A stretch of 64,000 bases of DNA, from contig NZ_JBGSRV010000003.1 in the NCBI RefSeq assembly GCF_041737375.1, positions 76,522 through 140,521 of the forward strand. Direction: 5' to 3'. The DNA is from Vampirovibrio sp. GTDB taxonomy: Bacteria; Cyanobacteriota; Vampirovibrionia; Vampirovibrionales; Vampirovibrionaceae. Positions 1 to 64,000 of the stretch are shown piece by piece. Positions within the stretch are counted from its first letter, which is position 1. Each line of letters starts with the position of its first letter. The translations under genes and the position numbers were made by a program. The notes below the pieces were generated by a model. That model saw only the letters and a list, made by a program, of their open reading frames with translations, searched no databases and was not told where the DNA came from.

Positions 1-132
1 ATTCTCAGCTCGGTTTATATCAGCCTTTTGTCTGAAGAGCATCATTAATTTCCCACTCATTTTCACACTTTTCTAAATCAGTCGAAATCCGGTTTTATTA
101 TCACTCACGAGAGAAAAAGGAGACTCTAAATC

Positions 133-369
133 ATGGACACAGCTTCAGTCGCTATGTTGGCAGGCCCCTTGGCAGTTGGCTTGGCCGCCATTGGCCCCGC
201 TATCGGTATTTGCTTTATGACCGCAGCGTTTTTCAACAGCGTGGCTCGTCAACCTGAAATTCAAGGCAACATCACCCCTCAGTACTTCATCACCTTGGGT
301 GTTGTTGAATTGCTGGGTCTGTTTGGCTTTGTAACCTTCTTCCTGCTGTTCCAAAAATTCGGCGGTTAA
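133..369 (+). CDS. atpE: F0F1 ATP synthase subunit c (proteolipid)
   Basis: 78-aa protein with two hydrophobic helices and the ARQPE loop motif. It is followed by the b'/b/delta/alpha/gamma genes. A GGAG RBS lies upstream. Confidence 0.8.
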   Translation: MDTASVAMLAGPLAVGLAAIGPAIGICFMTAAFFNSVARQPEIQGNITPQYFITLGVVELLGLFGFVTFFLLFQKFGG

Positions 370-382
370 GTTTTTTCAAGCT

Positions 383-430
383 GGAACCGCTTGTTCCCCT
401 GAGTTCTATTCAGTCATTACAAGCGGTTCC
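383..430 (+). promoter_or_regulatory. 12-bp perfect inverted repeat (ggaaccgcttgt / acaagcggttcc) with 24-nt loop between the c and b' genes
   Basis: Read directly from the sequence. There is no T-run after it, so it looks more like an RNA processing/stability or attenuator hairpin than a full terminator. Confidence 0.4.
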
Positions 431-494
431 TTCCTTGACTCTTCATTTATAAGTCGCTCCAGTCCAGCATTGCGCCACAGGAAATTAAACCCAA

Positions 495-941
495 ATGCCG
501 ACATTCAACGCCACATTTTTATTCGTACTGATTAGTTTCGCCGTATTCGCGGCGATCATGCAGGCCATTTATTTTGCGCCCATCATGAAAATCAAAAACG
601 AGCGTGAGCAAAAGCTGACCGATGATCAGCAATCCACCGCTGATTTTTTAGCACGATTTGAACAACTGCATGCCGATTATGAGGCAGGCATTAAACAGGC
701 CCGTCTGGAAGCGCACCAAGTGATTCAGAATGCCCGCCAACAGTCAAAAACATCCGCCCAACAAATGGTCATTGAATCCCGCACCGTGGCCCAAGGCGAG
801 ACGGATCAAAAAATGGCGGAACTTCATCAGTGGCGGGAAAGCACCTACCAGCAAATGGAAGCTGAACGGGCTTCCCTCACCCAATCGGTTATCGCCAAAG
901 TTAAAGCGGGCAACAAACTTCGCACCGCCACTGGCAGTTAG
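495..941 (+). CDS. F0F1 ATP synthase subunit b' (cyanobacterial atpG / b-prime)
   Basis: 148-aa protein with an N-terminal TM helix followed by a long charged coiled-coil. It sits between the c and b genes as in cyanobacterial atp1 operons. Confidence 0.7.
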   Translation: MPTFNATFLFVLISFAVFAAIMQAIYFAPIMKIKNEREQKLTDDQQSTADFLARFEQLHADYEAGIKQARLEAHQVIQNARQQSKTSAQQMVIESRTVAQGETDQKMAELHQWRESTYQQMEAERASLTQSVIAKVKAGNKLRTATGS

Positions 942-968
942 TATCAGAACAGGAGCATTAAAGCAGGA

Positions 969-1549
969 ATGTTACCCCTCAGCGAATCAATCCCCTTCTT
1001 GCGGCAAGCCTCCGTGTTCTTGCTTCAAGCCGAAGGGCATGGGCACAGCATGACCCTGATGCAACAATTGGAACACTCCAACGTTTTTAACGTGGCTTTG
1101 GTGGTTTTAATTCTGGGTTTTCTGGCCAAAAAATTTAACTTGTTGGGTGGCATTGAAGCCCAACGCAAGCAGCTGGCTTCTGGCATCGAAGCAGTTGAAC
1201 TGCAAAAAAAGCAGGCCCTTCAACAGTTAGAGGAAGCCCAACGTAAAACGGCCAATTTAACCGCTGAAGTGGATGAAATTTTGAACAACGCCCGTCAATC
1301 GGCTGAAGCCCTTTCCAAGCAAATTTTAAATGACGCTCGCAGTGAGTCGGACAAAATTATTGAAAACGCCAAAAGGCGGGTGGAGCTGGAGCAACGCTCG
1401 GCCATCAAGGATCTGGAACGCCGGTTGCTCAGCGATGCCTTGTCCGATGCTCGGGTTGCGCTGGCCGGGGACTTGAACGCCGCCGATCAAAAGCGCTCGA
1501 TAGAAACCTTTCTGGATGAATTATCGCAACTGAAAGAGGGCCATCGCTC

Positions 1550-1553
<4 letters not shown>
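969..1553 (+). CDS. atpF: F0F1 ATP synthase subunit b
   Basis: TM helix plus a long charged helix (QQLEEAQRK...). Its stop overlaps the atpH start (ATGA). An alternative start at 1050 is possible. Confidence 0.75.
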
Positions 1554-3713
<2,160 letters not shown>

Positions 3714-3737
3714 GAAGGTCAGCGAAGGAAGCCAATC

Positions 3738-4676
3738 ATGCCCAACCTGAAGGACATCCGGCGCCGGATTAAAAGCGTCAAAAGCACTCAAAAAATTACG
3801 CAAGCCATGCGTATGGTTGCCGCCGCCAAGGTAAAACGGGCTGAAAACAAGGTCAAAGCAGCCCGTCCCTATACCAGCGAACTCCAAAAAGTGTTCAGCA
3901 ATGTGTTCAATGATTTGCAAAACCATGTGGAACAACTTAGCAATTCCCGTTACGGCGAATTGCTGAAGGCACGGGCCATTCGCAACATTGGCATTGTGGT
4001 GATCACCTCGGATCGGGGCTTGTGCGGGAACTACAACTCCTCCGTCATTCGTCAGGCTTTCCGTTTAGAGCGAGAAGTAAAAGCCCGTGGCCTCACCCCC
4101 AAGTTCTACCTGGTGGGAAACAAGGCCATTCAGGCATTTGCCCGCTATTCGGAATCTGAGGTTTTGGGACGCAGCACCGGCATATCAGCGGCCCCCACGG
4201 TGCAAGATGCCAACCTAATCGCCCAGACCATGACCCAAGCGTTCGTGGATGAAAAAATTGACACCATTGACGTACTTTCCACGCATTTTGTGTCCATGAT
4301 TTCCTACAAAGTGCAGATCAGCCCGGTCATTCCGGTCCGCTCCTTTATTGACTGGGAACCTGAATTGATTCCCTCTTTAAATGACAGCCACTACAGTGTG
4401 TCTGCCAGCAAACTGAAGCCGGAATTATTGATGGAGCCGGATGCGGTGACCACGTTGGATGCCATTGTTCCCATGTATGTCAGCAATCTGTTCTACACCT
4501 TGTTGCTGGAAGGTTCTGCCAGTGAGCTAGCGGCGCGGATGACCGCCATGTCCAACGCAACCACCAATGCGGGCGACATGATTAACCGCCTGACCATTCA
4601 GTACAACAAAGTGCGTCAGGCAGCCATTACCCAGGAAATTCTGGAAATTGTAGGCGGGGCGGAAGCGCTGAAATAA
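3738..4676 (+). CDS. atpG: F0F1 ATP synthase subunit gamma
   Basis: N-terminal 'LKDIRRRIKSVKSTQKITQAMRMVAAAKV' and C-terminal 'ITQEILEIVGGAEAL' are gamma-subunit signatures. Confidence 0.9.
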   Translation: MPNLKDIRRRIKSVKSTQKITQAMRMVAAAKVKRAENKVKAARPYTSELQKVFSNVFNDLQNHVEQLSNSRYGELLKARAIRNIGIVVITSDRGLCGNYNSSVIRQAFRLEREVKARGLTPKFYLVGNKAIQAFARYSESEVLGRSTGISAAPTVQDANLIAQTMTQAFVDEKIDTIDVLSTHFVSMISYKVQISPVIPVRSFIDWEPELIPSLNDSHYSVSASKLKPELLMEPDAVTTLDAIVPMYVSNLFYTLLLEGSASELAARMTAMSNATTNAGDMINRLTIQYNKVRQAAITQEILEIVGGAEALK

Positions 4677-4698
4677 GCTGCTTGATAGTTCAATATAA

Positions 4699-4736
4699 AA
4701 AAACCGGTGAAGGGTCTAACCCAGCCGGTTTTTTAA
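4699..4736 (+). terminator. Putative rho-independent terminator after the gamma gene
   Basis: aaccgg...ccagccgg stem followed by a TTTTTT run, read directly. Confidence 0.45.
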
Positions 4737-5095
4737 TTGCAAAAAACGAGAGTTCAAAAAATGGATCGCCAACACCCTGGCAAAAAACGGGCATCAATTA
4801 ACTGTTTTATTAAATAAATATATCGAGTCGGCCCAGGGTATGGGTGTTGAATTGATACAGATCCGGGCTGCCAGAAAACTGGGGCTTTCCGTTAAACGTA
4901 TCAGCAGTGGCCACTTTGATGTTTTTATCAGCGGCGCCCTGAAACAACGGAAACGTTCCCCGGACCGGGGGATTGGCCACAGGCAGGAAAAAAGATTTGG
5001 CAGCGGCTTCGATAGGATTCATAACGAGAAACACTCACTTTCTCAAATTAAGCGTTGATGAAAAAGGTTGGTGGACGAGCAAGGTTTATGTCTGT

Positions 5096-5172
5096 TAAAC
5101 ACTTAGGTTAGTGTTATTTAAACACCTGCCCTGTTTTTTGTAAACACCTTTTCCATAATTTGTAAGTGTTTG
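5096..5172 (+). promoter_or_regulatory. Periodic array of (T)AAACAC heptamers (three direct copies ~22 bp apart plus two inverted GTGTT copies) in the secA leader
   Basis: Seen directly: taaacac at ~5096, ~5119 and ~5141, with inverted copies at ~5111 and ~5166. The array lies 150-220 bp upstream of the secA ATG. Confidence 0.3.
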
Positions 5173-5319
5173 CTCAAAGAAGCGCATCGGGATTTTGGCA
5201 GAACGATGACAAGCTGCGCTGGTTTTGGGTATACTATAATCAGCCATTGGCAAATTCCGTCTGAATTTCAGCGGTTCATACCCGTTATATTTAAAGCCCG
5301 AAGTCAGAGAGAACCGTCC

Positions 5320-8300
5320 ATGTTCGACCTAATCCGCAAGATGCTGCCCGATCCCAACGAGCGTAAAATCAAAGTCCGTGAGCCTATCGTGGATCACATC
5401 AACGACCTGGAAGCGGAAATGCAGGCGCTTTCTGATGAAGAGCTAAGAGGCAAGACCGCCTATTTTCAGCAAATGCTGGCCGGGCGGGAGCGGGGCGATA
5501 CCGAAAAACGGGATCGCCAGCTGGAAAAAGAAATGCTGGATCTGATTTTGCCGGAAGCGTTCGCCACGGTACGGGAAGCCAGCCGCCGGGTTCTGGGCAT
5601 GCGCCACTTTGACGTGCAGCTATTGGGCGGCATGGTTTTACACGATGGCGGCATTGCGGAAATGAGAACCGGAGAGGGAAAAACCCTGGTAGCCACTTTG
5701 CCCGCCTACCTGAACGCTTTAAGCGGCAAAGGTGTCCATGTGATTACCGTCAACGATTACCTGGCCCGCCGGGATGCCGAGTGGATGGGCAAGGTTTACA
5801 ATTTTCTGGGGCTGAGCACCGGAATGGTCCTGTCCCAACAGCGCAGCTTTAACGCGTTTGCCGATAAAAAAGACGCCTACGACGCTGATATTACCTACGG
5901 CACCAACAACGAATTCGGGTTTGACTATCTGCGAGATAACATGGCGGGTTCCAAAAGCCAGTTGGTACAGCGTCCCTTCAATTTTGCCATTATTGATGAA
6001 GTGGATAGCATTTTGATTGACGAGGCCCGTACCCCGCTCATTATTAGCGGGCGGCTCGAGCAATCGGCGGACATGTACCGCACCATGGCTCGCATTGCCC
6101 CCTTGTTGCAGCCAGAACGTGACTACACCGTGGATGAAAAGGGCAGAAACGTTGTTTTAACTGAGGACGGTATCGATCGCGCCCAGGAAGTTCTGGGCAT
6201 TGAAGACCTGTTTGATATTCAGCACAACATGGCCCACCACATGCTTCAGGCGCTGAAGGCCAAGGAACTGTTCCGTGTGGACGTGGATTATGTGGTTAAA
6301 AACAACGAAGTGATCATTGTAGATGAGTTCACCGGGCGCTTAATGGATGGTCGGCGGTGGAGCGATGGTTTGCATCAGGCGGTGGAAGCCAAGGAAGGGG
6401 TGCAAATTCAGGATGAAACCCAAACCTTGGCCAGTATTACCTTTCAAAACCTGTTCCGGCTCTACCCCAAGTTATCGGGCATGACGGGCACCGCGCAGAC
6501 CGAGGAAGCCGAGTTCGGCAAGATTTACAGCCTCAGCGTCACCACCATTCCCACCAACCGGCAAGACAGCCGAAACAATTTGCCGGACACCATTTATAAA
6601 AACGAACGCATCAAAATGTATAAAGTGGTGGAAGAAATTGTGGAATACCACCAGATGAACCGCCCGGTACTGGTGGGAACCGTTTCCATTGAGAAGTCCG
6701 AAGAAATTTCACACCTGCTTTCCAAGCCCGTGGAAATGGCCCAGCATTTGCGGGAAAAAGCGGCCCGCTTGCTGAATAGTCTGGATCAAACCAAGGATGC
6801 CGCGCTTTACAATCAGTTGGTGGGAAAACTCCGTAACCCGGAAGCCGCCAACCCGGAAGACTTTACCCAAATCGCCAAGGGCTTGCCTGAAGATATGGCC
6901 CTCTTTCTGGAAGGACTGGCCAAAACCCTGAAGACTGTTCAGGCCATTCAGGCAGGGCTTCCGCACCAGGTACTCAACGCCAAGCACCACGAGCATGAGG
7001 CCATGATTGTGGCTCAGGCGGGGCGCAAAGGGGCCATTACCATTGCCACCAACATGGCGGGCCGGGGTACCGATATTTTGCTGGGCGGCAACGCCGAACT
7101 CATGGCCAAAAGTGAATATGAGCTGATGGGCATGGACTGGCGCACGGTCGATCCCCAAGAGCTGGAAGCGGCCATTACCCGCAAAAAATTGCTGACTGAT
7201 TCGGAAAAAGAAGAAGTTCTGGCCGGGGGTGGCTTGCACATTATTGGTACCGAACGCCACGAATCACGCCGGATTGACAACCAATTGCGGGGTCGAGCGG
7301 CTCGACAAGGCGATCCCGGCTCTACGCACTTCTTTCTGTCTTTGGAAGATGGTTTGATGCGTAAATTCGGCGGCGAGCGCATTTCAGGCATGATGGACTT
7401 GCTGGGGGTGGATGAAACCATGCCCATTTCCGCCAAAATGGTCAGCAGGGCCATTGAGGGCGCTCAGCGCAAGGTAGAAGCTTACTACTTTGACATTCGT
7501 AAAAATATTTTGCAGTACGATGACGTGTTGACCGAGCAACGCAAGCTGATTTACGAGCAACGCAAAAAAGTGCTGAACGGGGAAAATTTACGGGATTCCA
7601 TTCGCCATATGGTGGAACAGGATATGGAACGCATTATAAGCACCCACTTAATTCCCAACAGCACCCCGGAAGACTGGGCGGATGAAGTGCTGGATGAAAT
7701 GCTGGCCACCATCCATGGCATTTGCCCCCAACTGGGGCCGGTGGTTACGAAGGCCAGTCTGGCTGGAAAAAATCAGGCCCAGCTGCTGGAATTTGTTCGC
7801 ACCGAAGGTTTAAAAGTTTATGAGACGCTGGAAAGCGAATTGACTCGAGTTTCAAGCGAGCTGGAAGCCTCTCATGGGGTCAATCTGGTGGGGCTGGATG
7901 AGGATGATGAAACCATCCAAAGCGAGCTGGCCCAATTATCACCCGAAAAAGCAGCCGAAATTAAGCACCCCCTGCGCCGAATTGAGCGAGACATCCTGCT
8001 ATCAGTGATTGATAACCGCTGGATTGATTATCTGCACAATCTGGATGGCCTGCGGGAAGGCATTGGCTTGCGGGCTTACGGCCAGAAAGATCCGCTGATT
8101 GAATACAAGCGGGAAGCTTTTGAAATGTTTCAGAACCTGACCTACGAAATTCAACGGGATACGGTCATGATTCTGTTCAACACCCGCATTGAAATTCAGA
8201 TGCAGCGCCAACTGGAAGAGCCTGCCTTGACGGTGGAAGCAGAAATGCACCATACCCCCCTGACCGAAGCGCTGGAGCATATTCAGGAAAGCGGGGAAGA

Positions 8301-8412
8301 CGCCTCAACCGCAACCACCGTCATTGCCAGTGAACTTCCTTTGCTGGAGCAGCCGGGCGATAGCGATGAAAACCGCACCCGCAAAAAGCCCAGCAAAATT
8401 AATCCCTTTTAA
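5320..8412 (+). CDS. secA: Preprotein translocase ATPase SecA
   Basis: DEAD-motor motifs (MRTGEGKTLVATLPAYLNAL, TNMAGRGTDI), helical scaffold and wing domains. The start at ATG 5320 (MFDLIRK...) lies 150 nt inside the track ORF. No C-terminal Zn-finger is present. Confidence 0.95.
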   Translation: MFDLIRKMLPDPNERKIKVREPIVDHINDLEAEMQALSDEELRGKTAYFQQMLAGRERGDTEKRDRQLEKEMLDLILPEAFATVREASRRVLGMRHFDVQLLGGMVLHDGGIAEMRTGEGKTLVATLPAYLNALSGKGVHVITVNDYLARRDAEWMGKVYNFLGLSTGMVLSQQRSFNAFADKKDAYDADITYGTNNEFGFDYLRDNMAGSKSQLVQRPFNFAIIDEVDSILIDEARTPLIISGRLEQSADMYRTMARIAPLLQPERDYTVDEKGRNVVLTEDGIDRAQEVLGIEDLFDIQHNMAHHMLQALKAKELFRVDVDYVVKNNEVIIVDEFTGRLMDGRRWSDGLHQAVEAKEGVQIQDETQTLASITFQNLFRLYPKLSGMTGTAQTEEAEFGKIYSLSVTTIPTNRQDSRNNLPDTIYKNERIKMYKVVEEIVEYHQMNRPVLVGTVSIEKSEEISHLLSKPVEMAQHLREKAARLLNSLDQTKDAALYNQLVGKLRNPEAANPEDFTQIAKGLPEDMALFLEGLAKTLKTVQAIQAGLPHQVLNAKHHEHEAMIVAQAGRKGAITIATNMAGRGTDILLGGNAELMAKSEYELMGMDWRTVDPQELEAAITRKKLLTDSEKEEVLAGGGLHIIGTERHESRRIDNQLRGRAARQGDPGSTHFFLSLEDGLMRKFGGERISGMMDLLGVDETMPISAKMVSRAIEGAQRKVEAYYFDIRKNILQYDDVLTEQRKLIYEQRKKVLNGENLRDSIRHMVEQDMERIISTHLIPNSTPEDWADEVLDEMLATIHGICPQLGPVVTKASLAGKNQAQLLEFVRTEGLKVYETLESELTRVSSELEASHGVNLVGLDEDDETIQSELAQLSPEKAAEIKHPLRRIERDILLSVIDNRWIDYLHNLDGLREGIGLRAYGQKDPLIEYKREAFEMFQNLTYEIQRDTVMILFNTRIEIQMQRQLEEPALTVEAEMHHTPLTEALEHIQESGEDASTATTVIASELPLLEQPGDSDENRTRKKPSKINPF

Positions 8413-8473
8413 ACGGGTTTAAAAGGGATTAAAGCCGTTTAAAACCGGTAGGCACACCGAACTTTAAATTCAA

Positions 8474-8512
8474 CCCAAGCCGCTTCTCATCAAGCACCGG
8501 CTTGGGTTTTTT
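8474..8512 (+). terminator. Rho-independent terminator after secA
   Basis: cccaagccg / cggcttggg stem with a 15-nt loop followed by TTTTTT. Confidence 0.6.
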
Positions 8513-8653
8513 CCGTTTATTCGCGCGAGCGGCTTTGGGTCTTGGCGAAAGCTGAAAAAGCTAAAATTGTAAAGGTTTGTGAACACTTTAGGGCGCTAAG
8601 CTCAAAGGTTTTTTCGCAAATGCCGATAAGGCCTTATAGCAAGAGGACTTGGC

Positions 8654-9541
8654 ATGAACTTTTATAACAGCTATTTACAAGGGGTCAACCAGACCATTGG
8701 GGAGCATTCCCGTTATGCGCGCCAATTTCAGGCCGGTCAGGGAAAAACCGGCACTCAGAGCGGGGCCACTACAGCCACGCCCACCCCGGCTCCAGATCAA
8801 AACCCAGCCACCGACCCCACCCAGCTGATGAATTTATTGCTTACGCTGTTCCAGATGATGGGCGGAACGCAGGATACGGCCACCGGAACGACAGGCACCA
8901 CCACAGGAACCACTACCGCCACTACGCCGCCGCCCTATGTCCCCGGATTGACTAACCCGCCACCACCGGCTCAAAACCCGGCGGTTGCTTCCATTGAAAG
9001 CAAATTGAGCGCCAAGGCCAACGCCACCGACCCCAATAGTGCAGCCATCATCCTATCCCCGGCTGATGTTGCCTCGCTGCGGGCCGACTTGCAAAGCGGC
9101 AAATTTTCCGCGGCGGATTTGGGCGAAGCGCTGATGTATAAGCTGGATCAGGCCCCCGACAAAAACCGGGTGGCCATCGGCCAACTCATTCAGGCATTTA
9201 CCAACGCTGGAGAATTGAACATTTCGGCATTCCTGCAAAATGATTACCTGCTCAAGCTATCCCCGGCCCGACAGGAAACGCTCATGAACAGCATCCAGCA
9301 AGGTGGACTGGAACTGGAAAACGGCAAACCCAACGGGCGACTGATTGGCTTTATGCTGGACAACCTGAGCAAGCCCGGCGATCCGCAAAGCAAAGCCTTT
9401 ATTCAGCAGTTGCTGCAAAATTTACAAATCACTTACGCCAAGCATCCCCAATCTTCACAGGGAAAATTGTTGGCCCAATTGATGACACTGGGGGGAATAT
9501 CCGTGGGTGATGATAACGCGCTTATTTTTCAGAATGCTTAA
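8654..9541 (+). CDS. Hypothetical protein with a Thr/Gly/Pro-rich low-complexity segment
   Basis: AGAGGA RBS 6 nt upstream of the ATG. It contains a TGTTGTTTGTTTATTPPP-type tract. I do not recognise a domain. Confidence 0.5.
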   Translation: MNFYNSYLQGVNQTIGEHSRYARQFQAGQGKTGTQSGATTATPTPAPDQNPATDPTQLMNLLLTLFQMMGGTQDTATGTTGTTTGTTTATTPPPYVPGLTNPPPPAQNPAVASIESKLSAKANATDPNSAAIILSPADVASLRADLQSGKFSAADLGEALMYKLDQAPDKNRVAIGQLIQAFTNAGELNISAFLQNDYLLKLSPARQETLMNSIQQGGLELENGKPNGRLIGFMLDNLSKPGDPQSKAFIQQLLQNLQITYAKHPQSSQGKLLAQLMTLGGISVGDDNALIFQNA

Positions 9542-10205
9542 ATTTACGAATCCAGCTACTCACCAAGCTAGATGTAACATCGTGTTTTTTGGCCAATTTT
9601 CCGGGCTTGGTTTCGCCTTGCTGATAATCCTCTAATACATACTTGCGTTTCACAGCAAATTCCTTGCGGCGTTCCGAAAGGCTCCCTGATTTTTTCTTTG
9701 TGCCAGTTCTGACCCTTTCAGAGGAGGCTTCCGACAAGATGGAAGGTTCGCTTTCGAGTTCGGTAAGAGATTGAACCTCCTTTCTCGCTTTTAGCTGCCG
9801 GGATAATGGCGCATTGAAGTCTGTCAACGGCTCAATCTCGAAAATCGCAAAAGGATTCCACGACGGTTTCTGATGCCCGCTGACCGGGGGGGAATCCAAA
9901 GCGGGTAATGTAAAGGGGGGCTGATTGGGGAATTTCACCAAAGTCGGCCCGCTCAAATCTGGCAAACCCTTCAAAAACTGGCGGTCTTGCGGCGAGAAAA
10001 ACAACTTGTCCACTTCAGGGGATGAAGGCTGAGAATCGTAGAAATCCGATGCAACAGACTTTAGAAAAGAATCGTTCGATGCGGTGCGAGGCGGGGGAGA
10101 TGTTTCATGCGAGGTGACCAGCTGCTGCTTGCGTTTTGCTTCATCAGCGGCGGTATTTTTAAACCCAAGCGAGTGCCCAGTGGTAACCAGCGAATAGGGA
10201 TGCAT
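9522..10205 (-). CDS. Hypothetical Ser/Pro-rich protein with a C-terminal transposase-like HTH (IS3 OrfA / HTH_Tnp_1-like)
   Basis: Strong AAGGAG RBS before the internal ATG at 10205. The C-terminus 'RRKEFAVKRKYVLEDYQQGETKPGKLAKKHDVTSSLVSSWIRKF' resembles transposase N-terminal HTHs. Its 3' end overlaps the convergent gene by 20 bp. Confidence 0.45.
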   Translation of the reverse strand: MHPYSLVTTGHSLGFKNTAADEAKRKQQLVTSHETSPPPRTASNDSFLKSVASDFYDSQPSSPEVDKLFFSPQDRQFLKGLPDLSGPTLVKFPNQPPFTLPALDSPPVSGHQKPSWNPFAIFEIEPLTDFNAPLSRQLKARKEVQSLTELESEPSILSEASSERVRTGTKKKSGSLSERRKEFAVKRKYVLEDYQQGETKPGKLAKKHDVTSSLVSSWIRKFKHSEK

Positions 10206-10365
10206 CGACCATTCTCCTTTACAGCAAATACACGGGCTCGTGAGCCAAAACGGAATCATGCCATGGAAACCCGGATTATGAAATCCAGATTATTTTAGCG
10301 ATGATTCAAACTTTTTACTATAACAATAGTAATATTGTCAAATCCATGACCAACGCAAAACCGCA

Positions 10366-11694
10366 TCAATCCCAATGGGCGGTGGTTAACTGAACCCGGC
10401 GCACAATCTCAGCCTCCGGCACGGTGAGTAACTGGCCTTGCTCAAACACCTTTTGGCCCGCCACATACACCGCCTGAATGGCTGAGGGCTGGCTGGCGTA
10501 AACCAGATTGTTCATGGCGTTCTGGCGGGGCTGCATGGAAAGATCGTTGAGGTTTACCACCGTAAAATCGGCGGCAAAACCGGCCTTAAGCTGACCGATG
10601 GGCAAGCCCAGATTTTGCCCCCCGTGACGGGTGCCCATGGCAAACATATCCGCCGCCTTGGTCACTGTGGAATCCAGGAATTTGACCTTTTGCAGCAAGC
10701 TGGTCATTCGCATTTCCTCAATAATAGAGGCCCGGTTATTGCTGCACCCCCCATCCGTTCCCAAAGAAATACACACCCCGGCGGCCTGCATTTCCCGAAT
10801 GCGGGTAATGCCATCACCCAAAAACAGGTTGCTGGAAGGGTTGTAAGAAAGCCCGGTACCACGCTGAGCCATTAATTCAATTTCTTGATCATCCATCCAT
10901 ACGCAATGGATGCCCACCAGACGCTGGTTCAGCACCCCTAAACTCTCCAGAAAAGCCACCGGGGGTTTGCCGTGTTTCTCCTCAATCAGGGTGCGCTCGT
11001 ACTGGCCTTCGGCAATGTGCATATGGAATGGGGTATCCAACGATTCCGCCAACGCCGCCCCGGCCAGAATCATCTCCACGCTGGCCCCGTGCAAGCTATG
11101 CGGGGCGGGCAGCACATGCACCATGGGGTGCTGCTTGAATTCGGCATGCAACTGGCGGGTATTTTCCACCGCCTGCGGCACGGATTCCCGAAAGCGATCG
11201 GGCGCGCCGTCCCAGTCGTACATGGTACGGGCCATGACGATGCGAATGCCCACATCCAGCGCGGCCTGAATCACCGCACGGGCGTTATCGTTGGCCTGAT
11301 CGTTGATATAAAAGAAATCGCAAACCGTGGTAATCCCGGCTTTCAGCATTTCCCCAAAGGCAAACAGGGCGCCGGTGTAAATATCTTCTCTGCTCAGGGT
11401 TTTGGCGTACTTGTACAGGGCCTGATCCCGCCAGGTGAAAAAATCCTCGTCATCGCAAAAGCCTTTTAGCAAGGATTGAAACGAGTGATTGTGCGAGTTG
11501 ACCAAACCGGGAATGATCAAACCATTGGCAAAGTGAATGACCTCTGCCGGTTGGGCGCTAGCCCCGTCAGCCAGAGCATTAGTCAGGGTTTTCAGGGGGC
11601 CTGCCCCCAGAATTTGATCGTCTTCTACCCATAACCCCCAGCCCGATTGGGGTTGTCCGTCCCCGTGAATCAAATCGGCGGTGTAAATGGGCAT
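10366..11694 (-). CDS. Amidohydrolase-superfamily deaminase/chlorohydrolase-like protein (SsnA/HutF/guanine-deaminase family)
   Basis: Metal-ligand motifs HNHSFQ, HMHIAEG and HCVWMDD, with TIM-barrel amidohydrolase organisation. GAGGAG RBS before the ATG at 11694. Confidence 0.75.
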   Translation of the reverse strand: MPIYTADLIHGDGQPQSGWGLWVEDDQILGAGPLKTLTNALADGASAQPAEVIHFANGLIIPGLVNSHNHSFQSLLKGFCDDEDFFTWRDQALYKYAKTLSREDIYTGALFAFGEMLKAGITTVCDFFYINDQANDNARAVIQAALDVGIRIVMARTMYDWDGAPDRFRESVPQAVENTRQLHAEFKQHPMVHVLPAPHSLHGASVEMILAGAALAESLDTPFHMHIAEGQYERTLIEEKHGKPPVAFLESLGVLNQRLVGIHCVWMDDQEIELMAQRGTGLSYNPSSNLFLGDGITRIREMQAAGVCISLGTDGGCSNNRASIIEEMRMTSLLQKVKFLDSTVTKAADMFAMGTRHGGQNLGLPIGQLKAGFAADFTVVNLNDLSMQPRQNAMNNLVYASQPSAIQAVYVAGQKVFEQGQLLTVPEAEIVRRVQLTTAHWD

Positions 11695-11856
11695 TGTGGA
11701 ACTCCTCACTATTCAAACGCTGATTCCGATTGTATGATCCTTAAGAGCCACAGCAAAGTAAAAACGGGGAAAATTTTGATATCAGCCCGGTTTTGTTTTC
11801 ATTACAATAATAAACAGGAAAAAATCGTACCGCCTTGAAAAAAGAGAGCCTGCCCC

Positions 11857-12660
11857 ATGTTCACCGGATTGATTGAAGAAGTGGGCGCCATTGCCCAAGT
11901 GGAAAGTAGTGCATCAGGAAGCCGTATTCGGGTTAACGCCGCCAAGGTGCTGGAAAACGTGCAACGGGGCGATAGCATTGCCGTGGATGGGGCCTGCATG
12001 ACGGTGGTGGACTTTGATTCCCAATCCTTTGCCTTTGAAGCCTCCCCCGAGAGCTTATCCAAAACCAATTTTTCCAGTTTTCACCCCGGAAAACGGGTCA
12101 ATCTGGAGCGACCTCTCACCCCCACCAGCCGCATTGGCGGCCATTATGTAACCGGGCATGTGGATGGGCTGGGTAAAATCATTGCCAAAGAGGTCCACGG
12201 CAACAGCGTGGTGTTTACCTTCCAGGTTCCCACCGCCGAAATGGCCGCCTTGCTGGTACCAAAAGGTTCTGTCACCATTCTGGGCATTAGCCTGACCGTG
12301 AATACAGTGCGTGAAAACCAATTTACAGTGGCCATTATTCCCCACACTTTGGCTCATACCAGTTTGGGCGATTACCAGCCGGGCGATGCGGTGAATGTGG
12401 AAACCGATTTACTGGGCAAATACGTCCAGCGGCTGATGAGCGGTCAGGCGGCCACTGAAAACCCTTACTGCGCCCCCGCCGCCCCCACTTATTTTCCCGA
12501 TTTGACCTCTGAATACCCCACCCACAGCGAAGTGGAACCGGGGCTGTCCATTGACGCCCCCTCTCTGGCTCCGGCCATGAACGCCATTGGACTAACCCGA
12601 AAGCAGCCTGCTACGGCTAAAATCCACACCGGCAGCTGGTTTAACCACGACCCGGAATAA
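11857..12660 (+). CDS. ribE: Riboflavin synthase alpha chain, with a C-terminal extension
   Basis: MFTGLIEEVG N-terminus and duplicated lumazine-binding halves. It is about 60 aa longer than typical RibE. Confidence 0.85.
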   Translation: MFTGLIEEVGAIAQVESSASGSRIRVNAAKVLENVQRGDSIAVDGACMTVVDFDSQSFAFEASPESLSKTNFSSFHPGKRVNLERPLTPTSRIGGHYVTGHVDGLGKIIAKEVHGNSVVFTFQVPTAEMAALLVPKGSVTILGISLTVNTVRENQFTVAIIPHTLAHTSLGDYQPGDAVNVETDLLGKYVQRLMSGQAATENPYCAPAAPTYFPDLTSEYPTHSEVEPGLSIDAPSLAPAMNAIGLTRKQPATAKIHTGSWFNHDPE

Positions 12661-12696
12661 AGTTTCCTACCCGATTCCATGGTAAAGGAGTGCCGC

Positions 12697-13992
12697 ATGA
12701 CCCCCAATTCCAAAACCAATCAGCCGGATGAAGAGGCCGCCAGCCTTTTTAGCACCGTAGAAGAGGCCATTGAGGCCATTCGCAACGGTGAAGTGGTGAT
12801 TGTGGCCGATGACGAGGATCGGGAAAACGAGGGTGATTTTATTTGCGCCGCCGAAAAAATCACCCCGGAAATCATTAACCTGATGGCCGCTGAAGGCCGG
12901 GGGCTGATTTGCCTGACCCTAACCCCCGATACTTGCGATCGACTGGCCCTCAGCCAGATGATCTCGCCTTCTCAAGACCCGTTGGGTACCGCTTTTACGG
13001 TCAGTATTGATGCCTCCACCAAATACGGGGTAACCACCGGCATTTCGGCCAAGGATCGGGCCGTGACCATTCAGGTGGCGGTGGCCCCGGATGCCACCCC
13101 TTCCGATTTACGACGCCCCGGCCATGTGTTCCCCTTGCGGGCCAGACCTGGCGGGGTACTGGAGCGGGTAGGACAAACCGAGGCTAGCGTGGATCTGTCC
13201 CGACTGGCCGGGTTGCATCCTTCTGGCGTGATTTGCGAAATCTTAAACCCGGATGGCACCATGGCCCGTCGCAATGAGCTGTTTGAAATCGCCACCCGCC
13301 TGAAGATGAAATTTATTACCGTGGCCCAAATCATCAATTACCGGCTGCAAAAAGAAAGCATGATCACCCGTGAGGCAGTGGCCGAAATGCCCACCCTGTA
13401 CGGGGATTTCAAAGTATACGCCTACCGCAACCAGATTGACGGCTCCGAGCATTTGGCGCTGGTGAAGGGCGATATTGACCAAACCCGGCAAGCGGAAGCT
13501 GACAGCCTGATCCCCCTGGTACGGGTCCACAGTGAATGCCTGACCGGCGATGTGCTGGGCAGTTTGCGCTGCGATTGCGGGGATCAGCTGCATGCGGCCA
13601 TGCAGGCCATTGAAGCCCACGGCAAAGGCGCGCTGGTTTACATGCGAAGCCATGAGGGCCGGGGCATTGGCCTGCTGAACAAAATTAAAGCTTATGCTTT
13701 ACAGGAAACCGGGCTGGATACGGTGGAAGCCAATTTGGAAATGGGCTTTTCCGCCGACCTGCGGAATTACGGCATTGGGGCGCAAATTCTGCTGGATTTG
13801 GGCATTCAATCGTTTAACCTGCTGACCAACAATCCCCGCAAAATCCGGGGATTGGATGGATACGGGCTGGAAGTGCTGGACCGGGTTCCCATTCCTGCCA
13901 TTCCACAGGCCCACAACACCCATTATTTACGCACCAAGCAAGAGAAGCTGGGCCACTTGCTCAGCTTTGAAGGCCCCCGTCAGGAATTATAA
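12697..13992 (+). CDS. ribBA: Bifunctional 3,4-dihydroxy-2-butanone-4-phosphate synthase / GTP cyclohydrolase II
   Basis: [10 protein letters not shown] (DHBP synthase) and the CxxC...C GTP-cyclohydrolase II Zn motif ([15 protein letters not shown]). AAGGAG lies 7 nt before ATG 12697. Confidence 0.9.
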
Positions 13993-14028
13993 GCCCGTCA
14001 AAAGAATCGTAAAAAGGACTCTTACCCC

Positions 14029-14505
14029 ATGCCCCAAGTATTTGAAGGAAAACTGATTGGCACCGGCCTGAAGGTGGGCGTGGTGGTTTCCCGCTTTAAC
14101 GACGTGATTACTGAAAAACTGCTGAAAGGGGCCATCGGGGCGTTATCGGCTCATGATGTGGCCTCGGCCGATGTCACCGTGGCCTGGGTACCGGGCGCTT
14201 TTGAACTACCGCTGGTGGCCAGTCAAATGGCTTTATCGGGAAAGTTTGACGCGGTTATCACCCTGGGCTGTGTGATTCGGGGCGCTACCACCCATTATGA
14301 TTATGTGTGCAACGAAGCGGCCAAAGGCATTGCGGCGGCTGGGCTCAAAAGTGGTATTCCGGTGATTTTCGGGGTGCTCACCACTGAAACCATTGAGCAA
14401 GCCATTGAGCGTTCCGGCTGCAAGGCAGGCAACAAGGGCATTGATGCCGCTTTGGCCGCCATTGAGACCGCCAATCTATTGAAACGACTCAAGACAGAGA
14501 TTTAA
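14029..14505 (+). CDS. ribH: 6,7-dimethyl-8-ribityllumazine synthase
   Basis: 158-aa protein with VVSRFN and GAFELP lumazine-synthase motifs. Confidence 0.9.
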
Positions 14506-14680
14506 CTGCGTCTTGGGCAAATAGCGCTTGTTCCCAATCCAGTCCTTCTTTAAAATCCAGCAAACGCAGGTTACTGGATTTTAAAGAAGTGTTTAGGATG
14601 AAAAAGCCAGGATGAAAGCAAAGTGCCTATGAGCAGGCTTTTGCGGCACTGGATGTGAGCAAGCCGGTAAACCCAACCGT

Positions 14681-15121
14681 ATGAAAAAAAATAATGAGCC
14701 TCATGAGGTGGCCCGATATTTTTATCAAACTCTGGCCCAAAGTCAGGTGCAAGTTTGCTGGGGGCTTTTTTCGGAGCTGTCCCAAAAAGAGTTTATCAGC
14801 TGGACTCTGAAGGACATTTATGAGCAAAACCCCAAGGCCGCTCAAGCCGCCAAGCTAGGCCCCGCTGAGATCAAGCTGATGTTTGAAACCAACAATCTGG
14901 ATTTGGTAATGCGTTTTTGGCGGAAATTTGTGCGGCAAAGTCAGGCCGCTCAGTTTGCCCGCTTTGGCTATTACAAAACCCTGGAAGTTACCGGCAAAAT
15001 AGCCACCATAGAAGCACAACTGGTTTTCGACAACGGTCAGGAGCAGCGGGTGAACCTCACCATGGTACAAGAACGAGGCGGATGGCGCCTGGGCTACCTG
15101 GAATCCAAAATGCCCTTTTAG
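14681..15121 (+). CDS. Hypothetical protein
   Basis: 146-aa ORF with an ATG start. No recognisable domain and a weak RBS. Confidence 0.35.
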   Translation: MKKNNEPHEVARYFYQTLAQSQVQVCWGLFSELSQKEFISWTLKDIYEQNPKAAQAAKLGPAEIKLMFETNNLDLVMRFWRKFVRQSQAAQFARFGYYKTLEVTGKIATIEAQLVFDNGQEQRVNLTMVQERGGWRLGYLESKMPF

Positions 15122-15291
15122 GCTTTGGGGTTAAAGCAGGCTACGGCTTCTGCGAGGATGAGGGTGGGCTTCTAGTTTTTCTGGTGGGTTTTAGCCACTT
15201 TTTCCTGAGGCCTTCTCAACTCCAACAAAAAAGCCTTCCGGTTCAAAACTCGGAAAGCCTTCTGGTGTTTGGGTTTTCCACTTGTAAAAAG

Positions 15292-15368
15292 TGGCGGGGT
15301 GGACGGGACTCGAACCCGCGACATCTTGCGTGACAGGCAAGTACTCTAACCAACTGAGCTACCACCCC
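15292..15368 (-). tRNA. tRNA-Asp (anticodon GTC)
   Basis: Minus-strand sequence GGGGTGGTAGCTCAGTTGGTTAGAGTACTTGCCTGTCACGCAAGATGTCGCGGGTTCGAGTCCCGTCCACCCCGCCA. It has a 7-bp acceptor stem, the GTC anticodon in a CTGTCAC loop, a TTCGAGT T-loop and an encoded CCA. Confidence 0.9.
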
Positions 15369-15824
15369 GTGAGGTACGGTGTTCCTTTGGGGGACAGGAA
15401 TTTTATAACATAGCCGATTGGGGGACACAAGCGAAAATATTGAGAAAGGAATGCAAATAAAAGTTAAAATTTTGAAACCCCCTCTAGCAAAGCGTTATCG
15501 AAAACATTGAAAAAACAAGGCAAAAAAAGGCCGCATGAAGCGGCAAACTAAAAGAGGGGGGATGTAAGCGTTTATTATAAATTTATTTTGGGCCCAAAAA
15601 AGTGCAATGCATTTTACAGAGAAAGCTCTGGTGGGAGAGAATGGCCTACACAATGGGTCTAACGGATAAAATTGTTTTTTAAATTTAACGTTTTTATAAT
15701 ATTTGAACTTTGGAACCCAAAATGAACAGAGCCGCAACACCCTTGCCCCGACCGGCTTAGGCACCCAACCTCCGCATTGTGTGCCTGCGGTTGCCCTTGA
15801 TTTGAAAGAATGGAGGGAGCCTCA

Positions 15825-17321
15825 CTAATAACCGGTATAAGCGTTTCCGGGGCGATAGGGGCGGGCTTTTTTAAGCGGCTTGCGAGGCAACCGGCATTTT
15901 TGCATCACCGCATAGCGCAGGCAATCCATCACATCCTCGTACGGATGCTCCTGTAAGGGGGATTCCGAGCCGGATGGCCCGTAGCGGTATCCGCCCTCAA
16001 AGGCCTCAATCAGCTTTTCACATCCAAAATCCACCTGCAAAGCCGGACGGGGGCCAATCCATTCCGACAGCTTAACCCGCAGTAATTCCAACCCATCCTT
16101 GATGGATGACCTGTCAAAGAACGGAAACACCCCCATGCTATTCAGGATATCGATACTGGTTTGCAAGCTCTTGTCGGAGCGCTGAGCCCCCGCCGGATCG
16201 CAAATATCTTCCACCGGGACACTTCCGTAATTCACCTCGGTCAAATGGGTGACCCGTCGGGCGAAATCGGTGAGCAGTTCCTGCTTGCCTACCACTTCTC
16301 GCAGCACCAACAGCCGATCTTCGCTGTCAAAGGCCAAAAACAGGCACGAGGGGCAATGAAACCCAAAATCCCAGCTTCGAATCAGTTTGTGGGGCTTAAA
16401 CGCGGTAAAATCCCCTTTGTTGGCCTCGTTAAAATTACGAAACACCCGATCCTTCAAAGACAAGTGGTAGTTAATATCCAGCTCTCGGGCCACTTCATCT
16501 TCGCTCAGCCGTTTTTGCTGGTTGGCGTACCAGCCTTCATTGCGCAAGGGATGTTCCCGCCAGTGGATGCGTAACACCCGCACCTGCCCGGAAAATCGCA
16601 AATCGGCAAACCGGTTGTTCTTGCCATACGGGGTGCCTACCACAATGCGGCTGGGGGTAGACTGTCCGGCAGAGGCGTAAGCGGCGTCCTGCATGGGCCA
16701 AAAAGGGAACTCATCAAACAGAATGGCCTTGTAGCGCCCCCCTCGCCCAAAGTTCTCGTTGCTGCTTTCCCCGGTAATGGTGTTGCCGTTGGCCGGATTG
16801 AGCAAGCGCAGCAGGTTATCATGCACGTTGTCCTGAAACCCGGCTGGACGCATCCAGTGCGGTAACCAGGCCAGGTTGTAACGCAGTTTTTCCATCAGGG
16901 TAGACAGATCGCCCTTGCGATCCACCGCCTCCTGCTTGCGGGAACCCAAATGAAAATTGGCCCCGTCCCGAAACAGCCAGAAGTATTGAAAGGCCAAAAG
17001 CACCAGCCAGCTCAGGCCCATATCCCGGCTTTTTTCAATCAGCAGGTCTTCCCCCTTCTCAATGGCGGACACCAAATCCAGCAAGGCCGCTTCCTGAAAC
17101 GGGTAGGGCACAAAGGGCTGATGCGGCTGATCCAGCCGGGGGTCAAAAGTCCAGCAGAAATGCCGAAACCAGAAGCGGATATCCCGTTTGCACCAATGCA
17201 TCAACAAAGCCTGTAACTCGGGGTTCTCCTGCGCCGCCTGATACAAGCTCAGGCGGCGGGTTAACCAAGGGCGAGACGGCAAATCAGCGGCAGTATTTAT
17301 AGGGCTATTTGTATCACTCAT
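15825..17321 (-). CDS. Phage terminase large subunit-like protein (ATPase + RNase H-like nuclease)
   Basis: Deviant Walker A region (EKSRDMGLSW), Walker B (ILFDEFPFW), and acidic nuclease-domain motifs (WDFGFH, DICDPAG, EDVMDC). Length and domain order match Terminase_6-type TerL. Confidence 0.7.
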   Translation of the reverse strand: MSDTNSPINTAADLPSRPWLTRRLSLYQAAQENPELQALLMHWCKRDIRFWFRHFCWTFDPRLDQPHQPFVPYPFQEAALLDLVSAIEKGEDLLIEKSRDMGLSWLVLLAFQYFWLFRDGANFHLGSRKQEAVDRKGDLSTLMEKLRYNLAWLPHWMRPAGFQDNVHDNLLRLLNPANGNTITGESSNENFGRGGRYKAILFDEFPFWPMQDAAYASAGQSTPSRIVVGTPYGKNNRFADLRFSGQVRVLRIHWREHPLRNEGWYANQQKRLSEDEVARELDINYHLSLKDRVFRNFNEANKGDFTAFKPHKLIRSWDFGFHCPSCLFLAFDSEDRLLVLREVVGKQELLTDFARRVTHLTEVNYGSVPVEDICDPAGAQRSDKSLQTSIDILNSMGVFPFFDRSSIKDGLELLRVKLSEWIGPRPALQVDFGCEKLIEAFEGGYRYGPSGSESPLQEHPYEDVMDCLRYAVMQKCRLPRKPLKKARPYRPGNAYTGY

Positions 17322-17330
17322 GCCGGGCCT

Positions 17331-18077
17331 TTATATCCCCCCCATTAAGGCCAGGGCGATTTGAGAGCTGGTTCGCAAGGTACTTTCACGGTTCTGTCGG
17401 TTTTGTTCGGCCTGAAGGGCGGCGTTTTGATTGCTGACCTGCATGGCCAGATTGGCCCGTTGCACCGCCAAATCCGTGGCCCGCTGGGTTTCGTTCTGCA
17501 AAATACTGCTGCCATTGCTTTGCAAGCCTCGGGCCTGATTGTTCAAATCGGCCAGATAATTTTGAAACAGGGAAAACCGCCGCACCCGGCTGTCTTCATC
17601 GGCCCGATAAAGCTCTTCTCCCAGCAAGCCGGACTGCTTGTAGGCTTCCGATAACTGCCCCAGGCGGTTGTTTTCCAATTGCCCCAAAAAATGGGTGCCA
17701 AAGGTGGCGTTATAGGCGCCCCCAAACCGCTTGGCCAAGTTGGTGCGGGCTTTGGAGAGCTGATCGTTGGCGCTGCTATTAATACCGGCGGCTTGCAAAT
17801 CAAAAAAATCCTGACTGCGCTGATTGATGGCCTGCTGACGAACCGGGTCCGGCTGGTTCAGTTCTTTGGCCAAATTCTGAAGCCCCTTCAGGCTTTCTTC
17901 CACCGTTAAGCGGGTGGTGGGGGTCAAAAAGCTCTCAAAGCGTTGATCACTGCCTTTGGTGGTGGTCACATACCGATCGCCGGTCGGACTGTTAAATTCC
18001 ACCTTGGTAATGGCGGGTGGGGCCACGATTTTAACCACTTCCCGTTTGGGGGCTTTCTGCTTGCGTCCTAAAGACAT
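17331..18077 (-). CDS. Hypothetical Q/N-rich coiled-coil protein (candidate terminase small subunit / phage protein)
   Basis: AAGGAG RBS. Its stop lies 9 nt from the TerL start, indicating tight coupling. I do not recognise a domain. Confidence 0.5.
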   Translation of the reverse strand: MSLGRKQKAPKREVVKIVAPPAITKVEFNSPTGDRYVTTTKGSDQRFESFLTPTTRLTVEESLKGLQNLAKELNQPDPVRQQAINQRSQDFFDLQAAGINSSANDQLSKARTNLAKRFGGAYNATFGTHFLGQLENNRLGQLSEAYKQSGLLGEELYRADEDSRVRRFSLFQNYLADLNNQARGLQSNGSSILQNETQRATDLAVQRANLAMQVSNQNAALQAEQNRQNRESTLRTSSQIALALMGGI

Positions 18078-18142
18078 TGGGATGCTCCTTAAAAACTTGA
18101 CTGAACAGAGGGTTGATAGAATTGGACAGAAGATTAATAAAA

Positions 18143-18769
18143 TTAGAGAGAAGATTGATGGAAAGCCTGCGGCCCGTCTGGCAAGGGCTGACGCTTTTGC
18201 ACCCCTCGCAGCAAACGGGGCAATAACCAGCCTTGGTAACGATTGGCGGATACACTGTAAATAGCCACGTCCCGCAAACAGCCACCCAGCTTGATATCGG
18301 CTTTAAACAGGGCTTCCCGCTGAAAACCCCACCGCAGGCAAAAGCCCTTGGCCCCGGCGTTATCCAGTTCAAACTCAGCTTTCAGCTTTAGCAAGGCCAA
18401 GGGGCCAAAGGCGGCCTGAAAAATAGGAAGCAACAGGCGTTCCACCGCCGATCGGGCCTCTTTGTTTTCACGAAAATGGGAATGGGTGGCCCCGTGCAAA
18501 AACGCATGACGACCGGGCTGAATATCAGAGAGGGCAATAATGGCCCAAACCTGATCCGTCTCATCGGCCAGCACCCAAAGCCAGGGCAGGCAAGCGGCGG
18601 TATTTTCCGATAAAAAGTGGATATCTTGCTGTAAGTTTCCACTTTGGCGATAATCATCCAGCAAAATGGGGTGATGCGTCTGGAGCAACGCCTCAATACC
18701 GGGCTGATAGACGGCCCATTCTTGCAGGCTGGAAACGTGGCAAACCCGAAGCATGCTTAAGGTTCCCAA
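18143..18769 (-). CDS. GNAT-family N-acetyltransferase-like protein
   Basis: RimJ/RimL-like fold features with a C-terminal 'GFxLRWGFQRE...AIYS' motif. The start is uncertain. Confidence 0.5.
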   Translation of the reverse strand: MGTLSMLRVCHVSSLQEWAVYQPGIEALLQTHHPILLDDYRQSGNLQQDIHFLSENTAACLPWLWVLADETDQVWAIIALSDIQPGRHAFLHGATHSHFRENKEARSAVERLLLPIFQAAFGPLALLKLKAEFELDNAGAKGFCLRWGFQREALFKADIKLGGCLRDVAIYSVSANRYQGWLLPRLLRGVQKRQPLPDGPQAFHQSSL

Positions 18770-19068
18770 TCCTTGATGTAAGTACGCACCCGGTTCAGCA
18801 GCTCTTGCTCGCTGAGCTGCTCCAGCTCGGCAGGCTCCAGAGGTGTTTCTGCCTTTTTGCCTTTTTTCACCACAGCGGTATTGGCATCTTCAGCGGGGGT
18901 GCGTTTCAGTATTAAATCCACCGCCCAGATTTTATCTTTCATGCTTTCAGAATCCAGGGCCTCGTCAATAACCCCCAGCACCCGGTGATAGCGGTCCGAG
19001 AGGGCGTCCAGCAAATTCTTCAGTTTGGGCAGCAGTCCGCCGGTGGATGGTATTTTTTTGGGTTTCAT
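18757..19068 (-). CDS. Hypothetical small protein
   Basis: 103-aa ORF with an AGGA RBS. It overlaps the following ORF in another frame. Weak. Confidence 0.3.
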   Translation of the reverse strand: MKPKKIPSTGGLLPKLKNLLDALSDRYHRVLGVIDEALDSESMKDKIWAVDLILKRTPAEDANTAVVKKGKKAETPLEPAELEQLSEQELLNRVRTYIKDWEP

Positions 19069-19393
19069 ATACAGTATCCTGTCGTTGGGCTTGGGCAATT
19101 CGGTGCAGGTAATCGAGGGGCGGATCGGTGGCCCGGCTGATGCGTGCGGTGTATTCACCCACCATCATTCTGGCGGAACCTACGCCAACCGCTTGCTGTG
19201 GCTTACGACCGCCTTGCCAGTCGGCCAAAGTGGCGGGTTGCAGGGGGCCTTGCAAACTGGTTTTCTGCAACAGGCATTTAAATTTGCATCGTTTGCAGCG
19301 TTTTTTATACAGCAAGGCATTTCCGGCAGCGTGTATCCGCACTTCTATCGTTTTTAAAAACAGGCTTTTGCAGTGGTCGCATTGATATGGCAT
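18965..19393 (-). CDS. Hypothetical C4 zinc-finger protein
   Basis: N-terminal YQCDHCK...CKRCKFKC motif. The rest is low complexity, so only the N-terminal part may be real. Confidence 0.3.
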   Translation of the reverse strand: MPYQCDHCKSLFLKTIEVRIHAAGNALLYKKRCKRCKFKCLLQKTSLQGPLQPATLADWQGGRKPQQAVGVGSARMMVGEYTARISRATDPPLDYLHRIAQAQRQDTVYETQKNTIHRRTAAQTEEFAGRPLGPLSPGAGGY

Positions 19394-19486
19394 AACGCCC
19401 CTCACGTTCTAGACAGTCAGCAGCGCTGTCGCGTGAATTTAGTATGAAGGTGGGGTTTGGATTTTCCCAGCGAAGCAGATTTATGA

Positions 19487-19820
19487 TTTCAAGGGGGCCA
19501 GCCCCCTTGGAATCCCCCGCTGGGGACGGGTTGTGTCCCCAGACCCCTCAAATATGGGGGAAGGGTGAATCGAAGAACGTGCCTTTCAAGGGGGCTAGCC
19601 CCCTTGGGTGTCATTGGCTGGGGGTGGGTTTTGTTTTCAGGCCTCTCAAATACTGCGGGGATACCGTTTCCTAGAATGCGCTTTTCAAGGGGCTTGCCCC
19701 TTGAATGAATGCCCATAAGCCCCCTATCTAAAAAACACCTCTCTCCCTCCTACCTGAGGGGTCTGGGGACACAGTCCGTCCCCAGCGGGGGATCCCAAGG
19801 GGGCTGGCCCCCTTGAAAAT
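19487..19820. repeat. Composite palindrome-rich repeat element (MITE-like) with ~66-bp terminal inverted repeats
   Basis: The left arm 19487-19552 and the reverse complement of the right arm 19753-19819 are ~62/66 identical. Four copies of the 20-bp palindrome caagggggc(c/t)(a/t)gcccccttg sit at ~98-bp spacing. Confidence 0.7.
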
Positions 19821-20093
19821 CCACTATTTATAAAATAGCAACTACAAAACCAGCTCCAAAAACCCCAGCAAACCCTTTGGGGCGAACTTACACTAAAGCG
19901 TTTTTGTCAAACAAACACCAAGAAAAGATTACGAAATGTAAACTCACCCCAACCGCCTGCCCATCAACACCTTGGCAAAAGCTCTTATTTTTGTTTTTAT
20001 TTTTATTTCTCTCAATGAGGATTCTCAGCTAGAATAATTTCATCGATTGGAAGTGACCACCACTAACGTTTACAGAGGGATGGAACCAGCGCC

Positions 20094-20675
20094 ATGATTG
20101 ACGCAATGGATCGGCTTAAAGTGCCGAAATGTAAAGCTGCCCAAGCCAATAAGCCAGTGCAGTTTGGGCAAAAAACAACACCCATCCACAGCCAGCCCAC
20201 CCAACAGGGCGATGTTTTTGTGAAATCCGCAAAGCCAGCCGAGGCCAATAGCAAAGCTTCGGCCCCCGCTCAAAGCAAAAACCCGATGGGCGCGGCCCTG
20301 CAAAACTTTGTGAAACAGGCCAGCAAAGCGGACAATCCCTTGATGAACGCCTTGAAAAAACTGGCCCCGGCCAGCCCGCCCGCCCAACTGGAAGCCAGCC
20401 GCAAGCCTGCTGAAATACCGGCAGGGGCCAGCACCCAATCGCCTTTCCTGAAAGCTGGAGAACACACCCTGGCTTCGCCCGAAAAAGCGTTTGCCACCCA
20501 GCCGACCAGCGCCCAAATCAATACCCGTAATAAAGTTAATTTGTTTGCCGGAGCCGCTGTCACGTCCGCAGGGCTGGGCGCTTTAACCGGCATGGTAATG
20601 GGACCTGCCGCCATTGCCGCCAATCCGGCCTTGCTGAATAAAATGATTGCTCTGTTGCCCACGCAACTGCCCTAA
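20094..20675 (+). CDS. Hypothetical Ala/Pro/Lys-rich protein with a C-terminal hydrophobic segment
   Basis: 193-aa ORF with a GAGGGA RBS, a low-complexity N-terminus and a hydrophobic C-terminus (possibly tail-anchored). Confidence 0.45.
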   Translation: MIDAMDRLKVPKCKAAQANKPVQFGQKTTPIHSQPTQQGDVFVKSAKPAEANSKASAPAQSKNPMGAALQNFVKQASKADNPLMNALKKLAPASPPAQLEASRKPAEIPAGASTQSPFLKAGEHTLASPEKAFATQPTSAQINTRNKVNLFAGAAVTSAGLGALTGMVMGPAAIAANPALLNKMIALLPTQLP

Positions 20676-20878
20676 GTTTTCTCTCTCCTTCTAACAATAA
20701 CTAACTGCGACTGATAAGGTAATAATTGCCTGCCCTAACCCGGAAGCTTCGGTTTCCGGGTTTTACCCTGTTTATGGCCCCATAAAAAAGAAGCACCCTG
20801 CTGCAAAGGGCGCTTCAAATGGTTTGATTCAATTGATTTTATCGAACAGCAAAGCGTTCGCCCTACTGGCACCGCAAG

Positions 20879-21175
20879 CTAGGCTTGGGGAACGGTGCCA
20901 TCCAGCAAATAAAATTCGGCGCTGATGGGACGCTGACTGACCGGCTCCACATGCAGTTGGCGAACCTGAGCGGTGGCATCGACATAACCAGACAACTTGA
21001 GCTGGCGGTTGCCGTGGGAAATCAGTTGGGCGAACTCGTGCGATTTAACCTGAATGTGAACGGACTGAATGTTTTTTCCATACAGGGTTACCGGAATGTA
21101 TCCCGCTACCCGCAATTTGCGAGGGGTTAGGGTAGTATCCCGCTCGGTTACTTTTAATTCCTGCGACTTGGTCAT
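20879..21175 (-). CDS. rplY: 50S ribosomal protein L25 (short form)
   Basis: L25 N-domain signature 'RKLRVAGYIPVTLYGK'. GGAGG RBS before ATG 21175. The track ORF extends upstream in-frame. Confidence 0.8.
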   Translation of the reverse strand: MTKSQELKVTERDTTLTPRKLRVAGYIPVTLYGKNIQSVHIQVKSHEFAQLISHGNRQLKLSGYVDATAQVRQLHVEPVSQRPISAEFYLLDGTVPQA

Positions 21176-21479
21176 AGTCTCTCTCTCCCTCCGGGTCATC
21201 CCGGTTTGTGAATGGACGGTTGTGTAAAAACTCCGCCTCTCACCAAGATAGGCCACAAGGGCTTCAGGGTCAAGCCAAGCGAGCTTTGGCCAACCGGAAA
21301 CAGCGCTTGCTGAAAGGCAAAGCATCAAACCTGCCCCCTGTTTCGGGAATTTCCGGGTGCTTATGGCCGGGTTAAATTATCTCAACAATTGGAAAACACT
21401 TTGAAAACCGCACCCATTCAGGTCACAATAACCAGCGTTCCGTCTGTTCTCTTCTGTTCAGAAGTCGAGGGTTCAAGGT

Positions 21480-21821
21480 ATGTCCCACCCCATTTACATT
21501 CTCAGCACCGAGGAAGCTTACCAGCAAGCAACCGCCACCGGCCAATTCATCAGCGACAGTCTGGCCTCTGAGGGGTTTATCCACGCCTCGCCCGCCCACC
21601 AGCTGAACCGGGTGGCCAACCTGTACTACGCCCACTTGCCCGCCCTGTGGTTACTATCCATCGATCCTCAAAAAGTGCAGCCCGAAATTCGGTGGGAAGC
21701 CGCCAGCACCGGCGATTTATACCCACACCTGTACGGGCCGCTAAACATGGAAGCCGTTTCAAAAGTCACTCGCCTAACCCCCAATGCCCAAGGCCAGTAC
21801 CACATTCAGCCCGAAATTTAA
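21480..21821 (+). CDS. DUF952-family protein
   Basis: 113-aa protein with 'GFIHAS...LYGPL' characteristic of DUF952. Confidence 0.55.
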   Translation: MSHPIYILSTEEAYQQATATGQFISDSLASEGFIHASPAHQLNRVANLYYAHLPALWLLSIDPQKVQPEIRWEAASTGDLYPHLYGPLNMEAVSKVTRLTPNAQGQYHIQPEI

Positions 21822-21827
21822 GGCATT

Positions 21828-23837
21828 TTAAAAGCGAAATGGGCCTTCTCGTAGGGCTTCCGCATACGGGGCGGTCAAACGGGCGCCATCAAACAGCACC
21901 ACCCCACCCATGCCTGCCTGCTGAACCGTCTCGATTTCTCGTACCAAATTCAGCGGGCCAGTGCGGTTGTACAGGGAAAAAATACCCACATACACCGGTA
22001 TTTGATCGTTGACTTGCGCCCGCAGCTGGGCGCATTGGCCGCTCATGCGGGTTAAATCGGTGGAAAGGCCAATGGGGGTTAGGGCCTGAATATCCCCTTC
22101 TTTGGCCCACTTGGGATAATCCTGCAATTTTTGAGCGTAGGTGGGGTCATGACTGGGAAACACCACGGCTGACACTAGCAAGTGGGGCCTCACAGCCCGA
22201 GCTTTGGCTGAAATGGATTTCACAAAGCTGGACACCTGAGCCTTACGCCAGCTCACCCACCGATCCCAAAGCGGGCTGGTGGGGGTTAAATCTTTCGGAT
22301 CGGCCGAAGGCGAACTCAACGAAAGCGAAGCCGGACTCCAGCCAGTTTTGGGCAGGGGCTTTCCGGCTTTTTTCAGGGCCTCCAGCTTCAAGCGCTCCGC
22401 CTCGGCACGTTCGGCCTCAATCATGGCCTTGAACTGCTGACGGGCTGATTCGCTATAGCCCCAAGTGCTGCCCAGATAATAGGGCTTATTGACGGCGGCG
22501 CTGGCCGGATAGCGGATATAGTCCAGATTAAGCCCATCAATTGCATAACCGGACACCATTTCCATCAGCAACTGATCCAGAAAAACCCGCACTTCCGGGT
22601 GGGCCGGATCCAGAAAATAATGGCCCGGCTCCACATCCGAAATCACCGGATTGGGCTTGTCCCAGTGGGGCCGCTGCACGTTGCGCCATTGGGGGTATTG
22701 GTTCAGAATCGGGCCGTACTGCTCCCTGTTTTCTTGTTGATTACCGGCAAAAAACACCTGAACCCAAACGTGTACTTTCAGCCCTTGCTGATGGGCCTCT
22801 TCAATCCAGACCTTCAGCGGATCTCCGTTGCCATAGCGGGGATGCTGCTGCGGTAAGCCATAAGCGGCCATCACCTTGCTGGGATAAATGGTTTTTCCCT
22901 GATAATAGGTTTCCAGAAAAATATGGTCGATATGCGCCTTTTTCAACTCAGTTACTTTTTCCCGAATGGATTCAGGCTGGCTGTTTTCGGGGCGAATCCA
23001 GGTGCCTTTCAAGCCCTGCGCCATGGCCGGAATGGTGTTGTAAAAGGCTAAATCGGCCTGATGCACACATTGTTCTGATAGCTTGGCCATGGCCTCATTG
23101 GCCCCCGCTTGGGCCTGATTGGCCAATACGGCACGGCAAGTCTGAGCGTCTGCCAAATGGCTCTGGTAGATGGGGGAGGCCGCACTTCTGGCAGTGGCTC
23201 GGGCCAAAGCCTCATCCACATCATGCAAATAGGTGCCGTGGGTGAATTGAATGGTTAATTTCTGAGTATCCAGGTTCCAGCCCGCCACAGACCCCATACG
23301 CCCAAAGCGATTGAGCCATTGTCCGGCAGTGCCATGCCCACTGATTACAAAGCCATTGGCTGGAATCAGACTGTTTCCGGCCTGAATATCAGTAATCACC
23401 CCGTCGGTTACCACGGCCTCAAACCCGGCCTGATTGGTGCCGGTACGGGGGCCATAAGCGGGGGTGTAAATCATCAACTGGTTTACCCCCCGAAAGCCGG
23501 GAAGGCCCTTGGCCGCCGGGAGTTTAAATTCATCGGGATCAATCGCTGTGAGCGGGAACTGATAGGTTTTAGTGGCTTGCGGACGGGCCGGATTTAAAAT
23601 ACTGGGTAACCCGCCTTGCTGGGCCTTGGCTGGCTCCGGCTTTAACCCGCCCAAAACCGGAACAGCGCTGAGCAAACACAAGGCAGTGAAGGCCCAAAAA
23701 CGCGTTTTTTTTGGATCAAAGCGGGAAATAGGCAAGAACGAAACTCCTGTCAGCAACAAACCCTTATTGTACCTGATTTTTAAAGGCATCAAGCAGGCCA
23801 CTGGTAAGCCCGAAAGTCGGTTGTTTTTTATCATCAT
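21828..23837 (-). CDS. Glycoside hydrolase-like family 10 (GHL10/YddW-type) protein, probably secreted or lipoprotein
   Basis: Hydrophobic N-terminal signal-like segment. TIM-barrel GHL10 motifs (DHIFLETYYQGKTIYPS, DGLNLDYIRYP) in the C-terminal half. Confidence 0.65.
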   Translation of the reverse strand: MMIKNNRLSGLPVACLMPLKIRYNKGLLLTGVSFLPISRFDPKKTRFWAFTALCLLSAVPVLGGLKPEPAKAQQGGLPSILNPARPQATKTYQFPLTAIDPDEFKLPAAKGLPGFRGVNQLMIYTPAYGPRTGTNQAGFEAVVTDGVITDIQAGNSLIPANGFVISGHGTAGQWLNRFGRMGSVAGWNLDTQKLTIQFTHGTYLHDVDEALARATARSAASPIYQSHLADAQTCRAVLANQAQAGANEAMAKLSEQCVHQADLAFYNTIPAMAQGLKGTWIRPENSQPESIREKVTELKKAHIDHIFLETYYQGKTIYPSKVMAAYGLPQQHPRYGNGDPLKVWIEEAHQQGLKVHVWVQVFFAGNQQENREQYGPILNQYPQWRNVQRPHWDKPNPVISDVEPGHYFLDPAHPEVRVFLDQLLMEMVSGYAIDGLNLDYIRYPASAAVNKPYYLGSTWGYSESARQQFKAMIEAERAEAERLKLEALKKAGKPLPKTGWSPASLSLSSPSADPKDLTPTSPLWDRWVSWRKAQVSSFVKSISAKARAVRPHLLVSAVVFPSHDPTYAQKLQDYPKWAKEGDIQALTPIGLSTDLTRMSGQCAQLRAQVNDQIPVYVGIFSLYNRTGPLNLVREIETVQQAGMGGVVLFDGARLTAPYAEALREGPFRF

Positions 23838-23868
23838 TTTGTTGCGGAAGCCGCTACGTTAGCAACGA

Positions 23869-24975
23869 ATGCGCTTGAGGGGATTTAAAAGGATTAACAC
23901 GGCCAAACCAAACGCCTCCCCTAAACTTGTAAGAAGGATTGGACGATTCACCTTGACCCCCTCAAGCTTACTGAACCCGCCCCAAACCGACCTGAAAGCA
24001 ACCGATCTCCCCACAAGACCGGAAAGCACTTTGGCGAGACATCCTTTTGAAAGTGCCCCTTTTCTGGAAAGCTGGTGGGAGCATTTGGCCCCCAAGTTTT
24101 GTGGCGGCGAAGGTGAGGGCCAACTGTTTAAAACCACCAAACCCGTGCTAAAAGGTCTGGTTCCGCTTCAGTTTTTACGACAAGCCGGATGGAACGGGGT
24201 GTATTACCAAAGTCTGAATCAGGCCGATTGGGAAAGCTTTCGCACCCTAAGCGACCGCACCCGCTGGGACTGCTTTGAAGTGCGCTGGAACCAGACCGTC
24301 ACCGATTCGCAGGTGTTTAACCCCTACCTGCGTTTGGGGTGTAAAGTGCTGCACACCCCGGTATCCGGCAGCCCGGTTATTGAGCTGCAAAATGGATGGG
24401 AAGCCTACTGGCAAGCCAAGGGTAGTCATCACCGGCAAAATATAAACCGGCAATTCAAAAAAGCCGCCCATCTACAACCGGAACTCATCTTTTTTGAAGG
24501 AGAGCAAGGGCTGGCTGAATTTTTCGCGCGTTTTTTCCCGGCCCATCAAGCCTATTGGCAGTCCAAGGGGGAAGGATCTTATTTTGAGGATCCCCGAGAA
24601 CGGGCTTTTATCATTAGTTGGGCCAGCAAACTACAACAATCAGGACAACTTTGCCTGAGCGGCCTTTTGCTGGGCGGACAAATCACCAACCTGAGCTTCA
24701 ATGTCATCCACCGCAATGTGCTTTATGCCTTGCTCACAATCAATACCGGGGTTCATCATCAAGCAGTCCCCGGCATCATGGCCCTGCATCAACTGACTCA
24801 ACATGCTTGCGCTCAAGGCATGGAAACCATCGATCTGGGGCCGGGAGAATCCACTTTCAAGAAAAAATTCGCCACCCGTGTGGATCCCTGTTTTCAAACC
24901 CTGATTATTAACCCAAAATCAGTAGCGGGGCAACTGTACGGGGCGTTTAAATCCGGCAAATCGGTTTCTGTTTAA
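23869..24975 (+). CDS. GNAT-fold acetyltransferase (Acetyltransf_6 / CelD / FemAB-like)
   Basis: C-terminal half resembles BioF2/CelD-type GNAT domains (ALLTINTG..., IDLGPGESTFKKKF). The start is uncertain. Confidence 0.5.
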   Translation: MRLRGFKRINTAKPNASPKLVRRIGRFTLTPSSLLNPPQTDLKATDLPTRPESTLARHPFESAPFLESWWEHLAPKFCGGEGEGQLFKTTKPVLKGLVPLQFLRQAGWNGVYYQSLNQADWESFRTLSDRTRWDCFEVRWNQTVTDSQVFNPYLRLGCKVLHTPVSGSPVIELQNGWEAYWQAKGSHHRQNINRQFKKAAHLQPELIFFEGEQGLAEFFARFFPAHQAYWQSKGEGSYFEDPRERAFIISWASKLQQSGQLCLSGLLLGGQITNLSFNVIHRNVLYALLTINTGVHHQAVPGIMALHQLTQHACAQGMETIDLGPGESTFKKKFATRVDPCFQTLIINPKSVAGQLYGAFKSGKSVSV

Positions 24976-25261
24976 AAGGGGATCTAAAAAACACTCGGAA
25001 CCACCGGGCGGCGGCCCCGCAGTTCATTGCTCCCCGGCAGGCCCCCCCCAATCGATATTTTTTTGCAACCAATGTAATAAGCCCGCCCCCTCCAAGGGAT
25101 GGTTTTATCCTTGGTATTTAAACCCTATCGAGTCATATCAATCCCTGATTAAAACTTTTATAATGAATCCTGTGAATGGCCACCAACGTGGACTTCACAG
25201 GCCCCTCCATGGATTCATCCTGGAGGGGTACTTTTTTGCTTGGTTCTATTTAGCAGGGCGC

Positions 25262-25549
25262 TTAAGCGGGATGGTGCGCCCACTGGGTAGGGGAAAGCGT
25301 TTTAAGTTGCAAGGCATGCAAATGACGCTCACGGGCCTCTTTCAACACCTCATGCACCAGCCGGTGCTGATCCAGAATGCCCACCCCTTCAAATTTGGGA
25401 GAAACCACGGTCATGCTGAGGTGAGTGGCTTCCAGACCCGGCGTGGCTTCCAGATGCCCAGCGTGTTTCCAGCTATCATCAATGATTTCCACATGAGTGG
25501 CTTCCAGTGCCTGGGTTAATTGGGCTTTCAGTTGTTCAATAGTAGACAT
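25262..25549 (-). CDS. bolA: BolA-family protein
   Basis: 95-aa protein with BolA-like motifs (KHAGH...TH, SxTVVSxxFEG, HRLVHEVL). Confidence 0.8.
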   Translation of the reverse strand: MSTIEQLKAQLTQALEATHVEIIDDSWKHAGHLEATPGLEATHLSMTVVSPKFEGVGILDQHRLVHEVLKEARERHLHALQLKTLSPTQWAHHPA

Positions 25550-25576
25550 GCGTTTCTCCTTACAAAGTGGTTCGGG

Positions 25577-28240
25577 CTACAACAGGCTCTGGGCGTCAAT
25601 GTCCAGAATAAAATTCAAGTCCTCCGGCAAGCGGGCTTCCATGGCCTTGCGGTAAAAGTCAATAATCAGGCGATGTCCGGCAGGGCCAGCCCCATTTTTA
25701 ACCAGCAAATGCAAACGAAATTTATTTTGAATGCGAGGCAGCACACAAGGCGCTGGCCCCATCAGGATCATGCGTGAATCCACATCGGCTGAGGATTTCA
25801 TGAGTTCCCGCAAGTGCAAAGTAGCAGCCTGAATGAATTGCTGGGCCTTTTTCTCGTTCTCGCAACTCACAATAAACCGAAAAATTTGAGAATACGGCGG
25901 AAAGTTGCATTGCTCTCGCTGCACAATTTCTTCGTTGTAAAAGCTGGGGTAGTCCTGATTTTTGGAATGGGTTAACACCATATGTTGAGTTTGCACCGAT
26001 TGAATAATCACCCGTCCCGGCTTTTGGCCCCGACCGGCCCGACCGGCCACCTGGGTTAACAACTGAAAGCCCCGCTCGGATGATTTGTAATCCGGCAGGC
26101 AAAAGGCGGAATCGGCACTGACTACCCCCACCAGCGTTACATTGGCCACATCCAGCCCCTTGGCCACAATTTGGGTACCAATTAAAATATCGGCTTCTCC
26201 GGCGGCAAAGGTTTCAAAAATTTCCACATAGGCGTTCTTACGCTGCAACACGTCACTGTCAATTCGCAACACACGGGCCTCGGGAAATTTTTTAATGACC
26301 TCATCCTCAATACGCTGAGTACCCACCCCACTGTGGCTCAGCTCCATGCTGGCGCACACCGGACAATAGGCCGGACGCTCGCTTTCGTATCCGCAATAAT
26401 GGCAACACACCTGATTGCGGGTGCGATGAAAAGTAACCGCCACATCGCAATTGGGACACTGAAACACATGATCGCAAACCGTGCATTGAATGGTGGTATA
26501 AAACCCCCGCCGGTTCAGCAGAATAATAGACTGCTCGCCCGCTTGCAGATTGAGGTTGAGTTCCTCAATCAAGGAGCGGGACAACTGGCCCTGATGGCCC
26601 TGGGCACGCTCCTGCTTCATATCCACAATGCGAACTTCGGCCAGTTGGCTATTGCCAAAACGCTCTGGCAGGTGCAAAATACGCTGATTTTGATGGGCCT
26701 GATAAAAGGTGCTGATTTCAGGAGTAGCGCTGCCCAGCACCACTTTGGCCCCGGTACGCCGAGCCAGCTCCAAAGCCAAAGTTTTGGCGTTGTAGCGAGG
26801 GGCGGGGGAATCCTGCTTGTAGCTGTTCTCATGCTCCTCATCAATTAAAATTAAAGCCAAATCCTTTAAGGGCGCCCAAATAGCGGAGCGGGCCCCGATC
26901 AAAATTTTCAACTCCCCGTTGCACAGTTTTTGCCAGGTGTCGGCCTTTTCCCCATCCGATAAATTACTGTGCCACAAGGCAATGTTTTCTGAGCCAAAGT
27001 GGTTAATAAAGCGGCGGGCAATCTGAGAGGTCAACGCGATTTCCGGCACCATGATCAGCACCGCCTTGCCCCGCTCCAGGGCGTGCCGGGTCATGCTCAT
27101 GTACACTTCCGTTTTACCGGAGCCGGTAATGCCGTACAGCAGGTAGGGGTGTTCGCTATCGCCATTGACCACCGTATCCATGGCCCGCTGCTGGTATTGA
27201 GAGAGGGTAAACTGGGTGCGGGCCACCAGTTTTTGAAACAGGGCCAAGGGGTCCCGATGCTCCGCCACCTCGGTAATGCTGAGCAGGCCAGCGGCCTCCA
27301 GCTTTTTAAGGGTAGGCGGGGTGGTGCCTAACACGTCCACCAGCTCCCGCAAGGGCAAGCCTTCTGGCAGCGATTTTAAGTGGTTGATAATGTCCTGCTG
27401 GCGGGTGGACAGCACCGCATTGTTCAGGGCCTCCACATTCAGCGTTACCCGTTTGTAGGTTTTGGCCCGTGTTTTGGCGCTTAGCTCGGTTTCCACCACC
27501 ACAATGTCCAGCTTGCGTAAGCGGGCCAGCAACTGGTTCATGGTTTTCTGGGGCATTCTTAAATGAGAGGCCAGATACTTGGGCGAGTATCCCTTGGGGT
27601 TTTTGCCCTCGCACAACTCCTGATAGGAAGCGGCGTTTTTATACAAAAAATCAATCAGTTGCAAGGCTTTGCGGGCATGGGCATCCTGAATGCGGGCAAG
27701 GATGGAAGGCTCCGTAAAGTTGGGCCCCTGAAACACCAGTTTTTTAGGCTTTTGCACCAGATTGGCAGGCAAGGCACAGGCCAGCACCTGGGCAATGGGG
27801 GTGGCATAATAATCGGCCACCCAACCCATAAAATCGTAGTACGGGGCATCAAACAGAGGTGTTTCATCCAGAATATCAGACAGCTCCTTGAGCTTGTAAG
27901 TGCCTTGGTAGGTGTCGCTGAGGGCCACGATAAACCCGGTTAAATCCTGCTGCGCCCCAAAAGAAACCAGCACGGGTTGTCCTACCTGCGCCACTTCCCG
28001 AAATTCTTCCGGCACCTGATAGGTAAACACCTGACTTTGCAGGCTTTTGGTGGTCATGTTCACCAAAACCTCAGCATAACGAGGCAAGGGGCTTGAGCCC
28101 GCTTGTGGTGTGGATTGCGGTTGCAGGACAGTATCCCAGAGCGACAGATTCATCACTCTATTATCCGCAACGCAGGCCCCTTTTGTCATTTTTTGCAGCC
28201 AGCCTTTAGGATTCTTTGGATTACGCCTTACTGTGAACAA
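25577..28240 (-). CDS. priA: Primosomal protein N' (replication-restart helicase PriA) with an inserted winged-helix-like segment
   Basis: Walker A (GITGSGKTEVY), DEEH box, and the 4-Cys Zn module (CTVCDHVFQCPNCD...CCHYCGY...CPVC). The first codon of the track ORF is TTG. The true start is probably an internal ATG near 28150-28190. Confidence 0.9.
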   Translation of the reverse strand: MFTVRRNPKNPKGWLQKMTKGACVADNRVMNLSLWDTVLQPQSTPQAGSSPLPRYAEVLVNMTTKSLQSQVFTYQVPEEFREVAQVGQPVLVSFGAQQDLTGFIVALSDTYQGTYKLKELSDILDETPLFDAPYYDFMGWVADYYATPIAQVLACALPANLVQKPKKLVFQGPNFTEPSILARIQDAHARKALQLIDFLYKNAASYQELCEGKNPKGYSPKYLASHLRMPQKTMNQLLARLRKLDIVVVETELSAKTRAKTYKRVTLNVEALNNAVLSTRQQDIINHLKSLPEGLPLRELVDVLGTTPPTLKKLEAAGLLSITEVAEHRDPLALFQKLVARTQFTLSQYQQRAMDTVVNGDSEHPYLLYGITGSGKTEVYMSMTRHALERGKAVLIMVPEIALTSQIARRFINHFGSENIALWHSNLSDGEKADTWQKLCNGELKILIGARSAIWAPLKDLALILIDEEHENSYKQDSPAPRYNAKTLALELARRTGAKVVLGSATPEISTFYQAHQNQRILHLPERFGNSQLAEVRIVDMKQERAQGHQGQLSRSLIEELNLNLQAGEQSIILLNRRGFYTTIQCTVCDHVFQCPNCDVAVTFHRTRNQVCCHYCGYESERPAYCPVCASMELSHSGVGTQRIEDEVIKKFPEARVLRIDSDVLQRKNAYVEIFETFAAGEADILIGTQIVAKGLDVANVTLVGVVSADSAFCLPDYKSSERGFQLLTQVAGRAGRGQKPGRVIIQSVQTQHMVLTHSKNQDYPSFYNEEIVQREQCNFPPYSQIFRFIVSCENEKKAQQFIQAATLHLRELMKSSADVDSRMILMGPAPCVLPRIQNKFRLHLLVKNGAGPAGHRLIIDFYRKAMEARLPEDLNFILDIDAQSLL

Positions 28241-28393
28241 AACTCCGCCTTGCCTGAGGGCTTGTAAAAATGGAGCGGTTGATATAGTTTTTACGTTTGG
28301 AATTAGTGGGTTTTTTTATCAAGATTATTTTTTAATCAACCTCAGTGAACGCCCTGTAGGGCCAATCATCATGAGAAGGGTAGTGCTGTTGCT

Positions 28394-30244
28394 ATGAAAC
28401 TCATTTCCAGTCCTTTCCGGGACGCAGGCGCCCAAAAACGATCCATATCCACCCGGCCGGAACCCAACATCCGGCCTCGCGTTTTGCCCGCCTCAGCCGA
28501 TGGTTTTGAACGGCACAGCCCCTTGTTTGGCATGACCCCGCATAAACGCAAATTTTCTGAAGTGGCAACCGTTGAGGACCAGGTGGTACCGGAAATAATA
28601 TTCACACCCACCCCCGTCCCCGCCCCAACCAACCGCAGCCGATTTGAGGATGTGGCCGTTTCTAATCAGGAATTCAGGGCATGGCAAGTAATCGCCGACA
28701 ATAGCAACGCCTTACACGAGGCGCTGAGCCGAGGCAATCCCAAGCAAGCGGACCCGCAACTGTTTAACTATCTGGCCTATCGCATGCTGGTGGCCGGGGC
28801 TAGTCCTCATCAGCCCAATGCTCAAGGATTAACCCCCATGGCCCATGCGGCGGCCCACGGCAATGGGGTGGGCATGAGCCTGCTTGAAGATCAAAAAGCC
28901 TCAATTACCCCTCAAGAAGCAAGCGAGGGATTGATTCATGCCTCTATTAGCGGGTATCCGGGCGTGATTCAAAAATTATTGAAAAAAATACCCCTCGGCC
29001 AACTGCCTCATAACGCCATTACCTTAAAAAACCCCTTGCATCTGGCCGCTCAAAACGGTCGGGCGGAAGTGGTGGAAACCCTGCTGACCCGGCCCGATCT
29101 GGATGTAGGCGCCACCGACTGGCGTCGTAAAAACGCCTTGAACCTTGCCGCAGGCACTGGCAACGCCAAAACCGTCTCTGTGCTGCTTAATCAGCCCAAC
29201 AGCAATGTCGCTCAACTGGATTATCTGGGGTGTAACCACTTGCACGAATCCGCCGCTCACGGAAACGCCGATAGTGCCAAAGCGCTGCTCAAAGGCTCTT
29301 TGCTAAACCCCAACCAGAGAAACTGGCTGGGCAAAACCCCCTTAATGATTGCCGCTCAAAAGGGGCATCTGGATTTTGTGCACACCTTCCTGAATCAGCC
29401 CGAGGTGGAGGTCAACCATCGGGACATCGCAGGAAACAGCGCTTTAATTCTGGCCTTAACAAACAGTCACCCCAAAGTGGCGGAAGCCCTGATCCAACAT
29501 CCCGGCACCCAGATCAATCTGGCGGGTAGCAGCTCAGAAAGCCCCTTATATAAAGCGGTGATTAACAACGATGAAGCCAGCGTCCGGTTGCTCAGCAAGC
29601 AACCCGGCATCCATATCAATCAGCCCAACTGGCTGGGCGTTAGCCCTTTAATGGCCGCCATTAGTAAAGGGCAAAAACCAATGGTGGATATTTTATTAAA
29701 GCATCCCCAAATTTTTATTCATCAACAAGATGAAGATGGGGACACCGCCTTAAGTTATGCCGCCGTTCACAACGACATGCACGCCCTGAAACAACTATTG
29801 GCCATGCCCAAAATTCAGATCAACCAGTATAACTTTCATGGGCAAACCCCATTAATGCTGGCCATCATGTATAACAAGACCGAAGTGGCTCAAGCCTTGC
29901 TGGCCCAGGAAAACATCAACATCAATCACCAGGACGTTAGTGGAAACACGGCCCTGCACATGGCGGTGGAGGAAAACAACCGGGACGTGGTGAAATTATT
30001 ACTGACCCACCCGGACATTGACGTGAATTTGAGCAATGTTTTTCAATCCACCCCCTTATCGCTAGCGGTGATTATGCGGCATGCCGCCGTGGTTAAACTG
30101 TTGCTGGAGAAGCCCCAAACCAATATCCATCAAGCCGATATGTGGGGAAAACCCCCAATTGAATACGCCCAACTGCGAAAAATGACCCATATTATCAGCC
30201 TGTTAAAAGCCCGAATGGCAGAAGACGCCAAAAACCAGCACTAA
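28394..30244 (+). CDS. Ankyrin-repeat protein (at least 12 ANK repeats)
   Basis: Reiterated 33-aa ANK consensus (G.TPLH.AA..G...VV..LL..P...VN..D). 616 aa with no other recognisable domain. Confidence 0.85.
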   Translation: MKLISSPFRDAGAQKRSISTRPEPNIRPRVLPASADGFERHSPLFGMTPHKRKFSEVATVEDQVVPEIIFTPTPVPAPTNRSRFEDVAVSNQEFRAWQVIADNSNALHEALSRGNPKQADPQLFNYLAYRMLVAGASPHQPNAQGLTPMAHAAAHGNGVGMSLLEDQKASITPQEASEGLIHASISGYPGVIQKLLKKIPLGQLPHNAITLKNPLHLAAQNGRAEVVETLLTRPDLDVGATDWRRKNALNLAAGTGNAKTVSVLLNQPNSNVAQLDYLGCNHLHESAAHGNADSAKALLKGSLLNPNQRNWLGKTPLMIAAQKGHLDFVHTFLNQPEVEVNHRDIAGNSALILALTNSHPKVAEALIQHPGTQINLAGSSSESPLYKAVINNDEASVRLLSKQPGIHINQPNWLGVSPLMAAISKGQKPMVDILLKHPQIFIHQQDEDGDTALSYAAVHNDMHALKQLLAMPKIQINQYNFHGQTPLMLAIMYNKTEVAQALLAQENININHQDVSGNTALHMAVEENNRDVVKLLLTHPDIDVNLSNVFQSTPLSLAVIMRHAAVVKLLLEKPQTNIHQADMWGKPPIEYAQLRKMTHIISLLKARMAEDAKNQH

Positions 30245-30279
30245 GCAACGGCCCATCATCAACGCCTTTAAAGGCGTTT

Positions 30280-31767
30280 CTATACAGAGGCCGGGCGCGT
30301 TTTTTTCCAGACCCAATAAACGGGTAGGCCCAGAGCAGTTAGTAAAATTCCGGCCACGCTGGTAAAAAACTTGGTGTGCGGTAAATCCGACTGAAAACGG
30401 GACACAAAATCCGGGGTGAAAAAATCGCCGAACAATAGGAAAAAAGCAATGAAGGAGGCCCCTGCGATATAGGTCACCGGCACCGCGTAATCCCGCTTGC
30501 GGGTCATTTGAACCGCCACCGGTATTTTACGGCCCAATCGAATCAGGCCCAACATGGTCAGGATGTAAAACAGGAGGGTGGAAAACACAATGTAATCCAG
30601 CAATTGCCCGTAAGTGCCCGATAAAGCCAAACCCGAGGCCCACACAAACTGCACCCACAAGCAAAAATTGGGGGAATGGGTTTTGGGATGCACCTCGCCG
30701 AATTTTTTAAACAGCAGCCCGTCTTTGGCCATGGCGTAAAACACACGGGCGCCAGCCAGCAACATACCATTCAGGCACCCAAAGGTGGAAATCAGGATGA
30801 TGCCCGCCATAATCAGCACCCCGGCGCCGGGGAAAATCATATCCATGGCCACGGTGGCCACCCGATCTTCGGGGGCGTTTTGAATTTGGGGCAGGCTCAG
30901 TAAATTCAGGTAAGCCAGATTGGCCAGCAAATAAAGCACAGTCACCGTGATGGTGCCAATTAACAGCGCCTTGGGCAGGTTTTTAGCGGGATTTTTGACC
31001 TCTCCCCCAATAAAGGTCACGTAATTCCAGGCATCGGAAGAGAACAAGGCCCCCACCGAGGCGAATGCGAACAGGGTTAACCAGTCTCCTTGGGCCGCTT
31101 GCGCCGCAGGCAGAGTGAAAGACCAGTCCACAGAACCCAACCGGTTGCCAAAGGCCAACCCGACCCCAATTAATAAGGCCAGGGCCAATACCTTCAGGCT
31201 GGTAAACACGTTTTGCAACCGGGCCCCGTTTTGAATGCCGGTTGAATTATAAAGCGTCAACACCAGCAACACCGCTACCGCCAGCAGGCTTTGCAAACTC
31301 ATGGGCCAGCCGGAAATTAAAGGCGCTGAGGAAATGGCCGGCACCAAAACCCCCAGATACTTTGCAAAGGCCACTGCCACCGCCGCCAAAAAGCCGGTTT
31401 GAATAACGGTCAGCAAATTCCAGCCGTACAAAAAGGCGGGCAACTCGCCCCAGGCTTCTCTTAAAAAAACGTATTGTCCGCCCGCTTTGGGCATATAGGC
31501 GGCCAGCTTGCCGTAAGAAACCGCCCCCAGCAAGGTCAGCAAGCCCGCAAAAACCCAAATGGCCATCAGCCAGCCGCCGGTTCCTACCGTGCGGGCGATA
31601 TCGCTGGACACAATAAAAATGCCGGAACCCACCATCGACCCTGCCACAATGCAGGCGGCTGAAAACCAGCCCAGCCGGGGCAACAGTTCTCCCTGCCCGG
31701 CAGCGCCTTGCGGGGTCAAATTCGGCCCATGTTCAGAAGAACTATCTGATTCCCGCGCCATCGCCAT
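30280..31767 (-). CDS. APC-superfamily amino acid/polyamine permease
   Basis: About 12 TM segments with an N-terminal 'GSGIFIVSSDIA' APC signature. Confidence 0.8.
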   Translation of the reverse strand: MAMARESDSSSEHGPNLTPQGAAGQGELLPRLGWFSAACIVAGSMVGSGIFIVSSDIARTVGTGGWLMAIWVFAGLLTLLGAVSYGKLAAYMPKAGGQYVFLREAWGELPAFLYGWNLLTVIQTGFLAAVAVAFAKYLGVLVPAISSAPLISGWPMSLQSLLAVAVLLVLTLYNSTGIQNGARLQNVFTSLKVLALALLIGVGLAFGNRLGSVDWSFTLPAAQAAQGDWLTLFAFASVGALFSSDAWNYVTFIGGEVKNPAKNLPKALLIGTITVTVLYLLANLAYLNLLSLPQIQNAPEDRVATVAMDMIFPGAGVLIMAGIILISTFGCLNGMLLAGARVFYAMAKDGLLFKKFGEVHPKTHSPNFCLWVQFVWASGLALSGTYGQLLDYIVFSTLLFYILTMLGLIRLGRKIPVAVQMTRKRDYAVPVTYIAGASFIAFFLLFGDFFTPDFVSRFQSDLPHTKFFTSVAGILLTALGLPVYWVWKKTRPASV

Positions 31768-31826
31768 GCAGCATTGTCTCCCGGCCTGATTGAAAGGCCA
31801 CTTGAATGGTAAGCGGCTATCTTAAA

Positions 31827-32495
31827 TCAAATATCCTGTCCGGCGCTACGGGCAGCGGCCACTTTTTGCTGATCCTTGCGGATGTACTTGATGTGCTTCC
31901 ACACGTACAAAATACCCAAAATCACCAAAATGCCAATAATGGCGTAATCAAACTTGTGCCAGATGGCCCGGAAGGCTTCCAGATTTTCGCCAAAGTAAAC
32001 GCCCACGTACACCAGTCCGTAACTCCAGATGAGCGAGCCAATAAAGGTGTAAATAATAAAGGGATAAAAATGAGCTTGCAGGATACCGGCAGGCAACGAA
32101 ATAAAAGTACGCACCACCGGCAACATACGGCAGATGAAAAAGGCCCAATCGCCGTATTTATCCACCCAGCGCTCGGCCACATCCAAATCATGCTCACTCA
32201 GCAACAGCCATTTGCCGTGCTTAATTAAAAAGGATCGCCCCCCAAACAGACCAATCAGGTACGAGGGAATGGAACCCAGCACACAACCCACCGCACCGGC
32301 CAACGCCGCCAGGTGAATGTTTAACTTGCCTTGCTGGGCCAGAAAACCGGCATAGGGCATAATAAATTCACTGGGCAGGGGAACGTTGGCGGATTCAATG
32401 GCCATTAGCAAGGCCACGCCCGCATAACCCAAGGTAGCGATTACGTTGTGAATAAACGCCATCACCAGTTCCAGCAGAGAGTGAAAAAATTCCAT
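31827..32495 (-). CDS. DedA/VTT (SNARE-associated) family membrane protein
   Basis: 222-aa protein with the DedA signature (G...E....P.P.E......G). Confidence 0.75.
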   Translation of the reverse strand: MEFFHSLLELVMAFIHNVIATLGYAGVALLMAIESANVPLPSEFIMPYAGFLAQQGKLNIHLAALAGAVGCVLGSIPSYLIGLFGGRSFLIKHGKWLLLSEHDLDVAERWVDKYGDWAFFICRMLPVVRTFISLPAGILQAHFYPFIIYTFIGSLIWSYGLVYVGVYFGENLEAFRAIWHKFDYAIIGILVILGILYVWKHIKYIRKDQQKVAAARSAGQDI

Positions 32496-32537
32496 ATGCC
32501 GCTCCTATTTGGGAATCCAGAATATTAGCTAAAAAGC

Positions 32538-33596
32538 CTAATTAAAAGTGACTTTCAGCCAGTTTACCACGCACATCAAGGCCCCGGAAAATAAAAAGGT
32601 TAAGGGGATGGTGAGTACCCAGGCCCATAAAATATTTCCGACGATACCCCATTTTACAGCGGAAATCCGTTTGGTCGCACCCACCCCCATAATGGAAGAG
32701 GTAATCACGTGGGTGGTGCTGAGGGGAATGCCAAAATGGCTGGCCACCAGAATAATGCCTGACGCGGTGGTTTCGGCGGCAAAGCCATGGATGGGCTGCA
32801 ATTTGAGCATTTTGTTGCCCAGGGTATGAATAATTTTCCACCCGCCGCTGAGCGTACCCAGCGCAATCATGCTGGCGCAGGACATAATCACCCACAGCGG
32901 TACATGGAAGCCTTCCCCCTGCTCAAAAAACCAGCTGGGGAAATGCACACCGGGCATTTTGCTAAAGGTGAGCAAGGCCAGGGCGATGATGCCCATGGAT
33001 TTCTGGGCGTCGTTGTTGCCGTGGGAAAGGGCCATCATCATGGCCGAAACAATTTGCAACTTGCCAAAGGTCCAGTTAATGCGATGCAGATGCACCCGAA
33101 ACACCATCCAGGTGAGCAGGCCCATAATTAAAAAACCGAAAAAGAACCCGGCCAGCGGAGACGTGAACATGGGCAAAATGATTTTATCCAGCACCGTGTT
33201 CCAGGAAATATGGGTGTGGCCTTCGTTGCTGGCGAAAAACGTGGCGCCCAACAGGGAACCAATCAGGGCATGGGATGAACTGCTGGGCAGGCCCCACCAC
33301 CAAGTGAGCAGGTTCCAGGTAATGCCGCCAATCAGGGCGCACAACACCATATCCATCGAAATAGACGAGGCATCCACCAGCCCTTTGCCAATGGTAGCGG
33401 CCACTTCCGTACTCATTAAGGCGCCTGCGAAGTTAAACACAGCCCCAAACAATACCGCCACCCGAGGGGTCATCACCTTGGTGGCCACCAGGGTGGCAAT
33501 GGCGTTGGCGGCATCGTGAAAGCCGTTGATATAATCAAAAATCAAGGCCAGCCCGATAATGGCAATCAGCATGAAAAGCTCTGGGCCAAATTCCAT
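32538..33596 (-). CDS. pit: Inorganic phosphate transporter, PiT family
   Basis: N- and C-terminal PHO4 signature repeats (GFHDAANAIAT ... GNNDAQKSMGII). Confidence 0.9.
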   Translation of the reverse strand: MEFGPELFMLIAIIGLALIFDYINGFHDAANAIATLVATKVMTPRVAVLFGAVFNFAGALMSTEVAATIGKGLVDASSISMDMVLCALIGGITWNLLTWWWGLPSSSSHALIGSLLGATFFASNEGHTHISWNTVLDKIILPMFTSPLAGFFFGFLIMGLLTWMVFRVHLHRINWTFGKLQIVSAMMMALSHGNNDAQKSMGIIALALLTFSKMPGVHFPSWFFEQGEGFHVPLWVIMSCASMIALGTLSGGWKIIHTLGNKMLKLQPIHGFAAETTASGIILVASHFGIPLSTTHVITSSIMGVGATKRISAVKWGIVGNILWAWVLTIPLTFLFSGALMCVVNWLKVTFN

Positions 33597-33618
33597 AATA
33601 AACTTGAAACTCCTTGGC

Positions 33619-34251
33619 CTAGGTGTGCTTTAAAATGATACGCATGGCCACGTTGGCGGCATCACGGTACTGATCGGTCACGTCTTCCAGCATCTCGTAA
33701 ATATCTTTACGCAAAATCAGTTCACGCACGTCTTCAATATCGTGAAACGAGCTGGCGATTAACTGGCCTAGCACCATATCGCCCTGATCTTCCAGCTCAT
33801 GTAAAATGGCGGCCTTGGCATTCACGGTGCGAGAGTTCAACTTGCCCGACAGTTCCCGAATGACGGCGGCCATGGCTTCCGCCTGACGATCGATGAGATC
33901 CACAAATTTGTTAAAATCCCCGTTGTAAGGGTGCATATTGTGGGTGAGCAGGCGATCGGTAATTTTGGTAATCAGCTTGGGAATGTTGTACAGGGCCACC
34001 GCGAATTCCTGAAGATCTTCCCGGTCGAAAGGGGTAATGAGGGTGCGACAAATTTCCTGGGTCAGGGTTTCCAGCGTTTTTTTGGCTTCCCGCTTGTATT
34101 TATAAATCTCGTCCGAGGCCTCTCGAACCACAGCCTCATCATGCCGATGTTCCACCAGTTTTTTCATCAGGCGGGAGCTGCGGTTGGCGGCCATTTCCAT
34201 ATCCTGCAGCATTTTGAGGAACTTGTCCTCACGGGGAAGCAGATTAAACAT
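33619..34251 (-). CDS. DUF47-family phosphate-transport regulator (PhoU-like Pit accessory protein)
   Basis: 210-aa helical protein of TIGR00153/DUF47 type, immediately upstream of pit. Confidence 0.8.
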   Translation of the reverse strand: MFNLLPREDKFLKMLQDMEMAANRSSRLMKKLVEHRHDEAVVREASDEIYKYKREAKKTLETLTQEICRTLITPFDREDLQEFAVALYNIPKLITKITDRLLTHNMHPYNGDFNKFVDLIDRQAEAMAAVIRELSGKLNSRTVNAKAAILHELEDQGDMVLGQLIASSFHDIEDVRELILRKDIYEMLEDVTDQYRDAANVAMRIILKHT

Positions 34252-34377
34252 TGGGGATCCAGCTCTTTGTCATCAATTAGTCACATATTACGCATGTTGG
34301 CGGCGCGTACTGCCGCATTTTATGATCAAATCCCAACTTGAAAGCAAGCCGAAAAATGAGGAGGCGTCCATACCGCA

Positions 34378-35085
34378 TCACCGATACTCCGGCTCACTGG
34401 CTTCCAGCAGTGGTTCTTGTCGGGGCATCAGCGTTTTCAGGATCAGATGCCCCAAATAAAGCAGCGGGGTAATGCCAATGGCAATCAAAAACTTCCAGCT
34501 GTAGTTGCCAATGGCCAGCCGCAGCATTTCAGATGCCTGCATTTGCCCCCAAAAGGCAATAAAGGTCACAATCAGGGAATCAAACAACTGGGACACCACG
34601 GTAGACCCCGTGGCCCGCAACCAGATAAAGCGGTGCTTGGTAACCGAGCGGATGGCGTGAAAGATCTGGATATCCAGCATTTGCCCAATCAGGTAGGCCA
34701 GCAAGGAGGCCAGAAACATGCCGGTGTACTGGGTATAAATGGTCATAAACACTGGCTTGGGAATAAAAGTGGCGGCATCTATCGGCAGTAAACTGCCCAC
34801 CGTTAAATAAATATAGGCCAGCAAGCACATACCAAAGCCCACCCAGGTTACAAAGCGGGCGCCTTGCTTGCCATAAAACTCGTTTAGCAAATCGGTCAGT
34901 ATAAAAGTAACCGGAAAGGGAATAATACCGGCGGACAGCAGCACCGGATCTTTCAGAAAGGGTACCCGGAAGGAAAACAACATGGCACCCACTTCATCGG
35001 CAATAAACAGGGAGATGACAAAAATGGCGGTCAGCCACACAAAAATCTTCTGGGAGCGATCAAAACGGGTCCAGGCAGCAGTCAC
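34378..35085 (-). CDS. yhhQ: Queuosine-precursor transporter (YhhQ/DUF165, VUT family)
   Basis: Six-TM protein with the conserved 'TFILTDLLNEFYGK' and 'SQLFDSLIV' blocks. Confidence 0.75.
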   Translation of the reverse strand: MTAAWTRFDRSQKIFVWLTAIFVISLFIADEVGAMLFSFRVPFLKDPVLLSAGIIPFPVTFILTDLLNEFYGKQGARFVTWVGFGMCLLAYIYLTVGSLLPIDAATFIPKPVFMTIYTQYTGMFLASLLAYLIGQMLDIQIFHAIRSVTKHRFIWLRATGSTVVSQLFDSLIVTFIAFWGQMQASEMLRLAIGNYSWKFLIAIGITPLLYLGHLILKTLMPRQEPLLEASEPEYR

Positions 35086-35236
35086 AAGGGGTCCTTTAAG
35101 CGATCAGAGAGAAGGGGTAAACAATGGGGATACTACAATAAGAAACCAGAGGGAATTCATGGATTGATTATCTCACAGCAGAAACAGTAAGCTATGGATA
35201 TGCTCAATTGAGCTTAATTATAGGAAAAAACTCGGT

Positions 35237-35869
35237 ATGATTCGTCGAATTGCCCTGACCGGTGGCATCGCCTGCGGCAAATCCCTGGCCGGGGCTTATT
35301 TAAAAAAGCAGGGCTTACCGGTGATTGACGCCGATGATGTGGTGCATGACCTGCTGCGGAATGATGAGGCCCTGAAATCGAAAATTCGGGAAGCCTTTGG
35401 GGCCGAGGTGTTTGATGAGAGCGGCCACGTTAAGCGGCCCGCCCTGGGCCAGCAAGTGTTTGCCGACCCGGAGCGGCGCAAGTTACTGGAAAGCTGGATT
35501 CATCCCAAAACCCGGCAAGCCATGGAAGCCTTTTACGCTCAGCATGGCCATCAGGCGGCGGGCGTTTGCATTATTCCCCTGTTGTTTGAATCCCGCCTAG
35601 CGGATCGCTATGATGCAGTATGGTTGCTGGATACCCCGCCCGCCATTCAACGCCAGCGCCTGATTACCCAGCGGGGCATGAGCGAGGCGGATGCCATGGC
35701 CCGCATTCAAAACCAGATGAGCCGGGAAGAAAAGCGAACCCTGACCCAACAACACCCCGGTGGCCATATTATTGATAACGTTGGCGACGCGGCCAGCGCA
35801 GAAACACCTGAAGCCCTGTATAAACAACTGGACGCCTTGCTAAAAGCCCTGCCCACCGCCGGAGAATAG
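35237..35869 (+). CDS. coaE: Dephospho-CoA kinase
   Basis: P-loop 'IALTGGIACGKS' and DADxV motif. Confidence 0.9.
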   Translation: MIRRIALTGGIACGKSLAGAYLKKQGLPVIDADDVVHDLLRNDEALKSKIREAFGAEVFDESGHVKRPALGQQVFADPERRKLLESWIHPKTRQAMEAFYAQHGHQAAGVCIIPLLFESRLADRYDAVWLLDTPPAIQRQRLITQRGMSEADAMARIQNQMSREEKRTLTQQHPGGHIIDNVGDAASAETPEALYKQLDALLKALPTAGE

Positions 35870-35956
35870 CCCCTATGGCAAACGCCACACCGGAAGCCGG
35901 TATGGCGTTGCTCACTCAGTAGGTAATTGGCAGGAGTTGAAACCGATCAGAATAAA

Positions 35957-36337
35957 TTATCGGGTGGTGGGTAGGTCATGTTCTTGCCATGCGGCCCAGC
36001 CGCCCTCCAGTTCCATTACCGGATAACCTGCCTGAGCCAGATGAACGGCGGCATCGGCCGCTAAATGGCAAACATGGGAATAACAATACAGAATGTTCTG
36101 CTTGTTTTTGTCCAGCCCGGTGGGGTTGCTCCACTTGGATTTTGGCAGGTTAATGGCCCCTGGAACATGTCCTTTCTGGTAATCTTCCGCTTCGCGCACG
36201 TCCACAACCACAATGGATTGCTTCTGAGACATCATGCGCTCCAGCTCCACCGGCCCGGTGGTAAACTGCATTTTATGCTCAAAAAAAGTTTTAGCCTGAG
36301 ACGGGTTATTAGGTTTTACAGGTGACTCAATCGCCAT
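35957..36337 (-). CDS. Rhodanese-domain sulfurtransferase
   Basis: Single rhodanese domain with the active-site Cys loop 'LYCYSHVC'. Confidence 0.8.
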   Translation of the reverse strand: MAIESPVKPNNPSQAKTFFEHKMQFTTGPVELERMMSQKQSIVVVDVREAEDYQKGHVPGAINLPKSKWSNPTGLDKNKQNILYCYSHVCHLAADAAVHLAQAGYPVMELEGGWAAWQEHDLPTTR

Positions 36338-36993
36338 GCATGGTCCTCCTTCTCTTACTTTTCAACGATTTTTATCCTTTAAAATCAATCTTTCAATCAA
36401 TCGGGATAAAAACGCCCCTCATCCTCACTACGGGAATGGGGTCATTCTAACCAAGTCCCGTTTTTTGTTGAATTACTCAAACGGAGAATTGACGTCAATA
36501 CTTTCTGCCTCAAGTAAAGAAAATAAGAAGAAAAATTAAGAACAGGCTGCGCAAAAGTTGAGAAAAGATGTAAACACTACGCAACGAAGGGGCCGCAACA
36601 CCGCAATTTCAGCCCGCTCTCTGTTTTTATTTATTCAGAGAGATTAAACATTTTTGCAGGATTCAACCAAGCGCAAGTCCTGCCACCGGCATCATTCACA
36701 ATGAATGATCCGCTTATCAACCACCCAACATCCCCAATCCAGTGATTCCATCCCGGCGGCAGCTTTTATAGCGGGAAACAGTACCCTGTTTTTAACGCTT
36801 ACCCCCTTGTCCGCAAACAGCCTGAACAGGCCCGGATGGTAAACGGATGAGCGAATGCCATGGAGGGTCGTGCCTTTAAAAAATTCACGTTTTAGACGGA
36901 GGAGAAGATTCAGGGAGGCTTTCAAGCTGTTGAGGAGCGGTTTGATAGCCTATGTGGTGAGGAGACGAGGGGTTCATCCCCTCTATGCTATGG

Positions 36994-37026
36994 ATACCGC
37001 GAGGGTTTTAATACCCTCGCTTTTTA
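36994..37026 (+). terminator. Rho-independent terminator in a long intergenic region
   Basis: cgcgagggt / accctcgc stem followed by TTTTTA. It is preceded by a second hairpin (gaggggttcatcccctc). Confidence 0.5.
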
Positions 37027-37226
37027 TTGCCCAAAATACGGGTGAAACGTTTTTTGAGTGACGGTTCCGTGACAAAAAGCAGATTCACGCATGTCCTTTC
37101 AGGAAGGGCATTAAAGCCAACTTTACATTTTGTATTGATCCCCAGCCCTGTCATCAGAATGTCACAGGACTTACCTACGATGGCCTTGCATTCCACATTA
37201 ATGAATCAAAAGGCGTTTCAAAGGTT

Positions 37227-37901
37227 ATGGCCATCAGCTCCATTAGTAGCAATATCGCCCGAGAGGTTTTTCATACTTCTTTGGCTGGCGTGGCCGCCAA
37301 AGGTGTGGGCAGCTCCTTTCGGGTGTGGGATGATCGCAACGCCCCCAGCCCCATCCAGAAAAATACCATTAAACGAGAAGCCGCCACCTTGGCAATGGTT
37401 TCCGCCTTTACGGCAGGCATTGATTTGGCCGGACAAAAAATCACCCAGAAAGCGGCCCAAATACCAGCCCTCAAAACCACACTGGAAAAAGCCGCCCATC
37501 ATCGCATCCTGATTAAAGCCGTCCCCGTATCGCTGGGCATTTTAATGGCGGAATTACTGAGCCGCAAACTGGCCCCCCGCAATATCTGGAGCGAAGATGG
37601 CCAGTTGAACGAAAGCGTTCTGGACTCCGATTCAGATTCCGATGATGAGGATATTGATGCGCTGGACAAGGCGGACCACAAAGCGCCCGACACCTCCGCC
37701 GAGCAGCCCTCTGGCACCCGCAATAAAAAAACAGCTCACGCCCATGTCCATCCCAAGCCACTGCCCCTCACCTTTGCGCAAGCGGGCGCATCCCAGCAGT
37801 ATGCCCCTTTTCCCTCATTTATGCCGTTTCCGGCCTCCTCCCTGTCCAATCCTTTTCAGCAAATGGCATTCACCCGGCTGCCCTCATTCACTGGTCTGTA
37901 A
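37227..37901 (+). CDS. Hypothetical protein with an acidic DSDSDSDDEDID tract
   Basis: 224-aa ORF with a weak RBS. The overlapping 37027 ORF looks non-coding (W/P-rich). Confidence 0.35.
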   Translation: MAISSISSNIAREVFHTSLAGVAAKGVGSSFRVWDDRNAPSPIQKNTIKREAATLAMVSAFTAGIDLAGQKITQKAAQIPALKTTLEKAAHHRILIKAVPVSLGILMAELLSRKLAPRNIWSEDGQLNESVLDSDSDSDDEDIDALDKADHKAPDTSAEQPSGTRNKKTAHAHVHPKPLPLTFAQAGASQQYAPFPSFMPFPASSLSNPFQQMAFTRLPSFTGL

Positions 37902-37978
37902 GGCGGGTTTCGGTTATGATGGCCTAACAATACGCTTTTCACACTGATTCCCGCTGCTCCCGAAACGACCCTTAAGCA

Positions 37979-38746
37979 ATGGACCTCACCATGACATCTC
38001 GTATTCTAGTGGTTGATGACGAAAAAGACTTGGTAAATCTGGTGCGTTACAACCTTGAAAAAAACGGCCTTCAGGTGGAATCCGCTTTCAATGGGTCTTC
38101 TGTATTGCCCTTGGTGGAAAGTTTCAATCCCCATCTCATTATTCTGGATTTGATGCTGCCCGATCGCTCCGGCTACGATATTTGCCGGGATTTAAAAAGC
38201 AACCCGGAAACCCGGCCCATTCCCATCATCATGCTCACCGCCCGATCTTCGGAATACAACCGGGTCACCGGCTTTGAATGCGGGGTAGAAGATTATGTGA
38301 TTAAACCCTTCAGCCCCAAAGAACTGGTGTTACGGGTCAAGGCCATTCTGGCCCGCACGGCGGGAGGAGCCAGCCAAACGCTGGAAGCCCTGCAATCCCT
38401 GCAACTGGGCAAGCTGCGGATTTTCCCGGAGGAATACCGGGTGCTGGTGGACCATCAGGAAGTGTCCCTGACCCACACCGAATTTAAAATTTTAATGGCT
38501 CTGGCCAACCAGCCCAACCGGGTTAAAACCCGGGAACAAATGCTGACCGCCGTGTGGCAAGAAGAGGCCGAATCGGTGATGGATAGAACCGTGGATGCCC
38601 AGGTCAAGCGCCTGCGCGCCAAGTTAGGCACAGCCCGAGACATGGTGGAAACCGTGCGAGGACTGGGCTATCGCTTAACAGTAGAAGCCCCTGTCATCGC
38701 TTCTTCCAAACCCGCCGCCGCCCCCAACGCCAGCCTATTGAACTAA
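37979..38746 (+). CDS. OmpR/PhoB-family response regulator
   Basis: REC domain (VVDDE...D57-like LMLPD...K) plus a winged-helix trans-reg domain (...LGYRL). Confidence 0.9.
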   Translation: MDLTMTSRILVVDDEKDLVNLVRYNLEKNGLQVESAFNGSSVLPLVESFNPHLIILDLMLPDRSGYDICRDLKSNPETRPIPIIMLTARSSEYNRVTGFECGVEDYVIKPFSPKELVLRVKAILARTAGGASQTLEALQSLQLGKLRIFPEEYRVLVDHQEVSLTHTEFKILMALANQPNRVKTREQMLTAVWQEEAESVMDRTVDAQVKRLRAKLGTARDMVETVRGLGYRLTVEAPVIASSKPAAAPNASLLN

Positions 38747-38772
38747 CCGAACGCGATAGAGCCTTCCCCATT

Positions 38773-39912
38773 ATGAGTAGCGCCCAGCCCGTTTCCAAAA
38801 ATTTCAGCCAGCTCAAGCACCTGTTTCGAGAGCAACACGTTTTAATGATGTTGCTGAAAGAGTTTAGAGATGGCATTTTAATCTGCGATCGGCAGGGACA
38901 AATTCTACAGGTTAACCGCTCCCTTAAACAGTTTTTGCAGCTGCCAAAAGAAGATGTGGTGGGGCGGCATGTGGAGGCGGTCATTCAAAATCCGGCCTTC
39001 CTGAAGGTGCTGGCCACGGTGCTGGCCACCGGCAATACCTGCGTGGAGGAAATCACGCTGGCTCAGGGAGATCCGCACGAACTGTTTTTTGAAGCCCACA
39101 TTGTGCCCATTAATATTCCGGGCCTGTTGGGCAACGAGCCCGCCCCCCTAACCGAAACGGACACCCAGGCCGTGGATGGGTGCGTAATTATCTTTCATGA
39201 TATTACCGACATTCGGCATACCGAGCGCATGCGCCGGGATTTTGTGGCCAACGTGTCCCACGAACTACGCACCCCGCTCAGCGCCATTGAAGGCTATTCG
39301 GAAACCCTGATTGAAGGGGCGCTGGATGATCCCACCGTGTGCCGGGACTTTATCAACGTCATTCATCGCCATTCGCTGCGCTTAACCCAGCTGGTGGAAG
39401 ATCTGCTGGATCTCTCCAAGCTGGAATCGCCCGATTACAAGCCAGAACTGCTACCCGCCTCCCTGCAGGTTCTCATTCAACAAGTACTGGCCATGGTGCA
39501 GGACAAGGCCGAGGAAAAAAATATTCAGCTAACCGTCGACATTCAGGAGCCGCTGCCCAAGGCCCAAGCCGAATTAAGCAGCCTGCAGCAGGTACTGACC
39601 AATCTGCTGGATAACGCCATTAAATACACCCCCACCGATGGGCGAGTAGTGTTAAAAGCCTATGTGAACGACCGCCAGAAAATTCAGGTGGACGTGATCG
39701 ACAACGGCATTGGGATTGAACCCAAATATCATTCCCGCATTTTTGAGCGCTTTTACCGGGTGGACAAGGCCCGTTCCCGTGAAATGGGAGGGACCGGGCT
39801 GGGTTTATCCATTGTAAAGCACATTGTGCAGCTGCATAACGGCGAAATTTGGGTGGAAAGCAACGACAGCAATGGCTCCACCTTCAGTTTTACTGTTGAT
39901 CCGGTGCTTTAA
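38773..39912 (+). CDS. PAS-domain sensor histidine kinase (cytoplasmic)
   Basis: PAS domain, HisKA H-box 'SHELRTPLSAIEGY', and HATPase N/G boxes (LLDNAIKY, DNGIGI, GGTGLGLSIV). No TM segment is evident. Confidence 0.9.
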   Translation: MSSAQPVSKNFSQLKHLFREQHVLMMLLKEFRDGILICDRQGQILQVNRSLKQFLQLPKEDVVGRHVEAVIQNPAFLKVLATVLATGNTCVEEITLAQGDPHELFFEAHIVPINIPGLLGNEPAPLTETDTQAVDGCVIIFHDITDIRHTERMRRDFVANVSHELRTPLSAIEGYSETLIEGALDDPTVCRDFINVIHRHSLRLTQLVEDLLDLSKLESPDYKPELLPASLQVLIQQVLAMVQDKAEEKNIQLTVDIQEPLPKAQAELSSLQQVLTNLLDNAIKYTPTDGRVVLKAYVNDRQKIQVDVIDNGIGIEPKYHSRIFERFYRVDKARSREMGGTGLGLSIVKHIVQLHNGEIWVESNDSNGSTFSFTVDPVL

Positions 39913-40454
39913 GGGCTGCTTTTCAAACAATCCCCCAGTTTAAAACGCCTTTAAAACCGACTTTAAATCAAGCAGGGAAAGCCGAAAAGGGCGTTGACAA
40001 TGCCCGGTTGTCTTTTCCCGCCTGATCAACCACGCATTGTTAGCAGGAATTGGCTGTGTCAAGTGGCCTCTCACAAAAAGACCCGCCTGATCGTTCAATC
40101 TGGCGAGCCGGGAATTGCTATATGTTAGGGGGTATCTTCATCCTGAAAAGCAATTGCTTGCCTCTCACTGTCTATGAAGGACATTATGCGCCAGTTTTAA
40201 GACAAATGGATGACAGAACGGTAACTATTTTGTAACGTTTCACCCCTCAACGGCTCAAGTGGGGGCCTGCAGGGGGGCCCGAACAGGCGTTCGCCTGCCC
40301 TATCCCGCAGACCCGGTTGGGGATTCCGGCAGGTGGTTGCTCATGCCACCCTTTCCCCGCATGGCTAATAGCTGGGCGGCTCATGCCAAAACCTCATGTT
40401 AATGCTACAGTAGTACCAAGCAAGACTCAAAAGCCTTGTGAAAAGAGGACTATC

Positions 40455-40724
40455 ATGAGAGTACAACCCATTAACGCCCGCATGCCAGTGCATCAGGCAT
40501 CACCTCTGCAACCCACCCCCCAAAGCCAACGGGTTGCCCCTACTTCATCACTAAATCCCATTACCCAACCCGAAACACTCGGACTTCAAAAACTTGGAAA
40601 AACAGACGTGCCATTTGGCCTGACCACCATTTCGTTTGGCCAGCTCAACCAAGCGCCCAAAGTTGCCTCCGCCTTCACCCGGCCCAATCCCAGTTTGGGC
40701 CATCGGCTGGATTATTACGCCTAA
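40455..40724 (+). CDS. Hypothetical small protein
   Basis: AAGAGGA RBS 6 nt upstream of the ATG. 89 aa, Pro/Gln-rich. Its 3' end abuts the convergent caspase gene. Confidence 0.35.
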   Translation: MRVQPINARMPVHQASPLQPTPQSQRVAPTSSLNPITQPETLGLQKLGKTDVPFGLTTISFGQLNQAPKVASAFTRPNPSLGHRLDYYA

Positions 40725-42124
40725 GGTGTTATGCCTGTAGCCAAAGGAGCCACTGGCTGCACAGGGGTCGAGGATAAACGCACATGCGGCAACGGATTGG
40801 CGCAATGGCGGGCAAAGGAGAACGCCTGAGCGATGCGCTCGGTGTGAGATAAGTCTGTCTGGGTGCGGGCATGCTGGTTTTCCCGGCGGGCGGTAGGGTC
40901 GCTTTCCAGGGCGTAGCTGGTGTACATGGACACTTCCTTCAGGTTCAAATCGGGGCGGGCCATAAATTGCACCAGATACTTGGTGTAAAGCCCCTCGTTT
41001 CGCTCCTGAATAGCGGGCATTTTGGGCCGGGAAGCGTATTCAATCCAGGTGTTGGCCAAACCGGGACCGGGTTCGGTTTCCCACTGCTTTAAGGCCGGTT
41101 TTCCAGAGCGGAAGGCGGTGCCTCCGTTCATCAGGGGGGTGCGGCAGGCATCCAGAAAAATCATGTTAAAGTAACTGCCCGCACCCTTTAATTCTCTCAG
41201 CAGGTAATCCACCGACACCGAATTTTCCTCAAACCCCGGTTGCATACTGCCGCTGTATTCCACGGGAATCAGGTAATTATTGCCGTTTACCGAGCCGCCA
41301 TGGCCGGAATAATAAACCATGGAAACCGCGCCCGGATTTTCCCGCAGCTTGCTGGTAAACTGGCTGACCCGAGCCTTCATGGCGGGCCCGCTCAAGTTAT
41401 GGCCCTGAATCACATAAAATCCCTGTCGGCGCAGCAGGCTGGAAATGCTGTTGGCATCCTGAATGGGGCCGCCCTGTAAATCGTTTTCCCCGCCCACATA
41501 GTCATCGTTGGCCAGCACCAGCGCCACACGGGGCGGGCAAAAAGGAAGCCCCAGACTGGTAGGACTCTTTAGCCTCTGTAGCTGAATGACCCGGCCCTTA
41601 TCCTGTAGGGATTGGGCATGTAAGCCCATATCGGAGTACAATTCTGCCCGGTTCTCATAGGCGGCGCTGTTCATGGGGTTAATGCGAACCGCTTGCCCAT
41701 AATCGTTCAGGGCCAGTTGATAATCCTGTGCGGCCACTTCCGGCTGGCCCATTTTTTTGGCGAAATCGCCCAGATACACCCACAGGTTTCCCCGGTTCAA
41801 GTAGGCGTTATAAAAATGGGGATTCATGGCAATGGCGGTACTGTAATCGGCAATGGCCCCCACATAATCTTTTTGGCCCGCCTTGGCCACCCCCCGTTTG
41901 TTCAAAACATGAATATCGGTGGGGTTCAGTTGCAGGTAAGCGTTAAAGGCCTGAATGGCCTGTCCAAACTGGCTGGCCTTGTATAAATTTTCACCCAAAT
42001 CAAAATAATAACGAGACGGGCCACTTTGAGCGGCCTGAGGCGCAAAACGATCGAAAGACGGAGACGGGAAATACAGAGACGAGGGGGCCGCATAAACGGG
42101 CGCCCCGTACCGCCCCAGCACCAT
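40721..42124 (-). CDS. TPR-repeat / caspase-domain (peptidase C14, orthocaspase) protein
   Basis: N-terminal TPR repeats. The C14 domain carries the His (YYSGHGG) and Cys (FLDACR) dyad and an 'ALVLANDDY' start. Confidence 0.85.
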   Translation of the reverse strand: MVLGRYGAPVYAAPSSLYFPSPSFDRFAPQAAQSGPSRYYFDLGENLYKASQFGQAIQAFNAYLQLNPTDIHVLNKRGVAKAGQKDYVGAIADYSTAIAMNPHFYNAYLNRGNLWVYLGDFAKKMGQPEVAAQDYQLALNDYGQAVRINPMNSAAYENRAELYSDMGLHAQSLQDKGRVIQLQRLKSPTSLGLPFCPPRVALVLANDDYVGGENDLQGGPIQDANSISSLLRRQGFYVIQGHNLSGPAMKARVSQFTSKLRENPGAVSMVYYSGHGGSVNGNNYLIPVEYSGSMQPGFEENSVSVDYLLRELKGAGSYFNMIFLDACRTPLMNGGTAFRSGKPALKQWETEPGPGLANTWIEYASRPKMPAIQERNEGLYTKYLVQFMARPDLNLKEVSMYTSYALESDPTARRENQHARTQTDLSHTERIAQAFSFARHCANPLPHVRLSSTPVQPVAPLATGITP

Positions 42125-42410
42125 GGGCCTGTAAGCCCCCGGCGGCCTGGGAGTGGGGTAAACCGGATTGTAAACGGTGGTATTCAGCGAGAAACCCTTT
42201 TTGTATGCAGACTTTATGGAATGGGTTGATTTCGTTTAGAAATCCGTGTGCCTATTGATTTTATAAAACAGAGCGCCCCTCTATTTTGCCCAAAAAACAG
42301 CAGAAGTTTAATGGGTTTTGTTTTCCAAATCGGGTTTCAGGCTATTTAACCCCTGTTTTTCATAAAAAATGGGGCGATTTTCGGAAAAAGAAGCTTGAAG
42401 GCAATCGGCC

Positions 42411-43922
42411 TCAGTCCATGCGAACTGGTCCCTTTATAATGGGATGATGGGAGGCTTTGGCAATGCCTCGCAACATGCCATTAAAAATCAGGTCGTGCAA
42501 GGGGGCCACCGCATACCAGTAAAGCAAACCACTCAGCCCCCGAGGGGCGAACCATGCGGTTTGGGCCAGTTCCAGCCGACCATTTTCCAGGGGAGTAATA
42601 TTAAACTCCAGCACGGCCAAACCCGGTACCTTCATTTCCGCCAGCAAGCGCAGGCGTTGGGGGGCATCCACGTTCAGCACCCGCCAAAAATCAAGGGCAT
42701 CCCCCGGATAAACCCGCTCCGGGTGCCGCCGTCCCCGGTGGCTGCCCACCCCGCCAAACAGCTTGTCCAGCAATCCACGCAGCGCCCAGAGCCAATCGCC
42801 GTAATACCAGCCGGTTTGTCCCCCAATGCGTACAATGGCATGCCACAAATCCTCAACGGAACCCTCCACCTCAATCAGGCGATGATCCTTGAAAATAGTG
42901 CCGCCCGCCCAATCGGGATCACCGGGGTAGCGGGTTTCTACCGGCGGAAGAAATCCGGCATCCGTCCAGTGACTTTCCACGTTTTGGCCCAAAATATTGT
43001 CCAGGGCCAGTCGAATGGCGTCTCGGGTGCTTAATAATTCCTGAGGAATAATATCCAGAATCCGGCTTTCCGCACAGACCACCGGATTGCGAAGCCCTTC
43101 GGCCAGCGGGCGGGCAATGCTGGCGGATACCGGGGTCACCAGATTAATCCAGTACGAGCTGAGCTTGGGGGTGAAAAACGGAATGGGAATAATCCAGCGC
43201 CGCCCCAGCCCCGCCTCATCGGAGTAAATTTCCATCAACTCTCGATAGGTCAGAATATCGTGTCCCCCAATATCATAGGTCTGTCCGGTGGTTTCCGGGT
43301 GTTGCAGACAGCCCAGCAAATAGTTCAGCACATTGCGAATGGCAATGGGCTGACAAGGGGTAGAGAGCCATTTGGGGGTAATCATCACTGGCAAGCGATC
43401 CACCAGATAGCGCAAAATTTCAAACGACGCACTGCCGGAACCAATAATCATGGCCGCCCGCAACACGGTAACCGGCACCCCACCGGTTGTTAAAATACGG
43501 GCCACTTCGGTGCGGGATTTCAAATGCTCGCTTAAATCGGCGTCATCTTCCCCCAGCCCGCTGAGATAAATAATGCGCTCCAGACCCACCTGCTCGGCCA
43601 CTTGCACCATGTTGTGGGCGGCCAGCCGATCGGTTTCCGCAAAATCCTTGGTGGTGGGGTCCATGGAATGCACCAGATAATAAACCGCATGGCAGCCTTC
43701 CGCCGCTTTTTGCAAAGAAGCCACGTTGGTCACATCAACGGAACATAACTCCACATTGGGATCCGAGGCCCAGTTTCGGCTTTTGAGTTTTTGGGTGGAA
43801 CGGCTGGCGGCCCGCACCCGATAGCCCGCTTGCAGCAAGCGAGGCACCAAGCGCCCCCCCACATACCCGGTGGCTCCCAGTACCAGAATTGTAGTCCGGC
43901 TCATCCGTTCATTCGGTTCCAT
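42411..43922 (-). CDS. NAD(P)-dependent epimerase/dehydratase (atypical SDR) fused to a DUF2867-like C-terminal domain
   Basis: Rossmann 'VLGATGYVGG' N-terminus and a ~200-aa C-terminal extension. Confidence 0.8.
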   Translation of the reverse strand: MEPNERMSRTTILVLGATGYVGGRLVPRLLQAGYRVRAASRSTQKLKSRNWASDPNVELCSVDVTNVASLQKAAEGCHAVYYLVHSMDPTTKDFAETDRLAAHNMVQVAEQVGLERIIYLSGLGEDDADLSEHLKSRTEVARILTTGGVPVTVLRAAMIIGSGSASFEILRYLVDRLPVMITPKWLSTPCQPIAIRNVLNYLLGCLQHPETTGQTYDIGGHDILTYRELMEIYSDEAGLGRRWIIPIPFFTPKLSSYWINLVTPVSASIARPLAEGLRNPVVCAESRILDIIPQELLSTRDAIRLALDNILGQNVESHWTDAGFLPPVETRYPGDPDWAGGTIFKDHRLIEVEGSVEDLWHAIVRIGGQTGWYYGDWLWALRGLLDKLFGGVGSHRGRRHPERVYPGDALDFWRVLNVDAPQRLRLLAEMKVPGLAVLEFNITPLENGRLELAQTAWFAPRGLSGLLYWYAVAPLHDLIFNGMLRGIAKASHHPIIKGPVRMD

Positions 43923-43991
43923 GCAAGTCTCCTGATTTCAACACTGGTTACAACAGGGCTAGGGAGGGAAGGCAGAAGTCAGAGAGGCGAT

Positions 43992-44390
43992 TCAGACTGG
44001 CCGACTCATCTGACCGCTCAAACTTTCCTGCATAACGGTTAAAAAGGCGTCCATTACCACCGGATGCTCTCCAGCCGGGGGCAAAACCTGCACCTCTAGA
44101 CCCTCAAAGGCGGTCATGGCCTGATCCGCCAAGCGGGGAATATCCTGACTGACATGCCCCCCGGCGGACATAAACAACGGCAATACCGTAAGCTTTCGAA
44201 TGCCTTCATTATACGCCTGTTCCGATACATCCAGTAAGGACGGCGAACACATTTCCATATAGGCCAAATCCAGTGAGGCATCCCCAAATTGCTGGCGGGC
44301 CAGACTTAGCAAACGCAAAAAGGTATCCTGCCAGCGGGGATCACGGCTGCCATGCGCCAGCAAAACCAGACGGGAAGTAGCTTGAGTCAT
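43992..44390 (-). CDS. cbiX: Sirohydrochlorin chelatase CbiX (short form)
   Basis: 'LLAHGSRDPRW' and 'LPLFMSAGGHV' CbiX motifs. The ATG at 44390 lies inside the track ORF. Confidence 0.8.
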   Translation of the reverse strand: MTQATSRLVLLAHGSRDPRWQDTFLRLLSLARQQFGDASLDLAYMEMCSPSLLDVSEQAYNEGIRKLTVLPLFMSAGGHVSQDIPRLADQAMTAFEGLEVQVLPPAGEHPVVMDAFLTVMQESLSGQMSRPV

Positions 44391-44459
44391 GATTCGGAAC
44401 TCCTTGTTAGATTTTAAGGTCAAATTGCCTGGGTCAAATCCCGTTAAGATCAATGCTGA

Positions 44460-45734
44460 TCAGGTGGTCAGCGCCGGTGCTTTCAACGCCTCTAAAATAG
44501 CGTTGGCCGCCCGCCGCCCGGTGGCCATGGCCCCGTTGATGGACGGGGTATCCAGATAATCGCCGCAACTAAACAGGCCCGGAGCCAGTTGCACCGGTTG
44601 AGGGGTCAGCGTGTTGGGCGGTACCGTAAAGCGAGGCAAGGCCCGACGAATGGGGTAAGCCTTCAAAAAGCGCCATTCATCCACGCTATCGCCAAACCAC
44701 ACCCGCAATTCCTCAATCACCGCTTTCACCAGCGGCTCTGGCTGCAAGCTGTTTTCCAGTACCGATACCGAAATTAAATGCTGACCCTCAGGCGCATAGG
44801 AAGGGGCCACCAAACTGGGCACGCACAAATTGTTCACCAGCTGGCCCGATACCCCGTTCAGCGCCAGAATGGGCAAATCCAAAGGCGCTGTTTGGGCCGC
44901 AAAATAAAGGCAATGGGCCTGATTAAACGATCGGGGAGTCGTTTGAGGCAGTAAACTGAGCGCATCCAGCGCATCGGTGGCCACTAAAACACACTTGGCT
45001 TGAACCAGTTCTCCAGTTTCCAGCCTTACCCCATCCGGCTGAACGCTGGATACCCGGCGGTTCAGAAAAATGGCGTCTTCCGGTAAGCCTTCAGCCAATT
45101 GGCGGGGAATGGCCCCCATGCCCTCAGCCGGTAACACCACATCGCCGGTGGAAAACATGCGAAACACGAACTCAAAAAAGCGGCTGGAAGTGGCCAAATC
45201 CGGCTCCAGAAAAATGCCGCCCAGGAAGGGCCGGAAAAACACATCCACCATCCCCTCCGAAAAGCCAAACGCTTTTAAATACTCACGGGTGGTGGTTTCT
45301 GGAGAAGTCCAGTAAGCGTCAGCAGGCTGGGTAATCAGTTTTTGACGCAGCTCGGCCACTTTCAGCTTGTCCTTCAAGGTGCCAATTTTGTTGTACACGC
45401 TTTGCAGCCCATCCACCGGATGTCGCCAAGGGTCGGCCACTTTCTGAAAGTCGTGGCCGGTCCAGATCAGGGAGCCATTGTAAAAAGGCTTCAAGGCCAA
45501 AAAATTGTAGTTGAGCAAAGCCCGAGCTTCCGGATAGGCCGATAAAAGCACCTGAAACCCGTGATCCAGTAAAAACCCTTCGTGCTGATCGGTTTTAACC
45601 CGTCCGCCCACCGAATCCGAGGCTTCTAGCACCAAGCAGGAAAATCCTTGCTCAAAAATCAGGCGCGCCGCGGTTAATCCGGCCAGTCCGGCGCCAATGA
45701 TCAAAACGTCATATGGGGTTTGAGACATGCCCAC
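44460..45734 (-). CDS. FAD-dependent oxidoreductase (amine-oxidase / phytoene-desaturase-like)
   Basis: N-terminal dinucleotide-binding 'VLIIGAGLAGLTAA...LEASDSVGGR'. Confidence 0.85.
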   Translation of the reverse strand: MGMSQTPYDVLIIGAGLAGLTAARLIFEQGFSCLVLEASDSVGGRVKTDQHEGFLLDHGFQVLLSAYPEARALLNYNFLALKPFYNGSLIWTGHDFQKVADPWRHPVDGLQSVYNKIGTLKDKLKVAELRQKLITQPADAYWTSPETTTREYLKAFGFSEGMVDVFFRPFLGGIFLEPDLATSSRFFEFVFRMFSTGDVVLPAEGMGAIPRQLAEGLPEDAIFLNRRVSSVQPDGVRLETGELVQAKCVLVATDALDALSLLPQTTPRSFNQAHCLYFAAQTAPLDLPILALNGVSGQLVNNLCVPSLVAPSYAPEGQHLISVSVLENSLQPEPLVKAVIEELRVWFGDSVDEWRFLKAYPIRRALPRFTVPPNTLTPQPVQLAPGLFSCGDYLDTPSINGAMATGRRAANAILEALKAPALTT

Positions 45735-46109
45735 CTCTTTAAAAAAACCTTATAAAAGAAAAGACCACACGATTGTGTGATCAAAGAGTTCTCGTCGTAT
45801 TATCCAGGATTTTGTATAAAGAGTCAGTTGTTAAGTTGACTATTGCGTTAGTACCAGAATGAAAAATGGTTGGCTTGAAAAACATTGGCTTATAAACCTG
45901 TATACCGAAAGGTATAAAAGAATAATAGATCCGTTTCAGAAAAAGTCAAGCCGAGCTTCTGGTTTTTATTGACTACGCCAGCATTGGGGGGCCAGGCTGG
46001 ACCTACCGTATGGTATGATCAATAGATTCCATTACCTGAATGCGCCTTGGAATGCCACGCAAATTCCTCTTGCGGCCTTCCGGGCCTCGCCAACTGAGCC
46101 TATTGACCC

Positions 46110-46802
46110 ATGACCCCCCAACCCCCTGATCCCAAAGCCACCACCGGCAAACCCAGACCTGTGGATGCCCGTGGCGAAATCCTGCACCACGCCAAAATCC
46201 TGTTTCGGGAAAAAGGCTTCAGCTCGGTTTCCATGAACGATTTGGTGAATGTGGTGGGGCTTACCAAGCCCACCATTTATTATCACTTTACGGACAAGGA
46301 AACCCTGTTTAGCGAAGTGCTGGTGGAAATGATGCGCCACGGCAGCGAAATGCTGGTGGCCGGTGTAAAGCGCTGCAAGGGCTGCCGGGAAAAGCTGTAC
46401 AAAATGGCGGAAGGGTATTTTCGGTTTTCGCCCACCTCATTAAGCACCATGGTGCGTGATTCCAGCCAGCACTTAACTGAGGCGCACCTTAAAAAAGTAA
46501 TGGAAGCCCACCAGTTTTACTTGCTAAAACCGGTGGAAAGCATTTTTGAGGAGGGCATTCAGGCAGGCGAAATCAAAGCCACCGAAGATCCCCAAAAACT
46601 GGCTTTTTACTTTGTGAGCTGGATTGATACCATGACCACCTTAAAAGCCGCCTACGAGGGTCGATCCTTTGAAACACGGAAAAACGCCGAAACCATGGTA
46701 AATATTTTCCTGCACGGGGTAGCCCCGCCAGTCTCTAACGGTGGGCTGTCGCCCTCAGGCACTAACGGCGGATTGGCCCAATCCCCAGAAGAGACAGCCT
46801 GA
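46110..46802 (+). CDS. TetR-family transcriptional regulator
   Basis: N-terminal TetR HTH ([25 protein letters not shown]). Its stop overlaps the photolyase start (TGATG). Confidence 0.85.
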
Positions 46803-48250
46803 TGTCCGTGAAAAGCGTTCTGGTCTGGTTTCGACAAGATTTACGGCTGGCCGATAACCCCGCCTTACAGGCCGCCGAAAAAACCACCCTACCCGTGATT
46901 CCCGTTTATATTTGGGACACCGAGGCCGAAGGCAACTGGGCCATTGGGGCCGCCGATCGGGTCTGGTTTCACCATTCGTTACAATCGCTGGCCCAAGGGC
47001 TGCAAGCCCTGCAATCGCAGCTCATCATTCAGGCGGGCCACACCGGCACTCACTTACTGGCGCTGGCCCAGCAAAGCAAAGCCACCCAAATTCACTGCAA
47101 CGCCCGCTACGAGCCGCAGGCCATTCTGCAACAGCAGGCCCTGCAAAGCCTGCTGGCCAGCCAAGGAGTTGAACTGGTCATTCATGAAGGCGGCACCCTG
47201 CTTTGGGAGCCCCATAGCATTGAAACCGGAAGTAAAAAACCATATCAGGTGTACACCCCGTTTTTTAAACGGTGTCTGGAATCGATTCCGTCGCTGGAGC
47301 CGTTACCCAGCCCCCAGCATCTTAAAGCGCCGAGCCAGTGGCCAGAGAGCCTTAAACTGGAACAATTGAACCTGCTGCCTGCCATCCCATGGGATCGGGA
47401 AATGCGGGCCTTTTGGCAACCGGGGGAACCACAGGCCCATGAGTTGCTGGCCACTTTTATGGCCCACAAGCAAAAAAACTACGGCACCGCCCGAGACATC
47501 CCGTCGGTGGATGGAACCTCCCGCCTGTCGGCTTATTTGCGGCACGGGGAAATCTCACCCCGCCAAATCTGGCATGCCATCACGGAGGCTGAGGATAAAG
47601 CGGGCGGCAAGGATTATTTGCGGGAAATTGCATGGCGAGAATTTGCCTACCATGTGTTGTTTCATTTTCCGCACACCACCGATAGCGCCCTAAAGTCCAA
47701 GTTTAACGATTTGCCCTGGACCCTGAATGCCGAATATTTTGAGCGCTGGACGCAAGGGCAAACCGGCTACCCCATTATTGATGCCGGTATGCGGCAACTC
47801 TGGCGCATTGGCTGGATGCACAACCGGGTGCGTATGATTGTGGGTTCTTTTTTAACCAAGGATTTAATGATTTCCTGGCACGATGGGGCCCGCTGGTTTT
47901 GGGACACGCTGGTGGACGCCGATTTGGCCCAAAACAGCCTGAACTGGCAATGGGTGGGCGGTTGTGGGGCCGATGCCCAGCCCTTTTTCCGTATTTTCAA
48001 CCCCATGACCCAAAGCAAAAAGTTTGATCCTGAAGGCCGCTATATTCGCCAATGGGTACCGGAACTGGCCCAATTGCCCGCCCAGTATATTCACGAGCCT
48101 TGGGAGGCCCCCCCGCTGGTTTTGCTCAACGCTGGCATTCAACTGGGCAAAACCTACCCCCACCCCATCGTGGACCACGCCACGGCCCGCAATCACGCCT
48201 TAAAGCTGTATAAAAGCATGGCAGACCCTGCGGCCACCCCCACCGCTTAA
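46802..48250 (+). CDS. phr: Deoxyribodipyrimidine photolyase (CPD photolyase / cryptochrome family)
   Basis: N-terminal '[16 protein letters not shown]' and a C-terminal FAD-binding region ([18 protein letters not shown]...WQWVGGCG). Confidence 0.9.
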
Positions 48251-48377
48251 CCTCCGGCCTCCCACGTAAGCATCTCCAGCGACGGCCTTTGGATTGGCAA
48301 AGCGACGCAACATTTACCCCAATTTAGCAAGACGCAACAAGGTCGCTTTGCTGCTTCTTAAACCTTCTTGCCCCTTT

Positions 48378-50180
48378 TTACCCGTGCTGTTCCCGTTCCC
48401 AGTCCCAGGCTTCTTCGGCGGCATTCAATTCAAACTGATGGCGCATGGCAGGGCTAATGGCCAGCAACAGTTCATTAAACACCATGCGGGCTGATTTATC
48501 GGCAAACGCAATCACCGCCCCTTCATGCTCGGAGCGTTTCTCCAGCCACTGGGCAATCAGGCGGGATTCTTCATAGAGAGATTTGGGAATGGGCTGACCC
48601 GCAGCGGCCGTGTGCGAGTCCAGCGCATCGAGCGCCTGCTGAATCCAGAGGATCATGGCATCCCAGTCCAGCAGAACAGGATCAATGGTTTTCCACTGAT
48701 GGGGCTGCCCCTGCAACACGCTAAGCAGGCGGAAGCATCCGGGCTCTTGCGCGGGCAGCACAATCAGGCAATGGCGCAGGGTGACCGCCTGAATGAGCCG
48801 ATAACTGGTTTGCCGAAAGCGCCCCAATAATTCCAGTTGTTCCTGAATCAGGGCGGCCTTTTCAAAGCGCAACGCCTCCACATAAGCCTCTCGCTTGGCG
48901 GTCAGTCCATCCAGGGCGTTGCAGGGCTGCTGGGCCAAAAAGCGCAGGAAATCGGCCACCCGCTCCTGATAGTCAGCCTCATTGATTTTTCCGGCACAGG
49001 GGCCACTACACAACCCCAACTGATACTGCATGCACGGGCTGGCCCGATGCGCCTCAAACTTGCGATCCGAGCAATCCCGCAACTGAAAACTACGGTTCAA
49101 TACTTCCAGCCTGTTTTTTAGAGAAGACAGCCCGTGAAAGGGGCCAAAATAGGCCAGTTCAGGATTGTCGCTATCCTCGCTCAGGCTTAGGCGGGGAAAC
49201 CGGGCGTTGACGGACACGGCCATAAACACCATTTGCTGATAATCTTTAACTTTTTGATTAAAAAACGGCTGATGCTGTTTAATGAGGCGAGATTCCAGAA
49301 TCAGGGCCTCCAGCTCTGAGCCCACCACCATCACCTCAATCTGGGTCACCTGGCGCATCATCACCGCAATTTTGGAGGGCAAACGGGATTGCTTCTGAAA
49401 ATAGCTTCTCAGTCGCACTTTCAAATTTTTGGCCTTACCCACATATAAAATTTCGCCCATCCGGTTTTTCATTAAATACACACCGGGCTGGGCCGGGTAA
49501 TCCTTCAAGCGATTGCGATCAAAGGGCAACTCATTTCGGGTGCGATACACCCGCACCGGCACACCGGGACAAAAATCCAGCAGTTGGGCAAATTGGGTAA
49601 CCCCTTGCTTGCCCAGCAAATCCAGCAGCTTTAAAAACACTTTGGCCCCAATAATGGCGGCATTTTCAGTGCGAGCCAGCCCATCGGTTTCCAGGCCCCA
49701 GTGGGCGGCCCAATGGTTCAGCCCATGGCGGGGCAAATCGGGCAATAATTTTTGGGCCAGATTGAGCAGAAAAAACTGGCGATCCCGTGGCTGAGTGAGC
49801 TTGAAATAGCGGTGAACGGCGTTGGTTGTTCCGGGCGGATTGGCCCACAAAATCACATCCCGCTCCACAAAGGCGGCCAGCTCCGGCAAAACGGATTCCA
49901 GCGGCGGGCATTCCCGCAAGCTTTGGGTATAAATGCCGGTTTTGCGGGTAAATTCCTCAGGCAAGGCATGGGGTGGGCTGAATCGCATATGCAACGTTTC
50001 GGCGATGCGAGCGTCTCGAATTTTAACGCAAGCCAGTTCCACCACGTCCGAGTTGGACTGAAGATCGTTGACCGTTTTTACGCAGATCAACGTAAACCGA
50101 ATATCGGACAAAGGGGCTATGGGGGGCATAAAACTCTCTGGGGTGGACAGCCGTAAGCGGAAACGCCCGCCTGAAACCAT
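48378..50180 (-). CDS. UvrC-homologue (Cho-like) GIY-YIG endonuclease with an N-terminal ~190-aa extension
   Basis: GIY-YIG (GVYLMKN...ILYVGKAKNLKVRLRSYF) and the UvrC Cys-rich module (CSDRK...CMQYQLGLCSGPCAG). The N-terminal region is only weakly DnaQ-like and lacks the canonical DxE / HNxxFD residues. A start at ATG 50129 is possible. Confidence 0.7.
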   Translation of the reverse strand: MVSGGRFRLRLSTPESFMPPIAPLSDIRFTLICVKTVNDLQSNSDVVELACVKIRDARIAETLHMRFSPPHALPEEFTRKTGIYTQSLRECPPLESVLPELAAFVERDVILWANPPGTTNAVHRYFKLTQPRDRQFFLLNLAQKLLPDLPRHGLNHWAAHWGLETDGLARTENAAIIGAKVFLKLLDLLGKQGVTQFAQLLDFCPGVPVRVYRTRNELPFDRNRLKDYPAQPGVYLMKNRMGEILYVGKAKNLKVRLRSYFQKQSRLPSKIAVMMRQVTQIEVMVVGSELEALILESRLIKQHQPFFNQKVKDYQQMVFMAVSVNARFPRLSLSEDSDNPELAYFGPFHGLSSLKNRLEVLNRSFQLRDCSDRKFEAHRASPCMQYQLGLCSGPCAGKINEADYQERVADFLRFLAQQPCNALDGLTAKREAYVEALRFEKAALIQEQLELLGRFRQTSYRLIQAVTLRHCLIVLPAQEPGCFRLLSVLQGQPHQWKTIDPVLLDWDAMILWIQQALDALDSHTAAAGQPIPKSLYEESRLIAQWLEKRSEHEGAVIAFADKSARMVFNELLLAISPAMRHQFELNAAEEAWDWEREQHG

Positions 50181-50443
50181 AAAAAGTCAACACTTCCAGA
50201 CTCCCGTCCAGTATCCCGGCTGACTTTTCTGATTTGTAACGGGCTTGTTATATTCTAGCATCCGATGGCCTCCCTCGTCGCCCCCCAACCTAAAAGAAAC
50301 AGGTGATCACCGGCAGGCGATCAGGGTACAATAAGTCTGCCGGAACCGGCGCCCCAAGCTTTTTAAAGTGCCTCCTTAATAAATAAAAAGAAAACTTTAA
50401 AAACCCAAAATCAGCGTTAAAACACCCAAAAGGAGATTCCACC

Positions 50444-50914
50444 ATGAGCGAGAAAGCAACATTTGCCGCTGGCTGCTTCTGGGGCATTGAAGATGCCTTT
50501 GCGCAGCAAACCGGGGTTATTTCCACCCAGGTGGGCTACACCGGCGGACATACCGAAAACCCCGTTTATCGGGAAGTGTGCGACGGAAACACCGGGCATG
50601 CCGAAGCGGTGCTGGTTGAATTCGATCCCGCCCAAATTTCCTATGCAGACTTGCTTAACCTGTTTTGGCGATTGCATGATCCCACCACCCTGAACCGTCA
50701 GGGGCCGGATGTGGGCAGTCAGTACCATTCGGCCATTTACTACCACACCGATCAGCAACAGGCCGAAGCCACCGCCGCCAAAGCGGATTTGAACCAGTCT
50801 GGCAAATTGCCCCGGCCAGTGGTGACCGAAATCACCCCGGCGGCTCATTTTTACCCGGCAGAAGAGTACCACCAGAAATACAACCAAAAACATGGCCGCC
50901 ACTGCGCCATTTAA
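50444..50914 (+). CDS. msrA: Peptide-methionine (S)-S-oxide reductase MsrA
   Basis: The 'AGCFWG' active-site motif and full MsrA length. Confidence 0.95.
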
Positions 50915-51022
50915 ACCCTGATTGGTTCAATCCCAATTTGATAAACACGAATTTGGCCCGTCCAAATCTCAGTTTTTCATTTTTTGGGTTGCCGTTTTCT
51001 TGCTGTTTTAATGTCGCTGGGC

Positions 51023-51054
51023 AAAAAAAAGCCTGTCCCTTGGGGGGAACAGGC
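51023..51054 (-). terminator. Rho-independent terminator for the minus-strand gene 51102-51953
   Basis: gcctgtccc / gggaacaggc 9-bp stem preceded on the plus strand by A8. This gives a U-run on the minus-strand transcript. Confidence 0.55.
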
Positions 51055-51101
51055 AGGCAATTGTCTAGTCAGTTTGCGTTGTGGTTTAGGGGGAGAGAAA
51101 A

Positions 51102-51953
51102 TTACTGAAACTGTTTCAGATAGTTGGCAATGGTATCTTTTTGAAAGCCGGTTAACCGGGCCAGTTGGGTGGCCACGGTATCGGCGTTGGCTTGCAAATA
51201 TCCCCGAAGCGATCCGCTGTTTTTGGCATACAGTTCAGCCCCGTATTTCAGCACGCTAGACAACACTCCCGCATCCAGCATGTGCCGAATATTATCCGGG
51301 GTCAGCTGGGCTTCCAGCAGTTTAATGGCCGGTTCGGGCAACGATTTGGCGGCCACCCCCAGCACCGTGGTTTTCAGAATATTCACGCACCAGTCGGACT
51401 TGGCGAAAGTCAATAAACCTTGTCCGCCTTTGCTACTGAACCAGCTGGCCACCGTTTCCGGCTTGATGCCCAACGACTGAAGCGTCTCAAAGCCTTGTTT
51501 CAAGCTGGGAAAAACCTTCGATCCCGTCGCTTGTGACGCGCTTTCGGCAGATGCTTTGGAAAGCGTCTCGCTGACTTGGCCCACCGCTTTGCCGACAACG
51601 GCTTCTGTCAAATTTTCGGCCAGGGTTTTGCCAACTCCGCTCAGCAGCCGCTTGCCCACCCAGTACAAGCCCACCGATACACCCGCCCCCACCAGCAGTT
51701 TTTTAAGCCACGACTTTTTGGGAGACGCCGCCGAATTGATAGCCGGAGGTTGCCCCCACACACTGGCGGACTGATACCCAAAGGCATCAGGAGGCGTGGA
51801 CCACGAGGGATAAGCGGCGTTGCCGTTGCCAAACACCAACTGCCCCCCGTTGGACCCGACAGAAGCCGCTGGCTGGTAAGAGGCCTGTAAGTGGCGCAAG
51901 CATTCATTCAGAGCGGTTTGGTACTGTGTGTTGGAAGCGTAATATTGAGCCAT
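51102..51953 (-). CDS. Hypothetical single-pass membrane protein (paralogue A of a three-member family)
   Basis: Q/Y/P-rich N-terminus, then 'SPKKSWLKKLLVGAGVSVGLYWVG' (TM), then a soluble C-terminal domain. Confidence 0.5.
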   Translation of the reverse strand: MAQYYASNTQYQTALNECLRHLQASYQPAASVGSNGGQLVFGNGNAAYPSWSTPPDAFGYQSASVWGQPPAINSAASPKKSWLKKLLVGAGVSVGLYWVGKRLLSGVGKTLAENLTEAVVGKAVGQVSETLSKASAESASQATGSKVFPSLKQGFETLQSLGIKPETVASWFSSKGGQGLLTFAKSDWCVNILKTTVLGVAAKSLPEPAIKLLEAQLTPDNIRHMLDAGVLSSVLKYGAELYAKNSGSLRGYLQANADTVATQLARLTGFQKDTIANYLKQFQ

Positions 51954-52324
51954 CGAACCAATCCTTATGAGTGCTTACCTGTGTGCTTACAAAAAAAGTG
52001 GGGTACACTTTAAAATGCTTGTGTAGGTATTAAGAAAAACTAAAACGCCTTTGTGTTGGCCAAATTACCTATTTCGTATAGGTAATTTCTCCCAGATTGA
52101 GCCAGATGAGGATTGATTGGGATTGATTAAGGGCGTTGCCAGCGTGCCCTTCCCCCGAGCTGGTCCGCAAAAAAATCAAACGCAAAAAATAAAACCCCAA
52201 AAAATCAAACAAGCCCAATCCCTTATTTAAGGATTGAACCTGTTTGATGAACCGGTTTGATTGTGAAGGCCTAAACCCAAACAGCGGTCGGTGGGGAAGT
52301 TCTTCCCCCTAGAACCCGCCAGCC

Positions 52325-52759
52325 TTAGGCCACCTGATTCAGGTTTTGACCCACGGTTTCCGCTTGCAAGGCTGCTTCCAGCTTGCTGGCCTGAGCCAGT
52401 GCTTGCAAGGCCGACAGATTGGCCCCTTTGGCGCTATAGGCCGCGCCGCCGCTGGTGTGGAAATCGGCCAGTTGGGCCAACTGCTTGGCCTTTTGCAAGT
52501 AAACAATATCACCACCGCCTGCGGCAAAAAACAGTTGAGCCAGGGCTTGCTCGGCCAAGGCGCTTGCGTTTTGGGCCGTTTGTTCTTCCGTAAGTTGTTC
52601 CGGGGTGATTGGTTCCGGGGTGTTTTTTTCGGGCTGAAGCGAGGCGGACTTCTTTTTCTCTTGCGCTTGGGCCGACTTGGCCCCAAATTGGGGATTAAGA
52701 GCCGATTTGGGTTGATTGAAACTGGTTGCGGTAATGGTCATAATCAATGCCTTTTTCAA
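52325..52759 (-). CDS. Hypothetical Ala/Gln-rich protein
   Basis: 144-aa low-complexity ORF between paralogues A and B. Start uncertain. Confidence 0.3.
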   Translation of the reverse strand: MKKALIMTITATSFNQPKSALNPQFGAKSAQAQEKKKSASLQPEKNTPEPITPEQLTEEQTAQNASALAEQALAQLFFAAGGGDIVYLQKAKQLAQLADFHTSGGAAYSAKGANLSALQALAQASKLEAALQAETVGQNLNQVA

Positions 52760-52970
52760 TGCGGGGGAGGGAACAAAACGTTCATTGCTGAACTGTGTTT
52801 ATATCAACGAATGCCCCGGTGGTTTTTGACTGCGCCAAATCTCCCAGATTCATAGGTCATTTGTCTCATCTTCAAAAAAATCACGTCCAAACCCCATTAA
52901 AAAACCCCCGCTAATATAATATAGCGAGGGTTTTTGATGTTTTAAGCTTATTGGCTTTGATTTCAGGGCC

Positions 52971-53426
52971 TTAACCAAACCATCCGCTGATCCAGTTTTT
53001 GGCTTTGCCCACAATACCCGTAGCCTCAGGCAAAGCGTTGGGGGCTTTGCCCAATAACCGTTCCGCCTGAACGAAAATTTCCTGGCCATAATGCCCCAGC
53101 GTTTGACCCGCCCGAGTAGCGGCGGCCGACTGAAAGGGCTTTTGAATCAATTCAGGCGTATAAGCAAGCACCGTTTGAGCGGCATTGGGAAAGTAGCGTT
53201 TCAAAGCGATTCCGCCCAGCAAAACCCCGCCTGCCACGGCGGTTCCTTTCAGCAAGGTTTTGAAAAAACCGGATTTTTTCTGGGGCGGCTCACCAAGGGC
53301 CAACAAATCCTGAGTGGTGAGGATTGAGCCGTAACGACCCGGAATGACCTGAAAAGGAGCAGGACGCCTTCCCCCATTCAAGGGAGGCTGGGGGGCGTAA
53401 AAACCGGATTGAATGGTATTGGGCAT
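52971..53426 (-). CDS. Hypothetical single-pass membrane protein (paralogue B)
   Basis: P/Q-rich N-terminus, then 'PQKKSGFFKTLLKGTAVAGGVLLGGIAL' (TM), then a short C-terminal domain. Confidence 0.45.
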   Translation of the reverse strand: MPNTIQSGFYAPQPPLNGGRRPAPFQVIPGRYGSILTTQDLLALGEPPQKKSGFFKTLLKGTAVAGGVLLGGIALKRYFPNAAQTVLAYTPELIQKPFQSAAATRAGQTLGHYGQEIFVQAERLLGKAPNALPEATGIVGKAKNWISGWFG

Positions 53427-53516
53427 AATTCATTCACCTATACAAGTTAGTGGCGTTGAAGTGATTGGTAGGCATATAAAAACCAAATGGCTCAAGTCTG
53501 TGCTGGGAGTTTTCCC

Positions 53517-54890
53517 CTATTTCCGCAAGATTTCGGGGGAATACCAGTTCTGCTCGGATACAGCATCAAAAAACTCACCCACGGATGCGGGAGCGGTTCC
53601 GGAGAGCTCACTGGATGGCTTCTGGAACATTTTTAGAAAACGGCCAACTAGCGGAAGTGTTTGGGCGTATTCGTGTATGGCATTCTTACCAATGGCTGAA
53701 CCCTCATTAAAAATATTGGCCTTTTGCTCTTCGCTGACCATCGCCCACAGTTTATCTAACAGTTCGCTGACATTGCCGGTTTCACGACTCTTGGCCAACG
53801 CAGCTGACAACTTTTGGGGAAATAAGACATTTAAAAAGCCTTTTAATTTTTCAGGCGAAATATTGTTAATGGCATCGCCCAGTATTTTGCCGTAATCCAA
53901 AGGCTCGCCGGACATCGCCTTGCTCAGGATGACCTCCATTTGCTGAGGACTGATGCGGTTGATCACCTCGGCAAGATATTGAGGCGACGTCATTCTTTCC
54001 AGATCCAGACCCATTGCCTTTCCAAGCTCTTTGGCCGCCTGGGTATCTTTTTCGGCAAACGTTTGCCAAATTTCAGCAAAGCCGTTACCGCCCTCTCGGG
54101 CTGCTTCAGCGGCTTTTTCAGCGGCCTTTTGAGAGGCGACCTTGGCTGCTTTAGCTTCATTCTGCAAGGTTTCTGCGGACTTAAACCAGTTTTTAAATCT
54201 TTGCCAACCGCTTTGACTCGTAGAAGAACCTGAGGCATCCACTGGCTGAGTGTAAACCTGATGGGCGTTTTTGGCCCGTTGTAAAATGGGGCCGGGTTTT
54301 TTCCATTCTTTAATGGCACGGGCGGCTTTGGAAGCGCCCTTAGGGCCAATACTTCTGGCCAGCTCCACAAAACCGGGATAAAACATCCACATTAAACCCA
54401 CCACCGTGCCAGCGGTGGCAAAAACACCGGTAACAACAGCGCTGGTAATCAACAAAAACTTTTTAATATTCTTTTTGGTGCTGGCCGGATCTTTAACAGC
54501 GGGTAAAGCGTAAAAGTGATTTTGAACCTGGGGTCTGGGCATTGGAGAAGCAGGACTGGCATTGCCCAAAGCCGGGGAGCCAAAGGGGGCAAAAGCGGCA
54601 TTGGCCGCGGCAGGCAAAACCGGCGAAGGACGGTTCAACAACTGGGCCGGTAAAGGCAAGGCGGGTAAAGGCGTCAAGGGCTGATTCAAGGGCCGGGCCA
54701 AAGACTGATTCAAAGGACGGCTCAAGGGACGGGTCAAGGGCTGAGCAGGTGGCGCACCGTAGGCAGGCATGGCATTGTAAGGGGGCCCATAGGCCTGCTG
54801 TCCAAATGCAGGGGCAGTCGCCGCTTTACGGGACCGAAAGGCGGTGCTGGGCTGATTGTAAAACTGATTGGCGTTGAATGGGTATGCCAT
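53517..54890 (-). CDS. Hypothetical single-pass membrane protein (paralogue C) with a Pro-rich repetitive N-terminus
   Basis: 'RPLSRPLNQSLARPLNQPLTP' repeats, then 'STKKNIKKFLLITSAVVTGVFATAG' (TM), then a ~280-aa helical C-terminal domain. Confidence 0.5.
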   Translation of the reverse strand: MAYPFNANQFYNQPSTAFRSRKAATAPAFGQQAYGPPYNAMPAYGAPPAQPLTRPLSRPLNQSLARPLNQPLTPLPALPLPAQLLNRPSPVLPAAANAAFAPFGSPALGNASPASPMPRPQVQNHFYALPAVKDPASTKKNIKKFLLITSAVVTGVFATAGTVVGLMWMFYPGFVELARSIGPKGASKAARAIKEWKKPGPILQRAKNAHQVYTQPVDASGSSTSQSGWQRFKNWFKSAETLQNEAKAAKVASQKAAEKAAEAAREGGNGFAEIWQTFAEKDTQAAKELGKAMGLDLERMTSPQYLAEVINRISPQQMEVILSKAMSGEPLDYGKILGDAINNISPEKLKGFLNVLFPQKLSAALAKSRETGNVSELLDKLWAMVSEEQKANIFNEGSAIGKNAIHEYAQTLPLVGRFLKMFQKPSSELSGTAPASVGEFFDAVSEQNWYSPEILRK

Positions 54891-55039
54891 ATCCCTAAAG
54901 CCTCTGGTTGGAGAACGGGGTGATGAGGGACTATTCCGGTGAGTTGCCTATATAAAAGAAGAACATCCATTTTTGTGCTACCGCCATCATAGGAAAAATT
55001 GCCTATTTAAAAAAAACGCCCTCCCGGTTTAGATCGAGT

Positions 55040-56287
55040 ATGGAAAATATAATTGCGTTATTTAAAGGAAGATCCTTCCGTATGACCGCCCCGGTGCCTT
55101 TGCCCGAAAAGCATGTCATGCTGCCCGTGGCCCTGTTTTTTATCATTGGCGGATCGCTGGCCTATATTGATAACCAGCTAAAACTGAACACCCTGCTGCT
55201 GGAAAGCGTACATGCCACGGTGGTAACCACCATTTACCTTTTTTGCCTGTACTACGGCAAAAAATATCCCCATATTCGGCACTTTGGCTGGAACAGCATT
55301 TTATGGGGCATGGGCTTACTGATGCTCGGCACCTGGATGGACATTCTGGATGATCCCCCCCAGCTTTGCGCCTTGGGGCAAATCAACATTCCGCTGGGGC
55401 CAAGCTGGCAACATGCTTTTTTGAAAAAAACCTTTGGCTATACCATTGGCATTGGGCTGTTTGCCTACGGATTTTTCCAGTGGATTCCGTGGATGGTGAA
55501 AACCAGAACCGACATTAACAGCCTGAACCAGAGGCTAAGCAGCACCAACAAAAATTTGAATCAGGCCCTGATGAGTCTGGATGAGCATGTGGAATCGGAA
55601 CGGGTCAATATTTCCAGAGAATTACACGATGACGTGGCCCAGCAACTGACCTATGTGAATATCCAGTTGCAACTGCTCCGCAAGGATATGGAATCCGGCG
55701 ATGCGCTTCGCATTCAAAACACGGAGGGCAAGCTCAGCGAAATCAGCGCCAATATTTCAGAAGCCCTGAAAAGCGTCCGCCAAATCAGCGGCGACTTACG
55801 GCCCGAATCGCTCTATTCTCTGGGGTTAATTCCGGCGCTGGAGCATTTTATGGAAAAACTGCAACACCAAACCAGCAGCACCACCCTTGTGTTTGAATTC
55901 CTGCCGCTGCCGGGGTACATCAACGCCACGCGCATTGAAAAATGGGTGAACGATCAACAGTTATTGCACCTGTTCCGGGTCATTCAGGAAGGCACCCGGA
56001 ACGCCCTGAAACACGCCAAGGCCAGCACCATTAAAGTCACCATTGCAGAACAGGAAATCACCGGCACCGGTCAGGCTACCCCGGTTTTGCAGTTGTCCAT
56101 TCGCATTGAGGACAACGGTTGTGGCTTGCCATGGCCGCAGATTCCCCCGGATGAAACATTGATTCAGCAAGGCCACTTGGGTATTGTGGGGTTAAAAGAA
56201 CGGGTCAAAGCCCTCTCTGGCGTATTCCATTTAAGCAACCGTTCCAACGGCCCCGGCGCCATTCTGGAGATTCAAATTCAATCATGA
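55040..56287 (+). CDS. Membrane sensor histidine kinase, NarL/HisKA_3 type
   Basis: N-terminal TM segments, H-box 'ERVNISRELHDDVAQQL' and HATPase_c. Its stop overlaps the response-regulator start (ATGA). Confidence 0.85.
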   Translation: MENIIALFKGRSFRMTAPVPLPEKHVMLPVALFFIIGGSLAYIDNQLKLNTLLLESVHATVVTTIYLFCLYYGKKYPHIRHFGWNSILWGMGLLMLGTWMDILDDPPQLCALGQINIPLGPSWQHAFLKKTFGYTIGIGLFAYGFFQWIPWMVKTRTDINSLNQRLSSTNKNLNQALMSLDEHVESERVNISRELHDDVAQQLTYVNIQLQLLRKDMESGDALRIQNTEGKLSEISANISEALKSVRQISGDLRPESLYSLGLIPALEHFMEKLQHQTSSTTLVFEFLPLPGYINATRIEKWVNDQQLLHLFRVIQEGTRNALKHAKASTIKVTIAEQEITGTGQATPVLQLSIRIEDNGCGLPWPQIPPDETLIQQGHLGIVGLKERVKALSGVFHLSNRSNGPGAILEIQIQS

Positions 56288-56934
56288 ACCATCAACTCGA
56301 CCCTTCCCCCATTCAGGTTTTACTGGTGGATGATCACCCCATTTTGCGGCAAGGCATGCGCCAGTTGCTGGAAACACACGGCGGCTTGCACGTCTGTGGT
56401 GAGGCGGGCGACGGGGAAAACGCGGTGGTTCAGGCATTGGCCCACAAACCCGATATTATTTTAATGGATATCAACCTGCCTAAAATCAGCGGTTACGAAT
56501 CCAGCCGGGCCATTATGACCGCATGGCCAGAGGCCAAAATTATTATCCTGAGCAATCAGGATGATCCGCATGTGATGAAAAAATGCCTGGATCTGCCGGT
56601 GAAGGGGTTTTTATTAAAAGACATCCAGATTGAAGTGCTGGTGGAAGCCATTCGCAAAGTGCGTAGCGGAGAACCGCTGGCCTTGTCAGAAGAGCTGGCT
56701 CAAAAACTGAAGAAAAAAGAGCGCAACGCCAATGGCCATTTACGAGAAGCCTTAACCGAGCGGGAACGGGAAGTCTTGCAGGCATTAAGCAAAGGCTACA
56801 CCAATCAAAAACTGGCCGATTTATTGGTGGTTAGCCCCAAAACGGTGCAAAATCATTTGTACAGCATCTATCATAAAATTGGGGTCAGCAGCCGGTCTGA
56901 AGCCATTTTGTGGGCCATTGAAGCCCAATTATAA
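56284..56934 (+). CDS. NarL/LuxR-family response regulator
   Basis: REC domain (VLLVDDHP...D...K) and LuxR HTH (LTEREREVLQALSKGYTNQKLADLLVVSPKTVQNHL). Confidence 0.9.
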   Translation: MNHQLDPSPIQVLLVDDHPILRQGMRQLLETHGGLHVCGEAGDGENAVVQALAHKPDIILMDINLPKISGYESSRAIMTAWPEAKIIILSNQDDPHVMKKCLDLPVKGFLLKDIQIEVLVEAIRKVRSGEPLALSEELAQKLKKKERNANGHLREALTEREREVLQALSKGYTNQKLADLLVVSPKTVQNHLYSIYHKIGVSSRSEAILWAIEAQL

Positions 56935-57077
56935 ACAGGCTTTTCAAACCGCTTTTTATCAAAAAGAAAAACCGACCGCCCGATTCAGTGGGCAGCCGGT
57001 GGTATTCATTTTCCCTCTCCGTTCAGATCTTTTTCGTTCAGATTTTTTGGATTTTGAAGTGTGGTAAAAACAAGGGC

Positions 57078-58244
57078 TTAAGCGGTGGCATCCAGACGCT
57101 GACCGTTGCCTCCCGTGGTTTTCAAGTGGTCTTTCACCTTTGCAAACTGCTTTTTTAAGCCTTCATCCAGCTGGTTCCAGCCCACGGATTCCAGGTTGGG
57201 TGGCGGGTTTTGGCGCAAGGCGGCCATGACCTTGGGGTGCGATCCCACTAAAACAGGATAGTTCGGAACCCCTTCCAAAGTGTGGCTGCTCAACAAGGCG
57301 ATATCATTGGTGTTATCGCCAGCGGAAATAACCGCTTGCGGCTTTTGCTCAAAGCGGGTGGCCAGCAAGTGCCGCACCAGAGAAGCTTTATTGGTATTTT
57401 CCGGCCCCAGGTGAATATGGCAGCCTTCCGAGGATTGGCTGTTATAAAACATCACGGTAGGCCATTGCGGCTTTAAGCGGGCTTGCAAGTGATCAATCAG
57501 AAATTCAGAATAGTTGGCAATGTCTGGCTCGGTGACATCCGGCTGGGTGGAGGCCACTTCAAAATAGGTTTGATCCGGGCAAATGCGAATCACCCAGTCC
57601 CCGGATTTGGGATGCTTGGGAGACATGGGCTTTTGAAAGGCAAAGTATTCTCCATTCGGGTTAAACCGATTTTTTTCACCCGGTTTGGCCGCCAGTTGAA
57701 AGCCCAAATCCGTTTGCAAGGTGTCTCGAATATCTTGCAACACCTGAGTGGCAGACCACCCACCCAGCACCGCTTTCCAGTGCGGATCCTGATCCGATCG
57801 ACTGAGTGACTGAAGCCAGGATTGACTGTCGTTTTTTGGGTGGGCGTTTTTGTCTAGCGAGGCGGAACGCAAATACAGTTGCTGGCCATCATTCAGGCCC
57901 AAGGCATCAATGGGCAAATCCCGCAAAATAGGGGCCAGGCGTTTCACCGCCGATAAACTGCGCCCGGTGTTCAAAATCACAAAACTCTGATTTCTAAAAT
58001 CCGGACTTCCCAGTGTTTTGCGGTAACGGGTTAAAGCAACCTCATCATACTCAGGCTCTTTCAACCAGGGAATTAAAGTGCTATCAATATCCAGAGAAGT
58101 AAGAACCGGCTTTTGCGCTAAAAATTTCTGAGCCGATCCAGAAATTTTTAAAGTTGGGGGGCTGAACCGACGAGGGGCTACGCTTTGAGGGGACGGGGTT
58201 TTTGCGGAAACCGGCGCGCCCCAAAAACTGGAAAATCCAAGCAT
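57078..58244 (-). CDS. HAD-IIB family hydrolase (sucrose-phosphatase / MPGP-like)
   Basis: Motif I 'DIDSTL', motif II 'ILNTGRS', motif IV 'GDNTNDIALL'. It has an unusually long N-terminal leader. Confidence 0.7.
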   Translation of the reverse strand: MLGFSSFWGAPVSAKTPSPQSVAPRRFSPPTLKISGSAQKFLAQKPVLTSLDIDSTLIPWLKEPEYDEVALTRYRKTLGSPDFRNQSFVILNTGRSLSAVKRLAPILRDLPIDALGLNDGQQLYLRSASLDKNAHPKNDSQSWLQSLSRSDQDPHWKAVLGGWSATQVLQDIRDTLQTDLGFQLAAKPGEKNRFNPNGEYFAFQKPMSPKHPKSGDWVIRICPDQTYFEVASTQPDVTEPDIANYSEFLIDHLQARLKPQWPTVMFYNSQSSEGCHIHLGPENTNKASLVRHLLATRFEQKPQAVISAGDNTNDIALLSSHTLEGVPNYPVLVGSHPKVMAALRQNPPPNLESVGWNQLDEGLKKQFAKVKDHLKTTGGNGQRLDATA

Positions 58245-58441
58245 TGCAATGGCTCCTTCATATGGACATTGTTTGGTTTAAAAAGTACTCACAACAGGCC
58301 AAACATTTATTATTTTTTTCGGCCTTTAAAAACCCACTTTGAATTGATGCGCTCACTATACAACGCTGAATGTGAAAACCGGATGACAAACCCGGACTTT
58401 GTTTCAAGTTCCGCAACATAGACAGCATCCGACCTCTATGC

Positions 58442-58476
58442 AAAACGCCGACTCTGTTTCCAGAACCGGCGTTTTT
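58442..58476. terminator. Hairpin plus T-run downstream of htpG (bidirectional-looking terminator)
   Basis: acgccg / cggcgt stem flanked by A-run and T-run. Confidence 0.4.
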
Positions 58477-58508
58477 AAGGGTTTAAAATAATCGCTTACA
58501 AAAACGAA

Positions 58509-60461
58509 TTAAATGGCTTTTACCAATAAATCCGTCATCAACTTGCTGAACTTGGCGGGTTCCGGCAACGGACTGCCTTCGGCCAGCAACGCTTGCCCGT
58601 ATAGCAAATAGCTATAATCGGCCAGCGCCGGTTCCTGCTGATTGGCCGCAAACAAGGCCTGCAATTTCTGGTTGAGGGGATGGTTGGGGTTGATTTCCAA
58701 AATCCGCTTGCTCTCCGGTACCGGCTGATTCATGGACTTCAGCAATTGCTCCATCTGCGGGGATAAATCCGAGGGGTTGCCCACCAGACAGGAAGGCGAT
58801 TCGGTCAAGCGGCTGGAGAGGCGAACCTCTTTTACATACTCGCTCAACTGGCCTTTCATGGCTCCCAGCAAATCGCCGTAAGTTTTGCCTTTTTCTTCCA
58901 GCGCTTGCTCGGCCTGTTTTTTCTCTTCCTCGGTGCCAAGTTCCACGGTGCCTTTGCCTACGGATTGCAAATCAAATTCACCAAATTTATAAACGGACTG
59001 GGTCCATACCTCATCCACCGGATCGGTGAGTAGCAAAACCTCGTAACCCTTATCCCGGAAGGCTTCCAGGTGCGGGGAGTTCTCAATGGTTTTGCGATCC
59101 TCGCCACTGGCGAAATAAATTTTATCCTGTCCCGGCTTCATGCGAGAGACATAATCCTTCAGGGTGGTCAGCTCGGTAGGCGAATGGGTAGAACTCAGTT
59201 GCAACAAGCCCAGCAAGGCTTCCTGATTTTCGCGATCCTCGTACAAGCCTTCCTTCAAAACCCGGCCAAACTCACCCCAAAATTGCAGGTATTGGGCCGA
59301 ATTGGCAGTGGCCATGTTTTCCAGGGTGCCCAGCACCTTTTTAACCAAGCGGTTGCGGATGGCCCGAATCTGGCGGTTTTGCTGCAAAATTTCACGGGAA
59401 ATATTAAGGCTGAGATCTTCAGAATCCACCACGCCTTTAATAAAGCGCAGGTAATCGGGCATCAGCTCTTTGCAGTCATCCATAATGAAGACCCGCTTGA
59501 CGTAAAGCTGAACGCCTCGTTTGCCTTCCCGGTAATACAAGTCCTGTGGCGCTTTTTCTGGAATGTACAGCAGCGCTCTGGCCTCAAAGGTGCCTTCCAT
59601 CTTCATGCGGAACCAGCTCATCGGCTCATGCCAATCGTGAGAAATATGCTTGTAAAACTCTTTGTACTCGTCTTCGCTCACTTCATTTTCGGGGCGAATC
59701 CAGATGGCTTTCATGGAGTTCAGGGTTTCCCGCTTTACGCTGGTTTTGGCGGAACCCTCAACCACTTTGCCCGCCTCATCCCGATCGTAATCGGTATGGG
59801 TGACATCCATTTGAATGGGGTAGTTCACGAAATCGGAATACTTTTTAACAATGGATTTGATGGACCATTCGCTGGTGTAGTCGTGTAAGCCGTCTTCGCT
59901 GTCTTCCTGCTTGAGGTGCAAGGTAATGGAAGTACCGTGGCTAGCCCGTTCTACCGGCTCAATGGTGTAGGTGCCATCTCCGGCGGATTGCCAGCGGGTG
60001 CCATGTTCCTCGCCCGCCTTGCGGGTTTCCAGAGTCACTTGATCGGCCACCATAAAGGTGGAATAAAAACCCACCCCAAATTGCCCAATCAGCTCTGGAG
60101 AGACTTCCCCGTGCTGCTGCTTGCGCTCTTTTAAAGCGCCCATAAACTCACGGGTGCCGGATTTGGCGATGGTGCCAATCAGGTTAACCACATCCTCACG
60201 GGACATGCCGATGCCGTTGTCTTCAATGGTCAGGGTTTGGGTTTGCGGGTTGGGAATTAATAAAATGCAAGGCTCATCCACCTTGGGTAAATCCGGGTTG
60301 GTCAGCGCTTCAAACTTCAGCTTGTCAATGGCGTCTGAGGCGTTGGAAATCAGCTCCCGCAAGAAAATATCCTTGTTGGAGTAGATGGCGTGGATCATGA
60401 GATCCAGCAATTCCTTGGTTTCCGTCTGGAATGAATGACGTTCAATGGTGGGGGTGGTCAT
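58509..60461 (-). CDS. htpG: Molecular chaperone HtpG (Hsp90)
   Basis: N-terminal 'ETKELLDLMIHAIYSNKDIFLRELISNASDAIDK' signature. AAAGGAG RBS before ATG 60461. Confidence 0.95.
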   Translation of the reverse strand: MTTPTIERHSFQTETKELLDLMIHAIYSNKDIFLRELISNASDAIDKLKFEALTNPDLPKVDEPCILLIPNPQTQTLTIEDNGIGMSREDVVNLIGTIAKSGTREFMGALKERKQQHGEVSPELIGQFGVGFYSTFMVADQVTLETRKAGEEHGTRWQSAGDGTYTIEPVERASHGTSITLHLKQEDSEDGLHDYTSEWSIKSIVKKYSDFVNYPIQMDVTHTDYDRDEAGKVVEGSAKTSVKRETLNSMKAIWIRPENEVSEDEYKEFYKHISHDWHEPMSWFRMKMEGTFEARALLYIPEKAPQDLYYREGKRGVQLYVKRVFIMDDCKELMPDYLRFIKGVVDSEDLSLNISREILQQNRQIRAIRNRLVKKVLGTLENMATANSAQYLQFWGEFGRVLKEGLYEDRENQEALLGLLQLSSTHSPTELTTLKDYVSRMKPGQDKIYFASGEDRKTIENSPHLEAFRDKGYEVLLLTDPVDEVWTQSVYKFGEFDLQSVGKGTVELGTEEEKKQAEQALEEKGKTYGDLLGAMKGQLSEYVKEVRLSSRLTESPSCLVGNPSDLSPQMEQLLKSMNQPVPESKRILEINPNHPLNQKLQALFAANQQEPALADYSYLLYGQALLAEGSPLPEPAKFSKLMTDLLVKAI

Positions 60462-60563
60462 GGGGGACACAGGCTCCTTTTTTACAAACCGCTTTTGTGG
60501 CAATTAAATCTGCCCCCATTATAGGCTGAGTTTTGGCCAACCCGGCCCACACTTAAGCCTTTT

Positions 60564-61865
60564 TTAAGAATTGCCCGCCTCAAAAACATCGCTTTCCAGC
60601 TGGCCCTTCAAAAGCTGAATGAGATAACTGAGGGCGTATTGGGTAACCCCATGCTTAATGTCTTGTCGGCTATAGCGGCTGTTGACCAACACTTTTTTAA
60701 CCCACACCGACTGATTCCGGGCCAACCCGATATAGGCCAGTCCCACGGGCTTTTCCTCGCTGCCGCCATCCGGCCCCGCAATGCCGGTAATGGATACCCC
60801 CAAATGGCTACCGCTGAACTTCAGAATACCCTGGGCCATTTCCGCCGCCACCTGGGGACTGACCGCCCCGTGCCGCTCCAGTGTGTCTTCAGACACTCCC
60901 AGCAAGCGGGTTTTCTCGGCATTGGCATAAGTGACCACGTTCAGGCGGGTATAGGCGCTGCTGCCCGCAATATCCGTGAGGCGGCTGCTCAGCAGGCCCC
61001 CGGTGCAGGATTCCCCCACCGACACAGAAAGCTGGCTGGCCTTCAGCAATTGCCCCGCCAAGGCTTCCAGAGTGGCCTCATCGTCGCCAAAATAATAATC
61101 GCCGCAGCGCTTTAAAATTTCCGCCTTGACCGGGGCCATTAAAGCCTCGGCGGCATCCACGCTGTCCGCCTTGGCGGCAATTCTAATTTTCACTTCCGCA
61201 CGACCCACATAAGGGGCCACGGTGGGGTTGGCGCTGCTCATCAGGTCGGCAAGCGCTTCCCCTAAACTGGATTCTCCAATGCCGAAAAACCGCAAATAGC
61301 GCACTTGCAACACCGGGGCCTGTTCTCCCAAATGGCGTTGTTTGGCCCGAATCCAGGAGGCCCCTTGCGGCCACATGCCCACCAGCTCTTTGGGCACACC
61401 GGGAAAGGTGAGTAGCAAAGTGGGTCGCCCGGTTTTGTCAGAAACATCCCAGGCCACTCCCGGCGCGGTGCCTACCGGGTTTTTGATGGTTTCCGCCCCT
61501 TGCGGCTTTTTGGCCTGCTTTAAATTACTGTCCGACAGGGGCAAGCCCCGCCCCATAAACCACTGGCGAAGGGCCTGTTCCGATTCAGGATCGGTGATTA
61601 ACGGGGTTTGAAAAAAATGGGCAAGAGTGGCCATGGTCAAATCATCTTCGGTGGGCCCCAGTCCGCCGGTAAAAATCAGCAAATCCGAGCGTTCAATGGC
61701 CTGCTGAATCACCCCCTGAATGCGGGCCGGATTATCGCCCACCGTGACATGATAATGCACATCCACACCCAAGGCGGCCAGTTCCCGAGAAATCCAGGCC
61801 GCGTTGGAGTTAATCACATCTCCAATTAAAAGCTCACTGCCAATGGCAATTATTTCAGCCTTCAT
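60564..61865 (-). CDS. cinA: CinA-family protein (competence/damage-inducible; MoCF-binding domain plus PncC-type NMN deamidase domain)
   Basis: 'IIAIGSELLIGDVINSNAAWI' N-terminus and full two-domain length. Confidence 0.9.
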   Translation of the reverse strand: MKAEIIAIGSELLIGDVINSNAAWISRELAALGVDVHYHVTVGDNPARIQGVIQQAIERSDLLIFTGGLGPTEDDLTMATLAHFFQTPLITDPESEQALRQWFMGRGLPLSDSNLKQAKKPQGAETIKNPVGTAPGVAWDVSDKTGRPTLLLTFPGVPKELVGMWPQGASWIRAKQRHLGEQAPVLQVRYLRFFGIGESSLGEALADLMSSANPTVAPYVGRAEVKIRIAAKADSVDAAEALMAPVKAEILKRCGDYYFGDDEATLEALAGQLLKASQLSVSVGESCTGGLLSSRLTDIAGSSAYTRLNVVTYANAEKTRLLGVSEDTLERHGAVSPQVAAEMAQGILKFSGSHLGVSITGIAGPDGGSEEKPVGLAYIGLARNQSVWVKKVLVNSRYSRQDIKHGVTQYALSYLIQLLKGQLESDVFEAGNS

Positions 61866-62144
61866 GCCCAGATCCTCTTTCCATAATTATTGATGCCGAT
61901 TTTTGTAAGCGCCTTGGTGCATGCGTACTCGTCTATGCGTACTCGATGATTCGCCTGAGCGCCCCGTAGCGAACCCGGCAAAATGTGGTACTTGCTTTCC
62001 AGTGTAGCCAAAGGACCACCCAAAGCGCAAACGCCGAAAAACCGAAACCCCTGTAAGGGTTCCGGCCAAGGCATTCAGTCAATTTTTAATTCAGAGATAA
62101 TTCAGAGAGGGGAAAATTCCCAGCCATTCAATATGCAGCGGGCG

Positions 62145-62456
62145 CTACAGGCGTTGGGCGTTCACCACTTTGCGGTTCTCACTGGCATCATTCAACCAGG
62201 CCAGCAGATAGGCCATTAAGCCCGCTCGTACCAAGCCTTCGGCCTGACGCAAACCAAAGCGGACCAGACCGCCGCCCATACCACTGACTAGCAGGCCTGC
62301 CCCCATGGCAATGCCCATGCTTTGCAACGGGTAATCCCGCACCATTTTTTGCCAGTCTTTATAAAAATCAATGCGATCCTCAATGCGATGGGCAATATCA
62401 GTAATTTCCTGCTCTTTTTGATCGCGTTTTGAGCGTAATTCCGCCGTTGTGGTCAT
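62145..62456 (-). CDS. YqjK-like small membrane protein
   Basis: 103-aa protein with strong AAAGGAG RBS and a C-terminal TM. It is the third gene of a yqjD/yqjE/yqjK-like trio. Confidence 0.5.
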   Translation of the reverse strand: MTTTAELRSKRDQKEQEITDIAHRIEDRIDFYKDWQKMVRDYPLQSMGIAMGAGLLVSGMGGGLVRFGLRQAEGLVRAGLMAYLLAWLNDASENRKVVNAQRL

Positions 62457-62502
62457 AAAAATCTCCTTTATAAAAAAACCATAGCGCCTTTGTGTGCGGC
62501 GC

Positions 62503-62868
62503 TTAATCGATATCAAGCCGCTCCGTTTTTTTGCGAATTTCCACCATCATGGCACCCGCCAACAAAGCGGCCAGCAGCAGGTAAACGCCACTGGTAATCA
62601 TGGCGGCCCAGGCCAATTCCAGCCAGCGAGCCAATAACAGGGTCAGGCTCACCCCAAAGAACAGCACAAAGGTAAAACCAATCACAGCGGCAGCCAGCCC
62701 CAGGCCCAGCGCCACCAGAAATTTCTGTCCTTCCAGCTTGATTTCGGCTTTGGTCAAGGCAATTTGGGTGGCAATCAGTTCGCCCACTTTGGCGATTAAT
62801 TCGCGCAGCAATTGACTGAAACTCGATTTTTCAGATCGATCCGGTAAAAACGAAAGGCTCATGTTCAA
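62503..62868 (-). CDS. DUF1469 / 'phage holin family' (YqjE-like) membrane protein
   Basis: 121-aa protein with two TM helices. AAGGAG RBS. Confidence 0.6.
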   Translation of the reverse strand: MNMSLSFLPDRSEKSSFSQLLRELIAKVGELIATQIALTKAEIKLEGQKFLVALGLGLAAAVIGFTFVLFFGVSLTLLLARWLELAWAAMITSGVYLLLAALLAGAMMVEIRKKTERLDID

Positions 62869-62997
62869 TCAACTCCTTTTTCTCTCAGCGCATCACAGTG
62901 TGCAAAATATGGAAATGGCTAAAACCGTTTGAATACGCCGAACGCAGGGCTTACCTGACAGGCCAGTCGTTAGAGCGAGCGCACAAGGCGCACGCTC

Positions 62998-63411
62998 TTA
63001 ACGGATTTGGGAATGACGTCCGCCGGAAAACAAACGACCCAGCAACAGGCCCGCCACCAAGCCTACCAAAATACTTTTGCCGGGATACTTGCGAATCATG
63101 GACTGGGACGAACGCAATAAATCATCCGACATGCCTTTGGCATCTTTGGTTTCTACATAGCTGGCCAAATGCTCAATGCGCTGAGAGGTGTTTCTTAATT
63201 GAGTGGACGTTCTACCTCTGGCGCTGTCAATTTTCTGGCCCAATTGGGTGCCCAGCTGACTGGCCTGATCCCGCAACTTGCCTTTCAGTTCAGAAGTTTG
63301 CTCAGTTACTTTTTCTTTTACGCCGGTCAAACCGCCTTTCAGGTTGCTGGCCGGTTCATTGGTGTAGCTATTGCCGTTGGCGTACTCTGAAGTGTAATCT
63401 TGCTCGTCCAT
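62998..63411 (-). CDS. DUF883 (YqjD/ElaB-like) ribosome-associated membrane-anchored protein
   Basis: Helical, charged N-terminal domain and the C-terminal 'GKSILVGLVAGLLLGRL' anchor. AAAGGAG RBS before ATG 63411. Confidence 0.65.
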   Translation of the reverse strand: MDEQDYTSEYANGNSYTNEPASNLKGGLTGVKEKVTEQTSELKGKLRDQASQLGTQLGQKIDSARGRTSTQLRNTSQRIEHLASYVETKDAKGMSDDLLRSSQSMIRKYPGKSILVGLVAGLLLGRLFSGGRHSQIR

Positions 63412-64000
63412 ATTAAAACTCCTTTTCACTAAACAATTTCAATTTCTGGCTAAATAGGCCCTTGCCTGTCCGACTGATTACATCCTGTTGAGAACGCAGT
63501 CTGAATGCCAGTACAACAAAAAGCCTCAGTTCGCCCGAGGCGATAACGACCCCTTCACCAGAAATTTTGAGGTTACCCCCTATTGTTGCAATTGGAGGCT
63601 CAGCAGACAATTCACCACTTGTCTACAGAAAACTAGCTGACCTTCTATCAGAATTTTCGGTATTCTTACTACCCTTATTACACTTTAGCGCTACAAAACC
63701 GTGAATTCAGCCATTCAAAACCAAATCAGCAGGCAACAAATGCCCTGGATCAGGGTAAAATAGCACCTGTTTCAATCAGGACGCTCCAACCACCAATCCA
63801 CTCACTCTTTTATTTATATCGAATTCACACCGATGGGCAATTGCGTGTTCCCAAGTCAAAAGATACAGTAATTTGAAGGCAGGCGTTTGTTTTAAACACT
63901 GGTTTAAGCGCCTCGGCCTAAGCCAAATCCGCATTCACATTAAAGGGAGTACACATTTATGAAAACCACTTTTGTTCTATCCTTGGACGAAGACACGGCA

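Follow-up and report, generated by a model that had tools for sequence, protein, structure and literature searches.

What connects a run of small genes that resemble no known family, and what might they do beside a bacterial two-component system? A first-pass annotation of this Vampirovibrio locus described three genes as paralogues, each encoding a single-pass membrane protein with a lysine-rich juxtamembrane motif, and suggested a lineage-specific family of membrane-tethered effectors, adhesins or polymorphic proteins. Here we refer to the genes of this island as A, B, Q and C (Table 1), and to the whole 64-kb stretch of DNA that was analysed as the window.

Table 1. Features of the island and the adjoining two-component system (positions in the window).
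Feature	Position	Strand	Remarks
Gene C, 283 aa	51102..51953	-	ORF list
Gene Q, 144 aa	52325..52759	-	Likely start M7 at 52741
Gene B, 151 aa	52971..53426	-	ORF list
Gene A, 457 aa	53517..54890	-	ORF list
Histidine kinase	55040..56287	+	~4 TM helices, very short loops, then HisKA_3 and HATPase_c
Response regulator	56284..56934	+	Receiver (Response_reg) and GerE/LuxR HTH
C juxtamembrane motif and hydrophobic core	51648..51725	-	SPKKSWLKKLLVGAGVSVGLYWVGKR
B juxtamembrane motif and hydrophobic core	53196..53285	-	PQKKSGFFKTLLKGTAVAGGVLLGGIALKR
A juxtamembrane motif and TM	54366..54482	-	STKKNIKKFLLITSAVVTGVFATAGTVVGLMWMFYPGFV; best conserved part of A family
12-nt tandem repeat, 2.6 copies	54710..54740	-	Encodes RPLx tract of A
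Terminator-like hairpin after C	51031..51054	-	9 pairs (6 G-C), T8
Terminator-like hairpin after Q	52204..52248	-	T-run
Likely terminator directly after B	52900..52935	.	14-nt arms, flanking A/T runs
Palindromic candidate operator	54989..55006	.	ATAGGCAATTTTTCCTAT, ATAGG-N8-CCTAT; divergent kinase/A promoter region
Extra half-site	54943..54954	-	TATATAGGCAAC; beside likely -10 of A, conserved in intergenic alignment
Operator-like site	53503..53520	.	ATAGGGGAAAACTCCCAG (minus-strand reading); over A stop codon, upstream of B
Conserved variant element	52841..52856	-	CCTATGAATCTGGGAG; upstream of Q, also in L003, L004
Perfect 11-nt-arm palindrome	52062..52095	.	AAATTACCTAT / ATAGGTAATTT; overlaps ATAGG-N8-CCCAG, upstream of C

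The island genes and their products

A, B, Q and C are real genes. The three reading frames of 283, 151 and 457 amino acids originally described (C, B and A, respectively) are all on the minus strand, and the interleaved A/Q-rich frame proved to be a conserved gene, Q, with orthologues in L003, L004, L006, L009, L011 and L013. A gene with its own terminator had also been noted, and terminator-like hairpins follow both Q and C, with a hairpin and T-run after B. The N-termini are uncharged and rich in N, Q, S, Y and P in all four families.

From N- to C-terminus A incorporates; 1) a conserved MAYxFN motif; 2) a P/A/Q-rich disordered region; 3) a ‘VQNhFY’ box; 4) the sequence KKNIKKFLL and a TM helix (residues 145-175), flanked by 5-6 K/R on its N-terminal side versus 1-4 on its C-terminal side; and, 5) a helical C-terminal region of one to two degenerate repeats of ~40 amino acids. 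The AF2 model gives secondary structure only (pLDDT 37.7). The same core is found in all 15 clusters of A homologues, its identity being 47-60% in L005-L008 and 12% in L009, and that of the C-terminus 2-15%; the C-terminus is swapped between genomes and the copy number of the ~40-residue repeat varies. The RPL repeat tract reported in this largest protein is indeed present (LTRPLSRPLNQSLARPLNQPL) and is absent from A orthologues.

B opens with a polar N-terminus and continues through KKSGFFKTLLK, a Gly-zipper-like hydrophobic core of 15 residues and KRYFP to a short helical tail; its family numbers 12 members at one or two copies per genome. In C, whose family has four members, a conserved N-terminal helix and a low-complexity region precede KKSWLKKLL and a hydrophobic core of 15 residues, after which comes a helical C-terminal domain of ~180 amino acids that is well conserved. 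The Q product is soluble, A/Q-rich and helical, contains no hydrophobic segment and conserves a PQFGAK box and its C-terminal half.

As the first-pass annotation had supposed, the proteins belong to no recognised family (A, B, Q and C are without a Pfam, NCBIfam, PADLOC, PHROG or PDB family match) and are lineage-specific, all named records being Vampirovibrio. Among 1.84 billion representatives there are 15 genuine clusters at 50% identity, and just three of 185,579 GTDB species genomes carry the family. Its suggestion of polymorphic behaviour is likewise sustained by the replaced A C-terminus with its varying repeat number and by B, Q and C, which differ between genomes in whether they occur and in how many copies. 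The idea of an effector or adhesin found no direct support; signal peptides, secretion genes at the locus and adhesin or toxin domains are lacking, and toxin, immunity or trafficking domains were not found in A or eight homologues.

Several candidate relationships were rejected. MgtE_N repeats score 17-24 bits in A homologues against a gathering score of 25.9, and FliG-like repeats reach E 0.18 (PDB 3usy), which is not significant. A class III signal has a short basic leader ending in Gly, F or M at +1, Glu at +5 and an N-terminal hydrophobic helix; in A, B and C, 47-136 residues separate the N-terminus from the motif, and Glu at +5 is missing, so a type IV pilin-like identity was discarded. 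DUF948 (PF06103), a family of membrane-anchored helical proteins, has no match in A, B or C of the window, and the C-terminal region of one A orthologue (P0017) scores 33.6 bits, not far below the threshold of 37.2.

The juxtamembrane segment and common descent

The three peptides previously quoted for the shared motif occur at residues 137-155 of A, 48-67 of B and 77-95 of C. One TM helix had been assigned to each protein, which is clear for A (23-31 uncharged residues; Kyte-Doolittle value of 1.94 in a 19-residue window), whereas B and C have only short, Gly-rich, Lys-flanked hydrophobic cores of 15-18 and 15 uncharged residues, respectively (Kyte-Doolittle 1.58 and 1.29). Membrane insertion of B and C is plausible but marginal.

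The proposed paralogy likewise stands in part, with moderate profile support for B and C, but common descent of all three is unproven. Pairwise BLASTP among A, B and C yielded a single match, of 28 residues between A and C (E 0.011). Using hhalign at the family level, the juxtamembrane segment was the top match every time, although weakly; B-C reached 14% probability and, with larger families, 42% (E 2.7e-4, 26 columns), while A-B (E 0.02-0.06) and A-C (E 0.04-0.2) were non-significant. When HMMs of A or B were run against 1081 background ORFs, the other families came just at the top of the noise (E-values 0.07-1.5 at Z=3000). The similarity between families is restricted to ~25 juxtamembrane residues. 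The motif is nevertheless more than generic TM-flanking composition, as in each family no other stretch is so well conserved among orthologues; invariant residues are K144, F145, T149, A151, V152, G155, T159 and P172 in A, G66 and P80 in B (with A74 and R77 kept in at least 90% of sequences), and K84, K85, L87, G89, G91, G95, Y97, G100 and K101 in C.

The two-component system, synteny and candidate operators

The NarL-type two-component system reported to follow the cluster is confirmed, in that a kinase gene (HisKA_3) and a regulator gene (GerE/NarL-type) adjoin A and are divergent from it. We regard this system as the most informative feature of the locus, being syntenic with A in ~10 independent contexts and having a conserved palindromic candidate operator in common with the island genes. 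The N-terminal 155 residues of the kinase form hydrophobic helices with loops of ~14-30 residues, and it has no periplasmic domain. Its core resembles UhpB, NarQ and LiaS (LiaS NCBIfam match of 62 bits), and the NarQ/NarX NCBIfam matches span this core only (residues 184-407), leaving the sensor region unmatched. The regulator gene overlaps the kinase stop codon, and its best NCBIfam match is NarL at 152 bits, which is below the cut-off of 250.

The order of regulator, kinase, divergently oriented A, zero to five small orphan genes and msrA recurs in ~10 Vampirovibrio contexts (the window, L005, L006, L007, L008, L009, L010, L011, L013 and the P0018 contig), and the order A-B-Q-C or A-B-Q is kept in L003, L006, L009, L011 and L013. 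B, Q and C are dispensable, since the L010 island consists of A alone. The flanking genes are 61-79% (kinase), 74-85% (regulator) and 71-77% (MsrA) identical to those of the window, and the island genes 10-24% (A), 20-32% (B) and 27-31% (Q), a fast divergence which may be no more than the result of weak constraint on low-complexity helices. Within the kinase, identity to the window is 84-88% for the TM sensor domain in L005-L008 and 59% in L009, versus 68-75% and 67%, respectively, for the catalytic core. Not every A homologue is near a two-component system; P0002 and P0003 have none in the vicinity and adjoin fliI or a transposase, and P0020 also has no such system. The surrounding genes are of a stress or repair type (photolyase, UvrC-like, MsrA, HtpG and CinA).

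The oppositely oriented A and kinase genes are 149 bp apart and the spacer carries a candidate operator, an arrangement kept in nine loci. In 9/9 loci holding this region neither arm, ATAGG or CCTAT, varies, and the intergenic DNA has a mean identity of 80% across five genomes, with invariant blocks that include the two arms and an operator consensus of ATAGGCAAATTTTCCTAT. Further sites recur in other genomes; the one over the A stop codon has counterparts in L003, L007 and L008, L006 carries a perfect ATAGG-N8-CCTAT in the corresponding position upstream of Q, and a site related to the palindrome upstream of C lies at position 1218 of L004. The degenerate palindrome MTRGG-N8-CCYAK has exactly three matches in the window versus 1.05 expected, one each preceding A, B and C of the cluster, an enrichment that is partly circular because the pattern was derived from the sites found; what is independent is that the A-promoter pattern reappears ahead of C, and ahead of B and Q in other genomes. 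Across all loci, ATAGG-type sites are confined to island intergenic regions (9/9 kinase/A regions, four junctions between A and B, and the DNA preceding Q and C), and four of the six copies of ATAGGYAA in the window fall within the two promoter regions. As a half-site, TNCCTAT is similar to the heptamer of NarL, TACYYMT (PMC4886647), which TACCTAT, TGCCTAT and TTCCTAT fit at 6-7 of seven positions; arranged as ATAGG-N8-CCTAT, however, the half-sites are unlike the typical NarL 7-2-7 in spacing and orientation. Proximity and family suggest that the regulator may bind the palindrome.

A possible regulon, its alternatives and known systems

We propose, with a probability of about 0.45, that the highly conserved two-component system beside the island controls its four genes, which would form the variable output module, or regulon, of that system. 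The island genes are probably its switched-on output because they lie beside the sensor-regulator pair and carry its likely DNA-binding sites. The HisKA_3 kinase, whose ~4 TM helices leave hardly any loop exposed, would act as an intramembrane sensor of a membrane or envelope cue and phosphorylate the NarL-type regulator, which would bind ATAGG-N8-CCYAK palindromes, both in the common kinase/A promoter and in front of B, Q and C, and turn on helical proteins acting at the cytoplasmic membrane. A would cross the membrane once by a signal anchor, its disordered N-terminus most likely inside and its helical-repeat domain outside, B and C may attach by their short Lys-flanked hydrophobic segment rich in small residues, and Q would be soluble. 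The juxtamembrane/TM segment would be the constrained functional part, serving as an anchor, as a helix-helix packing surface or possibly as a kinase contact, with the exposed helical parts free to diverge. Both this topology of A and an envelope-related role of the island are what we infer.

One alternative is that the products work at the prey interface, as hypervariable exported or surface effectors, adhesins or translocon-like membrane inserters of an obligate algal predator, with an arms race driving their diversification and the two-component system sensing prey contact. Confinement of the genes to Vampirovibrio, extreme divergence with replaced A C-termini and varying repeat copies, an island content that differs by genome and the uncharged N-termini of all four families would suit such a role, as would the A homologue P0002 adjoining fliI, the flagellar export ATPase gene, although in one contig only. 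These N-termini and this neighbour are the sole hints that any product might be a type III (flagellar) secretion substrate, which would carry an N-terminal export signal and depend on the export apparatus. We consider it unlikely, given that signal peptides and secretion-system genes at the locus are missing, that toxin, adhesin or enzymatic domains were not found and that the C-terminal parts are low-complexity helices; moreover, the published model for V. chlorellavorus invokes T4SS-delivered hydrolases (PMC4451040), not proteins like A, B, C and Q. Somewhat less probable again is that A, perhaps with B and C, partners the loop-less kinase by TM-TM contacts as its real sensor or feedback inhibitor, in the manner of LiaF, VraT or CpxP. 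The kinase lacks notable sensing loops and conserves its TM domain most, the TM/juxtamembrane part of A is its sole strongly conserved part, with an invariant small-xxx-small face (A151, G155 and T159), and A adjoins the kinase in ~10 contexts; yet it is divergent from and outside the kinase operon, some homologues have no kinase nearby and homology to LiaF, VraT or CpxP is lacking.

It could also be argued that these are unrelated orphans of no common function, the motif being nothing more than the Lys-rich flank and Leu-rich beginning that any N-in membrane anchor has. The short and mostly non-significant pairwise and profile similarities are what this would predict, and the information content of the motif is low after allowing for positive-inside bias. 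Against it are the kept gene order, the related operator sites preceding several island genes, the rise of the B-C profile match as the families grew and the position of the motif in the most conserved stretch of each family; we consider coincidence the least probable of these explanations.

A regulon of the kind we favour may be analogous in its logic to the cpxP-cpxRA and liaIH-liaFSR envelope-stress modules. In Escherichia coli, cpxP is a strongly regulated gene for a small all-helical envelope protein, divergent from the sensor-regulator operon, with regulator sites in the common intergenic region. CpxP is made with a signal peptide, belongs to the LTXXQ family and is soluble in the periplasm, and it is believed to work at or on the kinase. 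That kinase, CpxA, is of the HisKA class and senses through a periplasmic domain, and the regulator CpxR is of the OmpR type. A is similarly divergent from sensor-regulator genes with a regulatory region common to both, but the kinase here is HisKA_3 without an exposed domain, the regulator is NarL-type (GerE) rather than OmpR-type, and A is membrane-anchored with no LTXXQ/CpxP Pfam match. In the liaIH-liaGFSR system of Firmicutes (also VraSR and CesSR), a HisKA_3 intramembrane-sensing kinase acts with a NarL-type regulator, which binds a palindromic operator before the targets and switches them on when the cell envelope is damaged; the targets are LiaI, a small membrane anchor, and LiaH/PspA, a helical membrane-associated protein. 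The island shares with LiaFSR a HisKA_3 kinase without a substantial extracytoplasmic domain, a NarL/LuxR-type regulator encoded with it and a conserved palindrome, here a putative operator, upstream of the proposed targets. It differs in that LiaF, LiaI and PspA homology was not found in A, B, Q or C (Pfam, NCBIfam), the kinase has ~4 TM helices versus two, the host is a Gram-negative-type melainabacterium and the island genes, unlike the Lia targets, are hypervariable between species. Unlike NarXL and NarQP, the kinase is without the NarX/NarQ periplasmic P-box and HAMP sensor, and nitrate-respiration genes are absent nearby.

Polymorphic toxins and variable surface proteins also combine, like A, a conserved N-terminal and TM part with an interchangeable C-terminal part, and A is followed by a variable number of small genes, as in polymorphic families. 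However, no trafficking domains (such as Rhs, PT-TG, LXG or MafB) and no toxin or immunity domains were found, the variable parts are low-complexity helices and B shows no visible co-variation with the A C-terminus. In having a single anchor followed by long A/K/E/Q-rich helical repeats, A is similar to the membrane-anchored helical stress proteins of DUF948/YtxH type and to amphipathic repeats of the apolipoprotein/LEA kind, but differs in that its anchor lies mid-protein, after a disordered N-terminus of 135 amino acids.

Orphan genes of the island and their distribution

The island consists of four orphan genes on the minus strand, A, B, Q and C, with the genes of a histidine kinase (HK) and a response regulator (RR) adjoining A. 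The first-pass annotation had described A, B and C as three paralogous single-pass membrane proteins of no recognisable family, with a NarL-type two-component system by the cluster; that system is present, and the peptides quoted for the three proteins, the RPL repeat tract and the A/Q-rich ORF are all found in the sequence. The observation is largely correct, although 'three paralogous single-pass proteins' overstates the evidence.

Coordinates of the island, its surroundings and related loci (positions in the window unless a locus is named)
Feature	Position	Strand	Remarks
A	53517-54890	minus	457 aa; first in transcription order
B	52971-53426	minus	151 aa; second in transcription order
Q	52325-52759	minus	144 aa; likely start M7; third in transcription order
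C	51102-51953	minus	283 aa; fourth in transcription order
HK, HisKA_3 histidine kinase	55040-56287		divergent from A
RR, GerE/NarL-type response regulator	56284-56934		divergent from A
(T/C)AGCACAA(A/G)AA element	53498-53507, 54970-54980		also in L007, L008, L009
Q-C spacer	51954-52324		371 bp
Tandem repeats in Q-C spacer	52110-52128, 52170-52210		periods 10 and 15
Run of damage and stress genes	46802-61865		around the island
SecA	5170-8412		1080 aa; TTG start
ORF without Pfam match	8654-9541	plus	295 aa
ORF without Pfam match	9522-10259	minus	245 aa; adjacent to and convergent with the preceding ORF
Methyltransf_21 gene	L011:8158-8922		inside island
ORF of 101 aa	L011:10648-10953	opposite	inside island
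Contexts of P0002 and P0003	L001:576-4497, L002:26-1655
'D' copies	L006:13459-13818, L007:12019-12267, L008:7528-7899, L010:8225-8452, L011:11880-12119, L013:10349-10558

Exact copies of A, B and C are on record as hypothetical proteins of Vampirovibrio sp., on a contig of 216,786 bp, and every one of the four genes has orthologues with an intact reading frame and a matching N-terminus. Specifically, A is 45% identical to the homologous protein P0002 and 39% to P0003, C is 51% identical to P0005 and B 55% to P0007, while Q has orthologues in the related loci L003 and L004. A terminator had been noted for one of the genes, and terminator-like hairpins are indeed found 3' of B, Q and C. The spacer between Q and C contains a terminator and a palindrome in addition to its short tandem repeats.

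When 1.84 billion cluster representatives were searched in full with a HMMER profile of A, 16 clusters matched, one of them a false positive (P0019, 3367 aa, with PKD and Laminin_G domains), which was rejected, its repeats being Cys-rich and unrelated to A. In a scan of 185,579 GTDB species genomes the A family was found only in three Vampirovibrio genomes, in agreement with the suggestion of a lineage-specific family, and a metagenome scan with the kinase alignment gave one further locus only, L009. A has no match in plasmid and phage collections (tblastn), and there is therefore no sign of a mobile-element origin. Searches of Pfam, NCBIfam, PADLOC, PHROGs and PDB sequence profiles with A, B, Q, C and their alignments returned no meaningful or significant match; the repeated weak matches of homologues to MgtE_N, Phage_TAC_15, CAAP1, ApoLp-III and BAR_3 were put down to noise from low-complexity helices. 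An Rfam scan of 50000-57500 gave nothing above noise, and the genome paper of Soo et al. (2015) makes no mention of the A/B/Q/C locus. The families are new and confined to Vampirovibrio, and A, B, C and Q represent three or four protein families undescribed in current databases.

The window and nine other independent contexts (L005, L006, L007, L008, L009, L010, L011, L013 and the P0018 contig, L006 being V. chlorellavorus NCIMB 11383) share the order HtpG, HAD-like hydrolase, RR, HK, divergent A with the orphans, msrA on the other strand from A, and then a UvrC-like gene. Gene content varies in the interval from A to msrA or to the contig end; there are no genes in L010, B in L007 and L008, two copies of B and Q in L006, B, Q and a 147-aa orphan on the opposite strand in L009, B, Q and C in the window, L003 and L013, and B, a methyltransferase, Q, C and a 101-aa ORF on the opposite strand in L011. 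These last two additions indicate that the island accepts unrelated insertions. Three A homologues (P0002, P0003 and P0020) have no two-component system nearby, and the association of A with such a system is thus strong, not absolute. The closest homologues, P0002 and P0003, stand in another context, each preceded by an orphan protein of 282 aa (MNFYNTYLQ...). The homologue in L001 faces fliI, the gene of the flagellar export ATPase, in convergent orientation, and the one in L002 has a transposase after it. Six related genomes, but not the window, have a fifth family of small conserved ORFs ('D', 69-79 aa) between msrA and the UvrC-like gene. Its members end in a hydrophobic, Gly-rich tail flanked by Lys (KKLxRNWIGAGLKLxGQG).

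The juxtamembrane segment and predicted membrane topology

What A, B and C have in common is a Lys-rich juxtamembrane segment before a hydrophobic core, and paralogy of the whole proteins is unsupported, the matches being short and weak. BLASTP among the three gave a single match, between A and C (28 residues, E 0.011), and in family-profile alignments the juxtamembrane segment was generally the top-scoring region, yet weak. The profile match between B and C rose from 14% to 42% probability (E 2.7e-4, 26 columns) with the families enlarged to 12 and 4 members, that between A and B was unimproved (E 0.02-0.06), and that between A and C had E 0.04-0.2, its alignment moving to a C-terminal 'G-I/L-x-P-E' helix start once the A profile was enlarged. 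Among 1081 background ORFs, HMMs of A or B ranked the other families first and third, but at E 0.07-1.5. That the motif is merely generic TM-flanking composition, as the first-pass annotation had considered, is contradicted by its conservation among orthologues, which in each of the three families is higher than that of any other segment. The motif also carries a small-xxx-small face in A, B and C, formed in A by A151-G155-T159. On these alignments a common juxtamembrane module appears likely for B and C, and it is possible that A shares it. The 'KKSG/FF' stretch might be read as type IV pilin-like, but it lies away from the N-terminus and lacks a Glu at +5, and this reading was rejected.

The single-pass description holds for A, whose TM helix is clear (23-31 uncharged residues in the members of the family, Kyte-Doolittle 19-residue score 1.94). 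Since there are 5-6 Lys/Arg in the 15 residues before this helix versus 1-4 after it, a cytoplasmic N-terminus of A is favoured. For B and C the description is plausible but not secure, because their hydrophobic cores are so short (15-18 uncharged residues in B and 15 in C; Kyte-Doolittle 1.58 and 1.29), Gly-rich and bracketed by Lys/Arg on both sides. AlphaFold2 models of A (pLDDT 37.7) and C (pLDDT 35.9), built on shallow alignments, were unusable, and only their secondary structure was kept, which is disordered before the anchor and helical from the anchor onward.

Putative control region and divergence of the island genes

The 149-bp region between HK and A has a mean column identity of 80% over five genomes, far above that of A itself. 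Its invariant blocks include the ATAGG and CCTAT arms of a palindrome (ATAGG-N8-CCTAT; consensus ATAGGCAAATTTTCCTAT), and the region holds an additional ATAGGCAA half-site. Of the six copies of the half-site ATAGGYAA in the window, four are in the promoter regions of A and C, and before C the half-site builds a perfect palindrome whose arms are 11 nt long. Relaxed to MTRGG-N8-CCYAK, the palindrome is matched at exactly three places in the 64 kb, where 1.05 would be expected: upstream of A, directly before B at the stop codon of A, and upstream of C. This enrichment is partly circular because the pattern was built from the same sites. In the other loci ATAGG-type sites are found in the island only, in 9 of 9 HK/A regions, at four A-B junctions, upstream of Q (L006, L009) and upstream of C (L004). 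Free of this circularity is the finding that the A-promoter element recurs before further genes of the island and in other genomes. Read on the other strand, the half-site (TNCCTAT) resembles the NarL heptamer TACYYMT (PMC4886647), which fits the family of RR, although NarL heptamers are arranged 7-2-7 and the half-sites of the island palindrome differently. Several genomes have a second conserved element, (T/C)AGCACAA(A/G)AA, after the putative operator palindrome upstream of both A and B. It may act as a -35-like box or belong to the footprint of RR; readings of it as a sigma-28 or sigma-54 promoter were dropped by eye, as key positions misfit.

Identity to the window is 61-79% for HK, 74-85% for RR and 71-77% for MsrA, and 10-24% for A, 20-32% for B and 27-31% for Q. 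Within A, the juxtamembrane/TM core retains 47-60% identity in L005-L008 and 12% in the more distant L009, and identity falls to 2-15% over the C-terminal 200 residues, where different genomes carry different helical modules. A repeat of about 40 aa is present in four copies in P0002 and P0009 and in one or two degenerate copies in the window. With the C-terminus of A replaced, repeat number variable and island gene content variable, the earlier suggestion of a polymorphic family is well founded. In sensor kinases the catalytic core is usually more conserved than the sensor, a pattern that is reversed in L005-L008, where the four-helix membrane domain of HK (residues 20-156) is 84-88% identical and the catalytic core 68-75%, but not in L009 (59% versus 67%). 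The most informative feature of the locus is this conserved sensor-regulator-operator unit, predicted to drive hypervariable membrane-associated orphan proteins.

Possible function of the island

The evidence best supports a reading of the island as output regulon of the adjacent, putatively intramembrane-sensing two-component system. RR would act through the palindromes before the island genes, and the products would be helical proteins at the cytoplasmic membrane, A being membrane-anchored, B and C probably so, and Q soluble. Plain coincidence of clustered orphan genes is now unlikely, because of the synteny and the shared cis elements. The regulatory design is familiar and the variation on it new. 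In cpxP-cpxRA the target gene and the sensor-regulator operon diverge from a common control region, a layout like that of A and the HK-RR pair. In liaIH-liaFSR a HisKA_3 intramembrane-sensing kinase and a NarL-type regulator control small membrane and helical targets, and the island resembles it in the class of kinase and regulator and in its predicted membrane or helical products. No homology to LiaF, LiaI, PspA or CpxP was found in the island proteins, and the analogy is therefore one of logic, not of membership.

A role of this regulon in envelope or membrane stress would fit the stress/repair neighbourhood and a near-threshold DUF948 match in one orthologue. Two other roles are less likely, one at the prey interface, which would suit hypervariability in an obligate predator, and one as co-sensor beside the loop-less kinase, with which the conservation of TM segments on both sides, in A and in the kinase, is consistent. 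To our knowledge, Vampirovibrio, a pest in algal cultivation, is the one predator so far cultured from the non-photosynthetic sister lineage of Cyanobacteria, and we know of its attack mechanism from genome inference only. We regard as improbable a more specific proposal, a Vampirovibrio-specific module in which the loop-less kinase senses prey attachment and induces rapidly diversifying, membrane-inserting predation factors. The cue would be deformation of the predator's membrane or a lipid change on attachment to the algal cell, and the conserved Lys-rich, small-residue TM segment would insert into the predator's membrane or, after export, that of the prey; if true, the proteins would be predation factors of a new class, without relatives elsewhere.

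As an output regulon, the locus would be a compact regulatory unit of one kinase, one regulator, one 18-bp operator and a few lineage-specific membrane proteins, notable for combining an unusually conserved sensor with unusually variable outputs. Should the outputs answer envelope stress, Lia/Cpx logic would extend to Melainabacteria with entirely new effector proteins; should they answer prey contact, this would be the first candidate predation-specific regulon of the group.

The run of damage and stress genes around the island comprises a photolyase, an RNase_T, GIY-YIG and UVR fusion (600 aa), MsrA, the two-component system, a HAD/S6PP-like hydrolase, HtpG and CinA, and its order is kept in related genomes. 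Elsewhere in the window are two convergent ORFs (see table) and an unusually long SecA, with apparent insertions in the DEAD motor domain (residues 56-449 versus a 290-position profile) and in the P-loop domain (468-749 versus 205 positions).
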